Shown here: piece after piece, positions 1 to 64,000 of the stretch | How positions within the stretch are numbered: position 1 is the stretch's first letter | Layout: each line of letters begins with the position of its first letter | Source of the DNA: an uncultured Clostridium sp. | GTDB taxonomy: Bacteria > Bacillota > Clostridia > TANB77 > CAG-508 | Assembly: GCA_947647595.1 (NCBI GenBank) | Contig: CANSKZ010000001.1 | Coordinates: 12,912-76,911 of the forward strand | Length of the DNA stretch: 64,000 nt | Direction of reading: 5' to 3' | Notes under the pieces: generated by a model | What the model was told of the DNA's origin: nothing | The model's input: only the letters and a program-made list of their open reading frames with translations | The model's database searches: none | Made by a program: the position numbers and the translations under genes

Positions 1-491
1 TCTTCCGTTTCTAAACTACGATACTCTGTAAAAATATTTTCAAAATACTCCGCCTTTGCCTTCGGATTACTAAAATCAACTTTTTCCTTATTCGATATAT
101 TATTTTGTGAAACAGTCTCACTTATTTCTTGTGAAGTAATTTTAGGATATATACTTAAATCTTTTTTAACGCTTTCACTTAAATCAGAATTCATCAATTG
201 AATATCAATTTTTCCAGTAGTATCAACAATATGGTTTCCTTTTAAATCATCAAATTTACTTTTCAAAATTTTTGTCAAACCACTTCGAACAGCATCACGG
301 TCAGTTGCTACATAGTCATCTAAAAAAGTCAAAATATGTTTTCGTAAATCCTGTGCAAAATTTGGAACGAAATCTTCTTGTCTTTGATAGTTTAATTTTT
401 CGATGTCCGAAAGATTATCTTTGTTATCTTTTAGATAATTCTCACGATAAACATCATATGCTTTTTGAGCACAATAATCTTCTATCTTCAT
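1..491 (-). CDS. hypothetical protein, N-terminal part (the gene continues past the window edge)
   Basis: Minus-strand reading frame stays open from ATG at 491 to coordinate 1, checked codon by codon. A GGAGG ribosome-binding site lies 6 nt upstream in the reverse complement of 495-505. It is absent from the ORF track because it runs off the window. Confidence 0.5.
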   Translation of the reverse strand, partial: MKIEDYCAQKAYDVYRENYLKDNKDNLSDIEKLNYQRQEDFVPNFAQDLRKHILTFLDDYVATDRDAVRSGLTKILKSKFDDLKGNHIVDTTGKIDIQLMNSDLSESVKKDLSIYPKITSQEISETVSQNNISNKEKVDFSNPKAKAEYFENIFTEYRSLETE

Positions 492-654
492 TTCATTCCT
501 CCTTTGCATAAATTAAAGTAAAATACAATACTGTCACCATAACATAATAACATTCTAACCTTATACAAAGAAAAATTCAAATACAATTCTATTAAATTTT
601 CATTACATTTGTGTAACAAAAAACAACAAATATAAAATTTGTTGTTTTAACAAT

Positions 655-1782
655 CTATTTTTCAATTACAATCAAAGGAACCATCATTTCATCCACAGTA
701 ATTCCTGCATGTGCTGTTTTAAAGATTTTTCCATTTTCATCATAACGAAGACACACATTATGAATAGCAATAGCAATATAATCAGCAAAGTTATCCATTA
801 CAATTTCATTCTTAATATTTTTCCCAAATAAATGATGTTCAATAATCTCTTCTTTCGAATATAAAATAAAATCGTTTTCAAATTCCTGCAAAAATAATTT
901 CTTGAAAGTCCTCTTATCAACATGTTCTTTTAACTTAATTGCACAAGCTCTTGTCTCAATGGCTGTTGTTCTAGCAAGCATATCATATAATTCAGGATAA
1001 TCACTCAAGGTTTTATATTCACAAGCAATATGACCGTGATCTGCTACAACAACTATAATTGAGTTTTCTGGAATTTCCTGATACAATTCTTCAGTCATAG
1101 AATTTATTTTCAACATTTCATCTTCAACAATTTGACTTTTCAAACCATTTTCATGCATTAAATGGTCGGGATTATGATAGTAAGCATAAATAAATTTCTT
1201 ATTTGACTTATCACACAATGAAAGAATCCTTGCACGGATTTCCTCCAAAGTATGACATGGATTCTCATCGTCAAAAGGCCAAGCCCAATAAGCATCGTAT
1301 TCAGTTTCTGTATTAATTCTGTCAAGGATGGTTTTATAATACATTTCAGGTCTATTTTTGGAATTATGTTTAGATGGAATGTCAGAATCTTTTAGAGTAT
1401 TTTTGAAAACAGAAACAGTTTCATCATCATCTTTAAAATACATATCCCAACCAAGCCAACCATGTTCACTTGGTTCTAATCCAGTTAGAACACTATTTGT
1501 GGCAGCCACAGTTGTTGCTGGAAATACAGAAGAAATATCACATAGTTTATGGCTTAGCAAAAAAGCATTGTTTTCTAAATATCGATTTAAAATCGAGCTT
1601 CCCATACCATCATATAAAAGTAGTACAATATTCTTATAATTTTTTTTCTGAAAGATTTTATCTAGTTCTTTCAAAGTAGATGTATAAGGTGAAATTCCCA
1701 TTTCCTGCAAAATAGAATTGCTTAAATTAACTAAATTTTTATTTGCAATAGGCCACATAGTGTTGAGCATAGTTTGTTTCAT
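655..1782 (-). CDS. alkaline-phosphatase-superfamily protein (type I phosphodiesterase / nucleotide pyrophosphatase-like)
   Basis: 375-aa ORF. It has motifs typical of the AlkP core (LLLYDGMGSS, VVADHGH metal-binding site). Confidence 0.6.
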   Translation of the reverse strand: MKQTMLNTMWPIANKNLVNLSNSILQEMGISPYTSTLKELDKIFQKKNYKNIVLLLYDGMGSSILNRYLENNAFLLSHKLCDISSVFPATTVAATNSVLTGLEPSEHGWLGWDMYFKDDDETVSVFKNTLKDSDIPSKHNSKNRPEMYYKTILDRINTETEYDAYWAWPFDDENPCHTLEEIRARILSLCDKSNKKFIYAYYHNPDHLMHENGLKSQIVEDEMLKINSMTEELYQEIPENSIIVVVADHGHIACEYKTLSDYPELYDMLARTTAIETRACAIKLKEHVDKRTFKKLFLQEFENDFILYSKEEIIEHHLFGKNIKNEIVMDNFADYIAIAIHNVCLRYDENGKIFKTAHAGITVDEMMVPLIVIEK

Positions 1783-1931
1783 ATAAATTACTCCTTATAA
1801 TAAAATGATTAATCTATTTTATCAATATCATAAAAAATAAAAAAAGGCAAGAAAAACGCAAAATAAAGAATATGAAGGGAAATATATGATATGAAAATAA
1901 ACATAAAAATTGGTAACATAAAAAACATTGG

Positions 1932-1960
1932 TTGACAAAATTATGTAAATGTTGTATACT
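1932..1960 (+). promoter_or_regulatory. sigma-A-type promoter (TTGACA, 17-nt spacer, TATACT) for the PspA/ABC operon
   Basis: Consensus -35 and -10 hexamers seen directly. It belongs to the recurring promoter family with ATGTAAAT in the spacer. Confidence 0.55.
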
Positions 1961-2030
1961 ATATTTGCAACTTAAATTATTCGTATCTTTAAAAATAAAA
2001 GATACAACCCAAAAGGAGGCGAAAAATGGG

Positions 2031-2552
2031 ATGAAATTATGGGACAAATTATTTGAAGCAGAAGAAGAATTCCCAGAAGAAGTGAAAGGAGGTGCACGGG
2101 AAGGTCCAACGGTACAACAGAATGTACCAAATTATGATGAAAAATTGAATATTTCAGGAAGTGCAGCAGAAGACATCATGAAAAATGCGTTAGCAGCATT
2201 GGAAGGCAGAGAAACAACAGTTTATACATTGCAAAATTTGGTTTCCACCTTACCAACCGGCGTAAAAAAAGATTCTATTTTGGGAGTCTTGGCTGTTACA
2301 AAAATTTCTGTTGAGGAAATTCAAAGAGATGCTCAGGAGAGAATTTCAATCTTGGAATCTGTAGAGAAAAAATTACAGGAAAAAGTAGCTGCCGATATTT
2401 CAAAATTTGAAGCGGAAATAAAAGACGCAGAAAATCAGATTGAAGAAAATCGAAAAAAGAAAGCTGACGCGGAATCATTATTACGTGAGTTTCAAATGCT
2501 GAAATCCAAAACGACCGATGAGGTCAAAAGCATTTTAACAACCATTGAATAA
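2031..2552 (+). CDS. hypothetical coiled-coil protein (first gene of the PspA operon)
   Basis: In-frame ATG at 2031 preceded by AAAGGAGG at 2011-2019. The ATG at 2026 runs into a stop immediately. K/E-rich coiled-coil sequence. Confidence 0.5.
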   Translation: MKLWDKLFEAEEEFPEEVKGGAREGPTVQQNVPNYDEKLNISGSAAEDIMKNALAALEGRETTVYTLQNLVSTLPTGVKKDSILGVLAVTKISVEEIQRDAQERISILESVEKKLQEKVAADISKFEAEIKDAENQIEENRKKKADAESLLREFQMLKSKTTDEVKSILTTIE

Positions 2553-2570
2553 TTTTTAGGAGGAAAACAG

Positions 2571-3329
2571 ATGAGTGTTGTAATTGTTACTTCTTTGTTA
2601 AGGATTGCAGTCGCTATATTGCTGTTAATTCTTATCGTTTTATTTGTTACCAAAAAGGGGAGAATGTTTGTCAAAGCGGCAATTGATTCGCTTTTTACGG
2701 AAGCAAACAAGAATCCTAAAATTGTGGCGGAGTATTTTGATGAAAAAATTGCAGAACTGCAAAAGAACTATACCAAAGCAGATGATGCATACCGGAAAGC
2801 TTCAGGAGAAAAATTAGCAAACGACAAAAAGATAAAAGAGCTGGAAAAACAACTGAAGCAGACCAACAAATACATCATCGATGCAAAGAAACACGGCGAC
2901 ATGCAAGATGCAAGAATGTATGCACAGGAGGCTATGGGAATTCAAAGTGAATTGGAGGCAAAAAAAGCCAATATTCCTGTTTTTGAAGATGCAATGAAAT
3001 CGGCGGGTGATTTAAGAGAAAGAGCTAAAACGGCGATTCAGCAAGTGGAGATTCGAAAAAAATCAGATATTGCTAAAGCTGAGGCTGGCAAGGCGGCGCA
3101 AGAAATCTATTCTCAGTTTGACGAGAGCAGAATATCGAGTGATATCGATCGCGTCTTAAATCAATTCAGCGATTATGCTGATGAGCAGGAAAAAATGGGA
3201 ATGGGGGCAAGAGCTTCATGGGAAACTTCTTATGAAGCTAAACAGATTTCGGCGGAAAAGAAGGCAAGGGAATATCAGGCGGATGATTATATCTCAAGTT
3301 TGATAGATTCTATGTCAGAAAACAAGTAG
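2571..3329 (+). CDS. PspA/IM30 family protein with N-terminal TM helix (LiaH/PspA-like)
   Basis: RBS GGAGG lies upstream of the ATG. The 252-aa product has an N-terminal hydrophobic helix followed by the long amphipathic coiled coil typical of PspA/IM30 (FVKAAIDSLFTEANKNPKIVAEYFDEKIAELQK...). Confidence 0.6.
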   Translation: MSVVIVTSLLRIAVAILLLILIVLFVTKKGRMFVKAAIDSLFTEANKNPKIVAEYFDEKIAELQKNYTKADDAYRKASGEKLANDKKIKELEKQLKQTNKYIIDAKKHGDMQDARMYAQEAMGIQSELEAKKANIPVFEDAMKSAGDLRERAKTAIQQVEIRKKSDIAKAEAGKAAQEIYSQFDESRISSDIDRVLNQFSDYADEQEKMGMGARASWETSYEAKQISAEKKAREYQADDYISSLIDSMSENK

Positions 3330-3351
3330 CATGAGAAAAGGAGAAGAGAAA

Positions 3352-4947
3352 ATGAAAAGACGGAAATTAAACAAAGCAGGAAAAATGGTTGTAGGAATTA
3401 TGTTGGCCTTGATTCTTTTTATTGCAGGTGCAGGTCTTTACCTGATAGGTAACGAAGTTGTAAGTAAGGTAAAAGATCAGAAAGACGAAAAGACGGCAAC
3501 AGTTCAGGAAGAAACAAATTCGGAAGAAGAAAAAACAGATCAGCAGGCAGAAAAGAAAGACAAAGATACGGCTGAAGCCAAAGAAACCATCGCCATTACA
3601 TTGGATGAGTGGATCGGATGGAAAAGCTTACTCGATGCAAACGGCGGTTTAACCACTCAGCCAGGATCCATATATGACAAAATGGGCTTAAACGTAGAGT
3701 TCATCATTTCCAACGATGCAACGGCAAGCTCCAACATGCTCATTAAAGGAGATACGGCAGGTGCTGGTTATACGGTTAACCGGTATGCATTCTTAAACCA
3801 GAAATTCAAAGATTCCAAAATACCAGTAAAAATGGTTTACATCACCAATTTCAGCAACGGCGGGGATGGCATTATTTCCAAAGCTTCAATGGCTAATGTG
3901 ACCGATTTAATCGGAAAGAAAATTGCTATTCCAGAGTTTTCAGAAGCACAAACATTAGTGGAATGGCTTATTGAAGCCAGTGACTTAACCGAAGATCAGA
4001 AAAAAGAAATTCGCAGTAATTACGTTTTAGTAGAAACACCGGATGATGCTGCAAGAGTATTTTTCTCAGGCGAAGCGGATGCAGCGGCAACATGGGAACC
4101 GTATTTAACGCAGGCACAGACGACTGCTGATGCAAGAATATTTTTCAGCACAGCAGAAGCAACCAACTTGATTTTGGATGGTTTGGTATTCAGAGAAGAT
4201 TTCTTATCAACGCACCAAACAGAAATTCAAAATCTGATCGACGGAGCACTTCAGGCTGCCGAAATGTATACTACTGAATTTGAAGCAGTAAGAGGAATGC
4301 CTCTATTTGCGGAAGAAACAGAAGAAAACATTGTAGGTATGGCAGCTGGTGCAAAATTGGCAACATGGAATCAAAATATGTCTTTATTGACAGATGAAGC
4401 CATTACAATGTTCTCAGATATGAGTAGCATCTGGCTTTCAATCGGAGAAAAGGCAAATCCGAATGATTCTCAAACGGCTTTTGAAAGTAAGTATATGGAA
4501 GCATTAGGCGAAAAATATGCAGACTTGCCGGAAGAAGAAGTGGTTGTTTTTACAGAAGAGGAAAGGAAGGTTGTAGAAGAAAAACCAAATACAACAGCGC
4601 TCCTTACCAAATCTTTAACCATCAATTTTGGCGGAGATTCGGCTGTTATCCAACCGGATAGTTATAAGCCATTGAATGAATTTGCTGAGATAGCAAAAAA
4701 TTTGAATGGTATCTACATTCAGGTAGAAGGGAATACAGCTGACATTGGCGGAGGACCAGAAAGTGGAAAATCCCTTTCAGAAGAAAGAGCAAGAGCAATT
4801 GCTCTGTACTTAGAAGCACAAGGAATCAATCCTGAAAGATTCATCGTAATTGGAAACGGGGCCAGCAATCCTGTGGCAACAAATGACACAGAAGAAGGTC
4901 GCGTCCTTAACCGCAGAACAGATATTTTCTTTAAAAGCGGGCAATAA
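3352..4947 (+). CDS. ABC transporter substrate-binding protein (NMT1/sulfonate-nitrate-type SBP domain) fused to a C-terminal OmpA/MotB-like peptidoglycan-binding domain
   Basis: Start chosen at ATG 3352 (RBS AAAGGAGAAG at 3337-3346). The product has an N-terminal TM helix, an SBP-like middle region, and a C-terminal OmpA-like region (NRRTDIFF, GNTADIGGG...SEERARAIALYLEAQG). Confidence 0.7.
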   Translation: MKRRKLNKAGKMVVGIMLALILFIAGAGLYLIGNEVVSKVKDQKDEKTATVQEETNSEEEKTDQQAEKKDKDTAEAKETIAITLDEWIGWKSLLDANGGLTTQPGSIYDKMGLNVEFIISNDATASSNMLIKGDTAGAGYTVNRYAFLNQKFKDSKIPVKMVYITNFSNGGDGIISKASMANVTDLIGKKIAIPEFSEAQTLVEWLIEASDLTEDQKKEIRSNYVLVETPDDAARVFFSGEADAAATWEPYLTQAQTTADARIFFSTAEATNLILDGLVFREDFLSTHQTEIQNLIDGALQAAEMYTTEFEAVRGMPLFAEETEENIVGMAAGAKLATWNQNMSLLTDEAITMFSDMSSIWLSIGEKANPNDSQTAFESKYMEALGEKYADLPEEEVVVFTEEERKVVEEKPNTTALLTKSLTINFGGDSAVIQPDSYKPLNEFAEIAKNLNGIYIQVEGNTADIGGGPESGKSLSEERARAIALYLEAQGINPERFIVIGNGASNPVATNDTEEGRVLNRRTDIFFKSGQ

Positions 4948-4996
4948 TCTAATGGCGGTCCTAGAAATAGGACCGCTCTATTAAAAAGGAGAAAAT

Positions 4997-5755
4997 ATGG
5001 AAAAAATCATAAAACGGATTATTTCAGTTTTAGTATTTATCTCTTTGATTATGATTTGGTATTTGCTAAGTGTTGCTGTGGATAATTCTTTATTTATTCC
5101 TACACCAATGGAAACAATGCAAATGCTTATGACTTTATTAAAGGGAAGTTTATTATCACACATTTGGGCTTCGTTTAGGAGAATTACAGTTGCAGTATTT
5201 ATTGCAGGAATAATATCCATACCACTTGGTTTGGTAATTGCCAAAGTAATGGTAATTAATTACTTAGTGAGCCCAATTATTAACTTCTTAAGATACATTC
5301 CTATTACAGCATTTTCGCCATTGCTCATGTTATTTATTGGCATTGGCGAGGATATGAAAATTTCTCTTATTTTTATTGCAGTATTTTTGCAATATTTACC
5401 AATTGTGGTACACGAATTTGAAGATGTGGATAAGAGAATCATGGAAAGTGCGACAACAATGGGATTTAGCGATTTTAGAAGTATATGGCATATTGTTATT
5501 CCATATACGATGCCTGAGTTATTGAGAAATTTTATTTCTTTATATGGAGTTGGTTGGACCTATGTTATTATCGCAGAGGTTACTAATGCCAATTTAGGAC
5601 TGGGGCATTTAATGTATATAGGAAGTGCACGCGGAAACACAAAAATGGTTTTTGCAGCTTTAATCACAATCATCTTTATCAATATTGCCTTTGATAAGAT
5701 TGGAAAGTTTATCATTAAAAAGAAGTTTTCGTGGAGGTACAAAAAAGATGAGTAA
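4997..5755 (+). CDS. ABC transporter permease (binding-protein-dependent inner-membrane component, NitT/TauT-like)
   Basis: 252 aa with multiple TM helices and an EAA-like loop. RBS AAAAGGAG lies upstream. Confidence 0.8.
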   Translation: MEKIIKRIISVLVFISLIMIWYLLSVAVDNSLFIPTPMETMQMLMTLLKGSLLSHIWASFRRITVAVFIAGIISIPLGLVIAKVMVINYLVSPIINFLRYIPITAFSPLLMLFIGIGEDMKISLIFIAVFLQYLPIVVHEFEDVDKRIMESATTMGFSDFRSIWHIVIPYTMPELLRNFISLYGVGWTYVIIAEVTNANLGLGHLMYIGSARGNTKMVFAALITIIFINIAFDKIGKFIIKKKFSWRYKKDE

Positions 5756-6413
5756 ATTAAAGTTAGAAAATTTAACGATTTCATACAAACAACCAGATGA
5801 AACAGAAAATATTATTTACAAAAACTTTTCAAAAGAATTTGAATCTGGTATCTATGCCTTATTAGGCGAGTCTGGCTGTGGGAAGACAACTTTGATGCGG
5901 ACCATTGCAGGTTTGAAAGAGTATGAAACAGGAACGATTTTATTAGATGGAAAATTGTTGAGAAGAGCGAATCCAGAGGTGTATATGTTACATCAACATT
6001 ATGCAGATTTTCCTTGGTGTAGCGTTTATAAAAATGTGCTAATGGCGTATAAAGCAAAAAAAGTTCGTATTACCGCTAAAGAAAAGGAAGAGGCAATGCA
6101 GATATTGGAAATGTTAGGATTAAAAGAACATGCCAATAAAAAAGTAGGAGAATTCAATAGCGAGATTTCAGGCGGACAAAGTCAGAGATTAAGTTTTGCT
6201 GTTGGATTGGCATTACAACCAAAAATATGGTTGTTAGATGAACCCACTTCTGCATTGGATAGCGAAAACATGCGAAAGATTGCACAAATTTTAAAAAATT
6301 ACCAAAAAAATCAGCAGGCAATTGTGATTGCCATTACCCACGATTTGAATTTCTCAAAGGAATTGAATTCCATTGAAATAAAATTGGATGAAGAACAAAG
6401 GATACGGAATTAA
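5748..6413 (+). CDS. ABC transporter ATP-binding protein
   Basis: Walker A GESGCGKTT, signature motif SGGQSQR and Walker B LLDEPTSALD are all present. Its ATG overlaps the permease stop (ATGA), which indicates translational coupling. Confidence 0.85.
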   Translation: MSKLKLENLTISYKQPDETENIIYKNFSKEFESGIYALLGESGCGKTTLMRTIAGLKEYETGTILLDGKLLRRANPEVYMLHQHYADFPWCSVYKNVLMAYKAKKVRITAKEKEEAMQILEMLGLKEHANKKVGEFNSEISGGQSQRLSFAVGLALQPKIWLLDEPTSALDSENMRKIAQILKNYQKNQQAIVIAITHDLNFSKELNSIEIKLDEEQRIRN

Positions 6414-6418
6414 AAGAA

Positions 6419-6456
6419 AGGGTCAGTTGTAGTGATACGACTGGCTCTTTTTTGCT
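6419..6456 (+). terminator. rho-independent terminator after the ABC operon
   Basis: Imperfect hairpin (gtcagt...actggc) followed by TCTTTTTTG. Confidence 0.4.
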
Positions 6457-6492
6457 TTTAAGAAGTGTCTAACCTTTTGTAGGTAATTCGAT

Positions 6493-6521
6493 TTGACATT
6501 TTATGTAAATTATGATACAAT
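6493..6521 (+). promoter_or_regulatory. sigma-A promoter TTGACA-17-TACAAT (recurring family member, extended TG -10)
   Basis: ttgacattttatgtaaattatgatacaat. The first 20 nt are identical to the copy at 25420. Confidence 0.55.
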
Positions 6522-6612
6522 ATCATTAACCTACTTTTAGTTAACCTAATATTTTCACCTTGGGAAGACAACAAAGTAAAATACAATAATTTTTATTAGG
6601 AGGGTCTTAGGT

Positions 6613-7260
6613 ATGAAGACAAAAAAATTTTTAGCAGTAACACTTGTGGTGGCATTAATGGCGGGGTTGTTTTCAGGGTGTGGTTTTTCAGATATCGCTG
6701 GCTTTATCAGTGAAGTTAAAACGATGAAAGAAAAACTGATCGGCGAGTCACACAATATCGAAATGTATGACAATTTTGGTAACTTAACTATGACGGCGAG
6801 TGGCGACAATGTCAGTCTGACGGGCAACATTATCCAGACCATTACTGGAGTGGATAGCGAAGGAAATGCAATCAAAGGCTACGAATTGTCATCTGTTATT
6901 ACAATTACTATGGATGGCAATGAAATCGAGAACTGCGGTAATACGGCAATTTTTGCTGAAAAGGGCCTTGAGAAAGATGTCGACTTTTCCTTAGAAGACA
7001 TCGAAACGCACTCCGACGGCAAAATATCAGACGCTACATCGGTTGCGCGGCTTGTCAATAAGTACAAGAACTACTTTGGAAAACCAAGAGTAGTTGTGAT
7101 TCAAACTGATTTTGGCACACCGATTTGTGCCTATAGTGGAAACGATGTTAATTTTAAGATATGTGAAGACATTCCGAAAACAACAAAATTGACCATTGAC
7201 GGAAAAACTTTGTATATCCATCGTGCAAAATATGTGTTACAGGACACCAACAAACTTTAA
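6613..7260 (+). CDS. hypothetical lipoprotein
   Basis: Signal peptide with lipobox LFSGC. RBS GGAGGG upstream. 215 aa. Confidence 0.6.
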   Translation: MKTKKFLAVTLVVALMAGLFSGCGFSDIAGFISEVKTMKEKLIGESHNIEMYDNFGNLTMTASGDNVSLTGNIIQTITGVDSEGNAIKGYELSSVITITMDGNEIENCGNTAIFAEKGLEKDVDFSLEDIETHSDGKISDATSVARLVNKYKNYFGKPRVVVIQTDFGTPICAYSGNDVNFKICEDIPKTTKLTIDGKTLYIHRAKYVLQDTNKL

Positions 7261-7265
7261 AAATG

Positions 7266-7310
7266 AAAACCGTTTTTGCTCTCTGGGGCAGAGGCGGTTT
7301 TCGCTTTTTT
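7266..7310 (+). terminator. rho-independent terminator
   Basis: Long GC-containing hairpin (aaaaccg...ctctg gggc cagag...cggtttt) followed by CGCTTTTTT. Confidence 0.7.
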
Positions 7311-7377
7311 CAAAAACATTTGCAAAATCCTTCAAAATAAGTTATAATATAAAAATCACATACAAGGAGGTTTTAAA

Positions 7378-8958
7378 ATGCTAATTTCAAGTGGTGTTAC
7401 ACTTAGATTTGGAAAAAGAGTTTTATTTGAGGATGTTAATATAAAATTTACAAAGGGAAATTGTTATGGCCTAATTGGTGCAAATGGTGCAGGAAAATCT
7501 ACTTTTTTGAAGATTTTATCAGGAGAAATCGAGCCAAACAAAGGTGAGATTATTCTTGACAAAGGTGAAAGATTATCTATGCTAAAGCAGGACCATTATG
7601 CTTTTGAAGGCTATACTGTTTTGGATACAGTCATGATGGGAAATAGTGAATTATACAGAATCATGAAGGAAAAAGATGAAATTTATGCCAAACCAGATTT
7701 CTCAGAAGCCGATGGTATGAAAGCAGCCAAATTAGAAGAACGTTTTGCAGAATTAGATGGCTGGAATGCTGAATCTGATGCCGCAAAAATGCTAAATGAT
7801 TTAGGAATTGAGAGCGAAATGCATTACAAATATATGAGCGAAATTGAAGCAAGGGATAAGGTTAAAGTTTTGTTAGCGCAAGCTTTATTTGGAAATCCAG
7901 ATGTGCTTTTGCTAGACGAACCTACGAACGATTTAGATATTAAAACAATTAATTGGTTACAAGATTTTCTAATTGACTTTGAAAATACAGTTATTGTTGT
8001 ATCCCATGACCGTTATTTTCTAAACAAAGTTTGTACGCATATTGCAGATGTGGACTTTGGCAAAATTAAAGTTTATCCAGGAAATTATGATTTCTGGTAT
8101 GAGTCTAGTCAGTTGGCATTAAAGCAGATGAAAGAAGCCAATAAGAAAAAAGAAGAGCGTATCAAAGAATTGCAAGAATTTATTGCGCGTTTTAGTGCAA
8201 ATGCTTCAAAATCAAAACAAGCGACATCTAGAAAAAAATCTTTGGAAAAAATTGAATTGGATGAAATCAGACCATCGAATAGAAAATATCCATACGTAGA
8301 TTTTAAGCCAGATCGAGAACAAGGAAAAGAAGTTTTGGAAATTAAGAATTTGTGCAAAACAATTAACGGAGAGAAAATTCTAGACAATATTAGCTTTACT
8401 GTAAAAAGAGAAGATAAAATTGCCCTTCTTTCTGACAATGAAATTGCCAAAACTGTGTTATTTCAAATATTAGCTGGAGAAATGGAGCCAGATTCAGGAG
8501 AGATTATTTGGGGAACTACGATTACAAAAGATTATTTTCCAAAAGATAATAATTATTTGTTTGAAGATGATTTAACAATTGTAGATTGGTTACGTAGGTA
8601 TTCTAAAGATCCAGATGAGACATATGTTAGAGGTTTTCTAGGTCGTATGTTATTTTCGGGGGAAGAAGCCTTGAAAAAGGTAAACGTTATGTCTGGAGGC
8701 GAAAAAGTGCGTTGTGTACTTTCAAAGTTAATGCTTTCTGGAGCGAATTTCTTGATTTTTGATGAACCCACTAACCATTTAGATATGGAATCCATTACTG
8801 CATTAAATGAAGGAATGCAAAAATATAAAGGAATTATGCTGTTTACTTCACATGACCATCAATTAACGCAAACGGTAGCGAATAAAATTGTGGATATTAC
8901 AGAAAATCGTGTTATTGTAAGAGAATGTACGTATGATGAGTATTTAGAGGAGAAATAA
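7378..8958 (+). CDS. ABC-F family ATPase (two tandem ABC domains, no TM domain; translation-factor type, EttA/Uup/YdiF-like)
   Basis: Two Walker A sites (GANGAGKST and a degenerate second copy), two signature motifs (LSGG-like) and a charged inter-domain linker. RBS AAGGAGG. Confidence 0.85.
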   Translation: MLISSGVTLRFGKRVLFEDVNIKFTKGNCYGLIGANGAGKSTFLKILSGEIEPNKGEIILDKGERLSMLKQDHYAFEGYTVLDTVMMGNSELYRIMKEKDEIYAKPDFSEADGMKAAKLEERFAELDGWNAESDAAKMLNDLGIESEMHYKYMSEIEARDKVKVLLAQALFGNPDVLLLDEPTNDLDIKTINWLQDFLIDFENTVIVVSHDRYFLNKVCTHIADVDFGKIKVYPGNYDFWYESSQLALKQMKEANKKKEERIKELQEFIARFSANASKSKQATSRKKSLEKIELDEIRPSNRKYPYVDFKPDREQGKEVLEIKNLCKTINGEKILDNISFTVKREDKIALLSDNEIAKTVLFQILAGEMEPDSGEIIWGTTITKDYFPKDNNYLFEDDLTIVDWLRRYSKDPDETYVRGFLGRMLFSGEEALKKVNVMSGGEKVRCVLSKLMLSGANFLIFDEPTNHLDMESITALNEGMQKYKGIMLFTSHDHQLTQTVANKIVDITENRVIVRECTYDEYLEEK

Positions 8959-8963
8959 ATAAT

Positions 8964-9500
8964 ATGTTTAAACTAAGAGGTCAGGAAATAGGAATTACCT
9001 TAATAGCACTTATTGTTACGGTTATTGTGTTAATAATTTTAGTTGGTGTGGCAATTAAAATTGTTATAGGTGAAAATGGTATTTTGTCAAGGGCAATAAT
9101 GGCAAAGGAAAAGGCAGAAAAGGCGCAATATGAAGAAGAATTAAATTTGTGTATTATGGAAATCCTGACTGACGAATTAGGAAATTTGGCAATGCAAAAA
9201 ATAATAGAGAAAATACCAATTTATATCCAAACTTCACAAAATACCAATCATTACGAATGGGATTCCACACAAACAGCAGAGGAACCAAAGGGAATTTATA
9301 AAGGATATGACTTTTATATTGACAAAAATAAAATGGCTCATCTACAACAAAAGGCAACAGGGATAAGAATAAATGCAGAAATCAATCCAATGGGGTATAC
9401 TAACCAAACTGTAAATTGTAAAATATCGATAAAAAGTAATGTTGGGATTAGGAGCATTGAATATCCAGAAGGAAATTTGGTGAAGTATCGGGGGAGATAA
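8964..9500 (+). CDS. protein with a prepilin-like N-terminal TM segment (GITLIALIV...), probably the N-terminal portion of a frameshifted longer gene that continues to 10956
   Basis: The N-terminus MFKLRGQEIGITLIALIVTVIVLIILVGVA resembles a type IV prepilin leader plus hydrophobic helix, but lacks the conserved Glu at +5. The ORF ends in a G5 run at 9490-9494. The +1 frame continues without a stop into the RCC1 ORF. Confidence 0.5.
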   Translation: MFKLRGQEIGITLIALIVTVIVLIILVGVAIKIVIGENGILSRAIMAKEKAEKAQYEEELNLCIMEILTDELGNLAMQKIIEKIPIYIQTSQNTNHYEWDSTQTAEEPKGIYKGYDFYIDKNKMAHLQQKATGIRINAEINPMGYTNQTVNCKISIKSNVGIRSIEYPEGNLVKYRGR

Positions 9501-10956
9501 AGAGGTTATTGTAGAATATAAAGATGTAAACAACAACACAAATTATACTTTTAAGATAGAGGATACAACTGGAAAACAACAAACTAAAACAGTAACTATT
9601 TTGAATATTGACAAATTGCAACCAATCGTAACAAGTTTGAACATAATAAATATAGATTCAGGTTTTGCTATAGAAGTAGAAGCAAATGATGCTGATGCAA
9701 CCGAAGAATATGCCCAAAGTGGAATTGATTATATTGAATATTATATAACAGATGCTAATAAAAAAACGACTCAATATGCTACCAAAGAAATAACTGGGTT
9801 GCCAATTGGAAGTTATCAAGTATATGTTGTGGTTTATGATAAGGCTGGAAATAGTGTGCAATCAGAAACAATTGAAAAGAAAGTTGCCATTCGTTTTGAT
9901 AAAATCTTTGCAGGAAAATATGCAGGATTTGGATTGGATAAAGAAGGAAGATTGTTCGGTTGGGGAATGGCAAATACAATTGAATTAGAAAATGGATATT
10001 TAAATACTAACAAACCAATACAGTTGTTTGAAGGGATGGAATTTAAAGAATTAGCACCAAGTGATGACCAATATTTAGCAATTGACAAAGAGGATAATTT
10101 ATGGGCCTGGGGAAGAAATACGTATGGCGAGTTAGGAAATGGAAGTAGCCAAAATGCAGTATTTCCAATTCAGAAGATACAAGAAGGAATGAAATTTAAA
10201 GAAATAGCAGTAATACAAGGTTTAAGCAAAGGAATAGACCAAGAGGGCAATCTATTTAGCTGGGGAGCATGTTATTTGGGTGATGGAACGAATAAAACTG
10301 CAAAACTACCTCTAAAAATACAAGAAAGCACAAAATTTAGGAAGATTAAAGTCGGTGGACTTATAAATAATTATTGGAATCATAGTGTTGCAATTGATGA
10401 AAATGGTGATTTATGGACGTGGGGAAACAATAGCTTTTGTGAATTAGGAAATGGAACAATGCAGAATTCTAAAGTACCCGTAAAAATAAGTCAAGGAATT
10501 AAATTCAAAGAAATATCGACAGCAGAAGAAGCACAATGCACATTTGCAATTGATGAAGAAGGAAACCTATGGGCATGGGGATATAATGCATATGGACAGT
10601 TGGGAATTGGAACGACAGAAAATTATGCAAATATTCCAACGAAAATAGCAGAAGGAACGAAATTTAAAACAGTATCAACAGGATATTATTATTCTGTTGC
10701 AATTGATGAAGAAGGAAACTTATGGTCGTGGGGATATAATAATCAAGGACAATTGGGTAATGGAACGACAAAAGATTCAAATATACCAACTAAAGTACAA
10801 GTTGATGCAAAATTCAAATCTGTTTCAGCAGGTTATGATTTTTGTTTAGCAATTGATGAAAATGGAACTTTGTGGGCATGGGGAATGAATTTGAATGGGC
10901 AATTTGGCAATGGAACGACTAAAAACTCAAGGATTCCAATAAAAGTTAATGAATAG
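9484..10956 (+). CDS. RCC1-repeat (7-bladed beta-propeller type) protein; the frame is open from 9484, and a TTG at 9601 is the first in-frame start listed in the ORF track
   Basis: Seven repeats of the form WGxNxxGQLGxGT(T/S) (RCC1/BLIP-II type). The frame is open upstream to 9484 and adjoins the previous ORF across a G5 tract, consistent with one gene of about 660 aa carrying a 1-nt indel. Confidence 0.6.
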   Translation, partial: SIGGDKEVIVEYKDVNNNTNYTFKIEDTTGKQQTKTVTILNIDKLQPIVTSLNIINIDSGFAIEVEANDADATEEYAQSGIDYIEYYITDANKKTTQYATKEITGLPIGSYQVYVVVYDKAGNSVQSETIEKKVAIRFDKIFAGKYAGFGLDKEGRLFGWGMANTIELENGYLNTNKPIQLFEGMEFKELAPSDDQYLAIDKEDNLWAWGRNTYGELGNGSSQNAVFPIQKIQEGMKFKEIAVIQGLSKGIDQEGNLFSWGACYLGDGTNKTAKLPLKIQESTKFRKIKVGGLINNYWNHSVAIDENGDLWTWGNNSFCELGNGTMQNSKVPVKISQGIKFKEISTAEEAQCTFAIDEEGNLWAWGYNAYGQLGIGTTENYANIPTKIAEGTKFKTVSTGYYYSVAIDEEGNLWSWGYNNQGQLGNGTTKDSNIPTKVQVDAKFKSVSAGYDFCLAIDENGTLWAWGMNLNGQFGNGTTKNSRIPIKVNE

Positions 10957-10961
10957 AAAAT

Positions 10962-11008
10962 AAAGCAATTGTAAAATTAAAACATTTTTTACAATTGCTT
11001 TATTTTTA
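10962..11008 (+). terminator. rho-independent terminator (15-bp perfect stem)
   Basis: aaagcaattgtaaaa...ttttacaattgcttt followed by ATTTTTATT. Confidence 0.75.
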
Positions 11009-11168
11009 TTGGTTAACTATCTTTACTTTTTTTGATTTATGAAATAAAATAAAGAAAGGTAAAATAGAGGATAAAGATAGAGCAAATTTCATTAGTGGAA
11101 TACAAAAAACCATTTTTCAGAAAACTATGGAATTTTATCAAAAAATTTTGGAATAGGAGATAAAAAGC

Positions 11169-13319
11169 ATGACAAACAAAATCTATCAAAAAATAGCAGA
11201 GGAATTACAAATTCGCGAATCGCAAGTGGAAAGTACGGTAAAACTAATCGATGATGGAAATACGATTCCGTTTATTGCACGTTATAGAAAGGAAGCAACA
11301 GGGAATTTAAGTGATGAACTTTTGCGTGAATTAGACGAACGTCTAAAATATTTGCGTAATTTGGAAGCAAGAAAAGAAGAAATTATTCGTCTAATCGATG
11401 AGCAAGGAAAATTAACGGATGAATTGACTGTAAAAATTGCTAGCACAATGATTTTATCAGAATTAGAAGATATTTATAGGCCGTTTAAACCGAAGAAAAG
11501 AACACGTGCAACCATTGCAAAAGAGAAAGGTTTGGAGCCACTTAGCAATATTATTTATTTGCAAAGTGAGAAAAAGGATTTATTTGAGGTTGCTAAAGAA
11601 TATATTGACGAGGAAAAAGGTGTCAATTCAGAAGAAGAGGCAATTGATGGGGCATTGGATATTATTGCAGAAAATATTGCAGATAATGCGGATTTTAGAA
11701 AAAGAATTAAGTCGTTTTGTTTCCGTGAAGCCGTAATTTCTTCTAAAGTAGCAAAAGAGGAAAAATCACCTTATGAAATGTATTATGATTATAGTGAAGC
11801 CATTTTGAAGATGCCGAGTCATCGAATTTTGGCTATTAATCGTGGAGAAAAAGAAGAATTTTTGAAAGTAAAATTGGAAAAGCCAGAAGAGAAAATTATT
11901 GATTATTTGAAGAAACAAATTATACAAGATTATAAAAGTCAGTTTGCTGAGGTTTTGGAAAGAGCGATTGTGGATTCGTATAAAAGATTAATCGAACCTT
12001 CAATTGAGCGAGAAATTCGTTCTGATTTAACAGAAAAAGCAGAAGAACAAGCCATTAAAGTATTTGGAAAAAATGCAAAACAACTTTTATTGCAACCACC
12101 AATCAAAAATATGACCGTTATGGGATTTGACCCAGCTTACAGAACTGGTTGCAAAATTGCAGTGATTGACAAAACAGGAAAAGTGCTAGCAACCACAACC
12201 GTTTATCCAACCGAACCACAAAATGACGTAGAAGGAGCAAAAAAGGTTTTAAAAGATTTAATCAAAAAACATCATATCAATATGGTTGCCATTGGAAATG
12301 GCACCGCTTCACGTGAATCAGAAATGTTTGTTTCTGATATGATAAAAGAAATCGAAGGCGAAATTTATTATGCCATTGTGAGCGAAGCAGGAGCATCTGT
12401 GTATTCTGCTTCAAAATTGGCAACAGAGGAATATCCAGATATTAATGTTTCCCTTCGTGGTGCGATTTCGATTGCACGTAGGTTACAAGATCCACTTTCT
12501 GAATTGGTAAAAATTGATCCAAAATCAATTGGTGTTGGTCAATATCAGCATGATGTGAATCAAAAGAGATTGAATGAAAGTTTGAGTGGCGTTGTGGAAG
12601 ATGCCGTAAATTCAGTTGGTGTGGATGTGAATACAGCGACTCCTTCGTTGCTTTCTTATGTTTCGGGAATTAATGAAAGCGTTGCAAAAAATATTGTAAA
12701 ATATCGTGATGAAAATGGGGAATTGAAACAAAGAAAAGAGTTGCTAAAAGTGCCGAAATTAGGTCCAGCAGCATTTAAGCAATGTGCAGGATTCATCCGA
12801 ATTTTTGGTGGAAAAAATCCGTTGGAGGTTACCAGTGTGCATCCAGAAAGTTATGAAATCGCAGAAAAGTTATTAACAAATTTTGGATATTCTGTGGAAA
12901 ACTTATCGGATAAAGAAAAGTTGGAGACGATGAAATCAGATTTTAAGAAAATAAATGTGGAAAAGACAGCACAAGAATTGGGTGTAGGAAGTTTGACATT
13001 GCGAGATATTATAGATGAATTGTCAAGACCAGGCAGGGACCCAAGAGAGGATTTGCCAAAGCCGATTTTACGTAGTGACGTTCTAAAATTTGAAGATTTA
13101 CAGCAAGGAATGGAACTGACAGGAACGGTAAGAAATGTTATTGATTTTGGAGCGTTTGTGGATATTGGGGTGAAATATGATGGATTGGTGCATATTTCAG
13201 AAATGTCGGATAAATATATTAAAAATCCGTCAGAAGTTGTGTCTGTTGGAGATATTGTGAAAGTTAAAGTTATTGGAATTGACCAAGAGAAACATAAAGT
13301 AAGTTTAAGTATGAAATAG
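11169..13319 (+). CDS. tex: transcription accessory protein Tex (YqgF/RNase H-like, HhH and S1 domains)
   Basis: 716 aa. The N-terminal Tex region, YqgF domain, helix-hairpin-helix region and C-terminal S1 domain (GTVRNVIDFGAFVDIG...VHISE) are all conserved. RBS GGAGA. Confidence 0.9.
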   Translation: MTNKIYQKIAEELQIRESQVESTVKLIDDGNTIPFIARYRKEATGNLSDELLRELDERLKYLRNLEARKEEIIRLIDEQGKLTDELTVKIASTMILSELEDIYRPFKPKKRTRATIAKEKGLEPLSNIIYLQSEKKDLFEVAKEYIDEEKGVNSEEEAIDGALDIIAENIADNADFRKRIKSFCFREAVISSKVAKEEKSPYEMYYDYSEAILKMPSHRILAINRGEKEEFLKVKLEKPEEKIIDYLKKQIIQDYKSQFAEVLERAIVDSYKRLIEPSIEREIRSDLTEKAEEQAIKVFGKNAKQLLLQPPIKNMTVMGFDPAYRTGCKIAVIDKTGKVLATTTVYPTEPQNDVEGAKKVLKDLIKKHHINMVAIGNGTASRESEMFVSDMIKEIEGEIYYAIVSEAGASVYSASKLATEEYPDINVSLRGAISIARRLQDPLSELVKIDPKSIGVGQYQHDVNQKRLNESLSGVVEDAVNSVGVDVNTATPSLLSYVSGINESVAKNIVKYRDENGELKQRKELLKVPKLGPAAFKQCAGFIRIFGGKNPLEVTSVHPESYEIAEKLLTNFGYSVENLSDKEKLETMKSDFKKINVEKTAQELGVGSLTLRDIIDELSRPGRDPREDLPKPILRSDVLKFEDLQQGMELTGTVRNVIDFGAFVDIGVKYDGLVHISEMSDKYIKNPSEVVSVGDIVKVKVIGIDQEKHKVSLSMK

Positions 13320-13324
13320 GAAAA

Positions 13325-13362
13325 GGAGCTGTAAAAAGTAGAATTTTTTTACAGCTCCCACC
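13325..13362. terminator. bidirectional rho-independent terminator between tex (+) and a small minus-strand ORF
   Basis: Perfect palindrome gagctgtaaaaa...tttttacagctc with A/T runs on both sides. Confidence 0.6.
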
Positions 13363-13370
13363 AAAGAAAA

Positions 13371-13496
13371 TTATTTCTCAGTTTTTTCTTTGTCTCTTTT
13401 TCTTTCTCTTGCAAGAAAAGCGTAAAAGTCTAAGAATGTGGGGAATGGTGGTAAACTACCAATCTTACTATCTTTTTTTGCAGTTGTATTATTCAT
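13371..13496 (-). CDS. small hypothetical protein (41 aa, basic/charged)
   Basis: Strong RBS GGAGGAG 6 nt upstream of the ATG (reverse complement of 13497-13512). It ends at the bidirectional terminator. Below the ORF-track size cutoff. Confidence 0.35.
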   Translation of the reverse strand: MNNTTAKKDSKIGSLPPFPTFLDFYAFLARERKRDKEKTEK

Positions 13497-13630
13497 TGTT
13501 GTCTCCTCCTAAAATTTTATATATTATAATTATTATATTATGTTTACATAAAATTGTCAAGGGGATATAACTGTTATAATGATGATAGAAATTGGAGGAA
13601 TTAGAGAAAATTTAAAAAAGAATAGACAAA

Positions 13631-13653
13631 GGACATTCGTTTTGCGAATGTCC
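13631..13653. terminator. hairpin terminator downstream of the response-regulator gene
   Basis: ggacattcg-tttt-g-cgaatgtcc, a 9-bp stem flanked by A and T runs. Confidence 0.45.
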
Positions 13654-13779
13654 TTTTATAGAATTTTAGAAAGAAGGTTTTTTGGAGAAGTGTGGTATTT
13701 TTTTGCTTTAATCGGATTTCTGGAAAAAAAGAACGCTTATTGTTAAAATTTTTATCTAACAAAGGGCGTTCACTTTATT

Positions 13780-14853
13780 TTAAGAAGGATTGTTTGTATC
13801 ATATTTTCTTTGTATTTCTTCAATCTCCTCATAATGATTTCTCAAAATTTCTAAAAATACTTTAGCAATTTTAGGGTCAAATTGTGTACCAGAACATTTT
13901 TCGATTTCTTCGGTTACGACTTCAAGTGGTAACGCATTTCGGTAAGAACGTTTGGATGTCATGGCATCAAATGTATCAGCTACGGCTGCAATTCTGGCAA
14001 ATAATGGAATATTTTCTCCAGATAAACCTAAAGGATAACCTCGTCCATCAAATTTTTCATGATGATGAAAAACGATTGGTACAATATCTTGAAAAATAGT
14101 CGCATTGGCAAGAATATGTTTTCCAATGGCAGGATGATTTTTGATTTGTGAATATTCCTCGTCTGTCAATTTTGCTTCTTTTAATAAAATACTGTCTGGA
14201 ATTCCAATTTTTCCAATGTCATGGAAAAGTCCACCAATTTTTAGGGTATGTAAATCATCTTCTGATAATCCCATATATTTTCCAATCAAAACAGAAAAAG
14301 CGGAAACTCTGTCAGAATGACCTCTAGTATAGGTATCTTTTGCTTCAACGGTGTGGCGAATGATTTCAATACTTTCCAAATAAGCTTTCTCTAAGTTTTC
14401 ACGTGATTCTTTTAATTCTTCATTAATTTCTTGAATCATTTGCATTTGTTTAATAGATTTTATGGCTGATTCGATTAATAATAATAATTGGTCAAATTTA
14501 TCACTTTTTTCACAATAGCCTTGAATAGATAAACGTTTGATGGTTTCTAATGGTGGCGCTAAATCTTTGTGACCTGTTAATAAAATAATGTATAATTCTT
14601 GATTGAATTTTCGGATTTCTTCTACCACTTGGTCACCATGAATTGGTGTCATGATAAAGTCTAGAAGCATTAAATCAAAATGTTCGTTTTTGACACGTTC
14701 AATGGCTTCTAAAGGATTGGTACAACCAACTAGAGTATAACCAGAACGACGCAAAAATACAGATAAAGAATCAATGATTCCACCTTCGTCGTCTACTGCG
14801 ATAATTTTATAATTATTTTTTTCAGAAGTGTTGTTTTGTTCAGAAAGTCTCAT
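13780..14853 (-). CDS. response regulator with REC receiver domain fused to an HD-GYP c-di-GMP phosphodiesterase domain
   Basis: N-terminal receiver domain (IIAVDDEGG...LMLLDFIMTP). C-terminal HD domain (LFHDIGKIGIP) with the HD-GYP signature HHHEKFDGRGYP. RBS AAGGAGG. Confidence 0.85.
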   Translation of the reverse strand: MRLSEQNNTSEKNNYKIIAVDDEGGIIDSLSVFLRRSGYTLVGCTNPLEAIERVKNEHFDLMLLDFIMTPIHGDQVVEEIRKFNQELYIILLTGHKDLAPPLETIKRLSIQGYCEKSDKFDQLLLLIESAIKSIKQMQMIQEINEELKESRENLEKAYLESIEIIRHTVEAKDTYTRGHSDRVSAFSVLIGKYMGLSEDDLHTLKIGGLFHDIGKIGIPDSILLKEAKLTDEEYSQIKNHPAIGKHILANATIFQDIVPIVFHHHEKFDGRGYPLGLSGENIPLFARIAAVADTFDAMTSKRSYRNALPLEVVTEEIEKCSGTQFDPKIAKVFLEILRNHYEEIEEIQRKYDTNNPS

Positions 14854-14986
14854 GAAGTTAACCTCCTTTATGATTTTTCTTTATTGTACATTATTTTACG
14901 ACATTTAGTCAATATAATTTAGAGAAATTTGTCAAAAAGTTAAGAGAAAGAACGTTATAATCGTAGATGAATAGTTTAAGAACGTC

Positions 14987-15021
14987 GTAAAAAAATAAGA
15001 GATTTTTATAAATCTCTTATT
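14987..15021 (-). terminator. rho-independent terminator after the histidine-kinase gene (minus strand)
   Basis: aataagagattt...aaatctcttatt hairpin followed by a T7 run on the minus strand. Confidence 0.7.
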
Positions 15022-15028
15022 CGAAAAT

Positions 15029-17047
15029 TTAATTTTTAATAGGAAGTGTAATATAGAAAGTCGTTCCTTTCCCTAATTCTGTTTCATAATGCATGTCTCC
15101 ATTAAAATGAGCTTTGATATTGGAGTAGGACATAAACATACCAAGTCCAGTTCCGTTTTTTCCCTTGGTTGTAATCATTTCTTTGAATAATTTTTCTTGC
15201 GCCGTAGGTGATATACCAGGACCATAGTCTTTAACAGAAATGATAATATGACGATTGTTTTGAGTTGCAGTTAATTCGATTTTTTTGTTAGTATACTGAT
15301 TGCCATAGGCCTCAATTGAGTTAGAAATAATATTATTAATAATTTGTACTAAACTATTAATATTTCCAGAAAGTAAATCAGCGTCACCAACTTGATTTTG
15401 AATTTCTAATGTTGCTAAAGCATTTTTGATTTCGTGTTTCATTAGAATGTCAATACGTTTGAATAATTCAGCAACAGAAAATTCAACGGTTGCGTTATCT
15501 GCTAAAGTGGTGGTTTGACCTTTTACAGTAGTGATGACATCAGACATGTAAGAAATGTGTCCTTTTAATTTTTCAATCCATTCACGCATGTCTTTGGCAA
15601 TTTCATGCATATCTTCATTCGTAACAGAAGAATTTTCAATTGAGGCATCGTATTCGTTGATTAAATCAGATAAACCTTCAAGACCACCTGCTATGGAGAA
15701 AATAGGCGTTTTTAAATTGTGAGCAATTCCTCCAATCATTTGTCCAAGTGAAGCAAGACGTTCTTGTTCGACAAGTATATCTTGGTTAGTTTGGATTTCT
15801 TTTAAGTGAAGATTGGTTAGTTCCTCGATTTTATTGTATGAGTAAGCTAGGTCTCCGAATTCATCATTGGAGAGAATTGGGAGAAATGACTTGGAAGTAT
15901 AGTCATTTTCTTGAACAACGTGTTCTAAAGCTTCAGAAATGCTTGATATATTAGAAGATGTGTTACGTGACCAGATGTAAATGAAGAAACCATATAATAT
16001 TGATACTGCAATCATAATAGCAATATAAGAGTACATTAAAGAATAATCCGTAAAGCTATACTCAAATCCAATATACCAAATATTTCCATTTTCATCTAAT
16101 AAATCAATCATATAAGCCTGCTGTTCATAACCATAATATTCATAAATAATACCATTTGTTTGGTCAAAGAAATTTCTTAAATAAGCTAAGAAGAATTTTG
16201 ATATTTCTTTACTAGTATCTGATGTGTAAGAAATATTATTATTGGGTGATAGTATTATGTAATAATCAGAATCGGAATATAGTGGAATACTATCTAATTC
16301 GGATTGTAAACTTTCAAGTGAGATATCTGAAAAAGTTTTATTATTAAAATATGATTTGTAATAAGTTGCAATACAATTTGCTTTCTCGTTTGAAGTTTTT
16401 GCATATCCAAATAAAGAAATGATAATGATTGAAACGAGTAAAAATGGAATGATTTGTAGAATTAGATTAGAAGAGAATTTAATTCTAATTCCAGTATTTT
16501 TTTCAAAATTAGATGTTTTATCGTAAGTCAATAGAGAGATTTGTTTTAAATTTGCTTGTAAAAATATAAACTGTAATAAAGCAATAAGCACAATGATAGC
16601 AAGTAATGCTAAAGTATACTTTAATAAAAATATATTAGTAATATTTAGAAATATTACAAGTAAAAATGCTAATCCCAAGCATATTATTATTTCTGAAATG
16701 TAAAAAACATATGGAATATTGGCACAGTCTTTTCTAATTAGTTTAATTTCCTCGAAAGAAATATTTTTATTTGCATCATATTTTTTTAAAAAGGCATAGA
16801 TATTTCTCATTAAAAGGCTAATGATAATATAACATATTAATGTAGCAAATACGAATACAAAAGCATATTGTTGAACATGATTTAAAGATTCAACTTCATT
16901 TTGAAATTGAAGATTACCTTCAGTATAAGGTGGATAATTCATAATAATTGGTAATATTATATAGGAAGTTATTATCATAATAATATCAATTAATGATAAG
17001 AAAAAGAAGGTTTTTAATTTTAATTTTTTTGCAGTAGTGTGTTTCAT
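15029..17047 (-). CDS. sensor histidine kinase with a large multi-pass membrane N-terminal domain
   Basis: 672 aa. About 8 predicted TM helices, then a HisKA-like region (LASLGQMIGGIAHNLKTP) and a HATPase_c domain (GTGLGMFMSYSNIKAHFNGDMHYETELGKGTTFYITLP). Confidence 0.85.
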   Translation of the reverse strand: MKHTTAKKLKLKTFFFLSLIDIIMIITSYIILPIIMNYPPYTEGNLQFQNEVESLNHVQQYAFVFVFATLICYIIISLLMRNIYAFLKKYDANKNISFEEIKLIRKDCANIPYVFYISEIIICLGLAFLLVIFLNITNIFLLKYTLALLAIIVLIALLQFIFLQANLKQISLLTYDKTSNFEKNTGIRIKFSSNLILQIIPFLLVSIIIISLFGYAKTSNEKANCIATYYKSYFNNKTFSDISLESLQSELDSIPLYSDSDYYIILSPNNNISYTSDTSKEISKFFLAYLRNFFDQTNGIIYEYYGYEQQAYMIDLLDENGNIWYIGFEYSFTDYSLMYSYIAIMIAVSILYGFFIYIWSRNTSSNISSISEALEHVVQENDYTSKSFLPILSNDEFGDLAYSYNKIEELTNLHLKEIQTNQDILVEQERLASLGQMIGGIAHNLKTPIFSIAGGLEGLSDLINEYDASIENSSVTNEDMHEIAKDMREWIEKLKGHISYMSDVITTVKGQTTTLADNATVEFSVAELFKRIDILMKHEIKNALATLEIQNQVGDADLLSGNINSLVQIINNIISNSIEAYGNQYTNKKIELTATQNNRHIIISVKDYGPGISPTAQEKLFKEMITTKGKNGTGLGMFMSYSNIKAHFNGDMHYETELGKGTTFYITLPIKN

Positions 17048-17070
17048 AATTTATCCTTTCATTTATAAAA

Positions 17071-20000
17071 TTATGGTTTCATTTTTAAAGCAATATTAGT
17101 AATATTTTCAAAGTAATCTTTTGATATTTTTGTCCAATCAAAGCCTAAATCATTTAAAATTTCTAAAGTAATATTTTTTTCATATTTATTAAAGTCTGTA
17201 TAAAAAACAGATTTTATATATTCTACACCAATAGAATAATCAGTAGATAATTTTTTATAAAAAGCATCATCAGTAACAATTGAAAAATCGATATTTCGTT
17301 CTTTAAAAACATTAATGATAGAAGATAATTTTATGCTTTTATTAGACTCTATATGATATATTGTGTTGCAATAATCATGACTTAAAATTGTACTAATGGC
17401 ATTACAACATTCATCTACAGGTGTTAAATAAGTTTTAAAATTTAGTATTTTATTTGTAATAGTTCGTAAATTGCTTAGTGCATTTAATGCAAGTAAGAAT
17501 CCATTTTGATTATAATTTAATTGAAATGTACCATCTGATGTTCTAGGCATAATATTTCCGATTCTAAAAATTTTAGCATTTAAATTATTTTCTGAAATAC
17601 TTTTTAAAATACTTGTTTCAGCTTCATATTTAGAGATTAAATATGGATTTTTATGGAATATTTGGTTGATATTTAATGTGTTTTCTGTAAATGTTCTGTT
17701 TACATGTTTATTGTTATATCCATTTAAAGATAAAGTGGATATATGTGCTAAACTAATATTAAATTTTAAACATATTCTTATTAAATTATTTACTGTTTCA
17801 ACATTATCCATATAAAAAGTAGAATATTTACCAATATGTTTTACATTCGCTGCAGTGTTAATAATAGTTTGTATTTCTTTAAAAATTTTGTTGTAAGTAT
17901 TTTCTGATAAACCTAAATTATCTTTTCTTAAATCACCATTTAAAACAATAGTTTTCTTTTTAATTCTTCTACACGTATCTTCGTCAAAATAATCATGGAT
18001 TATTTTATCAAACCTCTCTTCACTACTAAGGTTTAGCTTTTGTCTTACAATACAATAGATTTTTTGAACTTCGTTGTTTTCAGTTAATTCTTTCAATAGA
18101 TGACTTCCTACAAATCCTGTTGTTCCTGTAAGCAAGATTTTATTTAAGTTCATGTTAGAAGATGCATTCTGGATTTGAATGTTAGAGCTTGAATTCGATT
18201 CATCTTCTGAAAACTCCTTTTTTAGCAAATAGGCTAAATCCTTTACGGTAGGATAATTGTATAAATCTTGTACAGAAATTTTTGAATTATTTAATTTTGA
18301 ATAAAGAGTAGCCATATTTAAGGAATCAATTCCTAAATCATCTTCGAAATCATCTGTAATAGAAAAATCGCAATTTGTGATTTCTTTTATTATATCATAT
18401 ATTTTTTTCTCAGTTGTATTAGTTGGTTGTGTATAATCATTTTTTTCTTCAATATAATCAGTGGCCATAGAAGCAAGTAATCTCTTATTAATTTTACCAT
18501 TTGTATTGACTGGAAATTTATCTAGTTCAATAATTTGTTTTGGTTTCATGAAGAAGGTAAGATGACTATCTAGTTCTTCTTTAATATCTGAAATGGTTAT
18601 ATTAGTAGAATCAGATTTTTTTGAAATAAAGAGAACAATAGAGTTAATATTGCGGATTGGTATAGAAACAACAGCAACATTTACAGATGAGCCTAATATT
18701 TTTTCAATTCTTTTTTCTACTTCTGTCAAGGATACCAAATATCCACCATTTACTTTTTTAAAGTCATCGATTCTTCCTAAATAATCTAGTTCCAAGTTTT
18801 CATTTATTCTAACAGTATCACCAGTTCGATATCCTTTAACCATTTTTTTGATAAGTGGATTATAGAATTTAATATATCGTTCTTTTGTTTTATCTTCTAA
18901 ATTTAAATATCCATTTGAGATATTTTTAATAGAAGTATCATCTTCATAGATAACCAATTCACCTTTTGCACCAATTGGTAATACTTCTTGACTATTATAA
19001 TCCATAATGACTGCACGAGCACAAGGGATTAATTTTCCAATAGGAGCATAATTATTTTCTACATCAAGATGATTGATTTTATGAGATGTAACATAAATAG
19101 TGACTTCAGTAGGACCACATACATTGTGAATAACTGTATTTGGAAATTTCTCATTCAAATATTTTAATTTTTGTGGTTTTGCAGCTTCTCCACCCATAGG
19201 GATAAATCTGATAGAGCTTACATCTGCTTGATACATTTCAGCAGCGTAAGATATTTGATAAAGCCAAGTTGGAACTGCAAGGAATTTTGTTACTTTTTCT
19301 TTTTCGATAAGTTTTACAACAGCTTCAGGATTAAGTTCTAATTGCTTTGGAAGAAGAACTAATTTTGCGCCGTTTAAAAATGTAGAGTAAATGTCATAAG
19401 AAAAAGCGTCAAAAGAACATTTCAAAATTGAAAAATGAATATCATCTGGTAAAAATTTCATATCTTCATGCAGATTCATACAATCCATAAAAGAGATGAC
19501 ATTTTCATGTTTTAATTTTACTCCTTTTGGTACTCCAGTTGAGCCAGAAGTATAAATTAGATAGCACAAATCATTTGGTTTGATATTGACTTCTGGACTG
19601 AGACAAGATTCTCCCAATAAATCATCAAATAATATTTGTTCTTGTAGGATATTTGTGCTGATTTGTGTAGAATATTTTTTCTCTGTAATTAAAAGAACAG
19701 ATTCACTATCTTTAATAATATATTCGGCACGACTTTGTTCTTCTTCTGGTAAAATTGCAATATAATAACAACCAGCTTTCATAATTCCTAGCATACTAAT
19801 AAGCATTTCAGGACTTTTATTAAAGATAATAGAAACAGCAGAGCCTTTTTTGATTTTTTTCTTAATAATAGTGTTTGCAACAGAATTAGCTTTTTTGTTT
19901 AATTCGTTATAAGTTATTTCAATATCATTATATTTTAGTGCAATTTTTGATTTGTTTTTATTTACTATTTTTTCAAATCTACTAATAATTGTATCATTTG

Positions 20001-29025: not shown

Positions 29026-29221
29026 CTTTCTCGTTCGTAGATTAACGGCTAGGTCCTATTTTATAAAATAAGATAATACCGTTTTATTTCTTTAGTACAA
29101 CGCCAAAATTATATCATAGGATACAAATGTAGTCAATGATAATATGATTAAATTTTATTTTTCTTAATTAAAATCTGCTAATGCAAAATATTGGAATATA
29201 AACTATAATACACATAAAAAA

Positions 29222-29253
29222 ATAGTGAATTCTAATATTTTAGAATTCACTAT
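29222..29253 (-). terminator. rho-independent terminator of tRNA-Met (minus strand)
   Basis: Perfect 13-bp stem atagtgaattcta...tagaattcactat. The A8 run at 29214-29221 gives a T8 run on the minus strand. Confidence 0.75.
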
Positions 29254-29261
29254 ATAAGAAT

Positions 29262-29338
29262 TGGTAGCGAAGGGGAGATTCGAACTCTCGACACCTTGGG
29301 TATGAACCAAGTGCTCTAGCCAACTGAGCTACTTCGCC
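29262..29338 (-). tRNA. tRNA-Met (anticodon CAT), elongator type, CCA encoded
   Basis: The reverse complement gives GGCGAAGTAGCTCAGTTGGCTAGAGCACTTGGTTCATACCCAAGGTGTCGAGAGTTCGAATCTCCCCTTCGCTACCA. It folds as a cloverleaf with GTTCGAATC in the T-loop and anticodon loop TTCATAC. It has no C1-A72 mismatch and no three G-C pairs in the anticodon stem, so it is not an initiator tRNA. Confidence 0.8.
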
Positions 29339-29444
29339 ATTTGAAATTAACAAATAATATTATAAACGTATTATTCCCATTTGTCAAGGAATTTATAAAA
29401 AAAATTAACAAAGTTACTAAACTTTAGAATAAAATATAAAACAA

Positions 29445-29462
29445 GGACAGAAAAATCTGTCC
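29445..29462. terminator. small bidirectional hairpin terminator
   Basis: ggacag-aaaaat-ctgtcc flanked by A and T runs. Confidence 0.4.
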
Positions 29463-29467
29463 ATTCT

Positions 29468-29656
29468 TTATTTTTTTGTTTTTGGAATTACAATTCCATT
29501 TTTCTTTTTTTCATTGTTTTTTGGTCTTAAATCATTCATACAATCACCAACGTCAGATATTTCTAAATCAGAATTGTCCCCAATAACGATTTCAATTTCA
29601 TTGTTTTTTGGTTTATCTTCTTGTTTTTTGTTTTGTTTTTTGCTTCCCAATTTCAT
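29468..29656 (-). CDS. small hypothetical charged protein (62 aa)
   Basis: RBS AGGAG 8 nt upstream of the ATG (MKLGSKK...). Its own terminator lies downstream. Confidence 0.4.
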   Translation of the reverse strand: MKLGSKKQNKKQEDKPKNNEIEIVIGDNSDLEISDVGDCMNDLRPKNNEKKKNGIVIPKTKK

Positions 29657-29737
29657 AACATACACTCCTATTTAAAAATTACCACACTTTTATTATATCA
29701 AAATTATTCTGTTGTGTAAATAGAATATTCATATAAT

Positions 29738-31174
29738 TCACCGTTTTTTCTCAAAGTGATTTAAAATATATGTTCGAAGTTCTTTTGATTCTTGATAAAA
29801 GCAATCTTCCTCGCTAGTAAAAATAAGAAATTCAGTTGCCTTCATTTTTGAAATTTTGTCAATCATATTTTGAATCCCATAATATCCTAAGTTTCCCAAG
29901 AAAGGTAAATCAAATGCACCATTATTTATCTTTAATGGAACCATATAAGTAGCAGCCTCAGAAGATAACACGATAACTTGCACACCATTAGTTTTCTTCG
30001 TTTGGATATAGTGGCTAATTGTTTCAAGTTTTTCTTTATTTTCAGAAGAAATGCCAATTGGATAAAAAGGATGATGTTTATCAAAGAATTCTAAAGAAAT
30101 ATAAACTTTAGAATAATACATCCCCTGACGAACCAAAACGCAAACCAAAATGCAAAAGCTAATAACAATAGACAATTTTTTATATAAATCAGTATCCAAT
30201 ATTTCACAAATCAATAATCGATCAATACCATAAATAAACAAAATGTAATAAAATAACATTGTCATATTAATATGGTATTCATTCATTAAAGGAAACATAT
30301 TAAAAGACATTCCGAAACTAAGACCTAATAAAAATATAATTTGGTGTTTGATTTCATTTTGTGTATTTTTTTGTGATAAAGCAAAAAGTGAAAATAGAAT
30401 AATAATCGCTATAATAAAGATATATTTCAAGTTATACCACATAAAAATACAATTAGATGAACCAAATTCCAAAATACTGCCAAAACATAAATTAATAAAA
30501 TTCCACAAATTATTTTCCTTATAAAAAAGAAAGCAAGTAACCAAAATACAAGGTAAAAATGCAGAAAGTTTTAGAAATTGATTTTTGAAAAATGCCTTAT
30601 GGAATCTAAACTGAATGGATTCGTAAAGCACAAGCCCCAAACCATAGTAAATGCCAGTGGTTTGTTTGGTAATAAAGATTAAGAACAGAAAAAATCCTTG
30701 CACAAAATGGTAATATTTAGAAGTATTATTTGTAATATGCCATAAAATTCCACCTAAACAAAATAGCAAAGCTAATTGATTATAGTTTGCACTATTTAGA
30801 AGACAAGGGCATTCTACAATAAGCCAAATAGAAGTATAGAGCATAGCCATAAATTTTTCTGCTCTCAAATTTCTAAACAAATAAAAAAGCAATAAAAATT
30901 TCAAAAAGTAAACGATAACACCATACATATTAAAGGTAACTAAATTAGCACCAAATACATGAAACATAAGATTTCCAAGAAAGAAAAAGAAAGGTGTAAT
31001 AATCACATTAAAATCCCTATAAATTAAATTACCCTGATACATTTTAAAAATACTTTGGAAGTTCCAAATATTATCAGTACATGAAAATTCGGTAAAATTA
31101 ATGCTGACTATAAGGAATAAAAAAAGTACTATAAAAAATAATATAATGAATAAGTTAGATTTTATTTTTTTCAT
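29738..31174 (-). CDS. polytopic membrane protein (10 or more TM helices) with a C-terminal extracytoplasmic domain; possible GT-C-type glycosyltransferase or polymerase-like protein
   Basis: 478 aa and highly hydrophobic. This matches the general architecture of ArnT/PMT/O-antigen-polymerase-like proteins, with no diagnostic motif seen. Start taken at the second ATG (RBS GGAG). Confidence 0.5.
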   Translation of the reverse strand: MKKIKSNLFIILFFIVLFLFLIVSINFTEFSCTDNIWNFQSIFKMYQGNLIYRDFNVIITPFFFFLGNLMFHVFGANLVTFNMYGVIVYFLKFLLLFYLFRNLRAEKFMAMLYTSIWLIVECPCLLNSANYNQLALLFCLGGILWHITNNTSKYYHFVQGFFLFLIFITKQTTGIYYGLGLVLYESIQFRFHKAFFKNQFLKLSAFLPCILVTCFLFYKENNLWNFINLCFGSILEFGSSNCIFMWYNLKYIFIIAIIILFSLFALSQKNTQNEIKHQIIFLLGLSFGMSFNMFPLMNEYHINMTMLFYYILFIYGIDRLLICEILDTDLYKKLSIVISFCILVCVLVRQGMYYSKVYISLEFFDKHHPFYPIGISSENKEKLETISHYIQTKKTNGVQVIVLSSEAATYMVPLKINNGAFDLPFLGNLGYYGIQNMIDKISKMKATEFLIFTSEEDCFYQESKELRTYILNHFEKKR

Positions 31175-31387
31175 ATTTTTCTCCATTATTTATTGTGTTT
31201 ACAAAAATATATAATTCATAGTAACATAATTGAGTAAAAAATGGCAAGAGTTTTTTGAAGATAAAAGAATTTATAAATGTCCAAAAATGTCGAACGAAAA
31301 CGATTGTATTATCGGCAAAAAACTGCTACAATAAATAAAAAGAAATGTGGCAGTTTCAAAAAATATACAAATTTTTACAAAAAAGTA

Positions 31388-31416
31388 TTTACAACAAATA
31401 AAACGTATGCTATAAT
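31388..31416 (+). promoter_or_regulatory. sigma-A promoter (TTTACA-17-TATAAT, TG-extended) for the first pilin-like gene
   Basis: tttacaacaaataaaacgtatgctataat. Confidence 0.5.
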
Positions 31417-31473
31417 ATATAATATAGAGATATGTTTATAAATTTATAAATATAAGAAAAGGAGGAAAAAACT

Positions 31474-31932
31474 ATGAATAGAAAGGTAATAAGAATTGTA
31501 TCCATATTGTTGATGGTGTTAATGGTAGTTAGTATGTTATCATGTTCCGTATTTGCTGCTGATAAGGAAGTAGTAAATAGTGATCAGTTTACAAACTTAA
31601 ATCAATTTAACAACAAATCAACAGATGCTGAAACAGCAGGCGTTTTTCAAGGATTTATTGCAACAGCAATTAACTTAGTTCAAGTTGTTGGTATGGCAGT
31701 TGCAATTATTATGCTTGTTGTAATGGCAATTAAATACATCTCTGCTGCTCCAAGTGAAAAAGCTGAAATCAAGAAAAGTGCTACTGTGTATATCGTAGGG
31801 GCTATTGTATTATTTGCTGCTGCAGGAATTTTACAAGTTATTAAAAACTTTGCAAGTGCAAATATTACTCCAGAAACAAAGGATGAGGATGTTGCTGTTG
31901 TAGAGATGATTGATGATACATATTTAGGATAG
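31474..31932 (+). CDS. VirB2/TrbC-like candidate T4SS pilin paralog 1 (signal peptide, variable region, two hydrophobic helices)
   Basis: RBS AAAGGAGG. It has a signal peptide, a variable region of about 45 aa, and then the conserved two-helix module (AIIMLVVMAIKYISAAPSEKAEIKKSATVYIVGAIVLFAAAGIL). Its own terminator follows. Confidence 0.6.
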   Translation: MNRKVIRIVSILLMVLMVVSMLSCSVFAADKEVVNSDQFTNLNQFNNKSTDAETAGVFQGFIATAINLVQVVGMAVAIIMLVVMAIKYISAAPSEKAEIKKSATVYIVGAIVLFAAAGILQVIKNFASANITPETKDEDVAVVEMIDDTYLG

Positions 31933-31952
31933 AATTTAATAAAATATAAATG

Positions 31953-31982
31953 GAGCCACGTTTTAAAAGCGTGGCTTTTTTT
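31953..31982 (+). terminator. rho-independent terminator
   Basis: agccacg-ttttaaaa-gcgtggct followed by TTTTTTT. Confidence 0.75.
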
Positions 31983-32087
31983 GGATAACTTTAAAATTAT
32001 ATTACATTTTGATTACATTTTCAAAAAAAGTATTGAAAAAAAATGAAACATATTGTAAAATGAAAATAGTAATTATTGGAGGAAAGA

Positions 32088-32477
32088 ATGAATAGACCAA
32101 GATTTAAGCAAATATTTGCTATCATATTAATTCTTATGTGTGTTTCTTGCATTTTTCCGGTGTCATTTGTGCGTGCAACAGGAAATAACTTTAATTTTTC
32201 TTCTTATGATAATCCTGCAAGTAATGCAGTAGCTAACAGTACTGCTAAAAAGGTAATGGGAATGGGAATTAATATTATAAGAGTTGTTGCAACAGGAGTT
32301 GCAGTTATTATGCTAAGCTATATTGGAATTAAATATATGATGGCAGCACCAGATCAAAAAGCAGAATTTAAAAAAAGTGCTACAATTTATGTTTTAGGTG
32401 CAATATTAATATTTGCAGCAGGAAATATTTTAACGATTATAGTCAATTTTGCAACAAGTAACATAGTAACCAAGTAA
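32088..32477 (+). CDS. VirB2/TrbC-like candidate pilin paralog 2
   Basis: ATG at 32088 after GGAGG. Conserved C-terminal module IKYMMAAPDQKAEFKKSATIYVLGAILIFAAGNIL. Confidence 0.6.
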   Translation: MNRPRFKQIFAIILILMCVSCIFPVSFVRATGNNFNFSSYDNPASNAVANSTAKKVMGMGINIIRVVATGVAVIMLSYIGIKYMMAAPDQKAEFKKSATIYVLGAILIFAAGNILTIIVNFATSNIVTK

Positions 32478-32512
32478 TATAGTAACGTAGAAAAATGTAT
32501 AAGGAGGAAATT

Positions 32513-32920
32513 ATGAAAAGGAATATAAGGGTGATTTGTGCAATATTAATTTTTTTAAATATAATATTCTTATTAGTAAATGTGTCATTGGCGGCAACAA
32601 TAAGTTCAGTAGATTCGCTTTTAGGTGAAGTTAAAGTTGGAAATACGACTTGGAATGATGCAGATACTACAAAAGGTGTAACTAATACAACACAAAAAGT
32701 AATCTCGACGGGGATTAATGTAATAAGAGTTGTAGGAACAGGAATTGCAATTATTATGTTGACATATGTGGCGATTAAATATATGTCAGCAGCACCAAGT
32801 GAAAAGGCAGAATTCAAGAAATCTGCAACAGCTATGATTGTAGGAGCAATTGTATTGTTTGCTGCTACAAATATATTAAAGATTATTGCAAATTTTGCTA
32901 CAGCTAATATAGGTTCATAG
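32513..32920 (+). CDS. VirB2/TrbC-like candidate pilin paralog 3
   Basis: RBS AAGGAGG. C-terminal module about 88% identical at DNA level to paralog 4. Confidence 0.6.
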   Translation: MKRNIRVICAILIFLNIIFLLVNVSLAATISSVDSLLGEVKVGNTTWNDADTTKGVTNTTQKVISTGINVIRVVGTGIAIIMLTYVAIKYMSAAPSEKAEFKKSATAMIVGAIVLFAATNILKIIANFATANIGS

Positions 32921-32930
32921 GAGGAAAAAA

Positions 32931-33323
32931 ATGAAAAAGAAAATAAAACAAATTTTTATAACATTATTTTTTATAAGTTTAATACTTTTTTTACAAAACA
33001 CATCATTTGCAACAGGCTGGTCTGCAACAACTGAAATAACTAATGCTGATAAGGGTTGGAGCCAGGATATAAATGATGGTGGTATAGGCAATACGACAAA
33101 AAGAATAGTAGGAACAGCAATTAATGTGATTAGAATAGTAGGCACAGGAATTGCAATTATCATGCTAACTTATGTAGCAATTAAATATATGTCAGCAGCA
33201 CCAACTGAAAAAGCAGAATTCAAGAAATCAGCAACAGCAATGATAGTAGGAGCAATTGTATTATTTGCTGCTACAAATATATTGACAGTTATTTCTAACT
33301 TTGCTGCTTCAAATGTTAAGTAA
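32931..33323 (+). CDS. VirB2/TrbC-like candidate pilin paralog 4
   Basis: RBS GGAGG. IKYMSAAPTEKAEFKKSATAMIVGAIVLFAATNIL. Confidence 0.6.
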   Translation: MKKKIKQIFITLFFISLILFLQNTSFATGWSATTEITNADKGWSQDINDGGIGNTTKRIVGTAINVIRIVGTGIAIIMLTYVAIKYMSAAPTEKAEFKKSATAMIVGAIVLFAATNILTVISNFAASNVK

Positions 33324-33358
33324 TTTAACTTTTAATTAGAATTTGATAAAACAAAAGA

Positions 33359-33383
33359 AGCTACATTTTGTAGCTTTTTGTTA
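33359..33383 (+). terminator. rho-independent terminator
   Basis: aagctaca-ttt-tgtagctt followed by TTT. Confidence 0.65.
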
Positions 33384-33472
33384 TATAAAAATAATTTCAA
33401 AAAATGTTGAAAAAAATAAGAAATTCAGTTATAATAAGTTTAAGAGGAAAATAAATTTGAGGAGGAATAAAT

Positions 33473-33859
33473 GTGAGCCAAAAGTTGAGAATAATTTTAA
33501 TAGTAGCGTTGTTGATTGTTGGAGTATTTTTTATAAATAATGAAGTGTTTGCAGTAGCTCAAAAGGGAAAAAGTTTGGTAAATTCCTTTAGTGGTACTGG
33601 CACAAATGTGATTGATACTACAGAAGGAGGGGGATTAATTGATAAAATTGCTGGTCCAATTTTATCAGTAATGAGAATTGTTGCAATTGGAATTGGTATG
33701 ATTATGATAACGTTTTTAGGAATTAAATATATGTCAGCAGCACCTACAGAAAAAGCAAGTATAAAAAATCAATTAATTGCATTTGCAGTTGGATTGGCTG
33801 TTGTTGTATCAGCAACAACTATATTACAAATGATATATACAGCTGTAACAAATCTATAA
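33473..33859 (+). CDS. VirB2/TrbC-like candidate pilin paralog 5 (GTG start)
   Basis: GGAGG lies 8 nt upstream of the GTG. The ATG at 33471 runs into a stop immediately. IKYMSAAPTEKASIKNQLIAFAVGLAVVV. Confidence 0.55.
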   Translation: MSQKLRIILIVALLIVGVFFINNEVFAVAQKGKSLVNSFSGTGTNVIDTTEGGGLIDKIAGPILSVMRIVAIGIGMIMITFLGIKYMSAAPTEKASIKNQLIAFAVGLAVVVSATTILQMIYTAVTNL

Positions 33860-33879
33860 TAATATAAGGGAGAATAATT

Positions 33880-34263
33880 ATGAGATTGAAAAAAGTAATC
33901 ATTTTATTAGTTTTATGTATGATTTTTATTTGTTTAATACCCAAAAAAACATTGGCAACAACAATTACAGATGGAAATCTTAAGAATATTGTCGAGAATC
34001 CAAAAATGAAGGATGTTGGTAAAGCAACTACTGGTGGCAGGATACAAAAAGTATTAAATACTGTTATAAAATTGATACAATTAGCGGGGACAGCTGTATC
34101 TGTCATTATGGTAACGATGCTTGGAATTAAATATATGCTATCAAGTTCGACTGAAAAAGCTGAAATAAAAAAGACGGCAATGCCAATTATTATTGGTTGT
34201 GTATTATTATTTGCAGCCGTTAATTTAGTTGGTATTATTGCAGATATTGGAGTTAATCTTTAA
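33880..34263 (+). CDS. VirB2/TrbC-like candidate pilin paralog 6
   Basis: RBS AAGGGAG. IKYMLSSSTEKAEIKKTAMPIIIGCVLLFAAVNLV. Confidence 0.55.
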   Translation: MRLKKVIILLVLCMIFICLIPKKTLATTITDGNLKNIVENPKMKDVGKATTGGRIQKVLNTVIKLIQLAGTAVSVIMVTMLGIKYMLSSSTEKAEIKKTAMPIIIGCVLLFAAVNLVGIIADIGVNL

Positions 34264-34285
34264 AAGAAGAAATAATAAACAAAAA

Positions 34286-34316
34286 ATGGAAAAGCAAATT
34301 GCTTTTCCATTTTTTG
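34286..34316 (+). terminator. rho-independent terminator
   Basis: atggaaaagc-aaatt-gcttttccat followed by TTTTTT. Confidence 0.75.
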
Positions 34317-34502
34317 TCGTTTTTATTACATTTGTGTTACAAATGCAAAATTTGCGTGAAAAATGTTGAAAAATGATTTGTTTTAAAGTATAATAATATT
34401 GAGATAATATAAAAAGTAAAAATGGGTCAACTTAGAAATACACGATTGTTTTAGATTAAAAGGAAGGGAGAAATTAGTTGTTAAAACTAATTAAAAATAA
34501 AA

Positions 34503-34913
34503 ATGAAATTATATAAAAAACTCTTGTTAATGTTTGTAGTAGTTAATCTATTAGTAGGCTGGATTTGTTTTAATAAGTTTGAAGTGAGTGCAACAGATTT
34601 TATAACGAAAATGGAAAAGGATGCTTCAAGTTTTATTTCATCAGGAGAAACGGAAGCAAATAAAAAGAAAATGGGAAATGTTACAAAAGCCATTACTGAT
34701 AACTTTTCAGGGCTAGGTCAACTTTTGACGATGGTTGGTGCTGGTGTTATGGTTGCAGTTGTGTCGTATATGGGAATTCAATATATTATGGCTCCACCAG
34801 ATAAGCAAGCAGCTTTAAAGCAACAATTGATTGGTGTTGTTGTGGCAGGAATTGTTATATTTGGAGCTTATGGAATTTGGAAAGCGGTTTTAGGAGTTGT
34901 ATCGAATTTTTAA
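34503..34913 (+). CDS. VirB2/TrbC-like candidate pilin paralog 7 (most divergent; first gene of the downstream operon)
   Basis: Same topology (IQYIMAPPDKQAALKQQLIGVVVAGIVIFGAYGI). Weak RBS. A TTGAAA-17-TATAAT promoter lies at about 34374-34402. Confidence 0.5.
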   Translation: MKLYKKLLLMFVVVNLLVGWICFNKFEVSATDFITKMEKDASSFISSGETEANKKKMGNVTKAITDNFSGLGQLLTMVGAGVMVAVVSYMGIQYIMAPPDKQAALKQQLIGVVVAGIVIFGAYGIWKAVLGVVSNF

Positions 34914-34934
34914 GAAAACAAAGGAGGAAAAATT

Positions 34935-35285
34935 ATGGGAACGTATTATATACCACGTAATTATAAGGGAGAATCAAGAATATTATATATTTTTTCAGTA
35001 AAATCATTACTAACAACAGCGATTGGCGCTGGAATAGGGGCCATATTTCTTTGGCTGTTTTCGATGATGGCATTGAAGAAAGTAGGCATTATTATCATGG
35101 CGATTTTTGCTGTGGTTGGATATATTGTGGGAGCAGTTAAAATTCCGACGATTGTCAGTATTCCAGTTACAAAGAAAATTGGTGGAGAGCCAATTAGTGA
35201 AATTATTATTCGTTATGTGAAATTTAAGAAAACACGTAAAATATATACTTATTGCCAAAACAAAGATACTAAGGAGGAAAATTAG
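34935..35285 (+). CDS. small two-TM protein, VirB3/PrgI/TcpE-like by size, topology and position immediately upstream of the VirB4-like genes
   Basis: 116 aa with two adjacent hydrophobic helices and no signal peptide. RBS AAGGAGG. Confidence 0.5.
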   Translation: MGTYYIPRNYKGESRILYIFSVKSLLTTAIGAGIGAIFLWLFSMMALKKVGIIIMAIFAVVGYIVGAVKIPTIVSIPVTKKIGGEPISEIIIRYVKFKKTRKIYTYCQNKDTKEEN

Positions 35286-36626
35286 ATGGATATTATTACA
35301 TTGTTGCAAATCATGATTGGCTTTATTATTTTTATCATGTTTTTGTTGGTTTTATTTTATTTATATTTAATTAAACCCAAAAAACAGAAGAAAGAAGAAG
35401 AGTCAACTCAAATTGGATATGCACAGGAAACAGGAAAAGAAAAGAAAATAGAAAATTATGGACGATTCCAAGGAGAATTGACACAAGAATCCATTTTTGA
35501 TTTTATGGAATTTGACGAAGTAATTGACAATATGATTGTTCGTAAGAACAAGACACAATATATCATGGTTTTACAATGTAATGGTGTGAATTATGATTTG
35601 ATGTCTGAACAAGAAAAAATTGCGGTTGAGGAAGGATTTGTACAATTTTTGAATACGCTTAGATTTCCAATCCAATTATATGTGCAAAGTAGAACATTAA
35701 ATTTGAAAGATATTGTGGCTGGCTATAAGGAAAGAGTGAATGTTGTTAGCAATGATATTAGTAAAATTGACATGAAGATTGAACAAGCACAAAGAGCTAA
35801 TAATAAAGCTTTACTAGAAAAACTTTATTTTGAGAAAAGAAGAAAACAAAATGTTTTGGAATACGGAATTGATATTACAAATTATGTGGACCGATTGAAT
35901 TCTAATCAAAATATTTTGCAACAAAGAACTTATGTGATTGTTTCCTTTTTTATCAATGAGCTTGGTGGAAGCATGGAAAATTATTCGAAAGAAGAAATTG
36001 ATAATATGTGTTTTTCAGAGCTTTATACGAGATGTCAAAATGTTTCAAGCAGTCTTATGGGGTCACAAGTTAGTAGCCGAATTTTGGAATCAGAAGAGTT
36101 GATGGAATTATTGTATATTGCTTATAACAGAGATGAATCGGAATTATATCAATTACAAAAAGCATTGGATGCACAATATGATGCATTGTATAGTACAGGA
36201 AAAGATGTGTTGCAAAAGAAACAAGAAAAATTGGACAAAGAGATTAATATTGCAGCCATCGATATGGCAACAGATAGCATTCTAAGAGCAGATAAACAAA
36301 AGCAAAAGGAAGATTTAGAAAGAGAAAAAGATAAGACAAGAGCGATTAAAGATAAAGCATCTGAGTTGTTAGACCAATATGAAGACCAATTGAATCCAAG
36401 AGTTTTTGAATTGGCGAAGGAGAATGTTCGAAAAAGTCCAGAACCAGAAGAAAAGAAGGAATCTCAAAAGATTCCTCAAAAAACTGGGACAAGACAAACA
36501 ACGGTAAGAAGAGTTCCAAAAGCTCAGGGAACCCAAGCAGAACCTCAAACAAGAGCACGAACAACAGGGACGGAAGCTCCAAGAAGAAAAGTTGTAAAAA
36601 GGAATAATACAACACCAGAAGACTAA
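35286..36626 (+). CDS. membrane-anchored protein (N-terminal TM helix) with a basic, T/P/K-rich C-terminal tail; probable T4SS component
   Basis: 446 aa. The region IMVLQCNGVNYDLMSEQEKIAVEEGFVQFLNTLRFPIQLYVQS resembles the N-terminal domain pattern of Gram-positive VirB4/ConE proteins (recalled from memory, not verified). Confidence 0.55.
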   Translation: MDIITLLQIMIGFIIFIMFLLVLFYLYLIKPKKQKKEEESTQIGYAQETGKEKKIENYGRFQGELTQESIFDFMEFDEVIDNMIVRKNKTQYIMVLQCNGVNYDLMSEQEKIAVEEGFVQFLNTLRFPIQLYVQSRTLNLKDIVAGYKERVNVVSNDISKIDMKIEQAQRANNKALLEKLYFEKRRKQNVLEYGIDITNYVDRLNSNQNILQQRTYVIVSFFINELGGSMENYSKEEIDNMCFSELYTRCQNVSSSLMGSQVSSRILESEELMELLYIAYNRDESELYQLQKALDAQYDALYSTGKDVLQKKQEKLDKEINIAAIDMATDSILRADKQKQKEDLEREKDKTRAIKDKASELLDQYEDQLNPRVFELAKENVRKSPEPEEKKESQKIPQKTGTRQTTVRRVPKAQGTQAEPQTRARTTGTEAPRRKVVKRNNTTPED

Positions 36627-36646
36627 AGAAAAATGGAGGAAATAAC

Positions 36647-37756
36647 ATGTTTGGAACAAAAAAACAAGAATCTACAAATGAGTTTGAATTAGAAGTCAAA
36701 AAAGAAAAAGAAGTGAAAAGCATTTTCAAAAAAGAGGAGAAGGATTTGAAGCATTTGATTGCTCCAGGAGGAATTGATGCGAGTTATACCAATCATATTG
36801 AAATTGCTTCTGGTCGAACAAGATATGCTAGAAGTATGATTGTGGCAGCTTTGCCTAGAATGTGTACGTTCCCAGAATTTTTGAGAGGAATGTATACGTT
36901 TGGTGATATTAATGTGTCTGTTTTTATTAATCCAGTAAGTGAGTCTACTTCTCAAACAGATTTGAACCGAACGATTAATGAGTTGGAATCTGAAAGGGTA
37001 GTTGCGCAAGATAGAGGTGATATTAACAGGGAAAGAATTATTGCACAGAAAAGGGCTGAAGCAGAAGAATTAAGAGATGCCATTGCAGCAGGTTTTAATA
37101 AATTATTTGATGCTACAATCATTTCCACAATTTTTGCTTATAGTATGGATGAATTGGATAAATATACAGAATTACTAAGCAATGAGATGTCTAAAAATTT
37201 GATTGATATGAAACCAGCTTGGGCGATGCAAGATGCTGCTTTTCGTTCGAATATGCCATTTTGTGAAAATAAATTAAATAAATCGCATACTTTTGATAGA
37301 AGAGCAATGTCAACGGTATTTCCGTTCTTTAATTCAGAAGTTGGTCATGATGATGGAATTCCACTTGGATTTAACAAGCAGACAGGACTTCCAATTTTGT
37401 ATAATAATTTTAGTTCGAAATTAACGAATTATAATATGATTGTATTTGGAAAATCTGGTGCTGGTAAATCAGTTACGATAAAAACACTTTCTGCACGTTC
37501 TTCGATTTTAATGGGAATCGAGAGTTTGGCTTTAGATGCAGAAGGTGAATATGGTTCTGTTGCAGAATCTTTAGGTGGTGTTAATGTTGTTATTAGCCCA
37601 ACTTCGAAAACAGTTATTAATGTTTTTGACATTGAACCTGAGGTAATTAAAGATGAAATAACAGGAAAAGAAAGAACGGTTGTAAGCGTTGAAAATAAAG
37701 TAGAAGATGTTACGCAAGGTTTGCTTACGATGGCAAGACGGAAGTACAGGAAGTAA
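36647..37756 (+). CDS. VirB4/TraE/ConE-family conjugation-type ATPase, N-terminal part including Walker A (gene interrupted by a frameshift near 37720-37745)
   Basis: LIAPGGID region. Walker A FGKSGAGKSV. The frame ends at ...TMARRKYRK and the next frame continues. Confidence 0.7.
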   Translation: MFGTKKQESTNEFELEVKKEKEVKSIFKKEEKDLKHLIAPGGIDASYTNHIEIASGRTRYARSMIVAALPRMCTFPEFLRGMYTFGDINVSVFINPVSESTSQTDLNRTINELESERVVAQDRGDINRERIIAQKRAEAEELRDAIAAGFNKLFDATIISTIFAYSMDELDKYTELLSNEMSKNLIDMKPAWAMQDAAFRSNMPFCENKLNKSHTFDRRAMSTVFPFFNSEVGHDDGIPLGFNKQTGLPILYNNFSSKLTNYNMIVFGKSGAGKSVTIKTLSARSSILMGIESLALDAEGEYGSVAESLGGVNVVISPTSKTVINVFDIEPEVIKDEITGKERTVVSVENKVEDVTQGLLTMARRKYRK

Positions 37757-38636
37757 GGAAGTAAACGAGCTTACGAAACAAATTATTTCAGAATCAGTTT
37801 TGGAAGAATATGTGAGTCGTGGAATTAATAGTACAGTGGAAAGTTTGTATGAAAAATCAAACGATGGACGTATTAATATGTCGCAAGATTATTTGGGAAA
37901 AGTAAAAAAGGAAATGCCTACGATTGGTTCTTGGTATAAAAGAATTTGCCGAAAGGCACAGGAAAATGAAAATCCAGATTATCGTTTCCATTATAGTTAT
38001 TTGGTAAAAGTTATGAAGCAATATGTTAGAGAATTACATGGACAAATGGCGTATTTTGATGGGCAATCGACATTTGAATTGTTAGATGGTGTGCCATTTA
38101 TTAATTTGGATATTTCTCAATTGGAGGAAAGATTTGCAAGACCACTTGCTCAGCAAATTTTGCTTTCTTGGGTTTGGGAAAAGTATGTTAAGAAAAATAG
38201 TGAGGATAAAACCAAAGCTGCCAAAAAAAGAGTTCTTGTTGACGAAGCATGGATGATGCTTCCACTTCCAGAGGCAGTTGATTTCTTGAATACTATGGCA
38301 AGACGTGCTAGAAAGAGAAATGTTTCATTAGCTGTTATTTCACAAAAATTCCAAGATTTTTATGAAAAACCAGAAGCGCAAGCAATTTTGACTTCGTCAG
38401 AAACGAAGTTGTTTTTGGCACAGGATAAATCAGAAATTGAATATTTAAAGGAAGTATTTAAATTAAGTGAAGGTGAAGCTGGATTTTTGATTACTTGTGG
38501 AAGAGGTGAAGGTTTGCTTAGAGTTGGTGGTGATTCTGCGATTTTATCTATTCAGCCAACAAACAAAGAGTTTGAATTTGTGGAAACAAACTTAAATAAA
38601 CAAATTGAAATGGAAAAAGCAAGACAGCAACAATAA
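37707..38636 (+). CDS. VirB4-family ATPase, C-terminal part (Walker B RVLVDEAWMML, AVISQ motif)
   Basis: This frame overlaps the end of the previous ORF across an imperfect GGAAGTA x3 repeat. Together the two parts give about 665 aa. Confidence 0.7.
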   Translation: MLRKVCLRWQDGSTGSKEVNELTKQIISESVLEEYVSRGINSTVESLYEKSNDGRINMSQDYLGKVKKEMPTIGSWYKRICRKAQENENPDYRFHYSYLVKVMKQYVRELHGQMAYFDGQSTFELLDGVPFINLDISQLEERFARPLAQQILLSWVWEKYVKKNSEDKTKAAKKRVLVDEAWMMLPLPEAVDFLNTMARRARKRNVSLAVISQKFQDFYEKPEAQAILTSSETKLFLAQDKSEIEYLKEVFKLSEGEAGFLITCGRGEGLLRVGGDSAILSIQPTNKEFEFVETNLNKQIEMEKARQQQ

Positions 38637-38657
38637 TATTAAAAAATGAGGTTATCA

Positions 38658-39845
38658 ATGAAAAAAATAATAAGCACGCTGGTAGTGGCGGTGATTTTAT
38701 TTAATTTCATATTTTGCAATAGTGGTTATGCAACTGAAAATGTAGAATTTAAGGATGATGTGACAACAGATTCGATATCAGGTAAAGATTTGGAAGGACT
38801 TATTAGTGAGTCAAAAGCAAATTATGTGGACAGCGAAACCAAAGTAGATTTTAGTTCATTGGGAACTGGAATATTTGGAACAATTGGAGGAATATTAGCT
38901 AGATTTTTTAATATTTTTCCACAGTTAATCAGACTGATTATGCTACTTTGTGTGGTAGAAGAGTTTACGATTCAGAAGGCAGTGTTTAATGAAATATCAA
39001 TCTTTAATATAGATTATTTCAATTTTAAAGAACCATATGAGTATACCATAGGAAATAAAATTGGTGATAATAATTATAAAAAAAAGATAAAATCTGGTAA
39101 TACAGTCGAAATTTCGATTCGAAAAAGTGTTGCGAAATATTATTATATTTTAAGATTGATAGCAATGGCGCTTAGTTTAGTGATTTTAATCTATGTTGGA
39201 ATTAGAATGGCGTTGTCGACGATTTCTTCCGATAAAGCTAAGTATAAAGGAATGCTGATTGCTTGGATAGAAAGTATTGTATTATTATTTGCGATGCAGT
39301 ATATTATATCTTTTATAATAAGTGCTGGAAAGCTATTTGGTGATTTAATGTATTCACTTAGATGCATTATGGATGCTAGTGGAGAACTTAGCTTTGAAAC
39401 AGAAATTTTAGCAATGATGGACGTAGGATTATTGCAATATACTGGTTGGAGTTATGTTGGATATTCGATTGCTTTTTGGTTTTTAATTTATGTGCAAACT
39501 AAATTTTTCCTGATGTATTTTAAAAGAGTAATTACTGTTGGCTTTTTAATTTTAATCTCTCCGATTATAACCATTACTTACCCAATTGATAAGGTTGGTG
39601 ATGGAAAGGCGCAAGGTTTTACAATATGGAGTCATGAATTGATTTTAAATGTATTGATACAACCAATTCAAGCATTGATATATCTTGTTTTCATGTATAC
39701 AGCAGGAGAAATTGCGAAAATATCAATGTGGGTTGCTTTGGCATTTTTATTGGGATTAACGAAATTTGAGAAAATTATTTTACAATTGTTTAATTTGAGA
39801 AATGTTGTAAGTTTGAAACCTGTTGATGAGCAAAGGAAAAAATAA
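38658..39845 (+). CDS. VirB6/ConG-like polytopic membrane protein, paralog A (signal peptide plus about 150-aa extracytoplasmic N-terminal domain)
   Basis: Motifs shared with paralogs B and C: AKYYYILRLIAMALSLVILIYVGIRMALSTISSDKAKYKGML and ITVGFLILISPIITITYPIDKVGDGKAQGF. At least 5 TM helices. Confidence 0.6.
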   Translation: MKKIISTLVVAVILFNFIFCNSGYATENVEFKDDVTTDSISGKDLEGLISESKANYVDSETKVDFSSLGTGIFGTIGGILARFFNIFPQLIRLIMLLCVVEEFTIQKAVFNEISIFNIDYFNFKEPYEYTIGNKIGDNNYKKKIKSGNTVEISIRKSVAKYYYILRLIAMALSLVILIYVGIRMALSTISSDKAKYKGMLIAWIESIVLLFAMQYIISFIISAGKLFGDLMYSLRCIMDASGELSFETEILAMMDVGLLQYTGWSYVGYSIAFWFLIYVQTKFFLMYFKRVITVGFLILISPIITITYPIDKVGDGKAQGFTIWSHELILNVLIQPIQALIYLVFMYTAGEIAKISMWVALAFLLGLTKFEKIILQLFNLRNVVSLKPVDEQRKK

Positions 39846-39856
39846 TGGAGGACTAA

Positions 39857-41404
39857 ATGCAAAAAGGAAAATATATCAATCAGAATCAAGTTAGGAAAAA
39901 AGTAATAATTTTAATTGCTGTGGTAAGTTTGATTTTTGTTTTGTTAGTTTTAGAAGCAATGTTAAAAAATATCCAAAATGAAAATCAGGAAAAAGAGTTG
40001 CAAATGGCAAATGGAAATTTTACTTCTGTTGAAGATATTTTGGAATATTATGGATGCCAAGTGATAAAAATCAAAAATAACACAGAAGGCAATTTTTTGG
40101 TTGATATATATACAACATTCAAATATGAATTATATGAAGATGAAAAGAGCAATGAAGAATTTTATAACAAAATAATCAATCAAATTGCTAAATTTTTAAA
40201 TTATCGAAATTTCAGAATGGTGGATGAACAAAAAGAAGAAAAAATAGAAATACAAGTAATTTGTGGCAAAAATAAAATACAAAAAATTTTGATTAATGGA
40301 ATTGAAGATTATTTTATTTATATGGATTCGCAGATTAATTTAAGCAAATACAAGGAAATTCCAACAACAGAAGCTTCGATTCAATCGCCTGAATTAATCA
40401 GTTGCATTCAAAATAATTGGAATGCTAATGTGAATTTTGGTACAAGAGAAACGATTTTTCAGAATTATTATATTTATTTTGATGAAGGAATAGAAGTACG
40501 AAAAATTAGTGGAAAAATTTACAATGTAGTTTTTACAAAAAATTATGTAAAACCAGTTGTAAATGGCTTTACTGTTGGAGAAAAACGTGATATAATAATA
40601 AGAGAACTAGGAAATCCAACTTTTGAAAATGAAAATAAAAGTATCATAGGATATAAAACGAAAGATATTTATGTTTTTTTTGAAGAAAATCAGATTTCCA
40701 TTTACAGAAACATAACAGAAACTGGATTTGACGAATTTTTTACATTAGTAGATAAATTTTTAGAAGAAGAATATTCTCTTTTAGAATTTATGAATGAGCT
40801 AACTTATTTATGGCCTGATTATGAAGAATATACATATGATGCAGAAACTGTGTTTTTATCGTATCCGAATAAAGGAATTGATATTAAAATGAATTATGAC
40901 CATACCAACGGAATTGTGATTTATAATAACATAGGAGTAACGCAAAATGAGATAAATAAGTATTTTAATTATACAGAATTTATTGCTTTATTGCAAATTG
41001 ATAATGTGTATAATGCTGAGATAAGACGAGTGAATAAGCAATTAGAATTTGCTAAAAAGTGTGAAGAATATCAAATACAGTATGAGGAAAAAGACAATAG
41101 AAATCGAGGAAAAAATTACGATTATTATATGAAAATGGGCAATAATGGAGGAATTATTTGCACCTATTTTATAGCAAAAAATCCACAATATCCAAATTGC
41201 GAATTAAGTGAAAATATAAATTCTTATATTTGGGTGAATGAAGATTGCTTTGTATATAGTGTTGTAAATAAAGGAATCTATTATTACGATTTAAAAACAC
41301 AGAAGAAAGGAACGATTATTACAGGAAATGAGAATTTTGAAATAAAATCTTATCAGGAGGATATTTTAAAATATGATGATAGTGAATTACAAATAAAATA
41401 TTAG
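39857..41404 (+). CDS. hypothetical membrane-anchored extracytoplasmic protein (515 aa)
   Basis: RBS GGAGGA and an N-terminal TM helix. No motif recognised. Possible VirB8-like role suggested only by its position in the cluster. Confidence 0.5.
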   Translation: MQKGKYINQNQVRKKVIILIAVVSLIFVLLVLEAMLKNIQNENQEKELQMANGNFTSVEDILEYYGCQVIKIKNNTEGNFLVDIYTTFKYELYEDEKSNEEFYNKIINQIAKFLNYRNFRMVDEQKEEKIEIQVICGKNKIQKILINGIEDYFIYMDSQINLSKYKEIPTTEASIQSPELISCIQNNWNANVNFGTRETIFQNYYIYFDEGIEVRKISGKIYNVVFTKNYVKPVVNGFTVGEKRDIIIRELGNPTFENENKSIIGYKTKDIYVFFEENQISIYRNITETGFDEFFTLVDKFLEEEYSLLEFMNELTYLWPDYEEYTYDAETVFLSYPNKGIDIKMNYDHTNGIVIYNNIGVTQNEINKYFNYTEFIALLQIDNVYNAEIRRVNKQLEFAKKCEEYQIQYEEKDNRNRGKNYDYYMKMGNNGGIICTYFIAKNPQYPNCELSENINSYIWVNEDCFVYSVVNKGIYYYDLKTQKKGTIITGNENFEIKSYQEDILKYDDSELQIKY

Positions 41405-41416
41405 GAGGTTGAATGC

Positions 41417-44400
41417 ATGAAGTCAATTATTAGCAGAATTTCATATAAAATGTTAGTAACAACAATGATAACAGTAATATTGTCTTTCTTTGTTGTGACT
41501 TCATGTTCTCATGCCAATAAATTTAGTGAATTAGTTAATGATGATGGAATCTATTATAATGGAACCCAAGAATCTACGCTTTCTGAAAAAGATGGATTTT
41601 TTGCAAAGCTTGTCAACCTTTTATCAAGTATTGCAACGTATTTGTTAGGGTTGATAGGATTAGGAATTCGAGGTGTTTTCATTGGATGGATAGAAATTGC
41701 TGAAATGTTACTGACGATGATTTTAGATATTGATGGTGACCTAGGCAAAATAAATGATGATGCAATGGATGTTTATACAGAAAATATAGTAAATGTAGAA
41801 AGTATATTATTTAACAGAGTTCCAATATTAGAAGCTAACATCTTCAAAAGTCTTAATGCTGAAAATGAGAAGAAAGATGAGAAAAAAGAAGAATCGAAAA
41901 CAAAAGAAGAAAAAGCAGCAGAAAAGAAAGAAAAAAAAGAAAATAAAATTGTTACAGCCATTAAAAGTGCAGTTGCAAAATGGTATTATGTTTTAAGATT
42001 AATGGTTATTGCACTTATGTTAATTCTACTAATTTTTGTGGGAATAAAAATGGCCATTTCTACAGTTGCTTCGGAAAAGGCAGTCTATAAGCAAATGCTA
42101 ACTGATTGGATTGTAGGAATGATTATTGTATTTATGATTCATTATATTATGGTTCTTATTTTTACAATTAATGATTCTGTTATTAATGGATTAGAACCGT
42201 TACTAAATAATAATAGTACATTAGAATTAGAAGAATATCAATACGGTATAGAACCTGAAGAAATTGAGACTTTTGGTGACCGCGAAACAACTTTATATGA
42301 ATCAGCTAGAACAAGAGCCTATAGTTTAAATTTGGTAGATGGTTTTACAGGAATGGTTATTTATGGTGTATTAGTTTATTATGCTTGGCGATTTGCGGTT
42401 ATGTATTTAATGAGAGTATTTAATATTATGATACTTACTTTAATAGCACCAGTGATTGCAGCATCTTATGCAGTAAATAAAGTATTAACAGGAAAATCAA
42501 AGATATTTTCAAGTTGGCTGAATGAATATATTATTAATGTTATTATTCGATTATTCCATGTAATTATTTATGTTTCATTTGTAGCAATTGCTTTAGAATT
42601 ATCTTTAGAGTCATTGCCAGGAATTATTCTAGCTTTTGTTATGTTACATTTTATGCTTGAGGCAGATAAATTGCTAAGAACATTATTCAAAATGTCTGGA
42701 GGCAAAGGCAGTTTATCTGGAACAATGGAAAAAACAAATCTTAATGATATTAAGAGTGGAATAAAAGGACTAGGAGCTACGATGGTTGGAGGAAAAATTG
42801 GTATGGCTGCTATGAAAGCAACTTATGGAATTGCAACAAAACCAGGAAGAGCACTTGTTGAAACTGCATTTGGAAATCATATGGCAAAAAAAGCAAATCA
42901 AAAAGAACAAGAAGAAAAGAACAAACAAGAAGAAAAAGAAAAATTAGAAGAAAAGAAAAATGATTTAGAAGAAAGTATTGCAACATTAAAACAAAGACAA
43001 AATAATATAAAAGATAAAGAGTTTGATGCGGAAAGATGGCAAGCATGGTATAGAGCAGAAGGAGAAGAAACAAAACTAGGACAAAAGACACAGGAACTTC
43101 AAAATTTGAGGTTGCAAAAAACAGAAGTTGAAAAACAATTGCGTGAATATGAAGAAAAACTTGAAGAAGCAAATGATAATTTAGAATATAGGAATGAATT
43201 AAATAGAATTGAAGCATTAGAAAAAGAATTTTATGCAGGAACTTTTGGAGGTGCTATCGATAATTTATTTGACCCATTTAATTACACAGAAAAAGATAAG
43301 AAAACAGGAAAATATCGTCGCATGAGAGCAAGAAGAAAAGGTGGTGCTAAATATGCATTTTGGCGCAAAAAAGTGGATGGTATTGGAATGCGATTTATGG
43401 AAAATGCAAAATTAAAAAATCTATTTAATTTGTCAAACGATGAAGTAAAGCGCTTAAAAGAACAATTTAACTTTTCGAAATCAACAGTAGTTGGATTTTT
43501 CTCTGCTGCCTTTGGATTCCCTACTTTAGTGATTAATCCTACATTAGGAGTTGCTTTGCTTGGACAAGCAGGTTATTCTGGGTTACGAATGGCAACTAGA
43601 ATGAGACAAATTAAAAATAGACCTAGTTACAAAAAAAATAAACGCTATAATTTTGTTGCTTTCAACAAGGGAGCACAATATACGATGAAAGTAGAAGCTG
43701 TAAGACAAGCTAGGGAATTAGAAGCGGAAAGAACGCAAAGATTTGCAGGAAAACATCAAAAGTTTGTTAGAAAGCTATTGAATAATATGGTTAAAGCTAC
43801 TACAATTCCTGACCTTGACCCAATTACATCAGAAGAATTATCAGAATTGGCTTATATAAAATATACAAAGCAATTTAAAACAGCTTTAAAAGATTTAAAC
43901 GAATTAGAAACCTCTTTAAATAAAGCGGAATTTACTGAAAGATTTTCAGAAGAGGAAAGAAATCAGCAAGAGAAGGCAGAAAAAATGTCAGAGAAACAAT
44001 TATTATTTAAAGAATGTGCAAATCAGGAAGGTGTAATTGCAGTAGGAAATTCATTATTTGAAGTAAAAATGGATAATACAGTAGAACAAGCAGAAGAAAA
44101 ATTTATTGAAAATGCCGAGAAAAAAATGGATAAAGCATCAGGTCAAACAAGAGAACAAAGAATCAATTCACTTAAAAAACATATAACAGCGAATAAAGAT
44201 ACATTAATTCAAAATCAAATTGAAAAGTACTATGCTAGAAGAGGAATTATTGATATTAGTAACATGGAAATGTCTGAGAGTGATAAAACACAAATTAAAC
44301 AAAATGTTTTAGGTGTTTTAGAAGAAAAGGGGATTATCAAAAAAGGAGAAATAAAACTTGAGGATAATTTTATTAGTAATGAAAATGTTACAAGTATTCA

Positions 44401-45124
44401 TGCAAAATTGCAATCAAATAAAAATAAGACCAATCAATCCTTAGAGCAAAGAGTTGCTACAGATGCTGTTTTGGAATATATGAAACAAACGGGAACTACT
44501 AATAAAAATGACTTATTACAAAAAACAGATGAGATATATAATTTAGTAAAAGAAAAGATTATGACAAATGATTCGAAAAAATCAGCAGATGTTATCAAAA
44601 AGATTTCAGGTCAAGATAAGAAAAAGCAAGTGGTTCAGTTATCAGATTATATGAAAGAAGCAGTTGAAACAGATATCAAAAAAGTTAAGAAAGTAGATTT
44701 AGCAGATAAGTCAAAAGATAAAGAAACTTTAGTAGAACATGAAACAAATCGAAAAATGAATCAAACAAAAAACAAGCTAGAAGAAGCGTTATGTGCTGAT
44801 ACTGTTGAAAATATCGAAGATAATTCTACATTAGAGATGCTATTTGCTTTATCTAGAATTGGTGAAAATAATCGTGAGGCAGTAGAAGTGCTTGGAAAAA
44901 AACGAAAACAAACCAAGAAAGCACAATTAGAAACATTAGAATTTTATCAAGATGGAAGCCGAAAACTTGACAAAAACAAAGATGGAAGTCGAAAGTTTGA
45001 TGAAACAAAAGATGGAAGTAGAAGATTGGCTGAAGAATATTTTATGGAAAGCAAAAAAGAAGCTTTAGAAAAAAGGCTTTTCGGTCCATCGCAAAATGTA
45101 ATTGATTTAATTAATAATGTATAG
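41417..45124 (+). CDS. VirB6/ConG-like polytopic membrane protein, paralog B, with an 800-aa K/E-rich coiled-coil C-terminal extension (1,235 aa)
   Basis: Conserved module AKWYYVLRLMVIALMLILLIFVGIKMAISTVASEKAVYKQMLTDWI. Long charged repeats follow. RBS AGGAGG. Confidence 0.6.
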   Translation: MKSIISRISYKMLVTTMITVILSFFVVTSCSHANKFSELVNDDGIYYNGTQESTLSEKDGFFAKLVNLLSSIATYLLGLIGLGIRGVFIGWIEIAEMLLTMILDIDGDLGKINDDAMDVYTENIVNVESILFNRVPILEANIFKSLNAENEKKDEKKEESKTKEEKAAEKKEKKENKIVTAIKSAVAKWYYVLRLMVIALMLILLIFVGIKMAISTVASEKAVYKQMLTDWIVGMIIVFMIHYIMVLIFTINDSVINGLEPLLNNNSTLELEEYQYGIEPEEIETFGDRETTLYESARTRAYSLNLVDGFTGMVIYGVLVYYAWRFAVMYLMRVFNIMILTLIAPVIAASYAVNKVLTGKSKIFSSWLNEYIINVIIRLFHVIIYVSFVAIALELSLESLPGIILAFVMLHFMLEADKLLRTLFKMSGGKGSLSGTMEKTNLNDIKSGIKGLGATMVGGKIGMAAMKATYGIATKPGRALVETAFGNHMAKKANQKEQEEKNKQEEKEKLEEKKNDLEESIATLKQRQNNIKDKEFDAERWQAWYRAEGEETKLGQKTQELQNLRLQKTEVEKQLREYEEKLEEANDNLEYRNELNRIEALEKEFYAGTFGGAIDNLFDPFNYTEKDKKTGKYRRMRARRKGGAKYAFWRKKVDGIGMRFMENAKLKNLFNLSNDEVKRLKEQFNFSKSTVVGFFSAAFGFPTLVINPTLGVALLGQAGYSGLRMATRMRQIKNRPSYKKNKRYNFVAFNKGAQYTMKVEAVRQARELEAERTQRFAGKHQKFVRKLLNNMVKATTIPDLDPITSEELSELAYIKYTKQFKTALKDLNELETSLNKAEFTERFSEEERNQQEKAEKMSEKQLLFKECANQEGVIAVGNSLFEVKMDNTVEQAEEKFIENAEKKMDKASGQTREQRINSLKKHITANKDTLIQNQIEKYYARRGIIDISNMEMSESDKTQIKQNVLGVLEEKGIIKKGEIKLEDNFISNENVTSIHAKLQSNKNKTNQSLEQRVATDAVLEYMKQTGTTNKNDLLQKTDEIYNLVKEKIMTNDSKKSADVIKKISGQDKKKQVVQLSDYMKEAVETDIKKVKKVDLADKSKDKETLVEHETNRKMNQTKNKLEEALCADTVENIEDNSTLEMLFALSRIGENNREAVEVLGKKRKQTKKAQLETLEFYQDGSRKLDKNKDGSRKFDETKDGSRRLAEEYFMESKKEALEKRLFGPSQNVIDLINNV

Positions 45125-45140
45125 ATGAATGGTGGTGTAA

Positions 45141-47663
45141 ATGAAGAAGATGAAAGTAAAGAAAAAATTACAAAAAAAGTTATTGTTTATTGTAATGTTA
45201 GTGATTGTGCTATGTAATTGTTTTTCAATTATTTTTGAAAGTAATGTAGGATTTGCTACTGCTCTTGATAGTACTGATAGAGAAAATTTAAAAACACAAA
45301 TCGAAGAAACAAAAAATGGAGAAACAAAGACAACAGCACTTGATGCTGCTGCTAAAGATGAGGCTAGTAAGAATATGATTATTGGGCTTGAAGGATTTAT
45401 GAGTGGACTTGTTTATATTCTTACTATTATTCCTAGACTATTTTTACTGTTAATTGGATTTTTCATAAAAATCATAATGAATGCTTGTGTTAGTCTGGGA
45501 ACTGCTAGTATTACAGATGTTACTTTTGAGCATGTATTTTTCTCTGGATATAGTGGTACAAAATTCAGTGGGCTTGAATTTACAGATGTTAACTTTTTTG
45601 ATTTAACTGGTTCAGGAACAATTCTCTCTTTTAGAACAGCTGTTGCAAAATGGTATTATGTTATGAGATTAATTTCAGCAGCGATATTATTAGTTATTCT
45701 AATTTATGTAGGAATCAGAATGGCGTTATCGACAATTGCTTCAGAACAAGCAAAATATAAACAAATGTTGACTGATTGGATAACCAGTTTAGCTTTATTG
45801 TTTTTGTTACATTATATTATTATATTTGTTATTCAAGTAAACAATTCATTAGTTTCCGCATTAGGAGGAATGCTAAATTTAAAAAGTGGACAGACAGTAG
45901 GAAGTCGTTTAAATAGTCAACTTGTTGGTGATATTTGGTCAGATGGTGTCAATGGAATATTTGCAGCACTTATGTATGCGATGATAGCAGGTTCTGCATT
46001 TGGATTTTTTCTATTCTATTTAAAACGTATGATAACAGTAGGATTTTTAATTATTATTGCACCACTTATAACCATTACTTATTCAATTGACAAAATCGGA
46101 GATGGAAAAGCCCAAGCTTTAAATGCATGGTTAAAAGAATTAACATACAATATATTAATTCAACCATTTCATTGTATCATTTATTTAGCATTTTTTGGTG
46201 CGATGTCTGATATAATCGGGGATTCATCTTATGGAAATATTAGTGCTTATATTTTAGCTTATATTATTTTGAAGTTCATGAAAGAAGCAGAAGGAATTTT
46301 AAGAAAGATATTCCACTTTGAAGCGAATTCTATGCCAGGAATCAGTGAACCAGCGAAAGGATTTGCTGCTGCCTCAGGAAAATTTGCTCAAATTGGTATG
46401 AAAGGTGTTGGAGCATTTTCAAACTTTAAGGCTGCTGGAGGAGTTAAAGCATTTACAGGCGGATTTAGAAATATAGGAGCAAAGAAAGATGTAAAAGCTG
46501 CTTTTAACTCTGGAGAAATAAAAACAGATGCTAAAACATTTGAACAATTTAAGAAAACAGATGAATATGCGAAAGAATTAGATAAGAAAAAGACAGCTAG
46601 AGAAATGAAGTCTAGAAAGAATTCTAGAAGAACGGAAAAAGCTAGAAAAATCTATGAGAAACAAAATCCTGGAAAAAGTTATGACCAAATGATTGAAGAT
46701 GAAGCTAGAAAAGCTTATGATGAAAAGCATGAAGCAGGTGCTTATGAAAAAATGAAAAAGAAAGCAAGAGAAAGAGACGCATCTGGTCGACCAACAGAAG
46801 AGGCTAAAATGGCGCAACAAACAATCGATAATCAAAGAGCTAAAACGAAAGAAGCTAAAAACAGTTCTATTATAGGAAGTACAGGAATAAGAAAAACAAT
46901 TAATGGAGCAAAAACCGTAGCAGGTAATTTGGTAAACAGTGAGGGCGGAAAAGCATTGGGCGCTTACATGAAAGATAGTGCCAAAGTTGCATCAGCACTT
47001 GCTTTAGGTGCCTATGCTTATGGTGTAACAGGAAATCTAACAGATGCTACTTTATTTGGTCAATTAGGTTATGGTATGGCATATGGCGCACTAGAAGGAA
47101 CAACTAAAACAGCAACAGAGGATACAAAAGGACTTGTTCAACAATATGCACACAATAATAATTTAAGTCCAGAAGATATGAAAAAAATGATTCAAGAGCT
47201 TGTAAACGAATGTCATTCTATGGATTTTGCTGGAATGTTTAAGAAGATTCATGATGACCAAGTAAAAGCAACAGAAGAATTAAAGAAAATATTAGGAGAC
47301 AGTGCAAATGAAGTTATGGCAAAAATGATAGGAAAAACCAAAGTAGGAGAAGAGTACGATATTTCTGCTTTAATCGACCAATATAGTACACGTAATTTAA
47401 GTGATGATGAAAAAACAAATGCAGAAAGCATTGTAAAAGACTTTAGTGATTTATTGATTAAATCTCAAATTGCTGCACAATTTAACGTTGTTAAAGCTGG
47501 TGGAATGGATGTTGATTCATTTGGTAGAAAAGTAACCAACAATTATAATGTTACAGAGAGTAAAACTGATTATATTTATAATTATGAAGAAAATAGATAT
47601 GAAAATAAGTTTGAAGTTAATCAAAGTGAAGCTAGAAGAAGAGGAACTCAAACGAATACTTAG
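45141..47663 (+). CDS. VirB6/ConG-like polytopic membrane protein, paralog C, with a 440-aa hydrophilic C-terminal extension (840 aa)
   Basis: AKWYYVMRLISAAILLVILIYVGIRMALSTIASEQAKYKQMLTDWI and MITVGFLIIIAPLITITYSIDKIGDGKAQAL. About 60% identical to paralog A over the core. Confidence 0.6.
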   Translation: MKKMKVKKKLQKKLLFIVMLVIVLCNCFSIIFESNVGFATALDSTDRENLKTQIEETKNGETKTTALDAAAKDEASKNMIIGLEGFMSGLVYILTIIPRLFLLLIGFFIKIIMNACVSLGTASITDVTFEHVFFSGYSGTKFSGLEFTDVNFFDLTGSGTILSFRTAVAKWYYVMRLISAAILLVILIYVGIRMALSTIASEQAKYKQMLTDWITSLALLFLLHYIIIFVIQVNNSLVSALGGMLNLKSGQTVGSRLNSQLVGDIWSDGVNGIFAALMYAMIAGSAFGFFLFYLKRMITVGFLIIIAPLITITYSIDKIGDGKAQALNAWLKELTYNILIQPFHCIIYLAFFGAMSDIIGDSSYGNISAYILAYIILKFMKEAEGILRKIFHFEANSMPGISEPAKGFAAASGKFAQIGMKGVGAFSNFKAAGGVKAFTGGFRNIGAKKDVKAAFNSGEIKTDAKTFEQFKKTDEYAKELDKKKTAREMKSRKNSRRTEKARKIYEKQNPGKSYDQMIEDEARKAYDEKHEAGAYEKMKKKARERDASGRPTEEAKMAQQTIDNQRAKTKEAKNSSIIGSTGIRKTINGAKTVAGNLVNSEGGKALGAYMKDSAKVASALALGAYAYGVTGNLTDATLFGQLGYGMAYGALEGTTKTATEDTKGLVQQYAHNNNLSPEDMKKMIQELVNECHSMDFAGMFKKIHDDQVKATEELKKILGDSANEVMAKMIGKTKVGEEYDISALIDQYSTRNLSDDEKTNAESIVKDFSDLLIKSQIAAQFNVVKAGGMDVDSFGRKVTNNYNVTESKTDYIYNYEENRYENKFEVNQSEARRRGTQTNT

Positions 47664-47678
47664 GTTAAGGAGAGTAAA

Positions 47679-48203
47679 ATGTCAAATTCAAAAAAGAAGA
47701 ATCAAATAGGTTACAAAAAGTTATATATTTTAATCATCCTTATTATTTTAATAACGATATTAATCGGAAACTTGAATTCTAGACTTACAAAAGATGAGTT
47801 GTCAAGTCCACAAAGCGAAGAAGAAGTAGAAGAATATATTGAGCAAAATATTACGAAAACTTTGCAAGGAATGGAAGAAAGAGACAGAATGGAATATTAT
47901 GTTGGGATATTTTTAGGATACATAGAAAGTGGAGAATATGAAGATGCTTATCATTTACTATATGAAGATTTTAAAAAAACATATTTCCCAACATTAGAAT
48001 CTTTTGAAAAATATATCCCAACTGTGTTTTCTGAAATGACAGATATAAAACATGAAAATATCGAAAGAAATGGTGATGTGTATGTTTTATGGATTAAAAT
48101 TACGGATGCTGTCAATGGCAAACCAGGAGAACAAAGAAACATGAATATTGTCATTAAGGAAAATGATTATAATGACTTTGTTTTATCATTTAGTGCGATA
48201 TAA
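47679..48203 (+). CDS. hypothetical membrane-anchored protein (174 aa)
   Basis: RBS AAGGAGAG. N-terminal TM helix. Confidence 0.5.
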   Translation: MSNSKKKNQIGYKKLYILIILIILITILIGNLNSRLTKDELSSPQSEEEVEEYIEQNITKTLQGMEERDRMEYYVGIFLGYIESGEYEDAYHLLYEDFKKTYFPTLESFEKYIPTVFSEMTDIKHENIERNGDVYVLWIKITDAVNGKPGEQRNMNIVIKENDYNDFVLSFSAI

Positions 48204-48214
48204 AGGAGAAAGAT

Positions 48215-64000: not shown

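Follow-up and report, generated by a model that had tools for sequence, protein, structure and literature searches.

Seven tandem VirB2/TrbC-like pilin genes form an ordered array at a chromosomal type IV secretion locus of an uncultured gut Clostridium

In 64,000 nucleotides of DNA from an uncultured Clostridium sp. (hereafter the window), seven tandem genes of the + strand (31474-34913) lie directly 5' of VirB3-like, TrsD-like and VirB4 genes, and their assignment to the VirB2/TrbC-like pilin family of type IV secretion systems (T4SS) is supported by profile matches, topology and gene position. The best explanation of all data, which we consider probable when taken as a whole, is that they encode a fixed, differentiated set of seven pilin-like subunits of a chromosomal T4SS inherited vertically, at least among close relatives. 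Judged by gene content, it belongs to the monoderm TrsD+VirB4 type of T4SS (pGO1-subclass, MPF_FATA-like), with an architecture also present in Patescibacteria. Such arrays were hitherto described only in Patescibacteria, and no report of them in Bacillota was found in the literature; they are now extended to ordinary Gram-positive gut bacteria.

The initial annotation described each of the seven genes as a signal peptide, a variable segment and a two-helix module, and this was confirmed by the open reading frames, which match the limits of the array, by hydrophobicity and by a repeat finder, which independently revealed a 98-nt core repeated in register seven times, with 62–100% identity to the reference copy (family D2). 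Paralog 1 (31474-31932, 152 aa) bears an additional acidic C-terminal tail of ~22 aa. Paralog 2 (32085-32477) has 130 aa if counted from ATG, with its ORF opening at TTG 32076 (133 aa). For paralog 3 (32513-32920, 135 aa) there is an alternative start at 32495 (141 aa), and the start at 32513 is that of database protein P0001. Paralogs 4 (32931-33323, 130 aa), 5 (33473-33859, 128 aa, GTG start) and 6 (33880-34263, 127 aa) are followed by the most divergent copy, paralog 7 (34503-34913, 136 aa), which heads the virB3-trsD-virB4 unit. A ribosome-binding site was registered near six of the seven copies and none near copy 7. All seven proteins contain three hydrophobic segments, read as a signal peptide and two TM helices; K/R occurs 2–4 times in residues 1–8, residues 26–30 include a -3/-1 (AxA-type) site, the inter-helix loop has a net charge of +1 or +2, and the signal peptide is intact in every one. 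Between it and the conserved hairpin with its short basic loop lies a segment which is paralog-specific, as had been claimed, but has a length of 28–39 aa rather than about 35–50 aa.

Pfam gathering scores are 26.6 bits for PF18895 (T4SS_pilin) and 27.9 bits for PF04956 (TrbC/VirB2). The first is exceeded by five of the seven copies, namely 1, 3, 4, 5 and 6 (37.2, 31.2, 30.7, 27.8 and 31.0 bits, respectively), and the second only by paralog 6 (35.7 bits). Paralog 2 stays just under the PF18895 threshold (26.1 bits; 22.2 bits with PF04956), and paralog 7 is sub-threshold with both models (22.8 and 18.7 bits, respectively). Together with the canonical location upstream of virB3-virB4 these matches bear out the VirB2/TrbC-like identity proposed earlier. 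The JGI annotation of relatives also reads ‘VirB2 component (pilin)’, and sub-threshold but consistent matches were obtained with other conjugative pilin families, i.e. DUF2976/TIGR03745 and the ‘pilin-like’ Mbov_0395 of Mycoplasma ICE. A TcpD/E-like family, named initially as the possible better match, gained nothing from the profile search of the pilins, where TcpE, Maff2 and other small T4SS membrane-protein families gave no match at E<=1. In the AF2 model of paralog 3 helices span residues 3–41, 54–92 and 95–133, with pLDDT >90 in the hairpin. Since fold searches cannot tell helical hairpins apart, formation of a pilus is only what we infer.

The four promoters and three terminators listed by the initial annotation were found at the expected places. 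The four best + strand promoter matches (10–11 of 12) begin at positions 31388, 32033, 33407 and 34366, one in each of the four long gaps between genes that precede copies 1, 2, 5 and 7. Site P1 (31388-31416, TTTACA-17-TATAAT with TG before -10, 11 of 12 matches) and an intrinsic-type terminator-like hairpin with 12 pairs and a T run (31952-31978, +) delimit paralog 1 as a putative monocistronic unit. Promoter-like site P2 (32033-32061) is accompanied by the direct repeat TTACA-N6-TTACA (32002-32017) in a common + strand element 32002-32061, P5 (33407-33435, +) has the composition TTGAAA-17-TATAAT, and P7 (34366-34394) forms a control region (34326-34394, +) with one more TTACA-N6-TTACA (34326-34341). 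This repeat occurs four times in the window versus 0.42 expected. The hairpin after paralog 4 (33358-33376, +) is a palindrome followed by T-rich sequence; the scan placed this terminator on the - strand, and T-rich sequence flanks the palindrome on the + strand too. The hairpin after paralog 6 (34279-34317, +) is strong (18 pairs). Terminator-like sites are enriched (9 found versus 1.1 expected), and promoter-like sites overall are not (32 versus 30.3). Upstream of copy 7 the promoter region shows strong conservation, being near-invariant in six species, and distant arrays likewise have long gaps behind copies 1 and 6. At the level of sequence, division of the array into separate transcription units is thus supported.

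Copies 3 and 4 were initially regarded as products of recent duplication and diversification, with ~88% DNA identity over the conserved half. The value is close to that obtained here (84% over the 198-nt core, 81% at the amino acid level), and per 30-nt block of a global DNA alignment identity is 80–97% over the 3' ~180 nt and 43–73% over the 5' half. The supposed recency did not stand. Gut Clostridia MAGs are the source of all 76 loci found; 61 of these loci carry 3–8 small pilin ORFs, and arrays with 3–8 copies are present in about 60 species-level Clostridia MAGs. Positional orthologs of paralog 1 were found in loci L004, L006, L008, L009 and L010, and those of paralog 2 are L004.2 and L006.2. 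Paralog 6 has one in nearly all distant loci, and paralog 7 has a seventh-position ortholog (42–66% identical) in every 7-copy locus examined; copies 6 and 7 are fixed at their positions almost everywhere. Full-length identity between paralogs is 32% on average and 57% at maximum (17–47% for N-terminal parts and 18–81% for cores), while between orthologs the core is 59–90% and the N-terminal part 26–72% identical. For the 3/4 core in four genomes, within-genome paralogs share 82–92% of DNA identity versus 72–84% for between-genome orthologs. Paralogs at least as alike as orthologs point to concerted evolution or to constraint on an old duplication. On these data the array is old and was not recently amplified.

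Some of these features could also be expected from interchangeable pilins that serve antigenic or receptor variation, with one or few of them expressed at once, a scheme put forward for the VirB2 paralogs of Anaplasma and Bartonella and, as a speculation, for Patescibacteria. No relationship is seen between the exposed N-terminal segments of different paralogs, and these segments diverge fast between species (those of copies 2, 3, 4 and 6 are unrecognisable beyond the nearest species), four separate promoters make differential expression possible, and the concerted evolution seen in the 3/4 core means recombination between copies. However, copy number and order are kept, with positional orthologs in many species, and strain-level data reveal no hypervariability of the array: none of the 35 and none of the 20 SNPs in two conspecific assemblies falls within it, and a third assembly has 4 SNPs within the 1.7-kb contig covering copies 1–3. 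Neither inverted repeats nor invertase genes nor silent truncated cassettes were found, and intact signal peptides in all seven copies along with ribosome-binding sites near all but copy 7 also speak against this possibility. Surface variation in the style of Rickettsiales, the analogy drawn by the initial annotation, seems therefore unlikely, and a family that was amplified recently or switches rapidly was rejected given the positional orthologs and the absence of strain-level hypervariability.

All genes of the cluster that follow the array are on the + strand. The VirB3/PrgI-like small membrane protein (34935-35285; PF12666 PrgI, E 0.0014, sub-threshold) is 55–92% identical across loci. The TrsD-like protein, which corresponds to the VirB4 N-terminal domain as its own gene (35286-36626; precomputed PF26593, TraC-like), is a separate ORF in 56/56 loci. 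The gene of VirB4 ATPase (36647-38636; DUF87, P-loop_TraG, AAA_10), is unsplit in 50 of the 56 loci; here a 1-nt insertion breaks it up into two ORFs that overlap (36647-37756 and 37707-38636), as follows from comparison of the junction with L009. Relative to L004 its halves show 42 synonymous versus 3 non-synonymous and 58 versus 5 substitutions, i.e. both are under strong purifying selection, which we count as a sign of a functional system. A pilin-core-like hairpin is embedded in three polytopic proteins: p399 (38646-39845; residues ~164–231; hmmsearch with the seven-paralog profile, E 8e-9; PF18895, E 0.003; weak match to NCBIfam MMCAP2_0566, E 0.003), the large p1235 (41417-45124; residues ~185–256; hmmsearch E 1.6e-11; DNA repeat D4) and the large p840 (45141-47663; residues ~167–238; hmmsearch E 3e-7; PF18895, E 0.003). 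Conserved protein p515 with an N-terminal TM (39857-41404) is encoded between the first two, and bitopic p174 and p321 (47679-49180), possible candidates for a VirB8-like role, come after the third. Membrane-anchored cell-wall hydrolase p1697 (49197-54290; Peptidase_C39_2, Phage_lysozyme2) is by its predicted domains functionally VirB1-like, and its orthologs exchange domains (NlpC/P60, glucosaminidase, CHAP, GDSL). The last gene encodes p196 with an N-terminal TM (54328-54918); in L082-L084 its position is taken by ORFs of 174–183 aa, the correspondence being by position alone.

The locus is chromosomal, with minD-minE-rodA-dus upstream and rpsF-ssb-rpsR-mraZ-mraW downstream. Pilins for mating-pair formation in DNA transfer would nevertheless be expected if the cluster served a mobile element (ICE), integrated or degraded, as its conjugation module, and the closest plasmid VirB4 genes (~40% identity) are indeed those on plasmids of Clostridium botulinum and C. 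beijerinckii which share the order pilin-VirB3-TrsD-VirB4-hydrolase. A tRNA-Met gene just upstream of the cluster and flanking genes that are not the same in distant species fit this idea as well. Against it, relaxase, coupling protein (T4CP) and integrase families were found neither in the window nor in L082-L084, and the repeat search gave no att-like repeats; relative to the tRNA the cluster is placed 5', the usual side being 3'; its GC content is about that of the flanks; the L006 genome has the same flanks and chromosomal position; VirB4 is more conserved than the flanking housekeeping genes (95% versus 80% for Dus, L006); and typing classes the C. botulinum plasmid itself as non-mobilizable. 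An ICE origin is thus quite unlikely. A neighbourhood devoid of relaxase, coupling protein and integrase suggests that the role of the system is probably not self-transfer of a mobile element, in line with the proposal for the Patescibacteria system.

A close parallel is found in these bacteria, which are also monoderm and have arrays of 2–11 VirB2-like pilins (Wang et al. 2023; Quinonero-Coronel et al. 2025, PMC12102498; review PMC12857230), with reported essentiality (PMC12102498, PMC12857230). Common to both systems are a chromosomal locus without relaxase nearby, the VirB3/PrgI + TrsD + VirB4 gene set, with TrsD as a separate gene in pGO1 and Patescibacteria (PMC12102498), and tandem pilin arrays found by the same Pfam models (PF18895/PF04956). 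In both, the paralogs have similar structures and divergent sequences, with an identity of 25% on average and 54% at maximum in Patescibacteria (PMC12102498) versus 32% and 57% here. The difference is in the host, a gut Clostridia lineage of Bacillota, and the Clostridium array is shown to be an ordered set whose members have positional orthologs and whose core evolves in concert; the Clostridium loci also have the three hairpin-embedding proteins and, often, an adjacent GT-C glycosyltransferase.

VirB2-like PrgF is reported to be essential in pCF10 and widespread on Gram-positive plasmids, PrgF-PrgH pilus models exist, and for 16 plasmids studied by visual inspection only one candidate per plasmid was modelled as a pilus (ter Beek et al. 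2025, bioRxiv 10.64898/2025.12.18.695078). In architecture and position the Clostridium pilins resemble PrgF, which is small, has two helices and a short charged loop and is encoded beside a Gram-positive T4SS core, and polymerisation on a VirB6-like platform is proposed in both cases. PrgF-type systems are plasmid-borne and conjugative, whereas the seven paralogs here have signal peptides and extended N-terminal segments and are located on the chromosome without transfer genes. One true homolog of the Clostridium family was found on C. botulinum plasmid p12/29, 5' of VirB3-TrsD-VirB4. The initial annotation deduced novelty from a lack of VirB2 in monoderm T4SSs; this premise is outdated because of the Patescibacteria arrays (2023–2025; PMC12102498, PMC12857230) and PrgF (2025 preprint), and this plasmid homolog also contradicts it.

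With Gram-negative MPF_T TrbC/VirB2 pilins (PF04956) the Clostridium proteins share a long signal peptide, two hydrophobic helices, a basic loop and gene location upstream of virB3-virB4. Of the seven copies only the sixth reaches the threshold of that model, the monoderm envelope implies neither a VirB7/9/10 outer-membrane core nor VirB5, and nothing points to cyclisation. Anaplasma and Bartonella also have multiple tandem VirB2 paralogs, but the Clostridium copies are conserved by position and not strain-variable. Conjugation genes of Mycoplasma ICEs, again in a low-GC monoderm host, show weak but collinear similarity (NCBIfam): pilin copies to Mbov_0395 (E 0.005–0.07), p399 to MMCAP2_0566 and the TrsD-like protein to VirB4_plasma (E 0.06), all matches being far under curated cut-offs. 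Mycoplasma ICEs are mobile elements with a DDE transposase and, judged from a single equivalog family name, probably have one pilin-like gene each.

In the model that we favour, a differentiated pilin set, each precursor would be exported by Sec and cleaved after the AxA-type site, giving a mature two-helix hairpin in the membrane with its basic loop on the cytoplasmic side. The VirB3/TrsD/VirB4 motor would then pull pilins out on a platform of hairpin-bearing p399, p1235 and p840, and subunits may assemble into a short pilus or conduit crossing the thick wall opened by the 1697-aa hydrolase. In the polymer the conserved hairpin would form the tube and lumen, leaving the paralog-specific N-terminal segments outside, and with such geometry the seven copies are best understood as differentiated subunits that make up a fixed set. 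The ancestral core pilin may be copy 7, presumably co-transcribed with the motor, monocistronic copy 1 is a candidate major subunit, and copies 2–6 may be accessory or alternative surface variants. That the hairpins instead stay in the cytoplasmic membrane as stoichiometric translocon parts without any pilus, like small Tcp/Trs membrane proteins of Gram-positive conjugation, with the variable segment contacting the wall, is the least probable reading. In its favour, a conjugative pilus was never seen on a Gram-positive cell (bioRxiv 10.64898/2025.12.18.695078), the same hairpin within three large polytopic proteins suggests a membrane-embedded assembly module and fold evidence does not discriminate, but characterised members of the matched profile families polymerise, a cleavable signal peptide with two-helix topology and basic loop is a specific pilin precursor design, labelling data favour extrusion of PrgF in a Gram-positive system (bioRxiv 10.64898/2025.12.18.695078), and small T4SS membrane-protein families were not matched at E<=1.

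Divergently from pilin 1, the - strand encodes o482 (29738-31186), a predicted GT-C-fold membrane glycosyltransferase. It has no Pfam match itself, PMT_2 being registered in 16 of 51 relatives; its AF2 model (pLDDT 93.5) gave ArnT, STT3, PglB, ALG3/9, Pmt and AftA/B as the best Foldseek matches (E down to 6e-5). In 19/70 loci, among them 5 of the 14 loci with only one or two pilin genes, a homolog of o482 is found upstream of the first pilin at a distance of less than 1.5 kb. Protein o482 may be accessory to the pilins.

Seven consecutive ORFs encoding proteins of 127–152 aa occupy the plus strand between positions 31474 and 34913. The starts of copies 2 and 3 are slightly ambiguous; ATG codons at 32085 and 32513 yield typical signal peptides, and 32513 is also the start used by P0001, a database protein identical to copy 3. 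A repeat finder blind to reading frames registered a 98-nt core of these genes as seven in-register copies (repeat family D2). Hydropathy profiles gave three hydrophobic segments in each protein, preceded by 2–4 Lys/Arg among the first eight residues, and a small-residue −3/−1 site was found at residues 26–30 in all seven (VFA/A, VRA/T, SLA/A, SFA/T, VFA/V, TLA/T and VSA/T). The loop between the last two helices is 16 residues long in every copy, carries a net charge of +1 or +2 and follows the consensus KYMSAAPxEKAEFKKS. Full-length identity between paralogs averages 32% (range 22–57%), with 17–47% in the N-terminal parts and 18–81% in the cores. For copies 3 and 4 the DNA compared in 30-nt blocks is 80–97% identical over the 3′ ~180 nt against 43–73% over the 5′ half. 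The four best plus-strand matches to a sigma-70-like promoter fall into the four long intergenic gaps, 5′ of copies 1, 2, 5 and 7, and terminator-like hairpins, which are enriched (9 found, 1.1 expected), stand 3′ of copies 1, 4 and 6. Thus ORFs, repeats, protein features, identities and promoter/terminator matches bear out the initial annotation in its description of seven tandem small genes with one architecture and several transcription units.

The assignment of these proteins to VirB2/TrbC-like pilins rests on several kinds of evidence. Profile PF18895 (T4SS_pilin, gathering score 26.6 bits) is passed by five of the seven, namely copies 1 (37.2 bits), 3 (31.2), 4 (30.7), 5 (27.8) and 6 (31.0), and is narrowly missed by copy 2 (26.1 bits, 0.5 short) and copy 7 (22.8 bits, 3.8 short); most of 120 relatives carry a precomputed PF18895 assignment. 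The threshold of PF04956 (TrbC/VirB2, 27.9 bits) is exceeded by copy 6 alone (35.7 bits), with 18.7–24.1 bits for copies 2, 3, 4, 5 and 7 and no match listed for copy 1. Weaker similarity extends to further conjugative pilin families, DUF2976/TIGR03745 of MPF_G ICEs and a “pilin-like” family of Mycoplasma ICEs. Judged by hydropathy, the −3/−1 rule and loop charge, all seven have the design of a VirB2-type precursor, that is, a predicted signal peptide ahead of two hydrophobic helices with a short charged loop between them. The AlphaFold2 model of copy 3, built from 93 sequences, starts with a signal-peptide helix, continues with a linker of low confidence and ends in a two-helix hairpin (residues 54–92 and 95–133) with pLDDT >90. 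The position of the array, 5′ of virB3 and virB4, agrees with the same identity. The competing idea that these are small membrane proteins of the TcpD/E kind found no support, as neither TcpD/TcpE nor Maff2 nor another such family appeared among Pfam matches at E<=1 for any copy. The family itself is large: at E<=1e-3 it counts 5849 representatives of clusters formed at 50% identity. Four of the related database proteins (P0314–P0317, 360–457 aa) contain 3–5 consecutive pilin modules each and are either true tandem-pilin fusions or products of gene-calling read-through.

Only 21 nt separate the end of copy 7 from a PrgI/VirB3-like gene (34935–35285). It is followed by a gene for a 446-aa TrsD-like protein, which has a precomputed match to PF26593 (TraC-like) and corresponds to the N-terminal domain of VirB4, and then by the VirB4 ATPase gene itself (36647–38636; DUF87, P-loop_TraG, AAA_10). 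This order from pilin to VirB4 is kept in 56 loci, and the VirB4 N-domain is encoded separately in 56 of 56 related loci. The separate protein matches TrsD of the literature, which occurs in the pGO1 subclass of MPF_FATA and is, among T4SS components of Patescibacteria, the most abundant one (PMC12102498). One inserted nucleotide, absent from the intact gene of a related locus (L009), interrupts the VirB4 gene (MAR/GSTGSKEVNEL, junction at 37707–37756), and interruptions with differing overlaps occur in four near-relative species. An alternative genetic code was ruled out as the cause by the insertion itself and by long ORFs that read normally with table 11; the split is either a tolerated break at a domain linker or a site of translational frameshifting. 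Since both halves are under strong purifying selection in comparison with L004, one of the nearest species (42 synonymous against 3 non-synonymous changes, and 58 against 5), the T4SS looks functional despite the interruption. The next genes encode three large polytopic proteins, p399 (38646–39845), p1235 (41417–45124) and p840 (45141–47663). A profile of the seven paralogs detected a pilin-core-like hairpin inside each of them (E 8e-9, 2e-11 and 3e-7, respectively) with the motif GI[KR]M.xST.[AS][SE][EDQ]KA.YK, which is also seen at the DNA level as repeat D4. By these matches the embedded hairpins are clearly homologous to the pilin core, and we infer that their carriers are candidates for a platform or tip of the VirB6 kind, on which pilin assembly would start. 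Small bitopic proteins are encoded between p840 and a membrane-anchored hydrolase of 1697 aa with C39-like peptidase and lysozyme domains (49197–54290). Orthologs of the latter (P0222–P0313) keep the N-terminal part and exchange the catalytic domains, which may be C39-like, phage lysozyme, NlpC/P60, glucosaminidase, CHAP, Hydrolase_2 or GDSL lipase. A metagenome scan with p196, the product of the last gene of the cluster, gave no match.

Judging from its sequence context, the cluster is chromosomal and bears no signs of mobility. Compared stretches of the window are ~99.8% identical to a MAG of an uncultured Clostridia bacterium (GCA_949927425.1), and the same proteins are encoded on a 378-kb contig. 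Housekeeping genes stand on both sides: htrA, minD, minE, rodA and dus on the 5′ flank, where genes for a PemK toxin and for tRNA-Met are also located, and rpsF-ssb-rpsR, mraZ and mraW on the 3′ flank. The genome of the near species L006 has the same neighbors on both sides; more distant species have others. GC content does not differ from that of the flanks. VirB4 is 74–99% identical across species, which exceeds the values for the flanking Dus (74–80%) and lies far above those for the pilins. No relaxase, coupling protein or integrase family was detected in the 64-kb window or, in three further genomes (L082–L084), near the hydrolase gene, and a repeat search of the window found no att-like direct repeats, so that the genes by which a self-transmissible conjugative element is recognized are not linked to this T4SS. 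Integration at the tRNA-Met gene was rejected on the same lack of direct repeats and on the location of the cluster on the 5′ side of the tRNA. Searches of plasmids and phages with the 20-kb locus (megablast), of plasmids with copy 3 (tblastn) and of viral contigs gave no match, and Rfam matched the tRNA alone. Directly 3′ of the cluster, at 55119–57026, rpsF-ssb-rpsR is followed by a gene for a 218-aa protein, which has an SSB-like OB fold at its C-terminus and is extended by 120 aa at its N-terminus. A link of the T4SS to these adjacent SSB genes, which might have hinted at DNA handling, was discarded: SSB1 belongs to the housekeeping rpsF-ssb-rpsR operon, and unrelated genes stand 3′ of the cluster in other species.

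A scan of one genome per species yielded 76 loci, all in MAGs of uncultured gut Clostridia from mouse, rabbit, ruminant, chicken and human, including “Candidatus Scatovivens”, “Clostridium sp. CAG:354” and one closed 1.8-Mb chromosome. Small pilin ORFs number eight in 2 loci, seven in 25, six in 13, five in 1, four in 16 and three in 4, and 15 loci have one or two, being orphans that often represent a second locus of the same genome. An orphan single pilin of ~142 aa is encoded elsewhere in many genomes with a full array, in part of them on the array's contig and in some beside a paralog of the GT-C gene (L019, L022, L023, L031, L033, L037, L039, L046, L048, L052, L065, L077 and L078; match at ~10 kb in most). 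Three loci (L005, L007 and L015) have 3–4 pilins beside htrA and lack VirB3/VirB4. In the nearest species (L004, L006 and L008) the best match of each copy of the window is the copy of the same number, copies 6 and 7 are positionally kept in nearly all distant arrays, and the long gaps 3′ of copies 1 and 6 are seen there again. Orthologous cores are 59–90% identical and exposed N-parts 26–72%; beyond the nearest species N-parts are recognizable for copies 1, 5 and 7 only. Taken at the sequence level, the array is therefore old and ordered. The similarity of copies 3 and 4 had been attributed to recent duplication, which is contradicted by their positional orthologs. In four genomes their core DNA is 82–92% identical between paralogs of one genome and 72–84% between genomes in either pairing, while the N-parts in L004 still pair by position. 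Such a pattern points to concerted evolution of, or constraint on, the core of an old duplication. Nor did the suggested analogy with pilins that vary at the surface find support at the strain level: in two conspecific assemblies none of 35 and none of 20 SNPs falls in the array, and in a third, 4 SNPs lie on a 1.7-kb contig covering copies 1–3, so that no hypervariation is seen in this small sample of three assemblies.

Conservation extends to putative regulatory DNA. The region 5′ of copy 7 is nearly invariant across six species together with its −35/−10 boxes and the direct repeat TTACA-N6-TTACA, which occurs four times in the window against 0.42 expected: upstream of the promoters of pilin 2 (32002–32017) and pilin 7 (34326–34341) and as two copies upstream of minD (22714–22740). 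This repeat may be a binding site for a regulator. A short ORF upstream of copy 7 was rejected as a leader, as it is not conserved in L008–L010.

Reviews up to 2023–2025 described monoderm T4SSs as devoid of a VirB2 pilin, and the initial annotation shared this premise. It is now outdated by pilin arrays of Patescibacteria, by PrgF and by a pilin homolog on a Clostridium plasmid. The Patescibacteria T4SS is the closest described system: it is chromosomal, MPF_FATA-related, contains TrsD and VirB3 and mostly lacks a relaxase (PMC12102498; PMC12857230). With the same two Pfam models 441 arrays of 2–11 VirB2-like genes were found there, with a mean identity of 25% and a maximum of 54% (PMC12102498), and essentiality of the array is documented for “Ca. 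Southlakia epibionticum” (PMC12102498; PMC12857230). A 2025 FEMS review regarded Patescibacteria as the single exception among monoderms in their potential for a conjugative-type pilus (PMC12857230). According to a preprint of December 2025, PrgF of pCF10 is VirB2-like and essential for conjugation, and VirB2-like proteins are predicted on most Gram-positive conjugative plasmids, including one of C. botulinum (bioRxiv 10.64898/2025.12.18.695078). On C. botulinum plasmid p12/29 (L081) we found one true homolog of the Clostridia pilin family, located 5′ of VirB3-TrsD-VirB4; the plasmid-borne VirB4 genes nearest to that of the window come from Clostridium and Bacillus (29–40% identity). The plasmid, typed as non-mobilizable, has at 9247–17723 a compact module of one pilin, VirB3, TrsD, VirB4, an 864-aa protein and a C39 peptidase. 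What the Clostridia locus shares with Patescibacteria is a tandem of at least two divergent VirB2-like genes near virB4, TrsD and VirB3 on a monoderm chromosome, in a cluster without a relaxase (here in the 64-kb window and L082–L084). It is thus a Patescibacteria-type array of VirB2-like pilins, now in gut Clostridia, recognizable by existing profiles and with a published precedent in another monoderm phylum; our literature searches turned up no description of VirB2 arrays from Clostridia or Bacillota. Whether the Patescibacteria pilins arrived with an MPF_FATA-like system or were co-opted was left open (PMC12102498). The same package of PF18895 array, VirB3, TrsD and VirB4, chromosomal and relaxase-free, in ~60 species-level Clostridia genomes, together with its single-pilin version on Clostridium plasmids, bears directly on this question. 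Clostridia also offer a second, phylogenetically independent group in which to study the function of a non-conjugative, many-pilin T4SS in monoderms, and the array bears on whether monoderm T4SSs build pili.

The mechanism may be envisaged as follows. The precursors would be exported by Sec, cleaved by signal peptidase as predicted, and their hairpins pooled in the membrane, from which the VirB3/TrsD/VirB4 motor would extract them on a platform of the pilin-domain proteins. Subunits could then polymerize and span the wall, opened for them by the modular hydrolase, as a short pilus or conduit. The conserved hairpin with its basic loop would form tube and lumen, and the paralog-specific segments of 28–39 aa would face outside. 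Copy 7 is probably the ancestral core pilin, given the virB2-virB3-virB4 order, its own conserved promoter and its (near-)universal presence. Copy 1 is a candidate for the major subunit, as its monocistronic unit opens with a near-consensus extended −10 promoter and closes with a strong terminator; copies 2–6 might serve as accessory surface variants. With no transfer genes found, this T4SS is unlikely to serve the self-transfer of an element. As a whole we can propose only tentatively, and with considerable doubt, that a lineage of uncultured gut Clostridia with small genomes possesses a core, vertically inherited, relaxase-free T4SS. On this tentative reading its VirB2-type pilus would be made of several kinds of subunit, seven differentiated pilins forming a fixed set and three pilin-domain proteins serving as platform or tip, and might be glycosylated by the adjacent GT-C enzyme. 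Such a T4SS would be the counterpart in Bacillota of the essential Patescibacteria system, possibly also its evolutionary source, and would act in cell-to-cell interaction or in uptake, not in conjugation. Concrete hypotheses of assembly that can be tested follow from the conserved gene order, from the hairpin in three large proteins and from exposed segments that evolve fast on a homogenized core.

The glycosylation part of this proposal is an idea suggested by the neighbor of the array. Protein o482 (29738–31186, minus strand), encoded divergently from pilin 1, is a 482-aa polytopic protein with no Pfam match, and its AF2 model (pLDDT 93.5) has its best PDB matches in ArnT, STT3, PglB, ALG3/9, Pmt and AftA/B, which identifies the modeled fold as that of a GT-C glycosyltransferase. 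At this position a homolog is encoded in 19 of 70 related loci, 5 of which belong to the 14 loci with only one or two pilin genes. N-x-S/T sequons before helix 1 were considered as GT-C targets and rejected: they occur in 75 of 316 pilins (63.4 expected) and show no association with o482 adjacency. Further upstream, an NRPS-like gene with one module, encoding 1432 aa (condensation, adenylation, PCP and reductase domains; 17071–21369, minus strand), adjoins genes for a histidine kinase and an HD-domain response regulator (13780–17047, minus strand).

Follow-up and report, generated by a model that had tools for sequence, protein, structure and literature searches.

The three paralogous genes A, B, and C found directly downstream of virB4 in the stretch of DNA analyzed here (64 kb, referred to as the window) probably encode membrane subunits that are each equivalent to VirB6 and not redundant with one another, in a chromosomally fixed, pilus-forming type IV secretion machine. 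The predicted fold of these proteins and the position of their genes, and not their sequence, lend them a weak resemblance to the VirB6 platform subunit.

Gene content of the cluster

The cluster comprises the following features:

29738..31186, minus strand: 482-aa polytopic membrane protein; adjoins the pilins in many related loci; no Pfam match
31474..34913, plus strand: seven VirB2-type pilin genes (152, 133, 141, 130, 128, 127, and 136 aa); PF18895 T4SS_pilin and/or PF04956 TrbC in all seven, E 3e-9 to 1e-4
34935..35285, plus strand: PrgI/VirB3-like small membrane protein with 2-3 hydrophobic helices; PF12666 PrgI E 1.4e-3, under the curated cutoff
35286..36626, plus strand: 446-aa TrsD-like protein with an N-terminal TM helix; precomputed PF26593 TraC-like match on the identical gene in a related locus (L001)
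36647..38636, plus strand: VirB4 ATPase in two frames (36647-37756 and 37707-38636); VirB4 models E 1e-39 and 1e-23
38646..39845, plus strand: paralog A, 399 aa (395 from the ATG at 38658); core only, without a long tail
39087..39323, plus strand: pilin-like hairpin within paralog A, residues 148-226; matched by the window pilins (hhalign) and by PF18895
39857..41404, plus strand: 515-aa bitopic protein with one N-terminal TM helix; no PDB sequence match
41417..45124, plus strand: paralog B, 1235 aa; tail at 42707-45124, preceded by the N-region and core, which end near residue 430 (coordinate 42706)
45141..47663, plus strand: paralog C, 840 aa; tail at 46341-47663, preceded by the N-region and core, which end near residue 400 (coordinate 46340)
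47679..48203, plus strand: 174-aa bitopic protein; weak DUF3887 match; no PDB sequence match
48215..49180, plus strand: 321-aa bitopic protein; domain like the 174-aa protein plus an additional C-terminal domain
49197..54290, plus strand: 1697-aa membrane-anchored cell-wall hydrolase; Peptidase_C39_2 E 2.7e-14, Phage_lysozyme2 E 1.8e-21
54328..54918, plus strand: 196-aa bitopic protein, the final gene of the cluster; kept in related loci, with ribosomal S6, SSB, and S18 directly downstream

The pilin arrays of related loci hold three to eight genes, and the PrgI/VirB3-like gene keeps its position just upstream of virB4, with the TrsD-like gene alone between them. The TrsD-like protein is, as judged by profile matches, the N-terminal domain of VirB4 encoded as a separate gene. 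Its weak match to the mycoplasma VirB4 model covers positions 48-248, the window VirB4 ORFs enter the CD1110 VirB4 model only near position 180, and TrsD has been described as a homologue of the VirB4 N-domain in the T4SS of Patescibacteria (PMC12102498). Paralog A starts 10 nt past the VirB4 stop codon.

A candidate +1 frameshift is located within virB4, at the rare codon CGG (37739-37741), which represents 5 of 11,208 codons. The gene carries one extra C with respect to intact orthologues, at the identical site in nine sequences (the window and eight related loci), and the frameshifted loci form one clade with one revertant inside. The +1 frame is kept, and the downstream frame is under purifying selection in the eight related loci.

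Anchored proteins interleaved with the paralogs, already pointed out in the preliminary description, do exist, and the 174-aa protein is paralogous to the N-terminal part of the 321-aa protein (hhalign 98.4%, E 7.7e-15). A possible relationship to the 174-aa protein was also seen for the N-terminal part of the 515-aa protein (hhalign 72%), and the 174-aa protein may act as a VirB8-like scaffold. The gene for the 515-aa protein is present in one or two copies where B is present, and it is missing where B is missing. The 1697-aa hydrolase, which is similar to PrgK of pCF10 (BLAST E 5e-5), would play a VirB1-like role, and the 482-aa membrane protein is possibly an accessory factor of the system. 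No match to VirB7, VirB9, VirB10, or VirB11 was obtained among the scanned cluster genes.

Shared architecture of paralogs A, B, and C

The kinship originally claimed for the three polytopic proteins, all encoded by ORFs on the plus strand, is borne out by BLASTP comparisons (A-B, E=3e-32, 32% over 252 aa; A-C, E=1e-49, 46% over 200 aa; B-C, E=4e-51, 32% over 369 aa), and a hydropathy scan revealed several hydrophobic helices, five or more, in each of them. The shared part is nonetheless larger than the approximately 250 aa first attributed to it, reaching about 400 aa, and consists of a homologous N-terminal ecto-region and a five-helix core. Contrary to the proposal that the N-terminal additions differ entirely and that an extracytoplasmic N-domain is special to A, these regions are mutually homologous in the three paralogs (hhalign 97.9-99.4%, E 3e-13 to 5e-21).

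Paralog A opens with a signal/anchor helix and continues with an acidic ecto N-region that includes a helical hairpin, the five-helix core, and a short basic C-terminus. According to the loop charges of 42 orthologues, its acidic segments correspond to residues 30-68, 104-152, and 227-270, and its basic parts to the loop 190-202, the KR residues at 293-296, and the C-terminus. The helices of the AF2 models occupy residues 153-381 in A and 159-390 in C. A total of 38 columns are invariant among the 42 A orthologues, which suggests that the protein is under selection; none of its 549 homologues has been named. In the topology proposed for all three paralogs, the signal/anchor helix would be followed by an acidic N-region outside the cytoplasm, carrying a short helical hairpin, and by the core. 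The core itself would begin with the pilin hairpin, whose basic loop would face the cytoplasm, and continue with an acidic outer loop and three hydrophobic helices ending in the cytoplasm.

The first of the two motifs reported as shared (AK[WY]YY..RL...VGI[RK]MA[LI]ST..S..A.YK.ML..WI) is found in A, B, and C and had been assigned to a VirB6-like core. It maps instead to the VirB2-type pilin family and is, on the basis of profile comparisons, a pilin hairpin homologous to the seven upstream pilins. The profile of the paralog family and the window pilins align over 78 columns (hhalign 94.9%, E 4.5e-8), while the negative controls TrwI and PrgD-L all remained at or below 2.3%. PF18895 is matched by 28 of 39 relatives (best E 1.5e-6), and in A and C it yields 17.9 and 18.1 bits, respectively, versus a cutoff of 26.6. 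The equivalents of the hairpin in the other two paralogs lie at residues ~172-250 of B (41930-42166) and ~154-232 of C (45600-45836), and its loop (190-202) has a net charge of +2.2. VirB2-type pilins (PF18895, PF04956) share with this module the two-helix hairpin with a basic loop, but they are proteins of around 130 aa (100-150) that are released into the filament, whereas the hairpin of A, B, and C is embedded in polytopic proteins of 399-1235 aa. The three paralogs have consequently been rejected as pilins proper, being too large and scoring under the Pfam gathering threshold. The second motif (ITVGFLI..P.ITITY.IDK.GDGKAQ) is near-identical in A and C, but B shows FNIMILTLIAPVIAASYAVNKVLTGKSK in its place.

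B and C are unrelated in their C-terminal tails (hhalign 0.4%), in line with the initial statement that these additions differ entirely. The tail of B, described as an 800-aa K/E-rich coiled coil, does hold 805 aa and is rich in these residues (K 13.7%, E 11.6%), but its heptad score (a crude, home-made measure) does not exceed that of composition-matched shuffles, and the same is true for C. The tail of C, with the 440 aa previously assigned to it, is also K/E-rich and is predicted to be helical in the AF2 model. Both tails evolve fast. The identity of B per 40-aa block is 6-30% in the tail versus 29-66% across the core, and the length of its orthologues ranges from 795 to 2180 aa, while the tail of C is kept in 11 representatives with 24-63% identity. 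If helices 3-5 formed an extramembrane stalk, as in TrwI, the placement of these tails would need rethinking.

Comparison with VirB6 and other secretion systems

The designation of these proteins as VirB6-like is favored by their polytopic nature, by their position after the virB3-like gene and virB4, by the mycoplasma ICE models that family members match (see below), and, more weakly, by their best PDB match, TrwI, but not by the profiles of the TrbL/VirB6, ConG, and TcpH families. PF04610 (TrbL/VirB6) is not matched by A, B, or C at E≤0.1, nor by 39 diverse relatives at E≤0.01, and no Pfam or NCBIfam match to TrbL/VirB6, ConG, or TcpH was obtained for the paralogs or these relatives. Likewise, hhalign comparison of the paralog family with 26 TrwI-like PF04610 proteins gave a probability of 0.24% (E 0.25), and with PrgH of 0.1%, and a profile search of PDB sequences returned nothing at E≤10. 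With all these searches empty, membership in the TrbL/VirB6 family has been rejected at the sequence level, an outcome that the preliminary description had itself named as refuting its reading.

The structural comparison was based on AlphaFold models of A and C (pLDDT 80 and 68, respectively), which were built from separate alignments. The top PDB matches found by Foldseek are TrwI/VirB6 chains of R388, which account for five of the top nine matches of A and all top five of C. These matches are weak and not significant alone (probability 0.99-1.0, TM about 0.5, E 0.08-0.14); in both models the alignment spans some 260-280 columns, nearly the whole TrwI chain, and extends beyond the hairpin. 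TrwI/VirB6 has been proposed to function as a platform, on whose two membrane helices VirB2 would be recruited, with the site of assembly on top (PMC11294453). The hairpin of A, B, and C may correspond to that recruitment site. As with the three paralogs, TrwI is a polytopic helical subunit encoded beside virB4. In contrast, it lacks similarity to the window pilins, while the first hairpin of A, B, and C is itself pilin-homologous, and these proteins differ from it in the extra N-terminal ecto-region, the existence of three paralogs, and the long tails on two of them.

A rather unlikely alternative is that A, B, and C are not a platform or channel, but giant pilus-associated proteins (minor pilins or adhesins with a VirB5-like function), whose hairpin inserts at the tip or base of the filament and whose N-terminal ecto-region is displayed to the target cell. 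It would account for a core that begins with a genuine pilin-type hairpin and for the acidic ecto N-region common to the three paralogs; moreover, no VirB5 homologue has been seen in the cluster, and one relative weakly matches the 'Mbov_0395 pilin-like' model. Nevertheless, the hairpin is followed by three more hydrophobic helices and by cytoplasmic tails of 440-805 aa, which makes extraction from the membrane hard to picture, the ecto-region is short (~120 aa), and it is the whole core that aligns with TrwI/VirB6.

The only curated models matched by the paralog family are NF045848 (MMCAP2_0566; 30 of 39 relatives, best E 4.6e-11), NF045889 (Mbov_0396; 10 of 39, best E 8.3e-11), and NF045890 (pLS20_p028; 4 of 39, best E 2e-8). 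The matches span most of the model; residues 186-427 of B, for example, align with positions 54-292 (of 322) of one of these models for mycoplasma ICE and pLS20 membrane proteins (E 1.3e-6). All NCBIfam matches nevertheless fall far short of the curated cutoffs of 70-90 bits, with 12.6-27.9 bits for the window proteins, and the relationship, as deduced from these profiles, is one of remote homology and not of membership. In our reading, NF045848 and NF045889 correspond to 'CDS16' of the ICE literature, and CDS16 of the mycoplasma ICE has been considered a likely VirB6-like component (PMC12857230, a 2025 review). The locus tags Mbov_0396 and Mbov_0397 suggest that the mycoplasma membrane protein adjoins a VirB4 of a related type. 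Unlike A, B, and C, the mycoplasma ICE and pLS20 proteins are single copies of about 300 aa without long tails, and the mobile elements on which they reside also encode a coupling protein and either a relaxase or a DDE transposase.

The parallel drawn with the Rickettsiales is sound as far as tandem, extended paralogs are concerned, but it is an analogy and not evidence of effector secretion. RvhB6a-e and VirB6-1 to -4 of Anaplasma and Ehrlichia are also encoded by tandem genes with large hydrophilic extensions, and these bacteria likewise hold multiple VirB2 pilin paralogs (PMC2653234, PMC7648143, PMC12857230). However, the rickettsial paralogs carry the TrbL/VirB6 domain, which A, B, and C lack, and the system they serve translocates effectors in intracellular, Gram-negative bacteria. 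The two sets of proteins showed no homology in either cores or tails, so that their likeness is one of architecture and due to convergence.

As compared by published description, the T4SS of Patescibacteria (CPR) resembles the window cluster in its array of VirB2-like pilins (2-11), its PrgI/VirB3, TrsD, VirB4, and VirB6-like components, and the usual absence of a relaxase, and often of a coupling protein, near virB4 (PMC12102498). A further resemblance is that the hosts are reduced-genome monoderms (PMC12102498). The window host, however, is a member of the Bacillota (Clostridia). Furthermore, it was the MPF-T VirB6 profile that picked up most CPR VirB6 proteins, and this profile is not matched by A, B, and C. 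Nor have three copies with long tails been described for CPR. According to a 2025 review, Gram-positive T4SSs otherwise lack VirB2 pilins, and extended VirB6 proteins whose role is unknown do exist (PMC12857230). Among them, the MPF-FA VirB6 of the Tn916 Orf15 type, with 700-900 aa and additional poorly structured domains, is comparable in size to B and C (PMC12857230); unlike the paralogs, these proteins are single-copy and ICE-borne, and no Pfam or NCBIfam match ties them to the A/B/C family.

Chromosomal setting and proposed assembly

The cluster is known from at least 80 MAG loci of uncultured gut Clostridia. Its host is a monoderm Clostridia MAG lineage, and the Candidatus Scatovivens genomes that carry it belong to the order TANB77. 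It is flanked by housekeeping genes, with mazF on one side and rpsF-ssb-rpsR on the other, and is syntenic across 80 loci. A BLAST search that covered the 64-kb window and, for the related loci, the sequence up to 10 kb from the paralog-A gene detected neither a relaxase nor a coupling protein, while its positive control, VirB4, matched 68 loci; no integrase lies near the cluster, and no repeats of a mobile element were seen. For these reasons, the cluster is chromosomally fixed and not an ICE, the context in which it had been placed. The order A, 515-aa gene, B, C directly after virB4 is kept in the 80 loci, indicating that the duplications are older than the divergence of the species. In 13 loci only A and C are present, so B is dispensable in some lineages.

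It is unlikely, in view of this setting, that the cluster represents a domesticated or still active conjugation channel with its relaxase and coupling protein elsewhere in the genome. The remote homology to the mycoplasma ICE and pLS20 proteins fits such a channel, as does the VirB4, closest to the CD1110 and mycoplasma ICE VirB4 models, and genes for coupling proteins can sit far from virB4 (PMC12102498). Against it stand the housekeeping flanks, the synteny, and the missing mobility functions, together with the paralog core, which has 0 matches in 72,556 plasmids and none in phages. It is harder still to believe that A, B, and C are what is left of an old mobile element, now decaying and without function, and that the virB4 frameshift reflects this decay, as, despite the out-of-frame virB4, the missing B, and the fragmented ORFs of some related loci, the three ORFs are intact in the window and in most of the 80 loci, their cores are strongly conserved, and the frameshifted virB4 retains its selected downstream frame.

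As VirB6-equivalent subunits, A, B, and C would assemble above the complex formed by the VirB3-like protein, the TrsD-like protein, and the VirB4 ATPase, perhaps as a mixed oligomer similar to the TrwI/VirB6 pentamer. Their built-in pilin hairpins could provide a fixed first layer or a docking site, at which the seven free pilins would be recruited and polymerized, while the remaining helices would hold the base of the filament and line the passage. Contact with the ATPase or recruitment of cargo may fall to the tails of B and C, and the paralogous bitopic proteins, along with the giant hydrolase, would open the path through the cell wall.

The gene cluster and its three paralogs

The three paralogous VirB6-like membrane proteins (A, B and C) and a 515-aa protein are encoded by four tightly packed open reading frames on the + strand, in the following setting.

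Genes of the cluster (positions in the window; strand where recorded)
29738-31186, -, 482-aa polytopic membrane protein, adjoining the pilin array
31474-34913, seven VirB2-type pilin genes upstream of A (PF18895 and/or PF04956, E 3e-9 to 1e-4)
directly 3' of the pilin array, PrgI/VirB3-like gene
35286-36626, TrsD-like 446-aa protein corresponding to the VirB4 N-terminal domain (PF26593; weak VirB4 N-terminal match)
between the TrsD-like gene and A, virB4
38646-39845, +, paralog A, 399 aa (395 aa from the ATG at 38658, the start used in the preliminary description)
39857-41404, +, 515-aa gene, between A and B
41417-45124, +, paralog B, 1235 aa
45141-47663, +, paralog C, 840 aa
47679-48203, 174-aa bitopic protein, downstream of C
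48215-49180, 321-aa bitopic protein, downstream of the 174-aa gene
49197-54290, 1697-aa membrane-anchored wall hydrolase (Peptidase_C39_2 and Phage_lysozyme2)
downstream of the hydrolase, 196-aa bitopic protein

The paralogy of A, B and C proposed in the preliminary description is confirmed by pairwise BLASTP (A-B, E=3e-32; A-C, E=1e-49; B-C, E=4e-51). Of the two motifs given for the shared part, the first is present in all three proteins, whereas the second is near-identical in A and C only and has diverged in B. The N-terminal parts, said to be entirely different, are homologous in the three proteins: profiles built from orthologues out of related genomes match one another at a probability of 97.9-99.4% (E 3e-13 to 5e-21). 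Therefore, A, B and C share an N-terminal ecto-region in addition to the five-helix core, and the common part is larger than had been estimated.

Homology between the C-terminal tails of B (805 aa) and C (440 aa) was ruled out (hhalign 0.4%). Both tails evolve fast, with an identity per 40-aa block of 6-30% in B and 8-23% in C, compared with about 40-65% in most core blocks, and B orthologues vary in length from 795 to 2180 aa. The B tail is rich in Lys and Glu (K 13.7%, E 11.6%), and the C tail is helical in the predicted structure. The coiled coil previously assigned to the B tail was not recovered, a crude home-made heptad score of the tails being no higher than that of composition-matched shuffles. 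Near the C-terminus of B (44940-45040; residues ~1176-1206) there are three tandem copies of (Q/K)DGSR(K/R)(L/F), and a Gly-rich hydrophobic segment with the motif GQ.GYG (B, ~688-722; C, ~612-650) is better conserved than any other part of the two tails, which are otherwise unrelated.

The seven pilins are divergent (23-46% identity to the first), and the arrays of related loci hold 3-8 genes. The TrsD-like protein is membrane-anchored, has a K/E/Q-rich C-terminal half, and is encoded apart from VirB4, the open reading frames of which start near position 180 in the CD1110 model of VirB4; such a separate gene for the VirB4 N-domain parallels TrsD of pGO1 and the situation in Patescibacteria (PMC12102498). 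The 174-aa protein is a paralog of the 321-aa one (hhalign 98.4%), and the N-terminal part of the 515-aa protein may be kin to them (72%). Since profile searches with these three anchored proteins against PDB sequences yielded no significant match, and hhalign comparisons with the VirB8-like proteins PrgL and PrgD were negative, a VirB8-like role for them is a guess. The hydrolase unites a C39-like cysteine peptidase domain with a phage-tail-lysozyme domain and has a long, unassigned middle region; its counterparts in related loci measure 731 to 1515 aa. The 482-aa protein has no Pfam match. Its gene also adjoins the pilin array in many related loci, facing either way, and the protein may have an accessory role, for example in pilin modification.

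A frame change in virB4

The reading frame of virB4 changes at 37739 (site 37733-37756; CGG codon 37739-37741), where the window reads GCA AGA C GGA AGT and intact orthologues read GCA AGA GGA AGT, a difference of one extra C. The same C is found in nine sequences from independent assemblies, those of the window and of the related loci L001, L003, L004, L007, L011, L012, L013 and L015. The zero frame ends a few codons later (…LLTMARRKYRK*), while the +1 frame carries on the ancestral GSTGSKEVNELTKQ… and is conserved in the eight related loci, with between-species changes that are synonymous in that frame. In L011 there is a stop just upstream in the +1 frame, and therefore independent initiation cannot explain the conservation. 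Of the Arg codons, CGG is the least used (5 of 11,208 codons), and the frameshifted loci group as one clade in a neighbour-joining tree, a single revertant (L014) lying within it. A pseudogene or a sequencing error was rejected because the same inserted C occurs in assemblies of independent studies and the downstream frame is conserved. The site lies between the Walker A and Walker B motifs and is a good candidate site of conserved, programmed +1 frameshifting at a hungry codon. If confirmed, this would be a new instance of such frameshifting, in a secretion ATPase.

A pilin-type hairpin in a probable VirB6-like platform

Paralogs A and C give weak Pfam matches to T4SS_pilin, located on the first shared motif, and 28 of 39 diverse relatives also match this model (best 1.5e-6). 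When a profile of the seven pilins was compared with that of the family formed by A, B, C and their homologues, hhalign gave a probability of 94.9% (E 4.5e-8, 78 columns), aligning pilin positions 54-131 with residues 148-226 of A, and the loop motifs correspond (IKYMSAAPSEKAEFKKS in the pilins, IRMALSTIASEQAKYKQM in the paralogs). Controls were clean: the pilin profile against TrwI reached 0.06%, and when both this profile and that of the family were run against seven proteins of pCF10, among them several membrane proteins, no value exceeded 2.3%. Together, the match and its controls show, at the level of profile comparison, that the conserved core has a pilin hairpin of the VirB2 type as its first hairpin. 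The preliminary description had regarded the mapping of its motif to an unrelated family as evidence against a VirB6 identity; the motif does map to another family, but that family is the pilin of the machine itself.

Recognition of these proteins as VirB6 by sequence was not upheld, since neither A, B and C nor the 39 relatives matched TrbL/VirB6, ConG, TcpH, PrgH or CD-type models in Pfam/NCBIfam. Likewise, hhalign of the family gave 0.24% with 26 TrwI-like PF04610 proteins and 0.1% with PrgH of pCF10, was negative with pCF10 PrgD, E, F, G, H, I and L, and the family profile found no match among PDB sequences. The only curated models that the family touches, all with scores below their cutoffs, describe conjugation membrane proteins, namely NF045848 (MMCAP2_0566 family; 30 of the 39 relatives, best 4.6e-11), NF045889 (Mbov_0396 ICE protein; 10 relatives, best 8.3e-11) and NF045890 (pLS20_p028; 4 relatives, 2e-8). 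CDS16 of the mycoplasma ICE is considered a likely VirB6-like component in a 2025 review (PMC12857230), and we read Mbov_0396 as CDS16 because it adjoins the VirB4 gene Mbov_0397.

The AlphaFold model of A (pLDDT 80) has as its top PDB match 7o3v_G, the TrwI/VirB6 of R388 (probability 0.99, TM 0.48 by target, 260 columns, E 0.08), and VirB6 chains account for five of its top nine matches. For the separately built model of C (pLDDT 68), the top five matches are all TrwI chains (probability 0.84-1.0, TM 0.41-0.52). These models weakly suggest that A and C are VirB6-like at the structural level.

Across 42 A orthologues, the net charge is acidic at 30-68 (-6.5), 104-152 (-3.9) and 227-270 (-3.0), and basic in the pilin loop at 190-202 (+2.2), around an invariant KR at 293-296 (+2.0) and at the C-terminus (+2.4). 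The simplest model would be an N-out protein with a signal/anchor helix, a short helical hairpin (69-103), five membrane helices and a cytoplasmic C-terminus, a topology in which the B and C tails would be cytoplasmic and that would need revision if helices 3-5 form an extramembrane stalk as in TrwI (PMC12857230).

VirB6 of R388 has been proposed to form a pentameric platform, in which its two membrane helices carry the site of VirB2 recruitment, with the assembly site lying above (PMC11294453). A, B and C probably constitute an equivalent of the VirB6 platform, perhaps as a mixed oligomer, in which the built-in pilin hairpins would act as a fixed first layer or as a docking site for the seven free pilins. 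Extraction of these pilins from the membrane would fall to VirB4 and its VirB3-like and TrsD-like partners, and the tails of B and C could reach the ATPase or the cargo. That these proteins are instead giant pilus-associated adhesins is considered unlikely.

Distribution, mobility and significance

For paralog A there are 549 homologues, none of which is named or has a Pfam domain, and the family profile collects 4,168 clusters at 50% identity with E<=1e-3, including 2,675 with E<=1e-30; the family is thus very large and wholly unannotated. In GTDB contigs (one genome per species), 200 relatives were confirmed. The locus itself occurs in at least 80 instances, nearly all in uncultured gut MAGs labelled Clostridia, Clostridium sp., Eubacteriales or Lachnospiraceae, including Candidatus Scatovivens and Clostridium sp. 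CAG:571. In the GTDB, Scatovivens is placed in family CAG-508 of order TANB77 (PMC13106387). TANB77 has been described as an uncultured order with reduced genomes (PMC11680825), and from the named Scatovivens genomes we infer that the whole set of loci belongs to TANB77. A published TANB77 "conserved pilin" cluster is not the same locus, but a Tad pilus cluster (PMC11680825).

The gene order is conserved, running from the 482-aa gene through 3-8 pilins, the PrgI-like, TrsD-like and VirB4 genes to A, and then through one or two copies of the 515-aa gene, B, C, the 174-aa and 321-aa genes and the hydrolase. Many loci have two copies of the 515-aa gene, which is absent wherever B is absent; 13 loci hold only A and C and also lack it, so that B and the 515-aa gene travel together. 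This order and the consistent best-hit labels show that the genes had been duplicated before these species diverged and that the copies are non-redundant.

The assignment of the cluster to an ICE is rejected on account of its housekeeping flanks, its synteny across loci and the absence of relaxase and coupling-protein matches by BLAST nearby. One flank holds minD/minE/rodA/dusB/mazF (read from translations, mazF being confirmed by Pfam), and the other rpsF-ssb-rpsR followed by mraZ/rsmH (the latter two by reading). The 64-kb window showed no relaxase, coupling protein or integrase. When two relaxases and two coupling proteins were used as BLAST queries, nothing matched in the window or in related loci (10 kb on each side of the gene for paralog A), while the VirB4 positive control of the same search matched in 68 loci. 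Moreover, tblastn of the C core found nothing in 72,556 PLSDB plasmids or 50,697 phages. A classical conjugation machine is unlikely, and a conjugation channel whose relaxase is encoded elsewhere is judged rather improbable. Decaying remnants are a highly improbable explanation.

Two other stretches of the window may be mentioned. At 8964-10956, a gene with a prepilin-type hydrophobic N-terminus (GITLIALIVTVIVLIIL) and no Pfam match is followed after ~100 nt by a gene for an RCC1-repeat beta-propeller protein, both unrelated to the T4SS cluster. At 15029-21369 (- strand), a low-GC stretch (22-28% GC) encodes, by reading only, a 1432-aa NRPS-type adenylation/reductase-like protein, adjoined by a histidine kinase and a response regulator with an HD-type domain.

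The T4SS of Patescibacteria has the same layout (pilin array, PrgI, TrsD, VirB4 and a VirB6-like protein), usually without a relaxase and often without a coupling protein near virB4 (PMC12102498). The parallel drawn earlier with Rickettsiales stands as far as tandem extended VirB6 paralogs are concerned, and extends to VirB2 paralogs, but the likeness is one of architecture only. Extended VirB6 proteins are also known from Gram-positive MPF-FA elements (PMC12857230), and therefore the size of B and C alone is not unusual. According to the 2025 review, the role of extended VirB6 proteins is unknown and, among Gram-positive T4SSs, only those of Patescibacteria have VirB2 pilins; the locus bears on both points (PMC12857230).

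What is new here is the combination of an unannotated family in the VirB6 position that starts with a pilin module, a triplication kept across the lineage, and a chromosomal pilin-array T4SS in Bacillota; a literature search found no paper describing this locus. A pilin-array T4SS is found in ordinary Bacillota, in at least 80 species-level MAG loci with no relaxase detected nearby, and the pilin module in proteins at the VirB6 position provides a concrete, testable model of pilus seeding on a membrane platform. The pilin-array T4SS of Patescibacteria is essential for their epibiotic life. The hosts, where classified, are TANB77, an order that has been tied to the response to checkpoint therapy through a different pilus, the Tad pilus (PMC11680825), which makes a second conserved surface machine of practical interest.

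A more far-reaching reading, put forward only tentatively, is that TANB77 possesses a non-conjugative pilin-array T4SS of the Patescibacteria type, whose VirB6-type platform is a pilin fusion with the VirB2 hairpin as the membrane-anchored first layer of the pilus. If true, the long-proposed VirB6-VirB2 assembly step would be readable directly from sequence, and monoderm VirB6-type subunits would appear to have evolved from pilins. The T4SS would then also point to a contact-dependent, partner-dependent lifestyle of TANB77, possibly the lineage from which CPR acquired its T4SS.
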